64,000 nt of DNA. Source: Geosiphon pyriformis uo1 (lineage: Eukaryota; Fungi; Glomeromycota). This document shows positions 1 to 64,000 of the stretch, piece after piece; position 1 is the stretch's first letter; each line of letters starts with the position of its first letter. The stretch spans positions 30,622 through 94,621 of the forward strand of contig JAAOMT010000496.1 of NCBI GenBank assembly GCA_016748015.1, given 5' to 3'. The notes beneath the pieces are model-generated. The model was not told where the DNA came from, made no database searches, and saw nothing but the letters and a program-made list of their open reading frames with translations. Both the position numbers and the translations under genes were made by a program.

Positions 1-1640
1 GAAAACAATTGGAGTTTTTTGATTATTTTACTGTTGTAAAGATTGATAAATTGTCTGATTATTATTAGCTAAATATTCTTTAAGTTTTTAATTAATGAAA
101 TTACTAAATTGTTTCAATTTGAAATCCAAGTCAAATAATCTATTCATTACTAGATTTATGGCTTGAGTGTAGTTGGCTTCTAATTCAGCTGTTTCAAAGT
201 CTTTAGTATGTATGACTATGGCTTATAGTATGATTAAATGTAACAGACATATGTGTTACAGAATGCTACTGTATAATCTGCAAATGAACTGATTCAAAAT
301 TTAGGCTACTGTAAAATAATCAGCATTAATGGCTTGAATTTAGTGTAAATTTCTATGAAAACATTCTAAATAAGTAGTGACTGCTTCAGTTTCTTCTTGT
401 TTGATAGTTGTAAAAGTATTGGCTAGATGATTAATACTATTATTGTTATTAAAATATTTCAAAAATTCAACTTTAAATGCATTGAAATCTTGGGTTTCTA
501 AATCAGACTTTGATACTATAAATTGGCAGTATCTTGAAGAAAATATGAAATTGCCTATAATGCTCTGGCATTATTTTATTTGTTGGCTGCAATGGTTTTT
601 TCTACATTATTAAACCATACTTGTGTATCATCTTCTTTGCCAGTAAATTTCTCAATTTTTGTGATTGATACATATGTCATTAGTGCTAATAGTAGTTGTT
701 ATTGTAATTGTAGTTGCTGTTAAGATAGTGTTTATAGCTGTTGTTGTTGCTGTTTAGTAATTGGTGCACCTGGTAATGAATTGATTACAATTACTAGAGA
801 TAAGTTTTAGAGCACAATAGAAATAGTGTTTAGATTGTTCTGATTTTGCAGAGTTAGAACAATTAGGATTTGTATTTTTAGGTTTTTTGGGATCAGGTTT
901 TTATTATTAAATTTCTGATTACTATCTTTTTTTTTCTTAAAGTTAGTTATTTTCTAAGAACTAGTGACTTTAAAAACTGGTTATAGTGATAGTGACCAAA
1001 CTCTTAATAGTATTGGAAATCATGATTTAAATCTCTCAAAATAATCATCATATGTTCTTAATAACTTTGTTTTTTTCTGTTTACTTTAAAATAAAATTCT
1101 GTTTAGTAATGTTATTATGTTTGCTGTAAATGCACTTATTAATGTTATATTGATAGTACTTCCAGGTATGTGATAATATGATAGATTAGCAAATGAATCA
1201 ACTCTTTGTTTCTTTCAAGTAAGTAATTGTATTTGCTTTGGGGTTCCTGCTAGTGTTTGTAATCTTCTTTTTTCTTTATCTGCAAAAATAATAGAAAATC
1301 TTTGTTTAGTGTATTTTTCAATTTCTTTGTTTATTTCTGTAATTAGTGGTACAAATAAATAATTCTGTGGCAATGTGGTGCTTTAGAATAGTTTACTGAA
1401 GAAATTATTAAAAGTGGATTTTAGATCTTTTTGGCTTCCTAAGTAGTATACTATTTTTTTGTTAACATAGTAATTGAAAGCTGATTTTGCTAACTAATTA
1501 TTATCAGTTAATCCAAAATGACTTTTATAATACTAGAATAAAGATTTTGCAAATCTCAAGTGGTTTGTCCCTATTTTTTCTGATTCTGCCACTGTTTTAA
1601 ATAGTTGTTGTTGATGCTGGTTTTTTGTTAGATTATATCT

Positions 1641-1654
1641 TACAAAAAGCACCA
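1641..1654 (-). promoter_or_regulatory. Primer-binding site of family A Gypsy (TGGTGCTTTTTGTA)
   Basis: Starts with TGG (complement of tRNA CCA) 2 nt after the LTR end. It shares TT-TGGTGCT with the PBS at 21121-21135. The tRNA is not identified. Confidence 0.7.
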
Positions 1655-1656
1655 AA

Positions 1657-2512
1657 TATTACAGATAATTATTTGGAGTCTTAAATTAAATAACAAATCT
1701 ATAATTTAGTGCTTAATAGCTAATATGATTGATATTATCTAAAGGTTTTAGTATTTGAAGGTTTTGATATCTGAAGGTTTTGGTTTAAGTTCTTTGTATA
1801 ATGAACAAAAATTCAATGATAATTTTATCTATCACTTTCCAGAATTACAATTTTGTTAATTTTTTTCTCAGTGTAATAGCCAGTAATTTTCCTGGTAAGT
1901 TATCTTCAATTTCGAGTGTCTACCTTTATTTCTGGGTCTTTTACTAGTGCTATATCCTAACATCAATATCTCCATATGCTAATCAATTAGTAACAACAAA
2001 AAAACAAAACCAAAGAAAAAAAAATAAGCCAAGATAATAAAAAGTTAGTATTCTATTAATAGCTATGATTAAAAGTTATTGGTTCAATGTGATTAAATAT
2101 TGGATACTATCAACATAGAGTAATAATGGAAGATGGATTTAGATATTAAATAATTATTTTATTAATATTGATAATTTTTAATTAGAGATTCTTGGGATTA
2201 ACTATAACTAAAAAATCTTTACTGTTAGATCTATCTTTTTTGCTTCTAATGCTCTTACTATATATATATAATTTGGGTTCTATGAGATTACTTACATTCT
2301 CAAGTACTGTATTATCATTTTTCGAGTAATACTCATATTGCTGAACAATATGTTGTGATTTTTTGACAATGATTCATATTGCTAAACAATATGCCATAAT
2401 TTTTGACAATGCTTTATATTGCTAAGCAATATACTTACATGTTAATTACTATTCTTTTATTGGTCTATCTGTTTTTTTTACTATTTTTTTGTATGCTTTT
2501 CTATAAATAATA
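1657..2512 (-). repeat. 5' LTR of Gypsy family A (~856 bp)
   Basis: Colinear along its length with the solo LTR at 45918-46760. The ends TATTACAG...AATAATA are decayed TG...CA termini. Confidence 0.85.
2293..2433. promoter_or_regulatory. Four ~41-bp tandem units, each with the dyad CACATTGCT-N-AGCAATGTG, upstream of a TATA-like run in LTR family A
   Basis: Dyads start at 2293, 2334, 2375 and 2415. The same array is at 46550-46690. A TATA-like run lies at ~2259-2270, downstream on the minus strand. Confidence 0.65.
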
Positions 2513-5500
2513 TTGTTTTTTTCAATAACAGATCTGATATAAATATTTGCTATATGCAATATTCAGGATTTTAATGTTCTTGTTAAGCAAAAAAATGTTG
2601 TTTGTTAGTATAAAAAATTAGGAAATATGGTTTTTATTATTACAAAAATGAAGTTAAAGTCTGGTAGCAGGCCATAAGTTATAAACAAGTTTGATAGGAC
2701 AAAGATATTTTTGTTCAGCCTAAACAAAAAGTTTTGTGATACTAAAGTAGCAATTATTATGAACAATTTTCTTGTGTGTTATGTTTTTAAGGTTAAAGAA
2801 GTCCTTGGTTATTTTGTTTTAGTTCAGATTCTTTTCAAAAGCAAGCTGTTGGTTGTGGTTTTAAGTCTATATGCTGGTGTTTCTGCTGAGACCAGATTTA
2901 GGCAGACTTCAAAAATCAACTCTTTTATTGTTAAGACTAATAATTTCTTGACATTTTTAGTTTTAGATGGAGATTTTAATAAGAGTGGATCTAAAAAAAG
3001 TACAAGTTTCAAGTTTTGCTCAAATTTGGGCTTGGTTAATTTTTTTAGTGAGCATTTGCTAGTCAAAGTTTCTACTTGAAGCAATTCAAAAGATGCTAAG
3101 AAGGTTATTAATTATATTTTTATTAATGAAAGTTTGTTATTTGCAGTGACTAGTTATAAGATTGTATCTGTTTCTGAATTTTTTGATATGAATTACAATG
3201 CTGTTTTGGTTTCAGTTAGTCTGAGTGGTCTTTTAAATGTTTGTCTTAACAGTAATTGTAAACAGGTTAATAAAAATAAATAGAAGTTCAGAATTAAGGA
3301 TGCAGATATTAATAAATAATTATACTTTAAAGAATATTCATTAAGCAGATTCTTGAGAAAGTTAAATATATTTAATGATGCAAAAGATGGTGGAAATTTG
3401 GATACTATGTGAAAAATTCTTAAGGTGATAGTGGTAAGTTCTACTAATAAAGTATTTTTTAGATTCTGATCTAGTGAATTTGATTGTTTTAAAAATAAGC
3501 AGTCATTAGAGTTCTTTAAGCTGGAATTGTTGGTAGTCAAGATAGTGAAGTGTTTAAGTTTAAGTTAAGAATTAGGAGCTGATTGTTTTTTTGATATGTG
3601 GTTTACTATCAATAATAAGGAGACTTCCAAAGTACACATTATGTTTGATAATAGTAAAAGCAGAGAAAAAATTTTGTATCACTTGTTAAGAGTCAAAAAA
3701 ATGTACCATAGATCCAAGTATTACAAGTCTAAGATTGTCAGAAACATTTTCATCAAGAAAACAATAGACAAATGTATTGAAAACTTTTATTCTAATAAAA
3801 AATATATGATCAAAAATGTTTTAAAATGATTATTTCAGAAAGTAGTATTAAACTATTTAATAGTAAATAATAAGTTGATTCTGGTATTTAGTAAGATTAG
3901 GTCCTGTTATTAATGCTATTATAGAAGAGTAGATGAAGAAATATGTTGTTCCTAATTTTTTATCTGCTTATTGGTTTTATTAATATGTTCCTTTAGACTA
4001 TGTTAATAATAATGTATTTTCAAATATTATGTATAATATTAAGTCTAATGAGTTTTTTCTGGTAGTCAAAAAATTGCCTAATGGAAAAGCTGCTGATATT
4101 TTTGGTATTTCTAACAAACTTTAAATGCATAAAAATGCTCAGATTCTAAGTAGTTTGTTGAATATTCTCAATATGTATTTAGTATTAAGTACAGTGTCCA
4201 CACAATGGAAACAAATCTGAATTTTTATAATACTAAACTCTTATGACTGAGAAAAAATTTTTACCAATACCAGACTTATATTATTAATTAAGACAGTCTG
4301 AAAAATATTGTCTAAAATCCCATCTGACCAAATATCTTTGACATGTAGTAAATTTGGGATCTTATATTGTGATAATTTTTAGTTCTAAAGAATATATTCA
4401 TTTAAACTCCGATTTTTGCTATTGATTCAATAATTAAAGATGTATTAGAGAAGAACAGAAAACTGTGGTTGGTTTTTCAAAACATGTGAAAAGCTTACAA
4501 CTTGGTTAAATGGTTTCATTTATGGAACAGCTTAGCTAGAATTAAGATGTGCCTCCATTTTATAAATTTTTTTGGAAGTATTTACAACAATTGGATCAAT
4601 TAGATAATAATAGACTTTAGGCTTTTTGGTAGATATACTGTTTATGATGACTTGGATTAAGAGAAAGTCTTTTTACTTCTGCTGTAAAGGATTTTTTATG
4701 ATTTTTTACTTTGTAAAATCAAGAAACATAAACAATTGTATAGTTACAGACTAAGCTTAAAATTTTTCACAAAAACTGATAAGATTAATCTTTGGTGTGA
4801 CAAAGTTTTTTTCTTTGCAACTGGTATATTTGTTGATAATATTATTTGGATTGGAAATTGCATGGTGACTACACAATGTATTTTGAACATTGCAAGTGAA
4901 TTTTTTTCAATTAATGATATTTTAATTAATATAAACAAAACAGTTATCATTCCTATTAACTAAGAAGCCAAAGAAGCTTTGCTGTCTATTAGTGGTTCTA
5001 GTATCTTCATAGCCAAGAAGTACAAGTTTCATTGATATTTGGGTATTTTTTTTTTGACAGATGGTCTGTTCAAGCCAAGCTTAACCAAAGCTTATTCAGA
5101 TATCAGGTTCTTTTTTAATGTGATTTTGAAGAAGACCATTACTGAAAAACAGTTTTTGTATTTGGTTTCTGCTATTTTGCAGTCCATAATTGGCTATAAA
5201 CTGCAGTTTAGTTGTGTTTCAAGAAGTATGTGTGAGAAATGAAACAAAGTGTTAAGAAAAAGTTTAAAGTTCAAGGCCAATTTGCTTAAGGATTTCTAAA
5301 ATAAAGCTTTGTATTATCCTGAGTTGTATGATTTGAAAACTTTTAAACAGGTGCTGACTGAAAATCTGTTGGCCAGTTTGGTTAAATTTACCAATACTAA
5401 TAGAATTCTTAGTGATTTATTTAAACACAAAGCCATGAAGCTACAGACTGCTAGCTAGATGCTCTAACATTTTCTTTAAGTTTCAGTCAAGTTGTTGATT

Positions 5501-7335
5501 GATTCAATAAATTGTTTTTTGACTGGCACATTGTGTGCTCTTGATTTGTGCAACCTTTCTTTGAATAGTAATCTGTCTAATGTTTTTTGGACTGGAAATA
5601 GAATTATGATTCTGAATATGCTGGGTTTAAACTGTTATTTAAGTGTGACTAAGTTTTTTAGGAAGTATAGCATTGTGTTTGTAAACCAACTTCTTGACTA
5701 TTATGGCACATGTTTTATATGAAACACTTTTTGTAGGTAAAAAAAGCTGGACTCTAGGGGCCTAGTTCTTATCTGGTTTGTTTCTCTGGTCAATTTTATT
5801 AGTAAAAGTAGTTTATTTTGTGATAAGTTGTTGTCTTTTTGTGTTATTTCTGATGATTTTTTTTGTAACTTTGGTTATATCTATAAACAGATACTAATTC
5901 TGAACTAAATTCTGTGAATATTTACATGAATGATTCTGTCAAAAATTTGGGAATAATAAGTGCTTGTAGTAATACTACTATCTATTTTTCAGATATGAAC
6001 ACTAGTGTTAAGATTAAGGTAAATAAGTTGTTGTTTTTGACTTTAGTGAAGTTGCAGACTATTGCTTTTGCTTTGAAATGTGTGTTTGCTTTTAAGTCAG
6101 TTATCTTGTTTATGGACAGTTAGGCTTTACTAAACATGTGTCACTCTAATAACAGTGTGTTTGGTCCTAATTTTTATGATAAATGCTAGATTAAGAAGAA
6201 ATATATTCATCAGATTATTTTAAAAAAGAGTTTGTTGGTTACATAGAAAAATGTTAAGGATTATTTTGATGATATTAGAAATTAGTATGCAGACTACTAT
6301 GTTAATACTAAAGTTGTTTCTAAGTTTTTTCTGCCTCTTGTAGTGTCATGTTATTTTTTCAATATTAAAAATAAGCTGGTTTTTAAGAATGCTCATTATT
6401 TTGCTAATAAATTATTCAATGCAGTTAATTTCATTGAGTGGAAAGTCAGGTGTGTTGGTGGCATAATAAATACAAAATTTTGTGATAATTTTGATATAAA
6501 TAAAATCTTTAGTGTTTGGCATTCTAATAACAAGATCTGTTCTGGATATACCAACTTAATATTAGTAATGCTTTGGTTGTATTTTATAAAGGCACTGCAC
6601 CATTACTTGCTAGTAGTTAAGAGAAAAAAAGTATATAATTCAAAATATTTAAGCATTGCTTGTATCTAATATAGAATACTAAAGAATTTTAATCACATGT
6701 TTTTTTGTGTTTATAACAGCAGTATTAGAAAAAGGTTACTGTCTAATGCTGCTTTGAAATAAAATGTGTTGCTGAATGTTTTTACTAAGAGGAATGTGGT
6801 TGTTTAGTTTTTAGATGAGACTGCTTTGTCTATTGATTTATATATAGTATTGGCTAAGAGATTTGTGTTGAAAAGTTGGATGGCTAACATAATATGTGAC
6901 TTGAGCACTAACACTAGAAGTGATTTAATAATTGTTAAATTGGTCTGTTATCTTGTTGAAAGTCACAGATCTGCTATTTAGTTGCTTACAGTTAAGTTAA
7001 GATCCTATTATAAGAAGCATAATTTTTTGTTTTATAATGAGTCTTTTGTTTTTTTAGTGTTTGGTTTGTTATCCTTGTGGTCTCTTGAAATAATTTACAG
7101 TTTTAGTGTTAAGTTAAGTATTTATGTTTGTTTTGAATTGCATTTTTGTTTGTTCAGGTTAAATTTTGGTTTTTTGAATAATGTTTCTATGGTAAGTAGT
7201 TTAGATATATAATGTTGTCTTGATTGATTTAAGTGGCTGGTTATATGTAGAAAAAACATAAGCTATGCTTAATTTAGGATTTGATTTGATTTTATATATT
7301 TAGGTAGTGGTTAGATTGCACTTATTAAACTTAAA
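2513..7335 (+). mobile_element. LINE copy 1: degenerate ORF2 (APE endonuclease, RT, RNase H, CCHC) plus 3' UTR; ORF1 displaced by the Gypsy insertion
   Basis: ORF2 runs ~2525-7212 with many stops. Motifs: endonuclease LDGDFN, RT FVDN (from FVDD) and YLG, RNase H TLVKLQ...LFMDS. The conserved 3' UTR is at 7213-7325, followed by an A-rich tail. Confidence 0.9.
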
Positions 7336-7649
7336 TAAAATAAAATAAATTAAGTTATATTTATAATGTATTTTATTTGAAAATTTTGGAATATTTATAA
7401 AATTTAAATATATATTTTAAAATAAATTCAAAATATATTAAAATATTATAAATCTAATTATATATTTATTAATATATAAATTAATTATATAATATTAATT
7501 TAACTATAATTAATATATAATTACATAATATATTATCATAATAATATAATATTTTATACATCAAATTATTTTTATTATATTTGTATTTTTTAATTTTCAA
7601 ATATGACTTTAAAAAATTAAGAAAAAAAGTTGATATTCGAAAATAATAA

Positions 7650-7783
7650 NNNNNNNNNNNNNNNNNNNNNNNNNNNNNNNNNNNNNNNNNNNNNNNNNNN
7701 NNNNNNNNNNNNNNNNNNNNNNNNNNNNNNNNNNNNNNNNNNNNNNNNNNNNNNNNNNNNNNNNNNNNNNNNNNNNNNNNNNN
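7650..7783. other. Assembly gap (134 N)
   Basis: Run of N. Confidence 1.
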
Positions 7784-8012
7784 CAAAAAGTTTATATTTA
7801 AATTATTAAATTTTTGAAATAATTGACAATATTAAAATATATATTATTTGTTTATTATATTATTAATTATATAATTTAAATCAATATGCCAATAAAAATT
7901 AACAATATTAATATATCAAAAACAATTGTAAACATAATTTCAAGAAAAAATTTTGAATATTTAAAAAAAATATCTTTATAAAGTATATAATATTATGTTT
8001 TATTTATTTATT

Positions 8013-8043
<31 letters not shown>

Positions 8044-8212
8044 TATAATTTAATTTTTAATTAAAATTTATTATAATCAATTAAAAATAAAAAAACTTCT
8101 TTCTCTTTTACCTCCAAATAATTCTCAAAGAGCGCATTTTCTGAAAAAAAAGTTTTTCATTTTTTCTTGTTAAGTTTATATCAACATTTTTTTAACTAAT
8201 AACCCCTTTGTC

Positions 8213-10077
8213 ATGGATTTAAAAGCTACTTTTAGCAGTAATATGTCTAAGAAAAAAGTGCTTAAGGGTACTCTTTATGGTCCTGCTGGTGGTTTTTTCT
8301 TCTAAAAGAAAAAAGTAGTTCTTGGTAATGTCAAACATTCAGGTAATAAAAAGGACATTTCTCTAATTAAACTTGGTTCTGGTAGCATGTATTCAGACAT
8401 GAATAGTAAGTTTAGTTGTGGTGAAGACAATATAGTTATGAAGGGTGTTAACAGTGGGTCTCTTTTAGGCTCAGCAGCTACTACTCCTAAAGCAAAAAGA
8501 GTGAATTCCAGCATAGTCTTTGGGTCTCCTCTTGGCTTCTCTAATTATAATATGGATGAAGAAGTGGAACTTCTCTTACCTCTTTTTAGTATATCTTTGG
8601 AAAGAAAATAGATAGATCCTAAAATTGTGAAAACTCTTATGAAAGTTTCTGTTAGGAAGTCATTTGCTTTGAATATTAATCTTTCAGCAGTGGAGGGCAA
8701 ATCTGCTACAGCAAAAACTCAGTTCATCAAGAAAATTTTTTCAACAATAAATGGTTTTAGGAGGGCCACTATCCTCTTAAAATTTGAAGAGATCATCTGA
8801 TCAATGTTTACTTCTGAAAAAAGCATGGAAATGGCCACTTTATTGGCCAGAAAAAAAGAGATTGACATAAACAGTAATCTTAAGAGACAGGAAATAAGGT
8901 CAAATTGGGCTGTAGTAATTAAAAAAATTCCCATGAACATGCCTAAAGATATGATTGTCACTATAATATTCGAGTTTGGGGAAATTAAGTCAATCAAAAT
9001 TCAACTAATTGGGATGTGGCAAAAAGCTGTGATGGAGTTTGCTAAGTTAGACTAAGCTAATTTGCTAGTTTCTAAGTAATCATTCATGATTGTTAAAGAC
9101 TTTATGCATGTAGCCAAAGCAGTAGGAGATTGTGAGACTTGGACATCAAAGGATCAGTTCAGAGCACTTTTGTTTACTTTGCTGGTGGGAACAACAGCAC
9201 ATAATTTTGGGACTCTTCTGAAAAAAACTGGTGGGAAAACTTGCATTATAAACAGATCTCTAAAAACTGGCAATAGAATTTGCTTGGTTTTGAATCTGAT
9301 AATAATCTGGAATTTGTCTTTTGCATGAAGCCAATTTTTGGTGGTGTTAAACTTTCTTGGACAAGGATGGATCTGGTTTGATGTGAGAAATACAGGAAGT
9401 TTGGTCATTTTGCTTTGGAATGTGATACACCTGTTGCATTCTTCTCTAAGCCTTCAAAAACATTTAAAAAGATTACATCCAATGGGCGTTGTCTTTAGTT
9501 GGCAAAGTTATATGAAAAAAAGAGTGTTCCAATATCTTACTCTACTGCCTTTGGTAGCAAATCTTGAACCCAAGTGGTCTTACTTACTGGTTCTTTTGAT
9601 GGTTTTCACTTCACTATTAGTTTTGGTTCCCCTCTCTCTGGTTCCTCAGGCTTGAATGGTGGTCTCTTTTTTGTCTTGGTTGATGACTCATTTCTGATTG
9701 CTCACGTGGCCTCTTTAGAATGGTCTTTGGAGCTATTAACTAACCAAGTTTCTGGTCTTGTGCACAAGCTCAGTAACATGGGATTGGTGTTACAAGCTTT
9801 ATCTTCCTCCTCTAAAGCTTCGGCTACTGTTGTTGTCACCAAAGAGAATTTGGCTTTGGATATGATTGTGGATGATTCTGAATTGGTACTTCAACCCCCC
9901 TCATCTGATTTCCCTAGCATGTCTACTTTGGGTTTGAGTAGCTCAAAAGTCTTGACGTCCAAAGTTGGTAGTTTGGAATCTAAGCTGGTAGCTCTGAAGA
10001 CTTCTGTTAATTCAGTTTTGGCAAAGTTAGATTATTTGTGTGCTGGCTTGGATCCTTTGTTATTTTCTTCATCTTAA
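8213..10077 (+). pseudogene. LINE ORF1 (Gag-like: RRM-like region, CCHC knuckle, C-terminal coiled coils), disrupted
   Basis: ORF fragments 8387-8611, 8804-9055, 9086-9328 and 9574-10077. RRM-like AVVIKKIP...FGEIKSIKIQ...KAVMEF; decayed knuckle CEKYRKFGHFALEC; heptad-like C-terminus. Homologous to 34896-36620. Confidence 0.8.
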
Positions 10078-12202
10078 TGAGTGGTTTAATATAGAAAATA
10101 GCTACATGCAATGTTTAGAGCATTAACATGCCTGCTAAACAGAAAGATATTGTGCGCTGGCACAAGGACTCTAGAAATATGATTTCAGTAATTACAGAAA
10201 CAAAGCTGAAGTCTAGCATTAGACCTTGGATCATGAACAAGTTTAATGGTATACAAATTTTCACTTTTGGTTTGGATAAGAGTTTTTTTAGTGCTGGGGT
10301 GACTGTTGTTATGAACAATTTCTTGGCATGTCATATATCTAAGGTGGAAGAGATCCCCAGTTGTGTTGTTTCAATTTGTCTTCTCTTTAAAGATAAGATT
10401 TCAGTTTCAATTGTTGGGTTATATGTTGGCACTTCTCCTGGTACTAAGTTTGGTTTGGCCTTAAAGGTCAATTTTCTTATAGCCCAGATTGTTAATTCTA
10501 GTACTTTTGTTGTCTTGGATGGTAATTTTAATGAGGATGGATCTAGGAAGAGTGCAAGTCTTGGGTTTTGTTCAGATTTGAGCTTGGTCAATTCATTTGG
10601 TGATCACTTCTTGGCCAGTACACCTACATGGAGCAATTCAAGAGGTGTTGATAAAGTTATTGACTATATTTTTGTTAGTAAAAGCCTTATTTCAGCAGTG
10701 GCTAGTCATAAAGTTGGTTTTGTTGCTGAGTTTTTTAATACTGATCACAATGCTGTTTCCATTTCTGTGGGCTTGAAAGGCCTTTTGGATATTCACTTAA
10801 ACAGTGTTCATAAGCAAGCTAATAAGAATCATTGGAAGTTCAAATTAAAAGGAGTAAATGATGGCAGATGGGAGCATTTTAGAAGGTGTTCTTCAGGAAA
10901 ATTTTTGGCAAAAGCTGAAGAGTTTTATGGTGCAGAATGCAGTAGTAACTTAGATGCAATGTGGGAGATTTTTAGGAAGGTGATGATTAATTCTGCTAAT
11001 GCTACTTTTTCTCAGCTCTGGTTTAATAAGTTCAATTGTGCCAGGAATAAGTTGTTTTCGAAATTTTTCAGGATGGAGAAGCTGCTGTCCAAGCTAGTCA
11101 AAAGTTTGAGTTTAAGACTGGATTTGGCAGCTGACTGTCTAGTTAGCACTTGGTTGACCATTGACAAAGCAAAAGTGTCTAAAATTTGCCTTATGATCAG
11201 TAACAGGATTTGAGTTGATGTTATTCTACATCACATTTTAAGTGTCAAGAAAAGTTACCACAAATCTAAATATTATGAATTCAGAATGACCAGAGATGAA
11301 TTCATAAGAAAGGCTGTTGAAAGACGCATGAAAAATTTCTGTTCAAATAAGAGGAAAATAATTAAAAGCATTTTAAATCAACCATTTAGGAAGGTAGTCT
11401 TTGATCCTTTGATTGTTGACAACAATCTCATCCTGGAGCCACAAGTGGTTAAGTTTTTAATTGACACAATAATGAAAAATTAGACAAGAAAGTGTTTGGC
11501 TCCGGATGCTCTTCCTAATCATTGGCACAAACAATATGCCTCTTTGGATTATGTTAATAATGAAGTATTCTCAAGGGTTATAAGTGATATCAATATGTGC
11601 AAGTTGATGTGTGTTGTCAAGAACCTGCCTGATAGAAAAGCTGCTGGACTCTCTGGCATTCCTAATGAGCTGTGAAAACATGGTGATACTTCAGTTCTTA
11701 ATGGTTTTTTATCTATTTTTAATAGTTGTTTGAGATATAAAAAGGTTCCCATACAGTAGAAAAGATTCTGGGTGCCCATAATTTCTAAACCTTACAATTG
11801 AGAGGGTACTCTCATCAATACTCATCTGATCGCATTGATTGAAACTACTCAGAAAATTTTGTCCAAGGTTCTTTTGAACAGGATTTCTCTGGTTTGCAGC
11901 AGATTTGATGTTTTGCATAGTGACAATTTCTCAGTTTTAAAGGGCATTTCTACACAAAATTCAATCTTTAACATTGGTTTAATTATTGAGGATGCTCTGG
12001 AGAAGGACAAAGAGGTGTGGCTTGTTCTTTAGAATATGTGCAAGGTCTACAATTCTATTAAGTGGTCACATTTGCTCAATAGTCTGGTCAGGATCAAAAT
12101 GTGTCTCCGTTTTATAAACTTTTTCAGCAGTATACACAATGATAGGATCAATCGGGTAATGACAGATTTTGGCTTAACTGATAGTCATATTGTTCATGAT
12201 GA
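10077..12202 (+). pseudogene. LINE ORF2 N-terminal part (APE endonuclease and first RT subdomains)
   Basis: KIATCNV, ISVITETKL, LDGNFN, TPTW, IDYIF and TDH endonuclease motifs; RT KAAGLSGI and LIALIET (RPIxL-like). Confidence 0.9.
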
Positions 12203-13172
12203 TATTACTGAAGATTTTTGGTCTCTTTTCTTAAATGTTGTTAATGTCTGTTTGTTGAAAATTCATGTTTTTTAGAAGTAGTTGGATCTTCAGTAACTGA
12301 ATTTATTTTCAAATTATCTTCTATAATTTGAACTGCTGGGCTTATAAATAGAATGGCCAATTCCTTGCCAGTTACTTTATGTAGTTATGTTGTAGTAAAC
12401 ATCAACTCTTTCCCAGGAATTGCTTGTCTAGAAGCTTACTAAAAATGTGTAGTTACTTTGCTGTGAAAGTCAACTCTTCTACAGGAATCTCGTCTGTAGG
12501 CTACCCTAATGATTGTAAAAAAAAAATAAAAGAAATGTAAAAGAAATAGGATTTTATCAAGGGAAACGTTTTTTTATCCAGGCCTGGAATCACTAACAGT
12601 TTATTGAAATTGGTAGCTAATTAATTTCAAAATGTTAGTTGGGTTTTGAGAATTTTCCAAGTGCAATAATTAAAAAATTTGGTTTTTTTGAATTATTTGA
12701 TATTTATTTCTTTTTGTGTGTATAGGAATGGTTCTAGTGATAAAATCTAAAGTAAGATATATTTTCTTGAAGAGAAAAGCTTTTCTTTTATACAATTTGT
12801 CGTAACACTATTCTATAAACTTGAACTTTGCTCTTTTCTACAATTTTGCTGAACTAAAGCTATATTTCAGTGAACTACAAGTTATTTCTGTGAACTATTA
12901 AATATTTCGGTGAACTATCAATTATTTCAGCAACTTTTTACAAATTTCAGTGAACTTTTGAATGTTACATAGTTCAGAGTATTGCATGATTGATCATTGC
13001 AATTAAGTTACATTTGTGTTCTGTACAAATCAGGTTATTAATTAAATAATAGTTTCAGATATTTTGCTAATATAATAAGTAATAATTTGAAATGATAATA
13101 TATGCTAATTAATAATAGGAATTATAAGGGTGATTTCATGCTAAATAATATCTCTAATTTTGTCTGGTAACA
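12203..13172 (-). repeat. 3' LTR of Gypsy family B
   Basis: Direct repeat of 21138-22122, about 8% divergent over the first ~310 nt by manual count. Ends TCTGGTAACA on the + strand. Confidence 0.95.
12842..12963. repeat. Six ~20-bp tandem units (core ATTTC(A/G)G(T/C)GAACT) in U3 of LTR family B
   Basis: Units are visible here and at ~21790-21913 in the other LTR. Reciprocal TG/CA differences imply an ancestral TTCGGCGAACT. Confidence 0.7.
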
Positions 13173-13860
13173 TAACCTCCTCCTCAAGACTGAGCTCCAT
13201 CGAAGTCCAAGTGCTGTCTGTAATTTCTGGATAGTAATCCAAGATTATTGAAGAAATTTGGTCTGAAAATTGTTGAAATTTCAGTTCTGTGAGCTTTCCA
13301 ATATATTGAGTTTTCAAGGATTGTAAAATTGGGTTTTATAAGACGTTTTTGCAGGTGTGAAATAGGTCATAAAGTCTAAAAGCAGCTCTTAGTTTATAGT
13401 GGCTGTTTTTAAGTCCAGCTGTTGTCTTGAATTCATTGTGGAGTTGTTTCTGAATAGCTTCTTTTGTAAGGTTTGCTGCTGTAAGCTCCAGTTTTCGTTC
13501 ATGAAGTGTTTTTCCAATGTAGAAATATCTATATATTGAGAGGTATTTGCTGTTTTCTTCATTAAGACACAGTTGAAGTTTTTGTTGAATAGTGGCATTT
13601 GGTGGAATATTAATAGGAGTGAGCAATAAGTTTTCTTTCAAAACAAGCTTCAAAAGTTCTGGTAGGTGAATTCCAGAATAACTTCTTGTGTTTTTTCTAT
13701 AAGGGTAATACTTTCGTAAATTTGGGGCTAGATTTGTAACTATTTTTGTTTGAGTATAATTAATATGTTTTCCAGTGATAGTAATAGATAATTCGGATAT
13801 TGTTTTTAAAGCTAACATTAATTTTTGAGATAACTGTTGAATGTTTTGAGAGATAGTCAT
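13141..13860 (-). pseudogene. Extra (third) ORF of Gypsy B, ~239 codons with one internal stop, unknown function
   Basis: The ATG-started 174-aa ORF continues in frame past a single TAA (13336-13338): NPILQSLKTQYIGKLTELKFQQFSDQ...LSLEEEVMLPDKIRDII*, crossing the PPT into the LTR. Confidence 0.7.
13176..13185 (-). promoter_or_regulatory. Polypurine tract (GAGGAGGAGG)
   Basis: Purine run 3 nt before the TG start of the 3' LTR on the minus strand. Confidence 0.85.
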
Positions 13861-14049
13861 TATAAAAAAATTGAAATAAAAAAAATAAAATAAATTGAAA
13901 TTATTTTTGGTGTGTGGGTTTTTATGTTTATTTTTGATTTTGTTTTCAGTATTTTTGTTATGTTTTTGTGGAATTGTTTCTAAATTATAAGGGAATAACT
14001 ATAGTAATATATATAATTTAAGTGTTCAAGTTGAGAGGTTGTTCAATGA

Positions 14050-15402
14050 CAACTATTGGTTCTAAATTTCAGAGAATATCTTTGGGATTAATTAAAGGGG
14101 AATGTGTACCAATTTGTGGAATTAATAATTCAAAATTGTTTCTGGAATGATAGTGTTTCAAATAATCTCTATGTGCAACTTTTGCTAGGATTTGTCATCA
14201 AGTTTTAACTTGTATGATCCATTGTCTAGGATTTCATGAATAAAGAATGATCCATCCCATTTATTTTCAAAGTTTCCACTCCATTGTTTTTCAGCCTTAG
14301 TTCTATGTAAGAGAATCTTGTTTCTAATTTTAAATTTGTTGGTGACTGGTGGCAATTTGTTGTCATGCCGTTCTTTTTGTTGAGCTTGGGAGTGTTCAAT
14401 GTGAGTTGCTGCTATTCATTGTTTTTCTTCCAATGTGTTAAGCAGAGTGTAGGCTCTTCATTGTAGTGTTTCCTGAAAGTTGTCTTCATTAATTGGCTGT
14501 ACTGGGTATGTTTCCACTATGAAACTAATTGGTAACATTGCTGTTTTTCTATAGATTAAATCAAATGGTATGTGTTTTGTGGTATCTTGTTTTAGTGTTC
14601 TATATGCTAGTAACACTGATAGAATAAAGGTATCTTATTCTTGCTCAAAATCAGTTGAGACTTTGGCTAATGATTTACACAATGTTCTGTTGAAACATTC
14701 TACAAGTCTATTTGTTTGTGAATGGTAGGGCAAAGATAATGGTCTTTTGATATTGAATCATTCACAAATTTCTTGTATTAAGTTGTTCACAAAATGTGTT
14801 CCTTGGTTGGATAAAAGTTCAATTGGGCATCCATGTCTACAAATAATGTCTTCATAAATGAAGTTTGCTACTGATTTCATATCTGCTCATTGAATGACTC
14901 TGGCTTCAGGCTATTTGGTGAGATAATCTACAGCTACTGTAATATAATGGTTTCCTTGGTTTGTAATAGATAGTGGTCCGACTAAATCAATCCCAACTTG
15001 GTCAAAAGGCTGTTCAACTTTGATTGGATTTAAAGGTTCTGTAGGGCAAGTTCCTTTTCTTCTTTGACAACTATTACAAGATTTGACATATTTATGAATG
15101 TCTCTTCTCATTTAGGGCCAAAAGTAGTGTTCTAATGTTCTTTGGGTGGTGCTATTTTTTCCTAAATGTGCTGATAAAGAGTCTGAGTGCATGTTGTATA
15201 AGATAGTTTTCTTCTCATTTTCCTGTATTAATCTGAGTGGTTTGTCTGGGTTTCTGAAGTTTCAATAATAAATGGTGTTATTGTGTAGAAAATATTGTTT
15301 GGCTTTTTGTTGTAATTGGTGTTTTTCATCTGAAGACCAATCTGTTGGGATTGTTAGTGTCTTCAAATATTGTTTGAGATTGTTATAGTTTTCAGGGTTC
15401 AT
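14050..15402 (-). pseudogene. Gypsy integrase (HHCC, DDE core, GPY/F-like), disrupted; no chromodomain seen
   Basis: MHSDSLSAHLG...KSCNSCQ; PFDQVGIDLVGP...AVDYLTK; LLSNQGTHF; YHSQTNRLVECFNRTL; NKWDGSFFIHEILDNGSYKL. Confidence 0.9.
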
Positions 15403-15459
15403 TGTTTGTGGCTGTCTTTGTTGGTTAAGTTGAGTGTTGGCTTGTGTTTTCTAATTTTG

Positions 15460-16780
15460 CTTCATTCTTGAAAGACAGTTAACATTGGTGTGGAGTTTTC
15501 CTGGTTTGTGGTGCACTATATATTGATAGTTTGCTAAGAATCCTATCCATCAGGTTTGTTTTGCATTAAGTTGGGTGTTTTTGTTTTGTAACCATTTGAG
15601 TCCAATATTATCAGTAATAATATTGAATTCTTTAGACCTGAGATAAAGGTTGAAGTGATGTAGGGCCCAAATTATGGCTGCTGTTTCTAGTTCTGTGGCA
15701 GGGTAGTTTTTCTCAGCTGGTTTTAATGTTTTGCTAGTATAAGCAATTACTTGCTCATTTTCGTTGTCATCTAATTATGATAAGATGGCACTGAAAGCAG
15801 TATATGAGACATCTGTAGCTAATCGGAATTGGTTGCTAAAATCAGAATAAGCAAGAATTGGAGCTGTTGTAAGCTTTTCCTTGAGAATTTCAAAGGCTTT
15901 TTGGTGTTCAGTGGTCCGTTTGTATTCAATGTTTTTGGTGGTAAGCTGGTTGAAAGGTTTTGCAATTTCTGAGAATCTTTTGATGAATTTTCAATAATAA
16001 GAGGCTAATTCAATGAATTCTTTCAGTTTGGTGGTGTTTTGGGGAGTTTTAAAGTTTTTGACAATGCTAATTTTTCCTGAATCAAGTTTGATTCTGTCTT
16101 TGCTGACAATATAGCCAAGAAAGGCCAAACTTGTTTTTCCAAAATAGCATTTCTCAATGTTCAGTTTCAATTCTGCTTTCTGTAATCATTGAAAAACTTC
16201 TTGCAGATGTTTTAAGTGTAATTCAAAAGATGGGAAATAAACATCAGTATCATTGAGATAAATGACTACTGATTTCCAAAAGAGTTCTTTGTACACAACA
16301 TCCATAAGCCTTTGGAATGTTGCTGGTATATTGCATAATCCAAAAGACATTACGTTAAACTCATAATTTCCTCCTTGTGTAATGAAAGCAGTTTTGGGGC
16401 AATCTTTGAGATCCATGACAACTTGTCAGTATCCGCTTTCCAAATCTAGAGTTGAAAAGTATTTGGACTTTCCAAGGGCATCTAACATATCATCAATTTA
16501 GGGAAAAGGATAGGCATCTCCAATGGTGACACTGTTAAGTTGGCAGTAATTGACACAAAATCGTATCTTTCCATTTTCTTTTTAACTAGAACCACAGGTG
16601 AGGCTCATGAACTTATTGACAGTTGAATAAGTCCATTGTTAAGCATCCATTATACTTCTTCTCAGATAAATTGGTGACTTTCTGGAGCAACTCAGTAGGC
16701 TTGTTGTTACCTTGGTTTGGCATTTCCTGTATAGATTTGGTGTTGAACCAAATTGGTTCTTCCTAAGTCATTGTTGTTTT
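15460..16780 (-). pseudogene. Gypsy reverse transcriptase and RNase H, disrupted
   Basis: KTAFITQGGNYEFNVMSFGLCNIPATFQRLMD and YLND (from YLDD); RNase H LATDVS...KNYPATELETAAIIWAL...IITD. Confidence 0.92.
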
Positions 16781-17289
16781 CAGCAAAGATATCAGCAAAT
16801 TTTGCAATTAGCTTTTTGAGCTGGTTTTGTTGTTGTGGTTCAAGTTGTCCCATGTTGATTTGAGATAGTTTTTCCATGACAACATGGTAGTTTTCAGAGC
16901 TAAGGTTTGGGTTGATTTTTGGTAGTGAATGTCCAATGATTTCTGAGAAATTGAAAACTGTTTGGAGTAGTTCTTGTTGAAAAATGTTACTGTAAATGAC
17001 TCTAATTTCTAAGTTATTTAATAAAACTATGGGATAATTGTTGGAATTGTAAAAAGTAACTCAAACTTTTTTTGTTTTTTCTGGAATATAAATGTTTGGG
17101 ATCGAGATATTATGTTTCAAACAGATTTGTTCATTGGACTCAAAAATTTGTTGTGTAGTTGTTGGCTTTTTACAAGTGTAAATTTCAGGGTGTTTTCTGA
17201 AAAGTAAAATAGTAATTGGTTAGAGAAGGCGTAAAATCTGGTAAGACTTATTTTGTTTATTGAGAGCTATGTTTACTGGAACTGTAAAT

Positions 17290-17745
17290 TGTTCAGTTGA
17301 ACCAAAACCTTGTGTTTCTTTTTTGCTTTTTTCCAATTGTTCTCTTTGATTGATTAACTATAAACTCAAAACATTGATTAAGGATAAATAGATAGCTTGA
17401 GCAATTTTCTCAGCATATTCAATTTTGAAAGACTTATTGGTTTTATTTTGTAACATTATTGTAATGTTTTTTGTATATCCGGCATCTATAATTTTTTCTC
17501 TAATGTTAATTCCTTTGCTTGCTAAGGATAATCAGGAAGCGATTTGGACCATTGCTCCTGGTGGAATTTTGAGAGCAATTTTGAGATTGATTTTGGTAAG
17601 AGAATTTGGTTAAAAGACCAAAGTGTTTTTTCCTAGATATTGTAGATCATATCCAGCATCAATTTCATGTGCTTTTTCAGGTTTTATTCCTTGTTCATTG
17701 TTGTTGAAGTATTTGAGTTGCAGAGCAGGCTGGTTTTCAGTAAAA
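17290..17745 (-). pseudogene. dUTPase domain in Gypsy pol, between protease and RT
   Basis: All five trimeric dUTPase motifs in order: DAGYDL, AS*LSLA (RSS with CGA>TGA), IIDAGYT, KIAQ, QGFGST. Confidence 0.9.
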
Positions 17746-18699
17746 TAGATGGGTGTGGTTTCAATTTCTTTTGTTGCTTCAGGTTCTCCGAATTCAATTT
17801 CATATTCATTACTTTTGCTGAGCAAAAGAATACTAAGAGCGTAGCATTTAGGACACCATTGTTCATCACAAGGCATTATACATTCCTCACATAATTTAAT
17901 GTTTATTTGCTTTAGCCATTGAGCTTAAGCTTCTTTAGTCGAGTAGGTATGACTTGCGATTTGATGGTACACTTCTACTTCATCTTTATAATCAAATCCA
18001 GTTAATTCCAAAGTATATTCAATATATTCAGCTTCCTTCATTTGAAGAACATCTTCTTTGGTTCCTCCATTAATTAAAATCATAGCAAGTTTATAGATCA
18101 TTTCAGCGTCATGGGAGTAGTGATAAAGTTTGTTGAGGGCACTGTTGTAAGTGGCATTGAAAAGTGTTCCACGTTTCACTTTTTCTGCAATAGAAAGAGC
18201 ATATTGGCAAGTTTGATCACAGACTCCTCCTTTAAAGGCAATGTCAATCCAATCACATTCATCAGGAAGCTGCTTTCTACAAGTAAGACAGGGTGTTCCA
18301 TCTCATTTTCCGCTTCTTTTAATCAAGTGGCCTCATCATTCTCAATAGCAGGCATTGCAAAAGTAACAAGTATGACTTCCATATTCTTCCTCTGGTAAGA
18401 TACAGGCTCCCATTAAGGAGAGTTTCTTGTAGCAGTCCTTGTATTTGAGTGGAATGTAAAAGCATCATTTCTTTAGTTCTGGTTTAGAATATGGAATGTT
18501 CCATCCAGGAGTTTTTGGTTTCTCTGGATATGAGTTTGTTGCAAAATACATTTGCTCAGTTTCTTCAGCCCAGTTAGATGTTGATTCAAGTGCCATAAAT
18601 GTTTTGACTACAGGCTTTTCTTCCTCCTCTTCAAATTTGAAGACAGGGGCTTTCTCTGATTGTTTGTTAAATGTACCACAAGTAGTGGGTACTCGGACA

Positions 18700-19060
18700 T
18701 GTTGTCCTTGATAGGAGAGTTGTAATTCTTGGGTTTCCCAGTCTAATTTTGCATTGGCTTTTTGGAGCCAATTATTTCCGACAAGGGCTTGATACTAGGG
18801 CGCATCCATTACAAGAACTTTGACTAGAATGGTGATTTCATTAAGAGTAAATGGAAAATTGTCAATTTCTCCTACTGGAGTCTTTTTCATGCTATCAGCA
18901 GTGACAATTACTGTCTGAGCTGGTCAGTCAACATTTTTCTTTAACTGTTGCATTAACTGGTAAGTGATAATGCTTCTGGTGGATACACTGTCTAGGATCA
19001 AGCAAATTGCCTTTCCTTTGACTTCTGCTTTGGTGTACATAGCAGTGATTGCTTTTTGTT
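18700..19060 (-). pseudogene. Retropepsin-type aspartic protease, disrupted
   Basis: AMYTKAEVKGKAICLILDSVSTRSII (decayed LDSG) and a downstream ALVGNNWL motif. Confidence 0.85.
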
Positions 19061-19299
19061 TGTTGGCGACTGCATTACTAAGCAGGAATAGTGACTCATT
19101 TGCTTCGAATTCAAAAGAAAATATATCTGAAAGGTTGGCATTTTCAGCAATTCTGGCTGGTGGGATTGTGGTAGGAGTATAGGAAGGGTTTTGTTGTTGT
19201 GCTGCAGCTCTACCTTCCAAGAGTGCAGTATAGTGAAAATCCTGTTCTTCAGGTATTGTAAAATAGCTAGGTTGAGTGTGATAGTGGTTGGGTTTTTGT

Positions 19300-21092
19300 T
19301 GAGCTGGATTTTAGGGAATTAATTGATTACTTTGATTGATTCTGTTGGTTGGGAAATGGTTCTGTGGTATGAATTGGTTTTGCTGGACCAATCTTCTTGC
19401 TGGTACTTGATATTGTTGAGTGGGTGGTATCTGATATTGCTGAATTGGTAAAGGTTGCTAATATTGTTGTTAAATTGGTTGTGGAGCTGGTTGATAATAG
19501 CTGTTTTGAATTTGTGGTCTTGGTGAATAATAAGTTGGTGATGGGAGTTGGCAATAAGATTGTTGTGATGAAGAGTAATGTTGATTACTCCTGTTTTGTT
19601 GGTCTCTTTGTAGTTTCCTGCAATCTCGTTTCCAGTGTCCTGGAATTCCACAATAGTGACAATTTTGAGATTGGTTATTGGATGATGGTCCAAAGTTGTT
19701 TTGGTTGTGTCACTGTAGTGGTTGATATTTATGTGGTTGTTGCTGCTGTTGTTGCTGGTTTGTAAAATAGCTTTCAACCTTCTTTGTCAGTTGGTCTATT
19801 TTTTGTTCAGCTGTTGAGCTGGTTTCTCCAATAGCCAAGTTAACAAGTTTGGTGTGATTTGTTTCTTCCATTGTCATTTTATAGCTTTTTGCATATCTAA
19901 TAGCAGTTGCTAAGTCTGCTGGAGCATGTGGATGGACTTTTTTAATCAGTTTGTCTTTTAACACTGCTATAAACTGATCCAGAATTTGAGCATCAGAATA
20001 GTAGTTATTGGTTTCTAATTGTCGGATTCGTCTGAGAAGTTTGTTAAATCTTCTAAGATAGGTCATAACAGTTTCAGATGTTTCTTGTTTGATATTGTGA
20101 AAGTGGTTTCTGAGAGTGATAGAGGTATTGTTGTCAGTAAATTGTTGTAGAAAAGCATCTTTGAATGCTTGCCAGTTTTCAAATGGTTCTTCTAAATTTT
20201 CAAACCATTTTCCTGCTGTTCCTTGGAGAAAGTAGGAAATTGCTTTAAGCATTCTTGCTGCAATCCAACCATTTGCATCTCCTGCTTTTTGAACTTTGTC
20301 AAGCCATTCTTAAGGACTGATATCATTGTCTTCACCAATGAATTCCGGAATTTTTGCAATGTAAGCAGTTGCCATTTCTTCTTCGTTTTCTGTAATTTCT
20401 TCTGGTTCTGATTTAGTTTCTTCACTTTTCAAGCTTTCTGAATGATTACTTTCGTTTTTTTGTAAGTAATTAATGATATTGGCACTTGTTGATATTGGTT
20501 TTTGTTGTTGAGTAGAATTTTTAGATGACTGAAAATCTTCTGGTCTGGAGAAACAGTTAAGTAGTGAACTTGGTATTTGTGGTTGAACAAGTGAAATTGG
20601 AAATAGTGTAATAAAAAGTGGTAATTTGACACTGGTTTCTTGTTTAGGTGTTTGCAAGTGTTTGGCAGTTATCTTTGGTAGTATTGGAGTGTTTGAAGTG
20701 ATTCTTGAGTATTGTTTCACTTTTTGTTTGTCCTTGTTGCTTGTCTCTGTTTCTAATTTAAAATTAAGAGAATATTTGGGCTGTACTGGGTATTTTTCTT
20801 CACAGTACTCAATAATATTAAAATTAAGTTCTTGGAAGTAGGTAGCAAGTGTTTCACTGTTCAGGTTTTCTGTTTCCAATTGTGAATAGTGCACTAAATT
20901 ATTGTAGAGATTGCTTCGAACTTCCGAAATGTTGTAGTTTCTAAAAAGATAATTGTTGATGCAATTTTTAATATATTGGTATACTGATTTCTTGACAACT
21001 TCAATTCCGTCTGGGATGTTAAATCTTTGCTTGCAGTAGGTGTAAATTGACTGATGATACTCTAGAGTTGTTGTGTCTGGTGTGGTTGCCAC
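19300..21092 (-). pseudogene. Gypsy gag (long N-terminal extension, capsid domain, CCHC knuckle)
   Basis: ORFs 20310-21092 and 19710-20252 (YFLQGTAGKWF...FLQQF...KQETSETVMTYL) and knuckle CHYCGIPGHWKRDC at ~19620-19665. Confidence 0.88.
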
Positions 21093-21120
21093 TTTGAATT
21101 TGTTGTTGCTGTGTTATTTT

Positions 21121-21135
21121 TGTGGGAGAGCACCA
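21121..21135 (-). promoter_or_regulatory. Primer-binding site of Gypsy B (TGGTGCTCTCCCACA)
   Basis: TGG start 2 nt after the 5' LTR end; complementary to a tRNA ending in ...GAGAGCACCA, identity not determined. Confidence 0.75.
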
Positions 21136-21137
21136 AA

Positions 21138-22122
21138 TGTTACCAGAGGTTTTTGGTCTCTTTTCTTAAATGTTGTTAATGTCTGTTTGTTGAAAATTCA
21201 CATTTTTTAGAAGTAGTTGGACCTCCAGTAACTGAATTTATTTTCAAATTATCTTCTATAATTTGAACTGCTGGGCTTATAAATAGAATGGCCAATTCCT
21301 TGCCAGTTACTTTATGTAGTTATATTGTAGTAAATGTTAACTCTTTCCCAAGAATTGCTCATCTGGAAGCTCACTAAAAATGTGTAGTTATTTTGCTGTG
21401 AAAGTCAATTCTTCTACAGGAATCTTGTCTGTAGACTACTTTAATGATTGTAATAAGAAAATAAAAGAAAAATAAAAGAAAAATAAAAGAAATGTAAAAG
21501 AAATAGGATTTTATCAAGGAAAACGTTTTTCTATTCAGGTCTGGAATTACTAACAGTTTATTGAAATTGGTAGCTAATCAATTTCAAAATGTTAGTTGGG
21601 GATTTTCCAAGTGCAATAATTAAAAAATTTGGTTTTTTTGAATTATTTGATATTTATTTCTTTTTGTGTGTATAGAAATGGTTCTAGTAATAAAATCTAA
21701 AGTAAGATATATTTTCTCGAAAAGAGAAGCTCTTCTTTTATACAATTTGTCATAACACTATTCTATAAACTTGAACTTTGCTCTTTTCTACAATTTTGCT
21801 GAACTAAAGCTACATTTTGGCAAACTACAAATTATTTCTGTGAACTATTAAATATTTCAGTAAACTATCAATTATTTTGGTAACTTTCTACAAATTTTGG
21901 CAAACTTTTGAATGTTACATAGTTCCAGGTATTACATGATTGATTATCGCAATTAAGTTACATTTGTGTTCTGTACAAATTGGGTTATTAATTAAATAAT
22001 AGTTTCAGATATTTTGCTAATATAATAAGTAATAATTTGAAATGATAATATATGCTAATTAATGATAGGAATTATAAGTGTGATTTTATGCTAAATAATA
22101 TCTCTAATTTTATCTGGTAACA
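21138..22122 (-). repeat. 5' LTR of Gypsy family B
   Basis: Perfect 10-bp terminal inverted repeat TGTTACCAGA...TCTGGTAACA; adjacent PBS. Confidence 0.95.
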
Positions 22123-22126
22123 ATAG

Positions 22127-24563
22127 CCTTGATCAGGGAGAGATGTTTTTGTCTCTACTGTAGAAGATATTTTATGATCTGCTTTTCTGTAAAATCAAGA
22201 AGCATGAACATCTGTTTGGCTACAGAATGTGCTCAAAGTTTTTCATAAAAACTGGCAAGCCTGATCTGAGGAATGGCTTGACTTCTTTTTTTGCTGCTGG
22301 TGCCTTTGTTAATAACACAATCTGGGTTGACAACTGTTTGACAGCTACACAAAACATTTTAAACATAGCCAGTGAGTTTTTTGCTATTAATGACATTTTG
22401 ATAAACACAGATAAAACAGTTACTATACCTATTAATTAGGGTGCCCAGGATGCTGTTTTGTTTATTAGTAGATCTAGGATTGCAATAGCGAGAAAAAAAG
22501 AGTCTCACAGGTACTTAGTTTCAGCTGTTTTACAGTCTATAGTTGGTTACAGACTGCAATTTAGCTTTGCCTCTAAGAGTGTATGTGAGAAGTGGAACAG
22601 ATTATTGAAAAAAGAGCTTAAGCTCAAAGCTAATCTGTCTACAGACTTTCCTAGTGAGGTGTTGTATCACTCTGAGTTTTATGGACTAAAAACTTTCAAA
22701 AAAAAGCTGACAGAAAATTTGTTGACTAACTTGGTTAATTTTGCCAATGCTGGTGGTATTCTTGGGAAATTTTTTGATCATAGGACAATGGATTTGTAGG
22801 TGGTGAGTTAAACACTCCAGCATTCTCTACATTTTCTGATCACATTATCTATTAGTTCTCTGAATTGTTTTCTAGCTGAAGCTACTTATGCTCTCACTTT
22901 GTGCAACTTTTCCTTGGGTGATACAATTCTTAATGTGTTTTGAGCCAGGTCTGGTGTACCCATTTTGGATGTGCTGGGCTTGGGTGTTTTCATAAGCATA
23001 GTCAAGTTTCTTAAAAGGTACAGCTTTGTTTTTACTAATCAAATTCTGAATCAACATAGTAAATGCTTCACTTAAGAAACTTTTCATAAATGAAAAAAGC
23101 TGGACCCTAGAAATCCAATTCCTGCCTGGTTTGTATCTCTGTCTGAATTTGTTGGGAATGGTGGTTTGGGTGATAACTTGGCTCTGGCATCTCGTCTCAC
23201 TTGTGATGATGTGTCTTGTGATATCAGTTTTGTTTCTAAGTGCTTACTTGTCTCTGAGTGTAGTCTCATTGAAGTTTATACAGACAGTTCTGTTAGAGGT
23301 ATAAGAATCATTGGTGCCTGTGGTGGTGCTGCTGTCTACTTTCCTGCAACTGACATGAGTGTTAGCATAAGAGTTTATGGCTTGTTGTTCTTGACGTTAG
23401 TGGAGCTACAAGCTATTGCTTTAGCTTTGGAATGTATGCTTGCTTTCAGTGCTGTTATTTTGTTCATGAACAGTCAAACATTACTGAATATGTGTAAGTT
23501 TGGTGTGAGTGTGTCTGGTCTTGATTTTTGCAGAAAGTGTTGATTAGAAAAGAAACATATTTATCATTCTATTTCAAAAAAGAATCTTTCGGTCATGTGG
23601 AAAAAGATTAAAAGACATTCAAGTATTGTTGGGAATGAACAAGCTGATTTTTTTGCTAATGCAGCAGTCACTTCTAAGTCTGTGCTTTCTTTCAATGTGC
23701 CATACTGCTTTTTTGGTATTGAAAACCAGTCTGTTTTAGGAAATATGCATCATTTTGTCAGAGGTTTGTTCAATGCTATTAATTTTGTCAATTGGAAATC
23801 CAAGTGTGCTTTCTATGTTGTGGACGAGAATTTTGCCTGTATAATTAATATGAGCAGATCTTTCAATATCTGGCATTCAAACAGTAGGATCTGATTGGGT
23901 TATACCAGTTCATCTTCAGCTTCTCTGTGATTGTATCTTGTGAAAACACTTCACTGCTGCTTACCAGTTGCTGTAAGGAAGAGGTTGTACAATCCCAAAT
24001 ATCCCAGCATATTATGTATCAGGTGTGGTTTAATTGAAGATTTGGATCACTCATTTTTGTGTGAACAGGACAAAAGTGCCAGAGAGAATTTGTTGTTGAC
24101 CACTTAAGTAAAATAGTATAAGATGGTTGGTTGTTCAGTCATGGAAGATTTGGTAGTCAAATCTATTTGTGAAGCTGGATCTGCTGGTGGCTTATACATG
24201 ATATTGGCCAAAAAGTTTGTTTTAAAAAGCTGGATGGCTAATGCTGTTCATCATTTCGGCTCTTAGTCTGGTAGGGATTTGGTCATTAGGTTGGTTTGCA
24301 GTATTTCCAAGTGTCACAGATCCAATGTTTGGTTACCTGCTGCTAAATTAAGATTCTTTTATGAAAAACATAATTTGTTGCCATGTAATGGCTCTGCTGT
24401 CCCTTTGGTTGTTGGTTTGTCATTCATTAGATCTGCTGGGGTCATCTGTGGTTTTGGTGTTAGACTAGGCATTCATGTGTGCTTTGGTTTGCATTTTCAT
24501 CTGTCCAATTTAGACTTTGGTTACTTAAGTCATGTCCTTGTAGTGGATTCTGTTAGTGTATAG
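22127..24563 (+). pseudogene. LINE ORF2 C-terminal part (RT, RNase H, CCHC finger)
   Basis: LDQGE; AFVNNTIW (from FVDD); RNase H VYTDSS / VELQAI / KIKRHSSIVGNEQADFFA; CIRCGLIEDLDHSFLC. Confidence 0.9.
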
Positions 24564-27500
24564 TGCTGCTTTAACTGGGCCAAGTGTCTAGTTATGTGTA
24601 GAAAGAGCATGAGCCACACTTAATTTAGAATTCTGTTTGATTTTATGTATTTAAGTAGTAATTGGGCTGCACTCGCAAAACAGAAATAAAAAATTAAAAA
24701 ATTAAAAATTTTCTATATTTTTTAATTATTCAACAAATTAAAAAATTTTTTTAACCAATCAAATATTGAAAAAATAATAAATTATTAAACAATATATTAA
24801 AATATTTTAAATAATATTTTTTTAGATATTTATAATAATTAAATTTAAAAAACATTTAAAAATTAAAATAATAATCAATTTTTTAATATTAATACTATTA
24901 AAAAATGACTTAAATATAATTTGGTTTAAATTTATTAGACATATAATTTATTTAATTAAAGCAATTTATCTTATAATTCTTAATTTTTTAAGATATTTAT
25001 ACTTTAAAAAAAAATACTTTATTAACTAATATTTTTGGTCTATAAAAATTATTAGTTAAAAAAATTCAAAAATATTTAATTCCAATAGTTAATAAATTAT
25101 TGTAATAATAAGTAAAATAAATATTTATAACTTTTTAATATTCAATTGGAAAAAAATTTTAAGTGGTTTTAATTTTAATATTTTGTAATATACTAATAAT
25201 TCAAAAGATAAGTATTTGTTTAATTTAATTAATTTAAAAATAATTTATTAATTATTTTATGATTAAATTTGTGATTTTTTAGGACATTCATTATATTATA
25301 TCTGTTATAAATATAAAAAAACATTTAATTTATTTAGTAATAATAAAAATATAAGAAATAATTATTCTGGCTTTGAAAAATATTTATTAAAAATCTTAAT
25401 ATTCAATAATATTCTGTACAAAATTATTAATAAGCTCAAAAAATATATATTATTATTAGCAAAAATTTAAGCTATTAATTAACATGAAATTATTTTTATA
25501 ATTTTTATTAATATATATTTATTTAAATTATTATTTATTATTTTATCAAGTTATTCAATTTATTATTTAATTTATAATTTAATTTATACAAAATACAAAT
25601 ATAATTAAATTGTAATGATTAAATTATATAATACACTAAACTATATAATATTAAAAATTTATCAAAATATTTAAAAATTTAATAAGATACTTAATAGTTT
25701 ACTAAAATATTAGAAAAAAATAATAATATAAAATAGTATTATAATAAATTATATAAAAAAAAAGCTTTTTTTTAAAAAAAAATGTATTTTTATTTAAAAT
25801 AATCAAGCAATTAGTAAAAATTATTTTAAAAAATTTAAAAATTTTAATTATTATTTTTTTTATATTGTTAAATAGTCTATAGTTAAGATTTTTTGTAAAA
25901 AATTAACTTTTATAATAAAGTAATTACATATTATTTATGAAGTTTATAGATAAAATATTTTTGCAAAGTAACTATATAAAATAATTAATATAAAATTGTT
26001 CATTTTAATATAAATTTAATAACATATATAGTTTAAAATATAAAAAAATACTTTGGAAGAAAATTAGCTTATTAGAATTTATTGACTTTTATCAACAATA
26101 AATTAATAGCAAAATAGTATTAATAATATTAAAAAAGAAATAAAAAAATCTTTAATAACAATATTAATAAATTAAAAAATATTTAGAGTATATTAAACAC
26201 AATTTTTTAATTTTTATATATAAAAATCCTTAAAGTAAGACAAATTAATCATGTAATTAACTATTTTTAATAATAATATATAATATTAACTAATAAAATT
26301 AATTTTAATTTTTATATAATAAATTCTAATTAACAAAATTAATTCATTAATTTATATTAATAATATATAAAAATAAACAAAAAAACATTTAATTTTATTA
26401 TTACAAATTGATTAAAAAACTTATTAATTGTTTTTTTACATATTATTATTTTATTATTAAAAAATAATTATTAATTGTTTTTAATATTTTTTAAGAACAA
26501 ATCTTAATACTTTTTTTTAAATATGCAACAAATTTTTTTATTTTATCTGTGTTTTTTTATTTGCTAAATAATAATACTAATTTTTAATTCTATTAAATAA
26601 TTTATTTATTTTATATAAATTTTTTTCTATAATCTTTTTAATTTCTTAATGTTAAAATACTTCTATTAAGCTATAAAATTAATATATATCCAAATGGTTT
26701 TTTTAAAAATTTTTTTGAAAACTTTTTTATATTTTAAATGTAAAAATATTAATATTATTACAAAATTATTTGTAAAAAACATAATAACAAAAAAGCATAT
26801 ATTAACAAAAAAATTAGAATTACATTCTGTAAATAAAAGCTTTATTACTTTTTTTTTATAATCTTTTTAAAAAAGTATGCACTTTTTTGCAATAAGTTTT
26901 TGAACAAAAAAAAACTTGTGAATTCAATAAAAATTTTAAAGCTTAAATTAACAATAAAAATTGTTTAAATATAAAAATTAAGAACAATTTTTTTATAATG
27001 GTTTTTTTTTTAATATTAACTTTTAAAATTATATGATATATACATATAATAAAAAAAATAATAATAATTAATAAATAATATAATCAATAAAATAATTAAA
27101 GAATAAAAATATATTATATTATTATTGATTACTATAGAATTATCTCTTTTTTTTCTTTTAGTAATATATATAATTAAGTATTTTATAATAATATTATTTT
27201 ATATTATAATAATATACTATTTATAATATACAATTATAAATATATGAAATAATATGATTAAATTTATATAATAAATATAATCAAAATTATTATAAAAATA
27301 TACTAATTTAAATATCTTAATTTATTATATTGTCTTATTTATATAAAATAATTACAAATTTGTATTTAATTTAATATGTTTTTTATTTTTATTCTAATGT
27401 ATTTTTTATTTTCTGATTTAGTGCATTTTTATTTGTATTTTTTATTTTCTGATCTATTATGTCTTTAATATTATATTTTTGATTTTATTTATTGCTTAAC

Positions 27501-30500
27501 TCTTTTAATATATAAGCTTTTCTAATTATATTATAATATAACAAGTTTTATATTTATAAAACTCTCACAAATTAACACAAGAAATTTAACAATATATTTA
27601 AATATAGTTATATAGTAAACACAAAAAATTTAGTATACTAAAAATTTAATTTATGTATTATAAATTAGATTGTATTTATATTCTAATTGGCTAATAAATT
27701 ATATTTTATTTAAAGTTGTAAAATTTTGGCATTTTTATATTCTAATTGCTTAATAAAAATTCAAAATTACATATTATATAAAATTATATAAGACATAGAA
27801 TTTTAAATTTCTTTTTTTTTATAATAATATAATATATATTTGTTTTTTTAAAGTATAAATAAAAAATAATAAAAGCAATTAAAAAAATATAATATTTAAA
27901 AACTCTAAATTTAAAAAATTGATTATAAAAAACAATAAAATAAATCTTATTATATATATAAAAAGTTTTTATATTAAGTTTACTATAATAAAACTTAAAA
28001 AAATTTGTTAAAGTTATTTAAAGAAAAAGTAAATATTGTCAAGTTTAAAATATTTGTTGTTTAAGTAATTTCTCAAAATATATTTTGTATTTATTTAAAT
28101 TAAACAATTAGTTATAATATTGTAAATTGTATTTATATAGCTAATTTAACTTATATTATACATTACTTATATTATTTTATTAAAATTTAGATTGTAATAA
28201 ATGTTTTTAATTTATGTTTAAAAAATATGTACTGTATAAAAAATAACATTACACTTTAGTTCTTTTTTATAAAAGCCAAAAAATAGCTGTAATACTGTTT
28301 GCTTTAATATTACTTTAATTAAAAAGCATATATTATAAAATTTATAAAAAGCAAATATTTGAATGACTTTTAATCTTACTGTGACTGCTTTACTGTTTTT
28401 TTATTAACAAAAAAATTTTTATTAACAATTTAATATTTATAGCTATTATAAATATATATAATAAACAAGTATTAAATATGTTTATTGATATTATAAATAG
28501 AATTAATTATCTATAATATATTAAATTTACAGATTGTTTTAAAGTTACAAAACAATAATTTTTTTAATTAAAAACTTATTAATATAAAAATATTAATTTT
28601 TAGATTAATTTTATTAATAAGATAAAAATTTATTAGATTTATTAGTTTATGTTTAATATTAAAGACATTTTAAGTTTTTAGTATTTTTTTAGATAATATT
28701 AACAATTATTTATAATGTATAATCTTTGAATGCTTTTTTGGCAACATTATTTTTACCAAATTTTGACTATTTTTGTATATTATATTTATTTAAAAAGTAA
28801 TTATAATCAAAAGTGTTTTTTATTTTCTTAATATGAATTTTTATTATTATAGTGAACTAAATTATTTTTATTTTAATCTTATAATTAATAAAAAACTGTT
28901 TTTAAATTATACAAAAATTTTTAAAAAAAATATTATTTTTATACTCACTTGATTTTTGAGATTTAGAAAATTAATAAATATTTGTTTTTATTTATCACTA
29001 TTTATTTGTTTATTTTTATTAAATTTAATTTAAAAATTGTTAATAAGTATTTAATCATTTTTAAATTTTTGATAGAAAATTTAAATAGTTTAGTAATATT
29101 AAAATAGTACTTATAAAAATTTAATATAATAATAAAAGCATTTTAAATAAAAATAACAAAAAAAAAGATATAATATAATAATAAATTTAGTTTTAATAAC
29201 AAAAAAACAAAAATAATAATAACAAAAAAATACATAATAATAAAACATAGTTTTAGTAATATAAAAACAAAAAAAAACATATACAATAATAAATTTAAAG
29301 TAAGTTTTAGGAAATATATAATAAAAAGAGTTTTTTGGTAAGTTTTATTAACAGAAAAAGAAATAAAAAATTCAAAAAACTTATATTCATATATTTTATA
29401 ATAATTTTAACTTTAAATACTTTTTAAAAAACTTTTATATATATCAATATATAGTTATATTGTTTATTATTTCGTAATTAACCAATCAAATCATATTTAC
29501 AAATTATGTATATTGATAATTTGAACTTAATTTTAGCTTTATTTTTAACCAATTTGTTTTACTTTAAAAAATTTTTATATATAGATATTTAATAATTTGC
29601 TATTATTAATTTTATATATAATATTTTTTTAAGTATTAAACAACAAATATTAACTGAATAAATAAGTTTCTTAATTTAATTAAAAATATTTATGACAAAC
29701 AATTTATTATTTTTAATATGTATTTATATATATATTACTTTAAAGAATTCTTAATTATAATTTATTTTATGTATATTAATGTTTTACTTATAAACAAATA
29801 AATTAATAAGTATTTGTTTTATTTGTTTTTAATATAATAATTTAATAATAATAAAATTTTAAAATTATAGAAAATTATTAACTATATTAATATCAAATTT
29901 TTCTATTAAAATTAAAGTTATAAATTAATTTAATTAATAAATCTAAGTACAATAATTAGTGCAAAAAGCAATATCAACTTTTTTGAAATTAATTGTAAAA
30001 TTTTTAATGTTACTAAAATTATTTAATTTACTAATTAAAATATTCTTAAAAAAATTTTATTTATAGTTAAACAAACATTAAAATTCTGAAATTTGGTTTT
30101 GTAAAATTTAACAACTTAAATTATTAAAATTAAACAAATACTTAAAGAACTCAAAAAGCCATTTTAAAAATTAATCTTAGATAAATATATTCTTTAAATA
30201 CTTATATAATATTATTAAAATACTTATTTAACTTTGAAATTTAAAAATATAATATTTTAATTAATTATAATTTAAGTTATTTCTTAAATTATTTAAGCTT
30301 CAATACTTATAATTAGTAATATAATATTTGAATTCTTAATGAATTAATCTGATTTTAATGTTTATATTATAGCATAATTTTTGGATAATTAACAAAAAAT
30401 ACATTATTAACGAAATATTATTTGGTATTATTTTAAATATTTTTTAGAAATATCAGATAATAATAATAATCTTACCAAATAAAATATTTACTTTGTTATA

Positions 30501-30768
30501 TTAATTAATATAAACCAAATAAATTTCAAAATTATTTTTATATTTATAAAAATTATTATAATATTTTAATTTTAACATATTTAAAAATAATGAATATTAA
30601 ATTATAAAATAAAAGTTTTTATTCAAATAATTATTATTTAATAATTTTAGATTAAAAAATTATGAATCAGTTTATTAAAGCAAAATATATATAACAAGAA
30701 ACAGAAAAAATAATTGTTGTAATTTTATTAAATTAAAAATTAAAAATTTAATTATATATATATTTTAA

Positions 30769-33005
30769 TTTTTTTTTATTAAAATTTAACAAGCAAAGCC
30801 CAACTATTATTTAAAAATTAGGAACAAATTAAGAGTTCTAGTGCTAAATGTAGTTTATGTGTTTTTTATATATAACCAGCTACTTAAGCCAATTTAGACT
30901 ATACTATATTAATACTTTAAAAGAAAACTTATCCAAAGAAGACATCCTCTAAATAATTTTAAATAATGTAGTACTATTATTAATTAATTTAACCAACTAC
31001 TTAACTATTTTAAAGACATCAGTCTTAACAACAACAGATTTATGTTTTCAGAATGACAACAAATTAGAAAACATATTATTATTAACAGAAAACAAACCTA
31101 CATAAAAGCCAGACATATTAATGCCTTTATAATTATACTTAGTTTTCAAAGCAATTACCTTGTATTTCGGTTTACCAACAGCTTTGTTGAAGAAATCCAT
31201 GTGTACCAAAACTTTATTGACCTTAAAGCCAAGAGCATTATTTGAAACCAAGTTTTTATTAATAAATTGTTCAAACAATTTTACCATGAAACCAATAGGC
31301 TTAGCAATAGAATTAACCAAAGTAAAAAGCTTAGCCAACTCCAATTCTAAAGAGATCAATCAAAAAAAGACCATAAAATTATCAAATATTATATCAGCAG
31401 AAAAAACTGATTCAACTAAAGAACCAGAGACCAAAAAAGACACAAAAACAGCAGCTTTGGCATATAATATACTACCAACAACATAAGAGGTAAACACCTT
31501 AGGAATTCTAAGAGGGAAAAATGAAGGCATCTTACAATTCAAAACCAGATAATCTGAATTTTGGCACCAAAAACAGTGCCAATTTTTAGAAGTTTTTCAC
31601 CAGATGCAGCACTTTCTCACTGTACTAGTTTTAATAACAACAGAATCCAAATTAGCTTGAAAACCAAATGTAACCAAGACAAATCAGAAATGTTAACCAA
31701 AATTAAAAAACTGAAAAATAAAATATGTTTGACTACTAACTTGAAAGATTATATTATTAATCTCAAAAGCAGTACAGCCAGAAGGGAGGTTAACCAACTT
31801 AATCTTGAACACTATCTTTGTCCACCAAAATCAACCAATGAATGAAAACAGATGTAGCAGTATTTAATTCTTTAAAATAAACAACCACATATTGCCAAAC
31901 ACTAGCAAACTTCAATACAACATGAGAAACTTTACCAAAAACACCAAAAGCTGACTTAATATTAGTAACAGATATATTTAAAAGCATATTATGCAGTATA
32001 ACAGCAGCAGGAAAAGAACCAGACTTAGAAACCACTAAAAACTTGGCAATTTTAAAAGTGGCAAGACAAACAAAGCTTGTAAGCTCAACCAAAAATGCAA
32101 CATTCAGAGAATCTTGAGAAGCAAACTTCATACAAAAAAGCTTTACATTGTCCTTAAAAACAGATTTTGCATTCAGAAAACCATGTATAAACTGAAAAAC
32201 AGTCTTAATATAAGTTAATTTAATTTTAAAAGTAGCACCAAATACCAGAGTAAAAGCCATCTACTCAGCAAATTTTTGACAACTAATAATGATTTTCTAA
32301 GTATCACTTACAACAGTACCAAAAACCAGAGAAAAAGATAATTCAGTTTCTATTTAGTTAGCCTAGTCTCCAAGAACAGATAACCCAATAGAAAATATTT
32401 GCTTTGCTTTCTAAATCAGTAAGAATTTGCTAGAAAGTACCATATTTGGCAATACAGCCAGTGGTTAATTTTGGCCCATTTTAGATAACATGCTGGATAA
32501 AACAGTAAAGATCTTATCTAAAATCTTATTTGGAATCATAAAGGAGTTTGGTGTAATAATAGTAGAGACAAACAACTGCTCTCATTTTTTTAAACTTTTG
32601 GTCTTTTTGACCATTTTTTTTGAAAAAGAGATCCTAGTAACACTTGGTGTTAAAGCTACAAAAGGGAAAATCAACTTATTGACTAATTTGTTATTAAAAA
32701 TTTTTAGGCTCTTTAAAAAAGTAGAGACAATACTGGAATTAACCTAAATGTGTTTCTTTGAAAGAACTTTGACTGATAAAAAACCAGCCAAAGATAAAAA
32801 AATTGTTTTAGTAGCTACTAAAAACAGTTTTTTATGATTATTAAATAAAAAAAAACCTTTAAAACATTTTACCTAATTGCTTTTACAATAAAAAAAGCTT
32901 TTTTGGTTAAAATCTTATTAAATATTTTAGGAAAGATATCAGATACAGCTTTTTTACTCTTTGCTCTGGTTATGGTCATAAAATTAAGAAGACAAAAAGT
33001 ATTTT
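30769..33005 (-). mobile_element. ORF1-only non-autonomous non-LTR retroposon, copy A (HAL1-like), degenerate
   Basis: A single decayed ORF runs from ATG 32979 to stop ~30904, colinear with 41518-43646 and with the same 5' start. It is followed directly by the LINE-type 3' UTR (30790-30903) and an A-run. No endonuclease or RT sequence. Confidence 0.8.
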
Positions 33006-33299
33006 TAATTTAATAAATTATTATATTAATTATTTATATATAATATAATATATATACTTAATTTATTCTTTTTTTTTTGTTTACTTTATTTTTGTTTTTT
33101 ATTATTATATATTTTAAATATAAGTAAAAAAAAAACAAACAAACAAAATATCTTTATAACTACAAAAAAAATATTAAAAAAACTATAAGTACAGTATATT
33201 TAATAATAGTTAATATTTTTATATATTTTAATAGTATTATAGATATTATTTTTAATTTTTTTAATAATAATTTTATTTTTGGTGTGTAAATATTTTTTA

Positions 33300-34735
33300 A
33301 AATAAAATAAAACATAATTATAGACAGTAATAATTAATGTTTTTTTGTAAACTTAATTATTAATAAAAATTATATACTAATATAATTTGTTACATATTTT
33401 TTTTTATTAAAAATATTTTTTTATTTAATAATATCTTTTTATAAACTAAATATAACTTATTGTTTTACTTTTTTGTTACATAAATTGACCAAATTATTTA
33501 AAATATATAATTAACAATAGTATTTAATAATAGTTTAATATTTTTTTTGTTATTATTATAATATGTTTTTAAAAATAAATATTTTTTTGGTTAAATATAT
33601 ATATAAAAATATCTACTTGCAGTTTTTTTTCTTTGGTTTTTTTTTTAAAATTGAATTATAACAAATTAATTTTAATATTATTAACTTATAAAACTTAATA
33701 AGTTTTAATTATTGGATTTTTTTTATTTAAGTTAAATATAAAATACTTTACTAATAGTTTTAAATTAATTATAAGTTGTTAATACATATACATAATATTT
33801 ATTATAGCTTAATTACAGTTTTTATGTGTTTTAATTAAATATAACATCAATTTTAAACACCTAATTATTATTAATAAGTATTTAATATTAAATAGTTTTT
33901 ATAATTAAAACTTTGATAAATGTAATAATATTATTAATTTTAAAAAAAAATTGTTAATTTTGCCAATTAAAATTTTTGTGGCTTTATTATTAGTAATAAT
34001 ATATATATTAATAACTTAATTAGTTTATAAACTATTTAATAATATTAATGTTTATTAAATTATTATTAAAAATAAACTTAATAAAATAACTATTAATTTT
34101 GATACTTATATACATAATATTAATAAGCTTATTAAAATTAAAAGTAGTTTTACTAAAAAAAAGTTTTTTCAATTTTATTTTTTAAGTCAAAAAAAAAAAT
34201 AACAGTAAAAGTATTGTTTTTAATAATTATTATATGTAAAATAATATAATAATTAGAATAATAAAATCTTTAATTAATATTAATTAGTTGAATTTTTGTA
34301 ATAATAAAAAGACTTAAATAATTTTGAAAATTTAAAAATAATAACTGTATATTTACCAAATTTTTTGTATGGTTTTTTGGATATTGTTTAATATTATCTA
34401 AAATTAGCTATTAAATAATTATTATTAATTATTAATTTTATTAAATAATTAGTTTTAGATTTTAGATTTGAATTAAAAATTATAGATATAGCTATTATAA
34501 TTATAGTGCTTGTTTTTATAACTATAATTAATAAATAAATTAAGATTATAATTAAAAATAAAATACATAAATAAGTTATTATTAAAATAGTTATAAAACT
34601 AGTACATACTATTGTTTTTGTAAAAATTTAAATTTATAGCTTAAGATTTAGAAATTTTAATCAAAGTTTTAATATTGATTTTTAATTGTTAATTACTTAG
34701 TTATAAATAATAATTAATTTAATAATAATAGTCAT
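33300..34735 (-). mobile_element. Extremely decayed Gypsy gag-protease remnant
   Basis: 33850-34200 aligns by eye with the protease region 18760-19140 after G>A/C>T decay. 34630-34690 matches 57644-57705. Confidence 0.55.
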
Positions 34736-34740
34736 AAATA

Positions 34741-37700
34741 AAAAACTTTTTTCTTTTCTACTTCCCAATTTTTTAAAAAATGTTTTTTTGAAAAAGAAGT
34801 TTTTTGTTTTTTATCTTTTCTGTTATATTACTTTCAATATTTTTCAAGTTAGTAATTTTTTTGTGGTGAATTTAAAGACTGCTTTTGATAGTAATATGTT
34901 TAAAAAAAAGGCATTTAAGAGAGCCTTTCATGGTCTTGTTTGTGGTATTTTCTCCCAGAAAAAAAAGATTTCAATAGGCAATATCAAATATTCAGGTGAC
35001 AAAAAAAAAATTTCTTTGACCAAACCTGATTTTAATGATGGAATGTTTTCAGATATAAATAGTGAGTTCAATAAAAAAGATACTATTAGTGTTGTAATAA
35101 GTTCTAATGGTGGTTTTTTTTAGTTTAGTGATGACAACTTCCAAAGCAAAGAAGATTAATACTGGTCTAATTAGTGGCTGTAAAAAAATTTTTTATATTA
35201 GACATTAATCTTTTGACTGTAGAAAAAAAATTGGTAATGACAAAAACTCAACTTGTTAAGAAAATTTTTTCAATTGTCAATGGTTTTGGGAAGGCCATTA
35301 CTCTTTCAAAATTTAAAAGAATTATTTGATCAATATTTACTTTAGAAGAAAGCATGAAAAAAGGTGAATTATTGGCTAAAAATAAGAGTATTGAAGTAAA
35401 CAATAATTTTAAAAGACAAAAAATCAGGTCAGATTAGGCTGTGATGATCAAAAAAATTTCTATAGATATGCCAAAAAAAATAATTGTTATTGCAGTTTCT
35501 CAATTTAGAAATATTAAATCAATCAAAATTCAACTTATTAAAATATGGCAAAAAGCTTTGGTAAAATTTACTGAATTGGGTTAAGCTGAACAATTGACAT
35601 CAAAATGGTTATTCTTAATTGAGAAAAACTCTGTGCATATGATCATAGACATAGATAATTGCAATACTTGAATATCTAAGGATTGTTTTAGAATATTTTT
35701 GTTTACATTATCTGTAAAAACAACAGCTTATAATCTGAGCATTCTATTAGATAGAGCTGATAAGAAAACATGCATCATTAATTATTTACTTAATACTGAC
35801 AACTGGGTTTGCTGTACTGTAATTGGTTTTAATTCTAATAATAAACTGGAATCCACTTTTTACATAGAGCCAATTTTGGATGGTATAAAACTTTTATAGG
35901 GTAAGATAAATTTGGTTTAGTGCATAAAATATGGATGCTTTGGGCATTTAGCTTTTGAGTGTAATACATCAGATGTATTGATTTTGTTTCTCTTTAGACC
36001 TTATAAAAAGATTGTTTCAATAAAAATCTGCCTTTAACTTACCAAATTATATGGAAAAAAAAGTGTTCTAATTTTTTGTTTTACTGTCTTTAGTGGCAAA
36101 TCTTGGGTGCAAGTAGTCTCACTTGTTTTTTTTCTGGTAGTTTTTGTTTTAGTTCTGGTTCTGGCTTTGGTTTTCTTTTTTCTAGTGTCTCTAATAATAA
36201 TAAAAACACATTGGTCATTCAAAATAGTTTCTTAATTGATGATTGTCTGGCTTTCTTGGAACATTTTTTGAAGCTTTTAGTTGATCAAGTATTAAGTATT
36301 GTGAAAAAATTAAACATAATTGATCTAATGTCTCTGGTATTCATTTTTTGACTTTTTTTTTTGCTGTAATTGTATTTTTGAGTTTAAATTCAGATTCAAA
36401 TATGATTCTGAATGTTCTCCAAGTGTTTTTTATATTTTTTTTCTCAGTTTTAATTAATATGACTTTGGCTTTGAATTCAAATAGTTCAAAAATCTTAACC
36501 ACCAAAATGAGCAGTTTAAAGTCAAAATTGTTGGCTCTTGAGGCATTTGTGAGTTCAGTTTTGATAAAGTTGGATCTGTTATATATCAGTTCAAGTTTAT
36601 TAGTATTGACTTCTTCTTAATAAATAAATTTGTTTGGAAGATTATTATATGTAATGTTCAAGAAATAAACAATTTAGCTAAGTAAAAAGATATAATTAAG
36701 TGGTATGTCAAGTTTAGTAATTGGGTTTTTTTTCTTACTAAAACTAAGCTAAAAGATTAGGTTTGATCTTGGATCAAGAATAAGTTTCAAAGTATGAAAG
36801 TTTTTGTTTCTAAATTAAATACTGGATACATAAGTGCTAGGGTGACTATTGTGTTGAATGATTTTTTGGCTTGGCATGTGTACAAGATTTTTGAAATTCT
36901 GGGTTACTTTGTTTTAATTTGTCTATTATTTGAAAATAAAATTTTAGTTACATTAATAGATTTGTATACTGGTGTTTTGACTAATGTGTAGTTTGGTTAG
37001 GCTAATATGGTAAATTTTTTTATTGCTAAAGTAATCAATTTAAGCTTTTATATTATGTTGAATGGTAATTTCAATGAAGATAGAATTAAACATAACACCA
37101 GTTTCAAGAAGTGTTTTGATCTGAGTTTGTGTAATTCTCTTTTTAGTAAAATGGCTTTCAAGCTTTCAATATAGTTTAATTTATAAAATGTGAAAAAATT
37201 ATCAACTATATTTTTGTTAGTAAACATTTTTTCTTCTTTGTGATAATTCAGAGTGTTAAAAGTATGGCTGGATTTTTTGATACTGATTATAAAGCTGTTA
37301 TAGTCTTTTTTGGTCTTAGTAGTTTATTAAATATTCATTTTTTTGTAATTTATAAGCAAGCTAATAGAAACCATTAGAAGTTTAAAGTTAAAAATTCAGA
37401 TAATGCTAAATAATTTTGTTTTTAAAATAGTGTTTTTACTAGTCTGTTTAAGATTTTGGGTAGTTTTAATATTGCAAAAAATTTGAGAAATTTGAACACT
37501 ATGTAAAAGATCTTGAAAAGAATAATGATTAACTTAGTTAACAAAAAATTTTTTAAACAATGGTTTAATAATTTTGAACACACAAAAAAGAAGAAATTCT
37601 TGAAGTTTTATAACCTAAAAATACTAGTTTCAAAGATAACAAAAGCAGGTGATGTATCTGATTATAATTGTCTTATTAAAAAATAGTTAAGTCTGAATAA

Positions 37701-40700
37701 TAAAAAGGCTTTAAAAATTGCTGCTATGGTTTTTGATAGTGAGACATAAGTGAAGTATTAAAACAGCTGTTTTTAATTAGAAAAAGATACAGAAAATCTA
37801 AATATTGTAAATTAAAAATGGCCAAAGATGCAGCTATTAAAAAAGCAATTAAGAAACAGATAAACAATTTTAGTTTAAACAAAGGCAGCATGATAAGAAG
37901 TGTTTTGGAATGATCTTTTCACAAAGTTGTTTTGAATCATTTGTTAATTGAGAATGAGTTGGTTTTAAAGCTAAATAAAGTAAAAAGTAGAGTGGATGGG
38001 ATTATAGTGAATTGAATAAAAGAGTATAAGATATCATTAATGCTTTCTGCTGTATGATCTTGCCAATATGTATCTTTAAGCTATGTTAATAAGAATGTCT
38101 TTTTTGATGTAATAGATATGATCAGTATAAATAAATTGATTCAAGTTGTTAATAATTTGTCTAAAAACAAAGCAGTTGGTTTGTTTGAAATATCAAATAA
38201 ATTGTGGAAGCATTATAGTAAAGTAATATTAAAGTGCTTATTGAGTTTGCTGAATTTTTGTTTGTATTTTAAAGAAGTTTCTGATTTTTAGAAAAAAGCA
38301 TGGATCTTAATAATCTCCAAGTTATATGAATAGAATGGTGTTTTAACAAATATATAATTAAAATAACTAGGAAGATTCTATTAAAAATTTTATCAGATCA
38401 TATTTCCTCTTCTTATATGAAATATAATGTCTTTTATGGTAACAACTTTTCTGTTTTAAAGAATTCTTTGACTTAATCTTTTATGTTTGCTATTGGCTTG
38501 ATAATAAAAAATGCTCTGAAAAAGAGCTGAAAAGTCTGGCTTGTTCTTCAGAATATGTGAAAGACATACAATTTAGTAGAATAGCATTATTTGAAGACTA
38601 GTTTAAGACATATTAGAATATATGACAAATTTATTAAGTTTTTTGAATACATACATAAAAGCAAAGTTAACAGAATAATAACTAATTTTGGTCTTTTAGA
38701 TGGTTATAAAGTGTTGAATAGACTAGATTAAGGTAAAGTGTTCTTACTACTTTTATAGAAAAATTTTTATGATTTTTGTTATGTAAAGTTAAAAGCAAAA
38801 ACATTTGTGTGATTACAGAATTAATACAAACTTTGTGACAAAAACAAACAGATTAAAATCTGGTAAAGACAGATCTTCCTTTTTTACAGCAAATGTTTTT
38901 AATAACACAATTTGAGTAAGAAATAGTTAGGCTTCAATGCAACACATTTTGAATATTGTTAGTAAGTTTTTCAAGATAAATAACATTTCTATTAACAATA
39001 ACAAAACAGTGGCTATTTCTATTAATCAGAAGATCAAAATTGCATCTTTGCATATTTATGGTTAGCTTATTGTTATAACCAAATACAGTAAACATCATCA
39101 ATATTTGAGAATATATTTCTCAATGGAAGATATGTCTAAACTTAGTCTTGCCAAGACACAGTCTGATTTTAAGTTCTTCTTAAATTTAGTTCTTAGAAAG
39201 ACTTTGTCAGATAAGCAATTTTTATATCTGGTTTTGACTGTTTTGTAGCTTATTATTAACTATTGCACACAATTCAGCTTTGTTCTAAAGTGGTATGCCA
39301 AAGATAAAATATTATGATGAGAAAAGGACTAAGGTCAAAAGCCAATTTGCTCAGAGATTTTTTTAATAAGACCTTGTATCATCTATTTCTTTATGGTTTG
39401 AAAACATTTACATAATTACAGGCTGAGAGTAAAATTGCTGTGCTGATGGTGTTTTTTAATTCATTTGGAATTCTTGGAAGATTGTTTGAACATTGTTTTT
39501 TGGACTTGCAAGTTTTGGGGTGGACTCTTATAAATTTTCTATAGCATCTTGTCAAATTAATGATCAATTTTTTAAATAACTTTCTTGTGAGTGCAATAAA
39601 AGTGTTAATGAACAACAAAATTTCCTTGGTTAATAATTTTTTTTGTGCATTCTGTGGTTCTGGCCACTTTGCTATGTTTAAAATTTTGGAAAATTATTTT
39701 TATTTTAGTGTAGTTTACTTTCTAAAGCATTTTGGTGTTGTCTTTAAAGACAGATTATTAAATAAGTATAAAGTATTAATAAAATAGAAGATCTTTTATT
39801 GCTAGAAGAGACTAGATCTTAGGAGCCCAGTTTTATTGTGGTTCAAAAAAGCTTTGATTTTTATAAACAAACTTTCAGTTGTTTCTAATGTATCAGTTTT
39901 TGTTTTAAGTTATTCAGATCTGTTGCATTTTAACATCTTTTTAAATATTCAAAATATTTTACATGAATTGTGAATAAATATTTTCAATGTATACATGAAT
40001 ATATCTTTGAAATACTTAGATATATCAGAGGTTACTGGTAGAGCAGCAGTCTATTTTTTGGATATTAAGATGAGCATAGGCATTAAGGTGCATAGGTTGT
40101 TGTCTTTTATATTTACTAAATTACAAGCAGTTGCCTTGGCTTTGAAGTGTGTTTTTTCTGTTTGCTCTGTGGTTGTGTATTTGAATAGTCAATTAGCATT
40201 AAATGTATATGTCTCGAAATTCATGCTTGATTGTTCAGACTTTTAAAATAAGTGCTAAGTAAAAAGGCATTATATTACAAATTTAATAAGATCTAAGAAT
40301 ATTTCTGTTAAGTAGATAAAAGTCAAGAGATATTTAGGAGTTTCAGATAATAAAAAAGCTAATATTTTAACAAGTGAAGCTGCACATTCTGGTTTGTTTC
40401 TTTTTATAAGAATTTATGAAAAATTTTTTATGGCTAATGGCCAGGTCATATTAGAGAATATTTGCTATTTTGTTTGAGATGTTTATTGGTCTATACATCA
40501 TGCTTAGTGGAAAGCTAGTTCTGATGTTAAGATTGTAAGTAAATCAATAATTGTAAACATTGATTGAATTAACACTGTTGCAGTTTAGCATCCAGATTTG
40601 TACATATTAGTAGAATTTACAAACAAAACTTTTATTACTCTTTGTATTTATTTAATAAAAGCAGTTCATAAGAGACTGCTGACTGCAATAAGAAAAAGAC

Positions 40701-41385
40701 TCTATAATAAGACATATTCAAGTATGTTGTGCCTATTATGTAATAATATTGAACTATTTAATTATATTTTCACTTGTCCAAAAGACTCTGATGTATGTGC
40801 TAGCATTTTATTGAGTTATGTTAAACTTTAGAAATTCTTAACAAATAGTTGTTGTATATTGTTTTCTAGGATGCTATATATGGTTTTTTCTAGAATTTTG
40901 GATGTTGGTGTTTACATGGTTTTGTGTAAAAATTTTGTTTTTAGAAAATGAATGAATCAAATAATTTCTATTTTTAATAATCAGAAAAAAACATTGTTAG
41001 TAATAATTAATTTCATTTGTAATTTAGCTAAGAGACATTGTGAGTTATGATTGTTTAGGGCTAAATTCAGGGTGAAATTGAAAAAAAATAGTCTGGTTAG
41101 AAATATTGGCTTAATTGCTATAGCTTTAAATAAGATGTCAGAATTTCTGTCTATAGAAGTTATTTAGCTGCTCAGTATTTTCAAATCTTTTGCTATTAGT
41201 TTTAGTTTGCATAAGATGTGTGTTTTTTTTTAGGCATTAATAATAATGTTAGAATTTATATAAATATATAGTGTAGTTTTAATTAACCCAAGTAGCTGGT
41301 CACATGTAGCAAGCACATAAGCCATATTTAGTTAAATTTTTTTGTCATATTTTTATATGCTAAATAGTGGTTGGGCCACACTCAT
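34741..41385 (+). mobile_element. LINE copy 3: full-length, heavily mutated; its A-rich tail is displaced to 43683-43702 by the ORF1-only element
   Basis: Same 5' start as copy 2. ORF1 ~34896-36620 and ORF2 ~36620-41271 with endonuclease, RT, RNase H and CLLC finger. 3' UTR 41272-41385. Confidence 0.9.
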
Positions 41386-43673
41386 TTTTTTTTTTATTTG
41401 CTTAACAAGTGCAGTCCAAAAACAATCTAGTACTATACATCAAAGAAATAATTTTAACTAGATGTTAATCATGTGCTTTCTATATGTGACTAGTTACTTG
41501 GACCAATCAAAAACACACTACACTGAAACAATAAGAGGTGGGAATAACCCCAACCCACGAATTTTTTTAATAACACTATTCAGATTCTTAGAATCAAAAA
41601 TAAACCCACTAAGAAATAATCTAGTAGATTCAACACTACTTCTAATCTCAGCACCCAACATCCGCCACAAAGCTATAACACACTCAATAGTGTCCTCACT
41701 TAAGAGAGAAGATTTGACAGCCTGCATATCATCATAATCCATACCACCAAAGTCAACTTCAGATCTAAGACAAGCAATGTCCTTAGACACATCAACCATA
41801 AGATTGGCAAAATTATTAGAAGCATATTTCATAGAAAGGAGATCTTTCTCAATCTGAACAGCTTTAACAGCATTATCATCAAGGAGACAAGATACTAAGA
41901 CAACCAAAGAGCCAACAGGCTCAACAATAGACTTCACCAAAGCAGCCAAATCCGAAATTTGCTTTTCCAAAAAGTCCAATCTGGACCCAACAGCAGGATT
42001 AACAACAGTCACAGAAGGGGTGGAAGCTATCAAAAGAGAAAATTCAGACATAACAGAGGGAGCAAATGCCTTAGCATAAGACAAAAAATCAACAAAATAT
42101 GGTTTGAACACCTTGGGAGTCTTAGGAAAGAGAGATGAAGCAACTTTACAGTCTACAGCCAAGTGACCTGTTTCTTGACACCGAAAACAATGTCAACAAT
42201 TAAAAGTCTCTCACCAGATATGACACTTTCTAAGCATACCAGTTTTGGCAACAACAAAATCCAAATCAGCTTGGGAGCCAAATGTAACAAGAGCAAAATG
42301 AAGACAATGACCAGAATCAGGAGACTGAGAAATGAAACAAGTCTTGCCACTAATCTGAGAAATCATATCACTGATTTCAAAAGCAGTACAGCCAAGAAGA
42401 AGGTTGACCAACTTAGCCTTAAACCCATCACGAGACAAAATAGTCTTATTTTGATTCACTAAGGGAAGAACTCTAACACTATCTTTGCCTATCAACACTA
42501 ACCAATGATTCAAAGCAGACATGACAGAATCCAACTTTTTAAAATGAACTACCACATATTGCCAAATGCCAGTAGGCTTCAGTACAACACGAGTAACCAT
42601 ACCAAAAACACCAAAAGCTGTCTTAATGTCAGCAGCAGACACACCCAAAGGCATATCATGCAGCACAACAGCAGCAGAAGGGGATCCAGACTCAGAAACC
42701 ACCAAAGACTTGGCAAATTTAAGAGTGGCAAGACGAACAGAGCTTGTAAGCTCAACTAAAAATGCAGTATCTAAAAAGGTTTGAGAAGCAAATTTCACAC
42801 AAAAAAGCTTCATATTGTCTTTTAAAACAGACTTAGCACCCAAAAAACCATGTACAGACTGAAAAACAGTCTTAACATGAGCCAACTTGATTTTAAAAAT
42901 AACACCAGGCACCAGAGTGGAGGCCACTTACCCAGCAAACCTTTGACGACTAGTAATAGTTTCCCAAGCACCACCAGAAGTAGCACCAGAAACTAGAGAA
43001 GAAGATGATTCAGTTTCCATTTGATCAGCCCAGTTCTTAAGAACAGATGACCCAACAGGAGGAGATTGTTTTGTTTCTAAAACCAGCAATAATCTGCCAA
43101 AAGACACCACATTTGGCAACACAGCCAGTGGTTGATCCAAGCCCATCTTGGATGATGTGCTGGATAATGCTATGGAAATCTCATCTAAGATCTCATTGGG
43201 AACCACAAAGAAGTTCAGTGTAACAATAGCAGAGGCAAGTGATTGCCTTCACTTTTCTGAACTTTTGGTCTTTTTGACCATTTTTTTGAAGAGGTGGTGC
43301 TAAAAGCACCAGGTGTTGAATTTATAGAGGGGAAGACCAGCTTATTTACTAGTTTATTATTAAAAACTTTTAGGCTTTTAGTTGGGATGGAGACAACACT
43401 GGAACTAATCCAAGTGTGTCTCTTTGAGGGAACTTTGACTGGTAAAAAACCAGCCAAAAATGAGGAAGTTGCTTCAGTGGCTACTAAAGGCAGCTTATCA
43501 CAATTACTAGGTAAGAGAAAGGCTTCTAAAATGTTTTGCCTAGTTGCTTCTACAACAGAGAGAGCTCCTCTGGTTGAAATTTTATTAGATATCTCAGGAC
43601 AGATATTAGGTGCAGCTTTTTTACTTTTTGCTTTAGTTGTGGTCATAAAATTAAGGAGACAAAGAGTTTTTTT
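41386..43673 (-). mobile_element. ORF1-only non-autonomous non-LTR retroposon, copy B (HAL1-like), full-length with poly(A) and 9-bp TSD
   Basis: TSD CACACTCAT at 41377-41385 and 43674-43682; poly(A) 41386-41395; LINE-type 3' UTR 41400-41517; one ORF and no pol. Confidence 0.9.
41518..43646 (-). pseudogene. ~709-codon ORF1-like protein (Ser/Pro-rich N-terminus, RRM-like region, CCHC, coiled coil), a few stops and one frameshift
   Basis: Track fragments 43215-43682, 42928-43206, 42211-42927 and 41518-42162 join into one reading. Knuckle CFRCQETGHLAVDC. Segments WLVLIGKDSVRV, SRDGFKAKL and GKTCFI align with LINE ORF1 (SFMIVKDFMHV, SKDQFRALL, GKTCII). Confidence 0.85.
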
Positions 43674-43984
43674 CACACTCATAAAAAATTATTAAAAAAA
43701 AATAATTATTGCTTTAATTGTTTTTATAATATTATAAAAATTAATATATAGTCTAATTATTAATTAAGTATTTTTATAATTTTTGTTTAATAATAATATT
43801 AAATTATTTTAGCTTAATATTCAGTTTAAATAATCTATTCATTATTAAATTTGTGACTTAAATATAATTGGTTTTTAATTAATTAATTTAAAATTTTATG
43901 TTAATATAACTGCTATTTAAAGATTAACTAAATTTAATAAATATATTATTAAAAAAATACTAATATTTTTTTATTATTATAATT

Positions 43985-45398
43985 TTATGAATAAAATCTA
44001 AACACTACTTAACACAATACATCAAATTAAGTAATCTAAATTAGACATAAATTATGCATTTTCTATATATAACCAGTTATTTGGGCCAATCAAAGATACA
44101 GTATATATCTATTTTAGCAGAAATTACATAATTAACACCAAAAAAAAAGTAAATAGCTTAAATAAACCAAAACTAATATTATGTGTTTTTGTAAATTCAA
44201 GCAACTTAACAATATTGTCAAAGAGCAAAGATAACAAATTATAAACTATTGAAAACACAGAACTATTAAGTATAATTAGATTATTTTTTTTCATAATTGT
44301 TCTATATTTAAATTTTATTAATTATATATTAACACAATAAACCATCCTCAAATCTTATATAAAGTTAATAATTTTCTTACTTTCAATTTTGGCACAATCA
44401 AAAACAGATACAGTTTCCAAAAACCAATCTTTAAATACAAAATAATATAAACAATATCATTAAATATACACAAAAAAAACATTTACAAGATACAAAATAA
44501 CAATAAATTTAATTCTAATATAAAACTTTAATGGGCCAAACATAACTTAAATAATTTTTTGCAAACAACAGATTCCATTTTACATGTAAAAAAGTGATTA
44601 AAAATTTTTACACCTCTATAATAGAGACATAATACACTAAGATATTTTTTATTATATAAGCACTTATAAACAACAACAGACAAGTAATTATATATAGTTT
44701 TCATAAAATACAAATATAAATCAACAATGAATTAAAACTATATACAAGTCAGAATGCTAAATTAATAATATTAGAACTTAATCTATATCTTCAATTATGT
44801 TTTTATTAACAATATTAGACCCAGATCCAATTTTTTAGCAAATATAATTAACAGTTTTAAAAACATTATAAGCAAAATAACAAATATTTTCAAATATTGT
44901 TATTCTATTAGCTTTGATATATCTTTTTTTAATAAGAATAGAAAACACCACATTTGAACACAAAGTTATATTAGCTAACTATTAGTGTACTTATTATTCA
45001 AGACACCTAAATGACTTTTAATTTTAAACCAAAAAACATTAAAATTTTTATTTCTAATAGAATTTGCAATATAATGCCTTTTAAGCCAGCACTAATTAAA
45101 AAAGTTTGACAAAACCATATTTAATTTTGCAGCACAAACATCTAAAGCAGCTTGGCTATTTAAGTACAATATAGAAACAAAAACACATTCCAAAGCCAGA
45201 GCAATTATTTGTAATTTTGCCAATATAAAAAAGATCAAACTATTAATCTCAATGTCTATATTCAAATTCAGATTAGCAAAAAATACAGTAATATTATATT
45301 TTATGTTATATATACCCAAATTTCTTAAAAATTTATTGTATAAACATTAATAACATCCAAATTAGCATCAAAAAAACATTGTCTGATTGTAGAAAAAT
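43985..45398 (-). mobile_element. LINE copy 4: 3' fragment (RNase H, CCHC, 3' UTR), heavily decayed
   Basis: ORFs 45092-45319 (AKLQIIALALEC...LNSQAALD) and 44528-44713; conserved 3' UTR at ~43990-44105. Confidence 0.85.
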
Positions 45399-48095
45399 TG
45401 GTCTTCTTTGGACCTTTTATAGTATTCTATTAGGTTGTAAGTTAGTCTTGTGAATAATTTTTTGGCAGATGTGATGAAATTTTTTTTAGAGAATAAGCTA
45501 TTTTTGATAAACAATTTGTTCAGTGCTTTTTGTAAATCTGGCCAGTTTTCAATGTCTGGTATTTTGGGTTATTCTTTGTATTACAATTTTGTTCTTTCTT
45601 TAAAGCAATTTGATGTTGTTTTTGATGATAAAATTTTGGACAAAAAAAAGAGAGTGATAGATTGGAAAACATTTTGACAGTAGAAAAAATTGGATCCAAG
45701 AGGCTCTGTACTTTACTGGTTTACTCTGGCAGCTGGGTTTATGAGTAAACATATGTTTTTGGAGATTGAGTTTATTAATATTCTTAAATTACCAGTGTTA
45801 AGTATCTTGAATTTTGTGTTGTTCTCTGATGTTTGTGGTAGTCTAGTAGAGATTTGGTCTAATTGTATTAAGGTTTACAAAATAGGTCTTTAAAGGGTGC
45901 TAGTTCTGTTAAAGTGGTATTACAGTTGATTATTTGGGGTCTCAAATCAAATAACAAATCTGTAATGTAGTGCTTAATTGATGTATTGATGTTAGTAATT
46001 TCTGAAGGTGTGTTTTCTAAAGGTTTTGGTTGAGTCTTTTGTATAATAGACAGAGATTCAATTGATAGTTTTATCCATAGCTTCTCAAAATTACAGTTTT
46101 ATCAATTTTTTTTTCAGCATGATGGCCAGTAATCCTCTTGATAAGATATTCTTAATTCCAAGTATCCACTTTTATTTCTGGGTCTTTTACCAGTGCTATA
46201 TCCTGATATCATTATCTCCACATATAAATCTTTTTAATCAAATTAACAAACAACAAGAAAATAAAACAAGAAAAAAAATAAAAAAAATAAAAAAATAAGC
46301 CAAGGCAATTTGCACATTAGTATTCCATCAATAACCATGATCAAGAGCTATTGTTCTAATGTGGTTAAGTATTAATTACTATTAACATAAAGTGTTAATA
46401 GTAAAGAGTGGATTTGAGATAATAAATAATTATTTATTAATATTTGTAATGTAGAAAGTTGCTTAGATCAAATCTAAACTGAGAGATCTGTCTTTTCTGC
46501 TTTTAATGCTATTGCTATATATACTTAATTTATGTTCTATAAAATTGCTCACATTCTGGAGCAATGTGCTATAATTTCTTAAACAATGCTCACATTGCTG
46601 AGCAATGTAACCTAATTTTCTAATATCGCTCCACATTGTTAAGCAATGTGCCATAATTTTTGATATTGCTTCATATTGCTGAACAATGTGCTTACATACA
46701 AACTACTACTTCCTTATTGGTCTACTATTTTCTATATCAGTTTTCTTTTTATGAGTAACAGTGACTAGTAGTACAGCTGCCTATTTTCCAGCTACAAACA
46801 TAGATATTGGGATTAGAGTACAAAGACTTTTGTCTTTTACTTTGGCTGAGTTGTAGGTCATTGCTTTGGCCTTGGAATGTGTTTCATCTTCTTGCACTGT
46901 GGTTTTGTATTTGGACAGCCAATCTGTAATTGATGTTTATGTGTCAGAGTCTTTTTTTGCCATGTCTGACTTCTACAATCATTGCTGGATTGAGAGATTA
47001 CATATTGTCAATCTTATTAAAAATAAAGACATCTTAGTTAAGTGGGTGAAAGTTGAAGAACATTCAGGAATTCCAGACAATATTAGGACTGATGAATTGG
47101 TATATAAAATCACTGTTTCTTTGCTTTTTTTACCAGTTGAGATTCAAAAACAGTTTTTGGTTGCTAAAAATACAGCTGTGTTTGGTAATGTTCATCATTT
47201 TGTGTATGATATTTATTGGTCAATTTGCTGTGCTTGTTGGAAAATTGGTCCTAGTTATGATATTGTTTCAAATGTCATAATTAAAGAGATAAATTGAACT
47301 ACTGCCACAAATATTTAGCATCCTAATCCACACATATTATTTGAAATTACTAGTAGAAGCTTGGCAAATATATACACTTATTTAATGAAAGTAGTACATA
47401 GACAGTTGTCAATAGCAGTTAAGGAGAGATTGTATAACAAAAGTTATTCTGGAGTGCTATGCTTGCTATGTAGTAACATAGAGTTATTTGACTATGGTTT
47501 TGCTTGTTCTGATAATATGAGGCTCCATAAAAATGTTTTAAATAAAGCTGCTAAAAGATGAATGTTATTAACAGATCTCTTTTGCTTGCCTATATCTGCC
47601 ATTTTGTGGTTATATACTACTATATGCAAGAGTTTTGTATTAAAAGATTAGTATGCCAAGACTGCTCTGGTCTTTAAAAAAAAGAGGAAGGCCACTTTGG
47701 CTTTTGTTGAATATGTTAAGTCTGTGGTTAAATTGCATTGTATTATGATGTAACTTATTAAGTTCAGACATAGAATAGATATAGAAAAAGCTAGTTTGAT
47801 TAAAAATAATGATGTGGTTTTAAGCTTGTCTCATTGCTTAATATCTTTGTTGTTAGATAAAATGGTTTGTATGCTTGGTGTTTTAGAATCTTTTACTGTC
47901 AATTTTGGTAGATGCAAACTGTGTTGTTTTTTTTTGGTTTAGACAATAATGCTTTTGTTAGTATAGGCACATAGTGTTGCTTTGTCTGGTCCAAGTGACT
48001 GGTTACATATAGTAAATGTATGAGCTGCATTTAGTGTGTTTTACTTAGTTTGGTTCTATATACTAGATAGCAGTTGAACTTTATTTATAAATTGC
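45399..48095 (+). mobile_element. LINE copy 5: 3' fragment (tether, RNase H, CCHC, 3' UTR) interrupted by a solo LTR
   Basis: ALECV...YLDSQ...WVKVEEHSGIPDNIRTD; CLLCSNIE; stop 47972-47974 then the conserved 3' UTR. Confidence 0.88.
45918..46760 (-). mobile_element. Solo LTR of Gypsy family A with 4-bp TSD
   Basis: Colinear with 1657-2512; ends TATTACAG...GAGTAACA; flanks GTGG/GTGA. Excision restores the LINE RNase H frame (SVKVASSTAAYFP). Confidence 0.92.
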
Positions 48096-51000
48096 ATAAT
48101 AATAAAAAAATAAATCAAAAAAAATAATATATGTAAAAATAAAAAATTGAGAAAAAAATAAGTAATAAAATACAATAAAATCTAATAAATAATTATATTT
48201 TATTAAATTTAATATTTTATTTTATTTATTTAATGTTTTTTATTGTTGAAAAATTTATTGTTTATATAATTTTTAAAAGATATTAATAATTAAATTAATA
48301 ATTAAGTTAACATTTAAATTAATAAATAAATCAATAATTTATTTAAAAATAAAATAGTTAATTATATAATATTAAATAATTTAATATATGTAATAATTAA
48401 TAAAAACTATAAATTTAATTATAATATTATTTTTTTCTAGAAAATTAAGTTTTTATAAAACTATATTATCTAATTAAATTGTATTTTTAATTCAAAATAA
48501 AATATTTTATTTAAACACTTTTAAATTTTTAATTGTTTTTTATATAACAAGTTTTTATTAATAAAAATTTTTTTTTAAGTATTTTTTTAAGTGTATTAAA
48601 AAATTATATTAGTTTAACTATTATGCATTTAATTATATATTATTTAATTTATTATTAGTTTATTTATTTTAATAGCTGTTTTTTGGTTTTAAAAACAATA
48701 TATATATATATTTATTATATTAATTATTATGGTCTGATTTTTAATAGTTAAAATAGCATTTAAATAACTAATTGTTTAGCAATTATAAAAAGTATTAAGA
48801 ATGTTTTAAAATGTTTTAATTTATAATATAATTGTTTATATTAATTAATAATATTTTAATTTTAAAGATAATATATTTATTTATTTTTGATTTTTTGTTA
48901 ATTATTAAAGTTAATATTTTTACAACAGACAATTAATTAAATTATTTGTAATATTTTTTAAATCTAATATTATGTATAAATTAATTATAAAAAATTGTTT
49001 TTTATTGGTTTACAAAATATATAATTTATTTTTTAATATTTTATTTATAATAAAAGTTTTTTTTAGTAATTAAAAAACTTATTTATATATATTATTTTTA
49101 TTTAAAAAATATTTTAAAATTAAGTTAAAAAATTGCTAAATCAATTTATTCGTAATATATAATATTAATATATATATATATATATAGAATATTAGTTTAA
49201 TTAAAATAAAAAATAACTTTTTCTTATATAAAATTAAATATAGATTATATATTTAATTTTTTATTATGTTTTAAGTAATTATAGTGTTTTATAATTAAAA
49301 AACATTTTGTTGTAAACAGATTTAAATATTATGGTCTTGTTTCTTACAATTTTATATTTACATACTTGAATTTAAAAAAAAACATTTTCAACAATTTCAA
49401 ATTAGAATAAATTTCATTGAATAGATGATTTTTGATGAGCAATATTTTGTTTAAAATGATTTAAAACAGTTAAAAAACATTTTTAAGTTCGTTGATTAAA
49501 AGAATTTTCAATTGCAAAAGATGTGGTTAAAATCTGAATTAATTGAATCTATTTTTTGAAGATGTACTTATTTATTATAAATAGTCTTTGAAATTATATG
49601 TTGTTCAAGATTTTTCTATTATAATATTGTTTAAATTGTCTTTGGTATAATGTCTGTACTTAATATTTATAAAACTAATACTTTTTGTTTAGATTTAAAT
49701 AAGATGTCTAGCAATATTATCAGATGATTTATAATTATGTTCAGCATTGCGAATTGTTAAATGCCAGTATTTATCAGCTTTAAGTAATCATTTATATACA
49801 GTAAAAAGGCAGTTTGTTAATAGAATTGCTGTTTTTTATTATTGATCTTTTAATAAAAGGCTTTTAAAAGCATATATTCATTTTCTTGATCACATTTGAA
49901 AATAATACAAGTACCATTAGCAGCAGAGTATTATTTTGTAACTACATATTCTTGAAAGTATGTAAAAGTATTAAAGACTTTGTATCATTTCACAAAAGCT
50001 ATATGATGTTTCTGAAGGTAGTAATATTATATAAATATAATCTGTAATTTAATAAAAAGATGTAATTAGTTGTAAAATCAAAAGAAAACTTATTAAGTTT
50101 ATTTTAGAACTCTTTGATTATAAACTTGTTAATATGTTCTCTATGATGTAAATAATATTATATGTTGTGGATGGGTTGATTTAGCAATTCTCAAATAATA
50201 TTAAAAAGTTTTTCTCAAATTAAATTTAGAAAAATGATTCAACTAATTATTTATTCATTATAAATTTAAAATAACTATATTAAATGGTAAAAAAGCATTA
50301 AATAATTCCATAAAATTTATCAATTTTTTAATATACTGTTGTCAATTCTTATAATAACACATCTAAACTATAAATAATATCAATAATTATGAACTTTTTT
50401 ACTTCTAAACTTTGTATGGAATCGCTCTGAATATTATTTTGTTACATATATTATAATAACTTTTATAAGTGCAAGTTTGAATTTTTAAAAGAGAGCTTCT
50501 TTTTAAGTATAAAAATTCTTTAAAAGCAAGCTGCAGCAAGAAGTTAATTAGCTAATTTGATTATAATGCCTTATTAACCATAAGTACAACTATATGTTTA
50601 ATGTTCTACTTCTTAGTTCTTTTTTAGTGAGAAACTTTTTAAAAATACTTTTAAAGTTGAATTCAAAAAAAAACGTTTCTTTTAACATGCTAAAGAGAAT
50701 TATTATTAAGAAGAAGAGAGTGCTATTTTTAAATAATATTATGGTGAATAAAGTTGCACTCTAAAGATTTTTAAGCTAATCAATAATTTTTTAATATAAC
50801 AAAAAATAAAATATAATAAATTTGTTTATAAATTAAATTTAATTAAAATTTAATATAGTGTTATAGGAAAAATATTTCAAAAAAGAGGGTAAAAATTATA
50901 TTATTTTTTACTTCATTTATATTATTTAAATAAAATATTCTAAACAAACAAACAAATAAACAATCAAACACTCAAACAATCAAATAAATAAACATAATAA

Positions 51001-54000
51001 ATATTATTTTTTTTTAATGTATCTTTTAAAAAATTATAAAACTTTTTTATATCCTTCTTAAAAATCAATAAAATAAGTTCTTTTTAATAATCAAATACGA
51101 TTCAAGATTGATTTTTCGAAAAAATATAATATTATTACTGCAATTTATATGGTATCAGTTTTTTATTTTTTAATACAAGAAAACCAGAGTGGCAGCTGGA
51201 TAGCCTCTAAAGTAATAATTCAAAAGTGTAAAAAACTAGATATAAACTAGACCTCAGAATCACAATTTAAAATACCAATTTTAATTGATAAATAAAGTGT
51301 TAATTGTTTCCTCAAATATTGTATTCATAATAAATACATTTAACTGTCTTGGTCTAAATAATATTGGCTCAACAATATTTGGTTTACAAATTAAAGGTAT
51401 TTGAAAAGAAATTAATCTTAAATTAAAGTTTTTTTTAAAAAAAATTTAATGTATATATATATATTTCAAATATTGTTCATTAGTGGGAGTTCAATTTTAC
51501 GATTATTTACCAATTGAAGGCTTTTTAATCATAACGTTTTTCAAAACAAATAATTATCTTAACCATTTTTAAATTTTTAATCAAATAAAATTTTGAGATA
51601 TTAATACTTCTTTATTTATATTAGAAATTAACAAAAAAAACAATAAGCTGCTAGAAATCCAATACAAGTTTCAATTTATTTTAATGATGATATAAAGTTG
51701 CCCAAAGAATTTCTAGTAAGATAAAGAGTTTTAAAGAAATTATGAGAATTTAAAAAGGAAAAAAATTGAATGATTAGCAGCAGAAAATTTTTTTTGATTA
51801 TTGGATTAATTAATATAAATCAATAATTAATATTTTCGAATAGGACTTCATATATTGATTTAAATTATATATTTATAATTTTTTTATTAATAACCACATT
51901 TCAAATTAATATTAGAGAGAATGTATTTAAGATTTAGTAAAGAAACTATTTTTTATGAAAATCTTTTGAGAAAACTTTTATCTTATTCCTTCAACTCTGA
52001 ATTTTATATTATTACTGTGCTAAAAGATATTGTGAAAGTTCTTAAAGTGTAGGGAATTGTTTTCTTTTTTCAAAAAACTCAAAACAACAACACAACACAT
52101 TATAAAATTAATAATTTGTTAAATATTACTAAAATTTAAAAAAAAACAAAAATTAAATATAAAAATAGATCTAATTTTTTATTTATAAGCAAAATAACCA
52201 AAAAATTAATTTTCAATAATTTGAATTTCAACAATTTTAAACAAAATAAATTATTATTTAATAAATAATTATAATTATAAATAAAATAATATTATTACAA
52301 ATATCTAAAACCAAATAAATTAAATATATATTTTTATATATTTAATTAAGATAACTAATTTTAACTTATAAGTACTTATAAAAATTGTTAATTACAATTG
52401 GTTAAATAAACATATTTATTTTATAAAATTACAAGCTATTATTATTTATCCAAAATTCAATGACAAGAAAAAACAATTACAAAAAATAAAAGTTAGTTTT
52501 TGGTAAAAAATATATTATAATTAATAGTATTTAGAATATTAAGCTTTACAAATATTATATCTATACAAGAAAATAAAACCAATAAATTTATATTTGCTAA
52601 AATACTTTCAAGCAAATAAAAACTCTTGTCTAAAAATAATCTCAAAATTTTTAGGTAAAGTATTAGGTTTAATAAAGATAATAGTATTATTTTTTTTTAA
52701 TCCAATTATTAGAAAGTGCTACAGAAAAATATTGTGATTGTGCTGCTAAAATTTACAAATGAAAATAAATAGCTCTGATATTGAATGCTTCTCCAATAAT
52801 AATTTTAACATTAGAGAAATTCTAACAATTTAGTAAATTTTTGAAATCATTAGATAAAGCATGAAGGAATTGCTGGAGTACTATCAGTAAAATATTAGGA
52901 GCTTTAAAATATTGATATTTAAATCTGCATTTTTTAAAGAAAAGAATTTTTACAAAAATCAAATCAACATTTAGGTTTTATATTAAATATGTGTTTAACA
53001 GATAATCTGTTTTTTTTTTACTAGTTTTTTAATATGAATATTAAATTTAAAATCTAATACAGTTTTTTTAATAAATTTTATAATAATTAATATATTGACT
53101 TTTAATAATTTTTCGAAACTTAATTTGATTTTTATTTTAATAGCTTTTTAAAATTTTAGTTATAATATTTAAAATTTGGTAATTTTATAATTACTGTAAA
53201 ATTAAAAATATTCTTTAATTTAATAATATTTAATTACATTTGTAATTCATGATAAATCAAATTATTAATAATAAGAATAATAATTGAATAAATCAAAAAA
53301 TATTGTAATAGTAAGTTCATGTTTTTATTTGAATTAGTAATAAAATATAATAGAACATAATATCATTATTTATTATTTTTAATTATCAAGATTGATTTTA
53401 ATTTTTAATTATATTTTAATAAAAAGTAATTTTAAAAATTTATTATACATAATATACTTTTAAGATTATATTATAATTAAATTGCTTATATTTTAACATT
53501 GAAAATAATTTTTTTTAATATGAAAATTTAATATTTAAATCGTAAATGGATAGAAGTTGTTTAAGAAATTAAAAATACTTCTAACATAAGCTGTAAAATA
53601 TTACAATAAATAAAGCCTTTCATAATTTTTTAATTTAAATAAAAACCAATTGCTTTTTTTGGGAAGTGTTAAAAAATATATATTGATTGATGCTTACTGC
53701 TCTTAAAAATTTATTGATAAATTACTTTTACATTTTAAAATTTTTTGCTTTATAATTTTAAACAAAAGCTAAAATTTTTAGAACAATCAAATCAATTAGA
53801 TGCAAGAAAACTTCTTTGGAAAAATTAATTGAAATTATTTAAAGAGATAGAATTGTCTAAAATGAAATTGAATATATTTTAACTCAAACTATAAAAGACA
53901 ATAATATATATTTGCTCATTATCTTATTCAATTACAAAAATTGCAAAATATTAATTCAATAAAATTTGCAAAAAAAGAAATAATTAAATTTAATTAGTTC

Positions 54001-54739
54001 CTAAAGCACTTCTTAAATCATCTTACAAATTTTTTTGAAATCATGTCTGCTTCTAAATTTTATCAATGGAAAAAGTAGATTTTAAAAAAATTAACTACAA
54101 TAATCTTAAATTATAAATAGAAGAAACTAATTTAAAAATTTGAATATAAAAATCTTATAATTTTTTACGAATTGAAAATATATTTAAAAAATACTTTTAT
54201 AATACAGCAGAAACTATTTTTGATATTATGAATAGATTTTTAGATTAAGAAAAAAGTAGTCTTTAATTAATAAAATAATTAATTCTAAACTGATAATATG
54301 AAACTAAAAAAGATAAAACTGATAAGAATTAAGATTTATTATAAGAGTTAATTATTAGAGCTCAAAAAAAATTTAATAGTTTTAAAGAAGATAGATATGA
54401 AAACAGAAGTTTGAAATCAATTAATTGCCAAATTTTTTTCATGTTAATTTATTAAAAAGCAGTTTCTAAATAATACTATAATTAAGTTAGTTTAATCAAC
54501 TTAAAGAAATCTAAGATAAAACATATTCAAATGGAAGTCTTAATTTTTGTAAATATGATACACTTTTTCTTGGTCCCATATTAAAAATAATTTTTGATAA
54601 TGCAACTTTGAAGCTAGATTTTTTATTTAAAAATTTATTATAACCAGCAATAATTAAAGTATTAAGTTTTTAATAGTTTCTAATTGTTTAAGCAATGTAA
54701 ATAATTGAAAACACAGCTTTACATTTGGTTATTTTTTTA

Positions 54740-56490
54740 GCTAGTAAATATTCAAAAGTTGCTAATTTAGTAAAAATATATCTTGGGAACAATTAAAAAA
54801 CACTTAAAGACTTATTCAGTTGTTTGAATAATAAAAGTTTAAAGTTTTCAACAGATCATATTTTATTCAGCTTTTTTTTAGAACATGGAATTGAAAATAT
54901 TCTTAATTTAAAAAAAAATTTCTAGAATTTCAGAAAGCAGTGAATTCAAAAGATTCTTTTGAATAATTCTTTTAAAATTATTGCTACAACAATGTAATTG
55001 GTGTTTTACAAGATCAAAAAAAAGCATTTTTACTCTATTTAAAAGCAGTAAAAGCAAGTAATATGAATGCTTAAAAAAATTTTGCATGTTGCTATAATAA
55101 TGGAAAAAGAATAACAAAAATTTGAAAAAAGCATCTGAACTCTATTCAAAAGCTGCAGGAGAACATACAATAGCACAATTTGCTCTTGGAAATTGTTATC
55201 ATAATGGATAGAAACAACAAAAGCAGCAGATATGAGACATACAAAATCAAAAAATAATCTTGTACTTTGTTATGATAATAGGTAGGAAACAACAAAAAAT
55301 GAGAAAAAAGCATTTTAATTTCTATTTAAAAGCAGCAGAGACAAAACATACTAATGCACAATACAATCTTAGACTTTGTTATCAAAATAGATTAAAAACA
55401 ATGAAAAATTTAGAAAAATCATTTGAGTTTTATTTAAAACAGCAGAGATAGGACATATTAGTGCACAAAATAGTCTTGGAGTTTCTTATCAAAATAAATA
55501 GAGAACAATAAAAAGTGAAAAAAAAGCATTTAAAAACAGCAAAAATGAATAATACAATTACACAATATAATTTTGTACTTTGCTATAAAAAAGAAAAAAA
55601 AATAACAAAAAATAAAGAAAAAGCATTTAAATTCTATTTAAAAGCAGCAGAAACAAATAACTTAAGTTTTTAAAATCATTTTTCTGATTTAAATGTCTTT
55701 AATCTTACTTTACAAAATCAAAATGATTTAGAACATTTTATTTTACAATTTCAAAATCAAGGTTTAAAATGCCCAAATGATTCTAAAAGTAAGTTTTTAG
55801 ATTTTAAAGCTTTTTTTAACAGACTTTCAGATAAATTTAAATGTTTTAAATGTGGTAGCTTGAATATAATTATTACTAGATTTCCTATATGTCTATTTTG
55901 TAGTATTGATAAAAGTGATAATAATTTATTTGAAGTTGGTTTATTGAAATATCCAGAATGCTATTACATATTAAAAGATCTACTTTGGTGTAAATATTGG
56001 TAATTATTACAATTGTTAAAAAGTTAAGAACATAGATTAATAAAAATAATAATATTGATTAGTATATAAAATATATGCAGAAAATTTCTAAAAGCTGCAG
56101 AAGCTGCTTAAAGTAAATTTTTTTTGACGAAATTAAATTTTTAAATAAAATAGAACAGAAAAGATTTTGAATTATTAAAGAAGATATATAAAAAAAAAAC
56201 CAATTTTTATTTCAAGACAAAAAAATCAAAAGTATAAGAGAAGTAATATTATGAAAGTTGCTTTAAAATGTTTTAAAAATAACTAAAATATAAAATTTAT
56301 TAATTCAATTGAGATAATTTTGTTTAATATATTTTTCGAATTTATATTAATCTTTTTTCTTTTTCTAATATTGGAAAATAATTGAAATAGTTTATTGCTT
56401 ATCTTTATTGTGTTTTTTGCAAATACATTCTTTAATGCTATAAAATCACAAAAGACATTACAACTAATAAATTTATTATGATTTTACTAT
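54740..56490 (+). pseudogene. Sel1-like repeat / CxxC / protein-kinase (N-lobe) pseudogene
   Basis: Repeats AQFALGNCY, AQYNLRLCYQNRLKTMKNLEKSFEFYLK and AQNSLGVSY; KCFKCGS...CLFC. Kinase remnants: DEIKFLNKIEQKRF*II (decayed Gly loop), KVALKCF and CYKITKDITTNKFIMI. Confidence 0.75.
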
Positions 56491-57900
56491 TTTTAGACAT
56501 AAAGTATTGTTCCAAACTTTTGACTTTTTTGGGCAATCAAGTTTTTTTATTATACAAAATTTACAATAATATTTTGTTACAATTGACTATTTTTTATTAT
56601 TGTTACAACATGTTTCTATGAATGACTATTTTTTTTCACAGTTGATATATTTTAGCTTTGGATATCTATATTTTTGTTCTCTTTTGCTTAATGTTTTATA
56701 TTAAAAAATAGATAATAGTTAGTTTTTTTGGTTAAAAAATAAGTAGCATTAGATGATTGCTACTGGTATTTTTTTTTCAAATTGAGAGTAAAAATAAGTT
56801 GGTTTTAAAATTATGTGCTTAAAAAACTTGATAAATTTGTAAGATAAATTTGTTTTTCTTTTTCTAAAATTTGATTAATGGTTTTTTGATGATAACAATT
56901 TTAAAATAACTATATATTGTTAATTATATGTAATATTTATAATAGCTAATTTAAAGTTCTTAAATTATTTAATTAAAAGTGGTTTTAGTTTTGATTAACC
57001 AATTATTATTAATAAAAGCTTAATACTACATGACTTGCATAATAAAAATTTTAATAAGTATTATTATGCTATTGACTTTAAATAAAAAGTTGTATATTTT
57101 ATTAATAAAAATTTTTATAATTTTGTATTATTAGTTTAATCAACTTAGTAATCTATTAATTTATAAACTGTTTTATAATAATATTAAAATCTATTTTATT
57201 AAATAATAATTTGCTGTATTCTTCATTTAAATCAAAAAAAATTGTTATTAAGATATTATTTTTTATAATTATAGTTAATAAAATAATAATATTAAATATA
57301 TTGTGTTCTAAATTTTTAGTAATATATTATTTATTAGACATAATAAGAAGACATAAATAGATTAAGAATTTAGAAATTAAAATTGTGAATTTGCCAAATT
57401 TTTGGCATAGTTTTTTTGTTATTAGTTAATATTATTAAAAATTTTTAATTTTTAGTTCTGTTATATATTTTTTAATTTTAGATTACTATTTAGTACTTGA
57501 ACCAAAAATTGTTGTTAAAGTAATTACTATAATTATAATAATTTTTATAATTATGACTAATAAATAATTTATAATTGTTATATTTATAATTAAAATATTA
57601 AAAAATAATATTAAAATAATTAATATTGTTTTTATTAAATTATAAATTTATAGTTCAAGTTTGAAATTAGCAATCAAAGTTTTAATATTAAATTTTTAAT
57701 TATTATTAACTTAATTATTATTTATAATTAATTTTAATATGTTTTTGTTTATAATAATAATTATAATTAATTTAAAAACAATAGTTAAAAATTAATTTTC
57801 GAAATAATTGTTGTTTTTATTATTGTTATAACATACTAAAAATTAATATTTAAATTTTATATTTATTCTTGTATTTATTACCAATCAATTTTTAATATTG
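56490..57900 (-). mobile_element. Highly decayed Gypsy gag-protease-Cys-rich remnant truncating the kinase pseudogene
   Basis: The minus strand gives KLKYINCEKK...YYCKFC, like 18330-18460. 56950-57260 aligns by eye with the protease region 18700-19140. It shares a block with 34630-34690. Confidence 0.6.
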
Positions 57901-60900
57901 TAATTTTAGCACTTTTTTTTAATCAATTTATTTTAACAACAAAATAATACAAAAGTAAAAAAATGAAAAAAATAATAATAAAATCGTTATTTTATTAATA
58001 ACTATAATTAAAAACTATAGTTTTAATGTAGTTAAATTTTTGAATAAATGCTTTTAATATAAGTTATTTTAACAAATCTAATATTTAAAAATAAATATTG
58101 ATTTATAAACTTAGATAGTAAATTATTGTTGTAATTTATATTAGAAAAAATTTACTTTAAGTGCTAAATTACTAATTATTAAAATTAATTTTTATTAAAT
58201 AAAAAAAATTTAATAAAAAAATTATTATTTTTTTGTTTTAATACTATTATTATATATATATAAATCTTTAAAATATGAAATTTTTAGAATTTTAATAATT
58301 TTTATATTTTTTGTATTATTATTAAAATTTTAACATTTTTAAAATTTCTTAAATTTTTTTTAGTATTCTTGAAATTTTATCTTATTTAACAATTTCTAAT
58401 ATATAATTGGTTAATTTATGCTATATGTTAATTATTAATTATACTTTATAAATAATATTTAATTACTATATATTACAATTTAAAAAAACTAATATATTGT
58501 AATTGTTGTAAATTATCTTACAAAATAATTTAAAGCAAAAGATATCTAAAAAAGAGATGTAAAATCAATTACAAGTTTCATTTACAAAAAACATTATTTG
58601 TAAACATAAATGTTTAATTAAATTACTTTCTTAATAAAGACTTATTTAGTTTAAATAATTACAGAAAAAAACTTTTAAAAAACATTTTATCAAAGAGTTT
58701 TATTTTTTTTAACATATTAGAAAAAAAATAACAAATTACAACTACTTAAAAATATTTTTTCTAATAAAAATAAAAGACAATATATTCAAAATTAGTTAAT
58801 TTTTAATATTAAAAAGAGCAATAATTTTATAAGCAGTATCTAAAATAAAATTAAACAATATAAAAGTTAGAACAAAACTGACAATATAAAAAAATATAAC
58901 ACAAAAAAAGAAAAAAAAATTACCAATTAATCTATGCAAATGAAATATTGTTTTTTTGAAGTAACTTAAAAAAAAAGGTAAATATTAATGTGTTCAAAGA
59001 GTTTACTAATAAATGTTTTTGTATTAGTTTTTTTAATATATATAAAGATAGTAGAAAATAAAAAAAAATTATTAGCATTTTAAAATAGTTGTTTACAGCC
59101 AATTTTTGCTCTTTTGTGTATTGCCAAAACCATAGTTTTACAAGTTTTTTATCATAAATTTTTAATATCTATGTTTATATAACATAAATAATAGAGAAAT
59201 ATTTTAAACTTTTGCTTACTAAAGAGACCAAAAAAAAACTTGTTTGATACTATTTGCTTTAGTATTACTTTGATCTAAAAATATACTAAAGTATTTACTA
59301 AAAATACTTTTTTTAATGATTTATAATATTACAGTAATAGTTTTATTTCTTTATTGCATACAAAAAATGTACACTAATATTTCAATATTTATATTTATTT
59401 CAAACATATAATGTAAAAAAATACCAGTTATGTTTATTGGTTTTGTGTGTAAAATCTATTAGAGTTAACCATCTATAACATCAAAGTTTTGGAATATGTA
59501 AAAACAATATCTTGGGTAAACTGCTGGGAAACATCTTAAAAAACTGGTGAGAAATACAATACAATTTAGTATAATATTTTCGATTACTTAGATGTGATAT
59601 AATCTCAAAATTGTCTTGTTTTAACTTAGTAATACCAATAAAGTAAGTCTCTATAGGTCTATAAAGTTTATATTTGATGTTTACGATTTTTTTTGTCTTA
59701 AATTTTGAGTAGAATTACCAAGACTTAATATATTAGCATATTTCTTAACAGTATTAACAATAACTACCAGAGAGTAATACTTAACTGCTTTTTTTTAACC
59801 AAGATTCAAAAAATTTCAGAGCATTTCAACTTGTTGTTAGGATAAGTTTAGGGCTTATATAGGTATTAGGCTTAAGAGTGTTTATTATTAAGATTAAAAA
59901 CACGATTAAGACTTATCAAAAAACAGTAAAACTTGTTAAAAAAAACTGTGTAAAACTTATTGTAAAAAAAGTGAAAATTTGTTGTGAAAATTTGTCAAAT
60001 AAAAAACATAAAAAAAAACATGAAAAGCTCTTCAAAAAAATCAACCAATAAAATACATGTTTTCATAAATCATTGATTAACTATATATTCTCTATTATAA
60101 TGTAATTATACATCAGCAATTGGCATTATGTAAAATATATTCTGCTTTAGCCTCCCTTTATTTATGGATAATTGACTAAATAAAATAAAATAAAAGTATT
60201 TATTCTTAAAAATATCTAAAAACTAAAAATAGTGAATAAAAGTAGAATGTAAATTAATATAATTGGTCTTAAAATCATAGTTGCTAATTTTTTCAAAAAA
60301 TCCAAAAATAGAGAGAATAATTTGCAATTGGTAATAAAAATAATACTGCTGTTATAATTTTAATATTTGTTTATTTAAAAAATTATAAGAGCAAGTTTCT
60401 TATTTTTCAAAAAATATTAGATTGATTTCAATTGAATTATAGCTATTGATATCTTTAATTATTAAACTTAAATTGTTAAAGTTTAGCTCTAAAATTATTG
60501 GTTAAATTTTGAAATCTTTTGAAATAATTTTATACATATATTTATTAATAATGGTTAAATACCGATATAAATTGTGTATTTTTTATAATTTTACTCAATT
60601 AAAACTATACTATACAAAATTATTTAGATTTAAACAAAAAAATAAGTTTAGTTAACTAAATTTAAAACATAAAATATGATATATATTTTAAAAATATCAC
60701 ATTTTTTAATCATCTATTTACAATTTGACAAAACAGTATTATTATTGAAAGTTAAATTGTTTTTTCTATTTTCTTTTTAATTTAATTAAAGCCACATTTG
60801 TTTACAAAGTTTTATTATAAAAACATAAACTAATTTTGTTATCTTTAACATTAAACGATTTAATAAATAAAATAAATTTAAAAGTTAACAAAGAACTTTT

Positions 60901-63315
60901 TTTATAATACTCATAAACACATAATTATATTATTTACATTAACAATGTTTTTTTTTGTTTTTTAATAATTAATTAATAAAATAAATAAAATATTTCATAA
61001 AATATTTTGCTCTATTTAAATAACATTATTGTATATTCAAAAAATAAAGGTTTGTTTACTTGGAACTTTAAAAGAGCCAAGTTAGTTTGGTACAAAGCTC
61101 GAGTAAGTTGAGCTCAAGCTGAATTTGAGCCAGAATTTTTAAAGCTTAGCTTAGTTTTATTAACTTATATATAATTGTGTTATGTGAATAATATGTCTTA
61201 AACAATTTTATGAACATTACCATTTTTGTGCAAAACTAATAGATTATAACATATTATCAATAATAATGGATCAGTTTAGGGCTTAAGTTTAACAAAGATT
61301 ATTTAAAAATAACGAAAGATTATTCTGCACTTATTAAATTTCGAAAAAAAAATGCTTTCCAAATTGTTTTTAATAATAAAATATAATATTATGCGTTTTC
61401 TACATGTGACCAGGCACTCGGAATTATTTCCAATTTATAATATGTATAATAATTTTTTAAAAAACTATTATTTAATAAAGAAAAACTTTTTTAAGAATTT
61501 GCTACAAATTTTTTATTATTACTCTCTTATCAGAAAAGAAAAATTTGAGAAACTGCCTTCATAACTGAGTTTATTTTTTACTATTTCGACTTTTCGACCT
61601 TTTTTTACAGCAAAATTAGCATACATACAATATAAATCATTCACAAATAAACCAGCCTTATCTCTTTCAGCTTTCGAATGGGTTTTCATTAAAATATTTT
61701 GCCTGTTTTCTTCTTCCTTAATTATTTGTTATTGAATTTATTAATAAAAGCAATTGCAACAAAAAATAAAAAATTTATCAACCAAAAAATTTCAATATTA
61801 ATATAATAAATACCCAATAAAATTCAAATTAATTAAAAAATAAAACAATATAAAATATTTTTTATAACTATTTTCAAAATTGAATTGTTTTATAAGATAA
61901 ATAATAATTACAAAACATGAAGTAAAATTTTTATTGAAATTATTGCTGTTATATTAACTTAGTTGATTTGTAATAATATTTTATTGTTTATTTTAAAAAC
62001 TTGTTAAATAAAACATTGACCTGATAATTAATTTTATATGCAAAAATAGTGTTAAAGTTTTTAATCATTAGACTTTAAATTATAAACTGTTTTTTTTGGC
62101 TTTAACAAAACTTTAATGTTTTGATTTATTGTTTAATTTGATTGGTTAGTTTATTGTTATGTGCTCAAATTACCTGGTTAACTAACTGTAAAAACTCAAG
62201 TCTAAAATTTGATTTTAAAATAAATTTTACAAAAAAGCCAATTTATGTTTTATTTATAACAATATAAAAAAATTTACTAATACAAATTTTTATTACAATA
62301 AAACAGATAAAAACATTAATAAGTAATTAAAATGAATAAAAAACAGTTTATTTATAAATAAATTATTATTAAAGCAAAAATATTTCAAGCCATTTTAAAT
62401 GATTGCTCATTAATTTTTGAATTTTTATAAGTTTTTTTTTGTTTTTTAAATTATCTTTAAAAGTAATAAATTTCAATTTATTTTTAATTCAAAAGTATTA
62501 AATAATAAAAATATTATATCACCATAAATTTAGTTTTATATTTTTATAATATAAACAATCTTTTGTCAAATCTTCAAATCTAATTTTAGTTGCCAAAATA
62601 CAACAGATAATTTTTTGATGTGTGTTTAACACATTTATTCTTATATTTTTTATTTTTATTACTTATATGTTAAAATATTTTAATAAATATTATTGTTTGA
62701 TTCAAAGTAAACTAAAACAAAAGTTTTGTAAATATTTCAGTTTTTAATAATGTGATTTTCTCAATATAATTAATTTATATTTCACGAAATTGCTTTATTG
62801 AAATAAAGATTTTTTCATGATAAAATTCATTAAACTGTTTCTAAACAATGTTAATTAAATTGGTGTATTGACATACCAAAATCCAAGATAAAATTTAAAC
62901 CAATGAGAGCCAAGAAAATTACTTTAAACTTGTTATTAAAGTCTATTATTGATAAAGTAAAGTAATATACCTTTTCTTGATATTAAGAATTTTTTTGAAG
63001 ATGACATTTCGATTGTTACACGAAAAAATCTCATTTAAATTAAAATAGCAATAAAACAATCTCTACCTGTTTAATTAATCTGGCTGAAAAGTTGTGTGTT
63101 TTCAAAACTTTTCCAACATTTCTAATTTTTTCAAGGTCTAGTCTTTTCAGGAATGTGATTAAAGGTTGAAATCTTTATTTATTAGCATAGCAAATTTTTT
63201 TTTTACCCATATAAAATATTCAAGGCTTAATAATCTTCTTGTTTTGGTTGAAATCATGTCTTTAAATTCATTAACTAAAAATACAACTTCAATTTTCAAC
63301 TGACTTGAAAGAACA

Positions 63316-64000
63316 TTGATTGTTATTAAAAAAAATTTAGCTATTTTTCCAGTTATTAAATATTCAAAAGTTACTAAATTAGTGAAGAAATATCTTGTGC
63401 ACAATCAGAAAACTGAAAATTTGCTTAATTGTTTGAATAAAAAAAATCCAAAGCATTTGATAAACAATATTTTACTCAGCTTTTCTTTAGAACATGGGAT
63501 TAGAACTATCCCTAATTTAACAAAAACATTTTGAAATATCAGAAAGCAGCAAATCTAAAAGATTTTTTTGTACAATACAATCTTGCAAATTGTTATTTAA
63601 ATAGAAAAGAAATAACAAAAGATTCTGAAAAAACAATTGAACTTTATTCAAAAAAAGCAGAGGTGGGACATTTAAATACACAATACAATCTTGCAGTTTG
63701 TTATAATAATAGAAAAAAAATGATGAAAAATTCAGAAAAAGTATTTAAACTTTATTCAAAAACAGCAGAGGTAAGAGATTTATTTGGACAAATTGCTCTT
63801 AGAGCATATCATTGAATTCGATTAGAAACAATAGAAGATCCAGAAAAAATGGGAAATCCAAGTCCACAAACCAGTATTGGAACATATCATTGAAAGAAAC
63901 GGGAAATAATGAAAATTTTAGAAGAAACATTTCAATTCTATTTAAAAACAGCAGAGATAGAAAGTCAAAATGCACAATATAACCTTGGATAATATTATTA
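63316..64000 (+). pseudogene. Second Sel1-like repeat pseudogene, paralogue of 54740-55660; runs out of the window
   Basis: QYNLANCYLNRKEITKDSEKTIELYSKKAEVGHLNTQYNLAVCY. The DNA N-terminal to the repeats (KYSKV...LEHGI) is colinear with 54745-54940. Confidence 0.8.

Follow-up and report, generated by a model that had tools for sequence, protein, structure and literature searches.

A putative ORF1-only, poly(A)-tailed retroposon family with LINE-type ends in the fungus Geosiphon pyriformis

Introduction

The HAL1 (half-L1) elements of mammals are dispersed, poly(A)-tailed, non-autonomous LINE derivatives that encode only ORF1p and need LINE ORF2p (PMC5753468). In Drosophila, HeT-A and further telomeric Jockey-clade elements that have only ORF1 (gag) rely on the ORF2p of related elements, and ORF1-only lineages can persist and spawn new ORF1-only lineages (PMC13534243). 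Experimental proof of principle comes from Dictyostelium discoideum, where the autonomous TRE5-A.1 element supplies the ORF2p that mobilises TRE5-A.2, a variant lacking ORF2, in trans (PMC5633606). The tails of SINEs derive from LINE 3′ regions and are recognised by the LINE machinery (PMC5786205). LINE ORF1-derived sequences (EKA, Satine and Kryze) are very abundant in the fungus Blumeria graminis, where most Avrk1-like consensus models consist of ORF1 without ORF2 (PMC4641428). Our literature search found no fungal ORF1-only LINE dependant described as a discrete retroposon, and the ORF1-only arrangement, known from mammals, flies and Dictyostelium, has apparently not yet been described in fungi. 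Here we analyse such an arrangement in a 64-kb stretch of Geosiphon pyriformis DNA, referred to below as the window, and its relatives elsewhere in the genome.

Results

The window copy is a dead insertion inside the tail of a LINE, in which it sits antisense (Table 1). The preliminary description of this locus had proposed a 2288-bp unit bounded by an exact 9-bp TSD (CACACTCAT), with a 27-nt leader, one ORF of ~709 codons and neither endonuclease nor RT. The unit, its TSD and the leader preceding the ATG were all found, and no APE or RT signal was detected in the window element with Pfam or by tblastn with LINE ORF2. The ORF, however, is not open in this copy: a 1-nt deletion in the A-run at 43280-43286 shifts the frame and four stops interrupt it (43249-51, TGA; 42928-30, TAA; 42211-13, TGA; 42193-95, TGA), and the remaining sequence has 74% amino acid identity to P0004, an intact protein of 708 aa. 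The ~709-codon frame does hold as the ancestral state, since it is open in the column majority of 30 copies and intact in P0004.

Table 1. Coordinates of the element, its insertion site and related features in the window
Feature	Position	Strand	Details
ORF1-only element, window copy	2288 bp between TSDs	minus	exact 9-bp repeats
TSD copy adjoining element poly(A)	41377-41385		CACACTCAT as read on plus strand; within 3′ tail of plus-strand LINE
Element poly(A)	41386-41395	minus	A10 on element strand
Element 3′ tail (UTR)	41396-41517	minus	~122 nt, stop codon to poly(A); nhmmer E 5e-31
ORF1-type gene	41518-43646	minus	ancestrally 709 codons, broken here
Start ATG; stop TAG of this gene	43646-43644; 41518-41520	minus	
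CCHC zinc knuckle	42148-42189	minus	CFRCQETGHLAVDC
Central block	42211-42927	minus	RRM-like domain(s); region alignable to LINE ORF1
27-nt leader	43647-43673	minus	with first codons, 50-nt terminus colinear with LINE 5′ end
TSD copy at element 5′ end	43674-43682		exact CACACTCAT
Host LINE, ORF2 C-terminus	40469-41257		upstream of the host LINE tail
Host LINE, 3′ tail split by element	41267-41385	plus	nhmmer E 1.9e-22; match ends at TSD
Host LINE, A-rich end resumes	~43683-43710		
Second copy, same element type	about 30769-33006	minus	older, hypermutated; GC 27.5%
LINE 3′ tail	7208-7331	plus	ORF2 C-terminus upstream
LINE 3′ tail	24557-24682	plus	ORF2 C-terminus upstream
LINE 3′ tail	43982-44105	minus	ORF2 C-terminus upstream
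LINE 3′ tail	47969-48093	plus	ORF2 C-terminus upstream

The window region around the element is a dense repeat nest. It had been noted that the 3′ UTR is common to five LINEs of the window and that a second copy has equivalent ends, and both points were borne out. When the tails were assigned to LINE or element by typing the sequence upstream of each, nhmmer gave seven occurrences and one fragment, five of them on LINE ORF2 ends and two on elements of the present type, whose tail we measure at ~122 nt. The second copy has the same 5′ start as the window element, its own tail variant and poly(A), and has accumulated many mutations (17 in-frame stops; identity 73% over nt 11-1594).

The element protein resembles LINE ORF1 only in its central RRM/CCHC region (BLASTP, 24% identity over 380 aa, E 7e-24), as expected of the distant paralogue that had been proposed. 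The Pfam matches fall below cut-off both for zf-CCHC, slightly, on P0004 residues 486-501 (18.2 bits, cut-off 20.8) and for RRM_1 in the central block (E 0.005). An AF2 model of P0004 placed beta-alpha-beta units at residues 310-385 and 436-468 with low confidence; it was built on a 32-sequence alignment and has a mean pLDDT of 37.9, so that just the RRM region (~62-68) and the last 60 residues (~75-80) are informative. The protein is predicted to have RRM-like domains and a CCHC knuckle, with an N-terminus that is disordered and a C-terminus that is helical. The element ORF is 24-31% identical to every sampled LINE ORF1, and element ORFs form a 100/100 clade of their own, outside that of 13 Geosiphon LINE ORF1s. 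The element is therefore not a simple internal deletion of the resident LINEs, in agreement with the preliminary description.

The genome of G. pyriformis (Glomeromycotina) contains at least 100 near-full-length copies of the element. At least 40 DNA matches spanning nt 10-2298 (82-88% identity) lie on different contigs and have common ends, a few others being 5′-truncated and beginning at nt 175-444; beyond these, 63-74 scored protein matches to the ORF were found on other contigs. The window element is therefore a member of a family and not a one-off deletion, as had been claimed. Among 30 fetched copies, 27 kept both tail and poly(A) and none had similarity to LINE ORF2 by tblastn. Clear TSDs of their own, 7-13 nt long, abutting the poly(A) and varying from copy to copy, were present in at least 13 of the 28 copies scored; candidate TSDs of at least 8 nt were seen in 19/28, compared to 31% in a control of mismatched flank pairs. 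The copies are single, TSD-flanked and internal to contigs. The broken ORF of the window copy and its location among densely nested repeats could have pointed to an assembly or annotation artefact, or to a chance ORF in AT-rich repeat DNA. This idea is refuted by the dozens of independent loci on different contigs, whose ends coincide and whose ancestral frame is open, and we accord it practically no weight.

None of the 30 fetched copies has an intact ORF. At least three intact natural copies (708 aa) exist in the genome, including P0004 (C705:145684-147807) and two others. The family appears old overall: copies differ by ~7-8% from their ancestor and have mostly been struck by C-to-T hypermutation, individual copies showing C-to-T or G-to-A changes at 15-39% of C sites. 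The same few codons were turned into stops repeatedly across copies, in non-nested patterns. Disabling mutations common to several copies are thus uninformative, because hypermutation recreates the same few stops. In one gene model, P0121, a complete element ORF is fused to the latter half of a LINE ORF2; the simplest explanation is a nested insertion or an annotation artefact.

The element ORF is under purifying selection between subfamilies. Inter-subfamily dN/dS was 0.33-0.40. Taken from V3 majority states alone, it could be inflated by hypermutation common to two of the three copies that make up this subfamily. We therefore redid the comparison on change classes beyond the reach of hypermutation; demanding agreement of 3/3 V3 copies left too few sites. 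Differences that hypermutation cannot fake were 30 synonymous and 14 non-synonymous, compared to a neutral synonymous fraction of ~0.35, and the synonymous excess was significant for both change classes (p 5e-4 and 3e-3).

These data bear on whether the element could be a passive deletion derivative of a lost LINE, which would have lost ORF2 once and been copied like a long SINE, its ORF a relic without a role in propagation. Both termini are LINE-like (see below), the ORF is of LINE ORF1 type and every fetched copy is decayed, all consistent with such an origin, and the parent LINE may be absent from our limited sample. A relic would nevertheless not be expected to show purifying selection between ORF1-only subfamilies, an ancestral frame open across all 709 codons, or an ORF1-only architecture kept in V1, V2, V3 and the older copy at 30.8-33.0 kb. 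Of 585 database hits, the best 150 included no LINE ORF1 with more than ~31-33% identity to the element ORF. We consider passive derivation unlikely.

The putative partner LINEs encode APE, RVT_1 and RNase_H domains (Pfam), and open stretches of up to 1379 aa occur in the copies fetched. They were located in the genome using the window's APE segment as a query; the best genomic matches to profile PF00078 were Ty3/gypsy elements, not LINEs. Two stretches of the element resemble these LINEs at the DNA level. Its first 50 nt align with the LINE 5′ end at 36/50 identical positions, ungapped and colinear (similarity score 22 vs. 6.9 +/- 1.2 in shuffles), and its tail can be aligned with LINE tails without any gap between stop codon and poly(A) (alignment A1). 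In the tails of LINEs and elements alike, RNAalifold predicted two helices whose pairs covary, for example from A-U to C-G. In this structure, which was derived from the same 20 sequences on which it was scored, 92.9% of cells were paired vs. 85.5% in shuffles (0/500 as high) and 22-47% in slid controls, and 6/9 pairs of helix 2 were altered on both sides.

Comparison of the subfamilies revealed an abrupt change in divergence at the stop codon (Fisher p 3e-27). The V1 and V2 ORFs differ by 2.2%, with a transversion distance of 0.011 that equals the within-group level, whereas their tails differ by 30% (transversion distance 0.153). Some LINE tails lie nearer to the V1 tail (0.066) than the V2 tail does (0.135). 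Near-identical ORFs followed by tails that differ by about 30%, with a break at the stop codon, imply tail swapping, and the data thus indicate that tails have been exchanged as modules between subfamilies. The V1 and V3 tails lie at transversion distances of 0.06-0.07 from their nearest LINE tails and the V2 tail at 0.10 from the nearest one sampled. None of the sampled LINE tails identified a LINE as donor of the V2 tail; a genome search with this tail gave 118 first-look places.

Selection on the ORF would also fit a host gene family derived from a LINE ORF1 (cf. mammalian L1TD1 or the Blumeria EKA effectors), retained for a role in the cell or the symbiosis and owing just its dispersal to retroposition. 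There is fungal precedent for ORF1-derived gene families (PMC4641428), and more than 250 copies of the element carry the annotation 'hypothetical proteins'. The copies, however, have 5′ and 3′ ends of LINE type together with poly(A) and TSDs, number in the hundreds, are nested in TE-rich DNA and have nearly all been inactivated by hypermutation. The protein showed neither a signal peptide nor any other host-type feature, and the exchange of tails is in keeping with selection on mobility, not on a cellular role. A host gene family thus appears very improbable to us.

Discussion

We conclude that the element probably represents a non-autonomous, ORF1-only, non-LTR retroposon family of G. pyriformis. 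The A10 and 9-bp TSD of the window copy, together with dispersed copies sharing a common 3′ end, are as expected of a retroposon inserted by target-primed reverse transcription, and the genome that holds an ORF1-type protein without APE or RT also holds LINEs that are candidate suppliers of ORF2p. An element whose only gene is RNA-binding and whose ends are borrowed from LINEs most likely depends on the LINE copying enzyme, and we infer trans-mobilisation by LINE ORF2p from the shared structured tail and its swapping. A source element comprises a LINE-type 5′ terminus of ~50 nt, presumably acting as transcription start or internal promoter, the 709-codon gene, a LINE-type structured tail of ~122 nt and poly(A). 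In the scheme we propose, its protein probably packages the element's own RNA; nicking and target-primed reverse transcription would have to be supplied by resident LINEs, whose ORF2p (APE-RT-RNase H) would recognise the common tail. With the gene kept under selection, modular exchange of tails would keep the element matched to the LINE partners available.

More tentatively, we suggest that the element may be a long-lived, coding hyperparasite of LINEs, a possibility to which we lend somewhat less than even credence. According to this idea, an ORF1-only lineage would have outlived or left its parent LINE, as judged from the position of its gene relative to the resident LINE ORF1s, since it falls outside the clade formed by all those sampled, keeping only LINE termini; tail swaps at the stop codon would allow it to track LINE subfamilies or to switch between them.

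The preliminary description called the element HAL1-like, a term that is apt as an analogy, both being dispersed and poly(A)-tailed with an ORF1-type protein only, but not as family membership. HAL1 proper arose repeatedly from L1, still belongs to that lineage and has an ORF1 derived from, and close to, that of the L1s in its host lineage; the present element resides in a fungus, its partner LINEs have RNase H, its ORF shares just 24-31% identity with resident LINE ORF1s, outside whose clade it lies, only its two termini are LINE-like, and its tails have been swapped between subfamilies. HeT-A forms head-to-tail arrays at chromosome ends without TSDs, whereas the Geosiphon family is dispersed with TSDs. 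TRE5-A.2, which targets tRNA genes, differs from its partner by simple deletion; the Geosiphon element, in contrast, has an anciently diverged ORF of its own and, apart from A/T-rich targets, shows no clear preference for particular sites. The EKA genes of Blumeria, which are ORF1s in truncated form, have been interpreted as positively selected effectors; unlike the present family, they were not presented as a discrete retroposon with termini in common. The eel UnaSINE1 and UnaL2 elements are a SINE-LINE pair with a common 3′ tail. The Geosiphon element likewise carries the structured 3′ tail of its partner LINE, and alignment A1 and the transversion distances show the tail homology that characterises partners of the stringent type; in contrast to SINEs, it is 2.3 kb long and protein-coding, with a LINE-type 5′ end in place of a small-RNA-derived pol III head.

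For the annotation of G. pyriformis, our data mean that this element and LINE ORF1 between them account for hundreds of its 'hypothetical proteins', and that some gene models are chimeras of adjacent elements. The family is abundant in an early-diverging symbiotic fungus and combines selection on its own gene with clean tail exchange at the stop codon. It offers a candidate answer to why a non-autonomous element keeps ORF1, namely that the protein may be needed in cis on its own RNA, and the exchange of tails bears on how such elements stay matched to the RT of evolving LINE partners.

A dispersed family of ORF1-only elements

When the genome of G. pyriformis, a Glomeromycotina fungus (128 Mb, 792 contigs), was searched with the unit as DNA, at least 40 matches spanned nt 10-2298 at 82-88% identity, accompanied by a few further 5'-truncated ones. 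Protein searches scored another 63-74 places and gave more than 5000 loose first-look candidates. Both approaches together yield more than 100 distinct, near-full-length copies, all these numbers being lower bounds. We sought an ORF2 in 30 fetched loci, including that of the window, and it was absent from every one (30/30); in 27, the tail and poly(A) come after the stop codon. At L015 and L028, two of the fetched loci, the match ends early at an insertion and pieces of the tail lie about 0.9-1.2 kb beyond. The later insertion in L015 (3715-4590, about 875 bp) is within the tail, and that in L028 (after 3451, >1 kb) is at the end of the ORF.

Target-site duplications, 7-13 nt long and different for each copy, were clear in at least 13 of 28 scored copies; candidate duplications of 8 nt or more occurred in 19 of the 28, compared to 31% of mismatched flank pairs. 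The 5' junction of several copies includes a few additional nucleotides, a frequent feature of LINE-type insertions. The top protein matches were all annotated 'hypothetical protein G9A89_... [Geosiphon pyriformis]', and every element-type match whose origin was checked came from this species. Some G. pyriformis gene models fuse neighbouring elements: P0121 consists of a full element ORF and the latter half of a LINE ORF2, P0120 of the end of a LINE ORF2 and the element, and P0229 of two LINEs; P0124 is also of this kind.

The window copy (see table) is 2288 bp long and lies between exact repeats of CACACTCAT (41377-41385 and 43674-43682). These 9 bp are part of a plus-strand LINE 3' tail ending at 41385, whose A-rich end resumes past 43682, showing that the element inserted antisense into the LINE tail. 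The preliminary description gave this copy a single ORF. The frame is indeed of ORF1 type, but it is not intact: it is broken by a 1-nt deletion in the A-run at 43280-43286 and contains four stops (TGA 43249-51, TAA 42928-30, TGA 42211-13 and TGA 42193-95), which had evidently been read through.

Features of the window copy and of neighbouring repeats in the window
Feature	Position	Strand	Remarks
Window element, whole	41377-43682	minus	including duplications
Leader	43673-43647	minus	27 nt; element 5' end
Start codon	43646-43644	minus	ATG
ORF1-type reading frame	ends 41520-41518	minus	TAG
3' tail	41517-41396	minus	~122 nt
Poly(A)	41395-41386	minus	A10
Older element copy	30769-33006	minus
LINE	~8300-12300 and 22100-24690	plus	ORF1, APE, RT ... 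RNase H, tail; split by the following
Ty3/gypsy LTR retrotransposon	12300-22100	minus	opposite strand to the LINE
Lone tail-motif fragment	61388-61422	minus	35 nt, nhmmer; no ORF near
Run of N	7484-7831		just past a LINE tail; an assembly gap or a withheld stretch

Coding capacity and hypermutation

An intact ORF was found in none of the 30 fetched copies (0/30); their column majority is an open frame of 709 codons. The genome search recovered at least three stop-free natural copies, one corresponding to the 708-aa protein P0004 (colinear with contig C705:145684-147807) and two more on contigs C659 and C651. Copies are about 85% identical in pairs, in a star-like pattern, and C>T or G>A changes, in all contexts, make up 68% of substitutions in the 30 copies. 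Hypermutation per site per copy was 0.39 at CpG, 0.21 at CpC and 0.15 at CpA and CpT, an order (CpG > CpC > CpA = CpT) that differs from the CpA bias of classical RIP. Stops recur at the same codons because of this RIP-like hypermutation. The family appears to be old and for the most part inactive.

Relationship of the element protein to LINE ORF1

RRM_1 and zf-CCHC signals fall slightly below the Pfam threshold; the CCHC knuckle, CFRCQETGHLAVDC, is plainly present in the window copy. The AlphaFold2 prediction was poor (pLDDT 37.9, shallow alignment) and suggests that about 230 N-terminal residues are disordered, with two beta-alpha-beta units, a pair of long helices and, at the C-terminus, a small helical domain. 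Identity to the genome's own LINE ORF1 proteins is 24-31%, over the central 280-380 residues or so only, compared to 36-66% among these LINE ORF1s themselves. A maximum-likelihood tree of the core region groups the element proteins in a single long-stemmed clade (100/100), which falls outside the one holding 13 Geosiphon LINE ORF1s, a placement that long-branch effects could influence. Their nearest neighbour is a 668-aa LINE ORF1 with a clear RRM from a metagenome contig (L051:2584-5047); a second called gene, presumably the start of ORF2, overlaps its end and is cut by the contig end.

Tails and selection in the subfamilies

Tail type separates three subfamilies, V1 (19 copies), V2 (8-9) and V3 (3). 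The ORFs of V1 and V2 differ at 2.2% of positions, with a transversion distance (0.011) at the within-group level, whereas their tails differ at about 30%, with a distance of 0.153 vs. 0.004-0.009 inside each group. Differences become abruptly denser at the stop codon (Fisher p 3e-27), which points to an exchange of tails. Some LINE tails lie nearer to the V1 tail (0.066) than the V2 tail does (0.135). No donor of the V2 tail was found among the sampled tails; a LINE and another element subfamily are both candidates. The older window copy has yet another tail, nearest to that of a young LINE family. Its codons 1-535 are close to the main family (transversion distance 0.03-0.055) and its codons 536-709 lie at 0.25, a contrast for which either rapid evolution of the C-terminus or a further module boundary close to the CCHC knuckle could account.

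The dN/dS ratio was 0.33-0.40 for V1 or V2 vs. V3. Since V3 has only three copies and shared hypermutation could give false differences, classes of change were analysed apart. In the two classes that hypermutation cannot mimic, T/A to C/G changes and transversions, 30 were synonymous and 14 non-synonymous, where about 35% synonymous are expected (p 5e-4 and 3e-3, one per class); the hypermutation-suspect class looks neutral, matching expectation. Purifying selection therefore acted on the gene while the lineage was already ORF1-only.

Both ends are shared with resident LINEs

Resident LINEs measure about 6.9 kb; their ORF1 encodes about 655 aa, and their ORF2 carries APE, RVT_1 and RNase_H. 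From stop codon to poly(A), 12 element and 8 LINE tails align without gaps, and upstream of the stop homology fades out over some 10 nt; the window has seven full tails, five of them belonging to LINEs and two to elements (nhmmer, then typed). A hairpin and a longer-range helix are kept: in this structure, derived from the same 20 sequences, 92.9% of cells are paired, a level reached by 0/500 shuffles and compared to 22-47% in slid controls. Both sides change in 6/9 pairs of helix 2, including A-U to C-G, a change beyond the reach of transitions alone.

The shared 5' end is a new observation of the present analysis. The first 50 nt of element and LINE are colinear and identical at 36/50 positions (score 22 vs. 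6.9 +/- 1.2 for shuffles). The element ATG sits within this block, which in the LINE is 5' UTR, the LINE ORF1 starting about 140 nt downstream.

In 3/30 loci the element is tail-to-tail with a LINE tail: inside it in the window (41267-41385 and 43683-43710), 46 bp away in L002 (3834-3956) and 74 bp away in L022 (3853-3978). About 20 further LINE tails occur in the flanks of the 30 loci. The element may favour the A/T-rich ends left by earlier insertions, or the proximity may come from repeat density alone. Locus L043 (3290-7204) encodes a Ty3/gypsy pol of 1304 aa with a dUTPase domain between protease and RT (Pfam PF00692, E 1e-24).

A probable non-autonomous dependant of LINEs

A recent survey of Glomeromycotina transposable elements leaves ORF1 unmentioned (PMC11952901). 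EKA/Satine/Kryze of Blumeria (PMC4641428) offer a fungal parallel in ORF1 proliferation, but are not described as a retroposon of this kind. In its presumed way of working, the element resembles HAL1 (PMC5753468), HeT-A-type elements (PMC13534243) and TRE5-A.2 (PMC5633606) and is a member of none; it differs from them in being fungal and dispersed, in the ancient divergence of its ORF from its partners' ORF1 and in tail swapping. The simplest reading is a non-autonomous, ORF1-only dependant of LINEs, which would keep the two cis-acting LINE termini plus an RNA-binding protein of its own. We infer that LINE ORF2p would supply the machinery, mobilising the element in trans, and may recognise the structured tail, as in tail-sharing SINE-LINE pairs.
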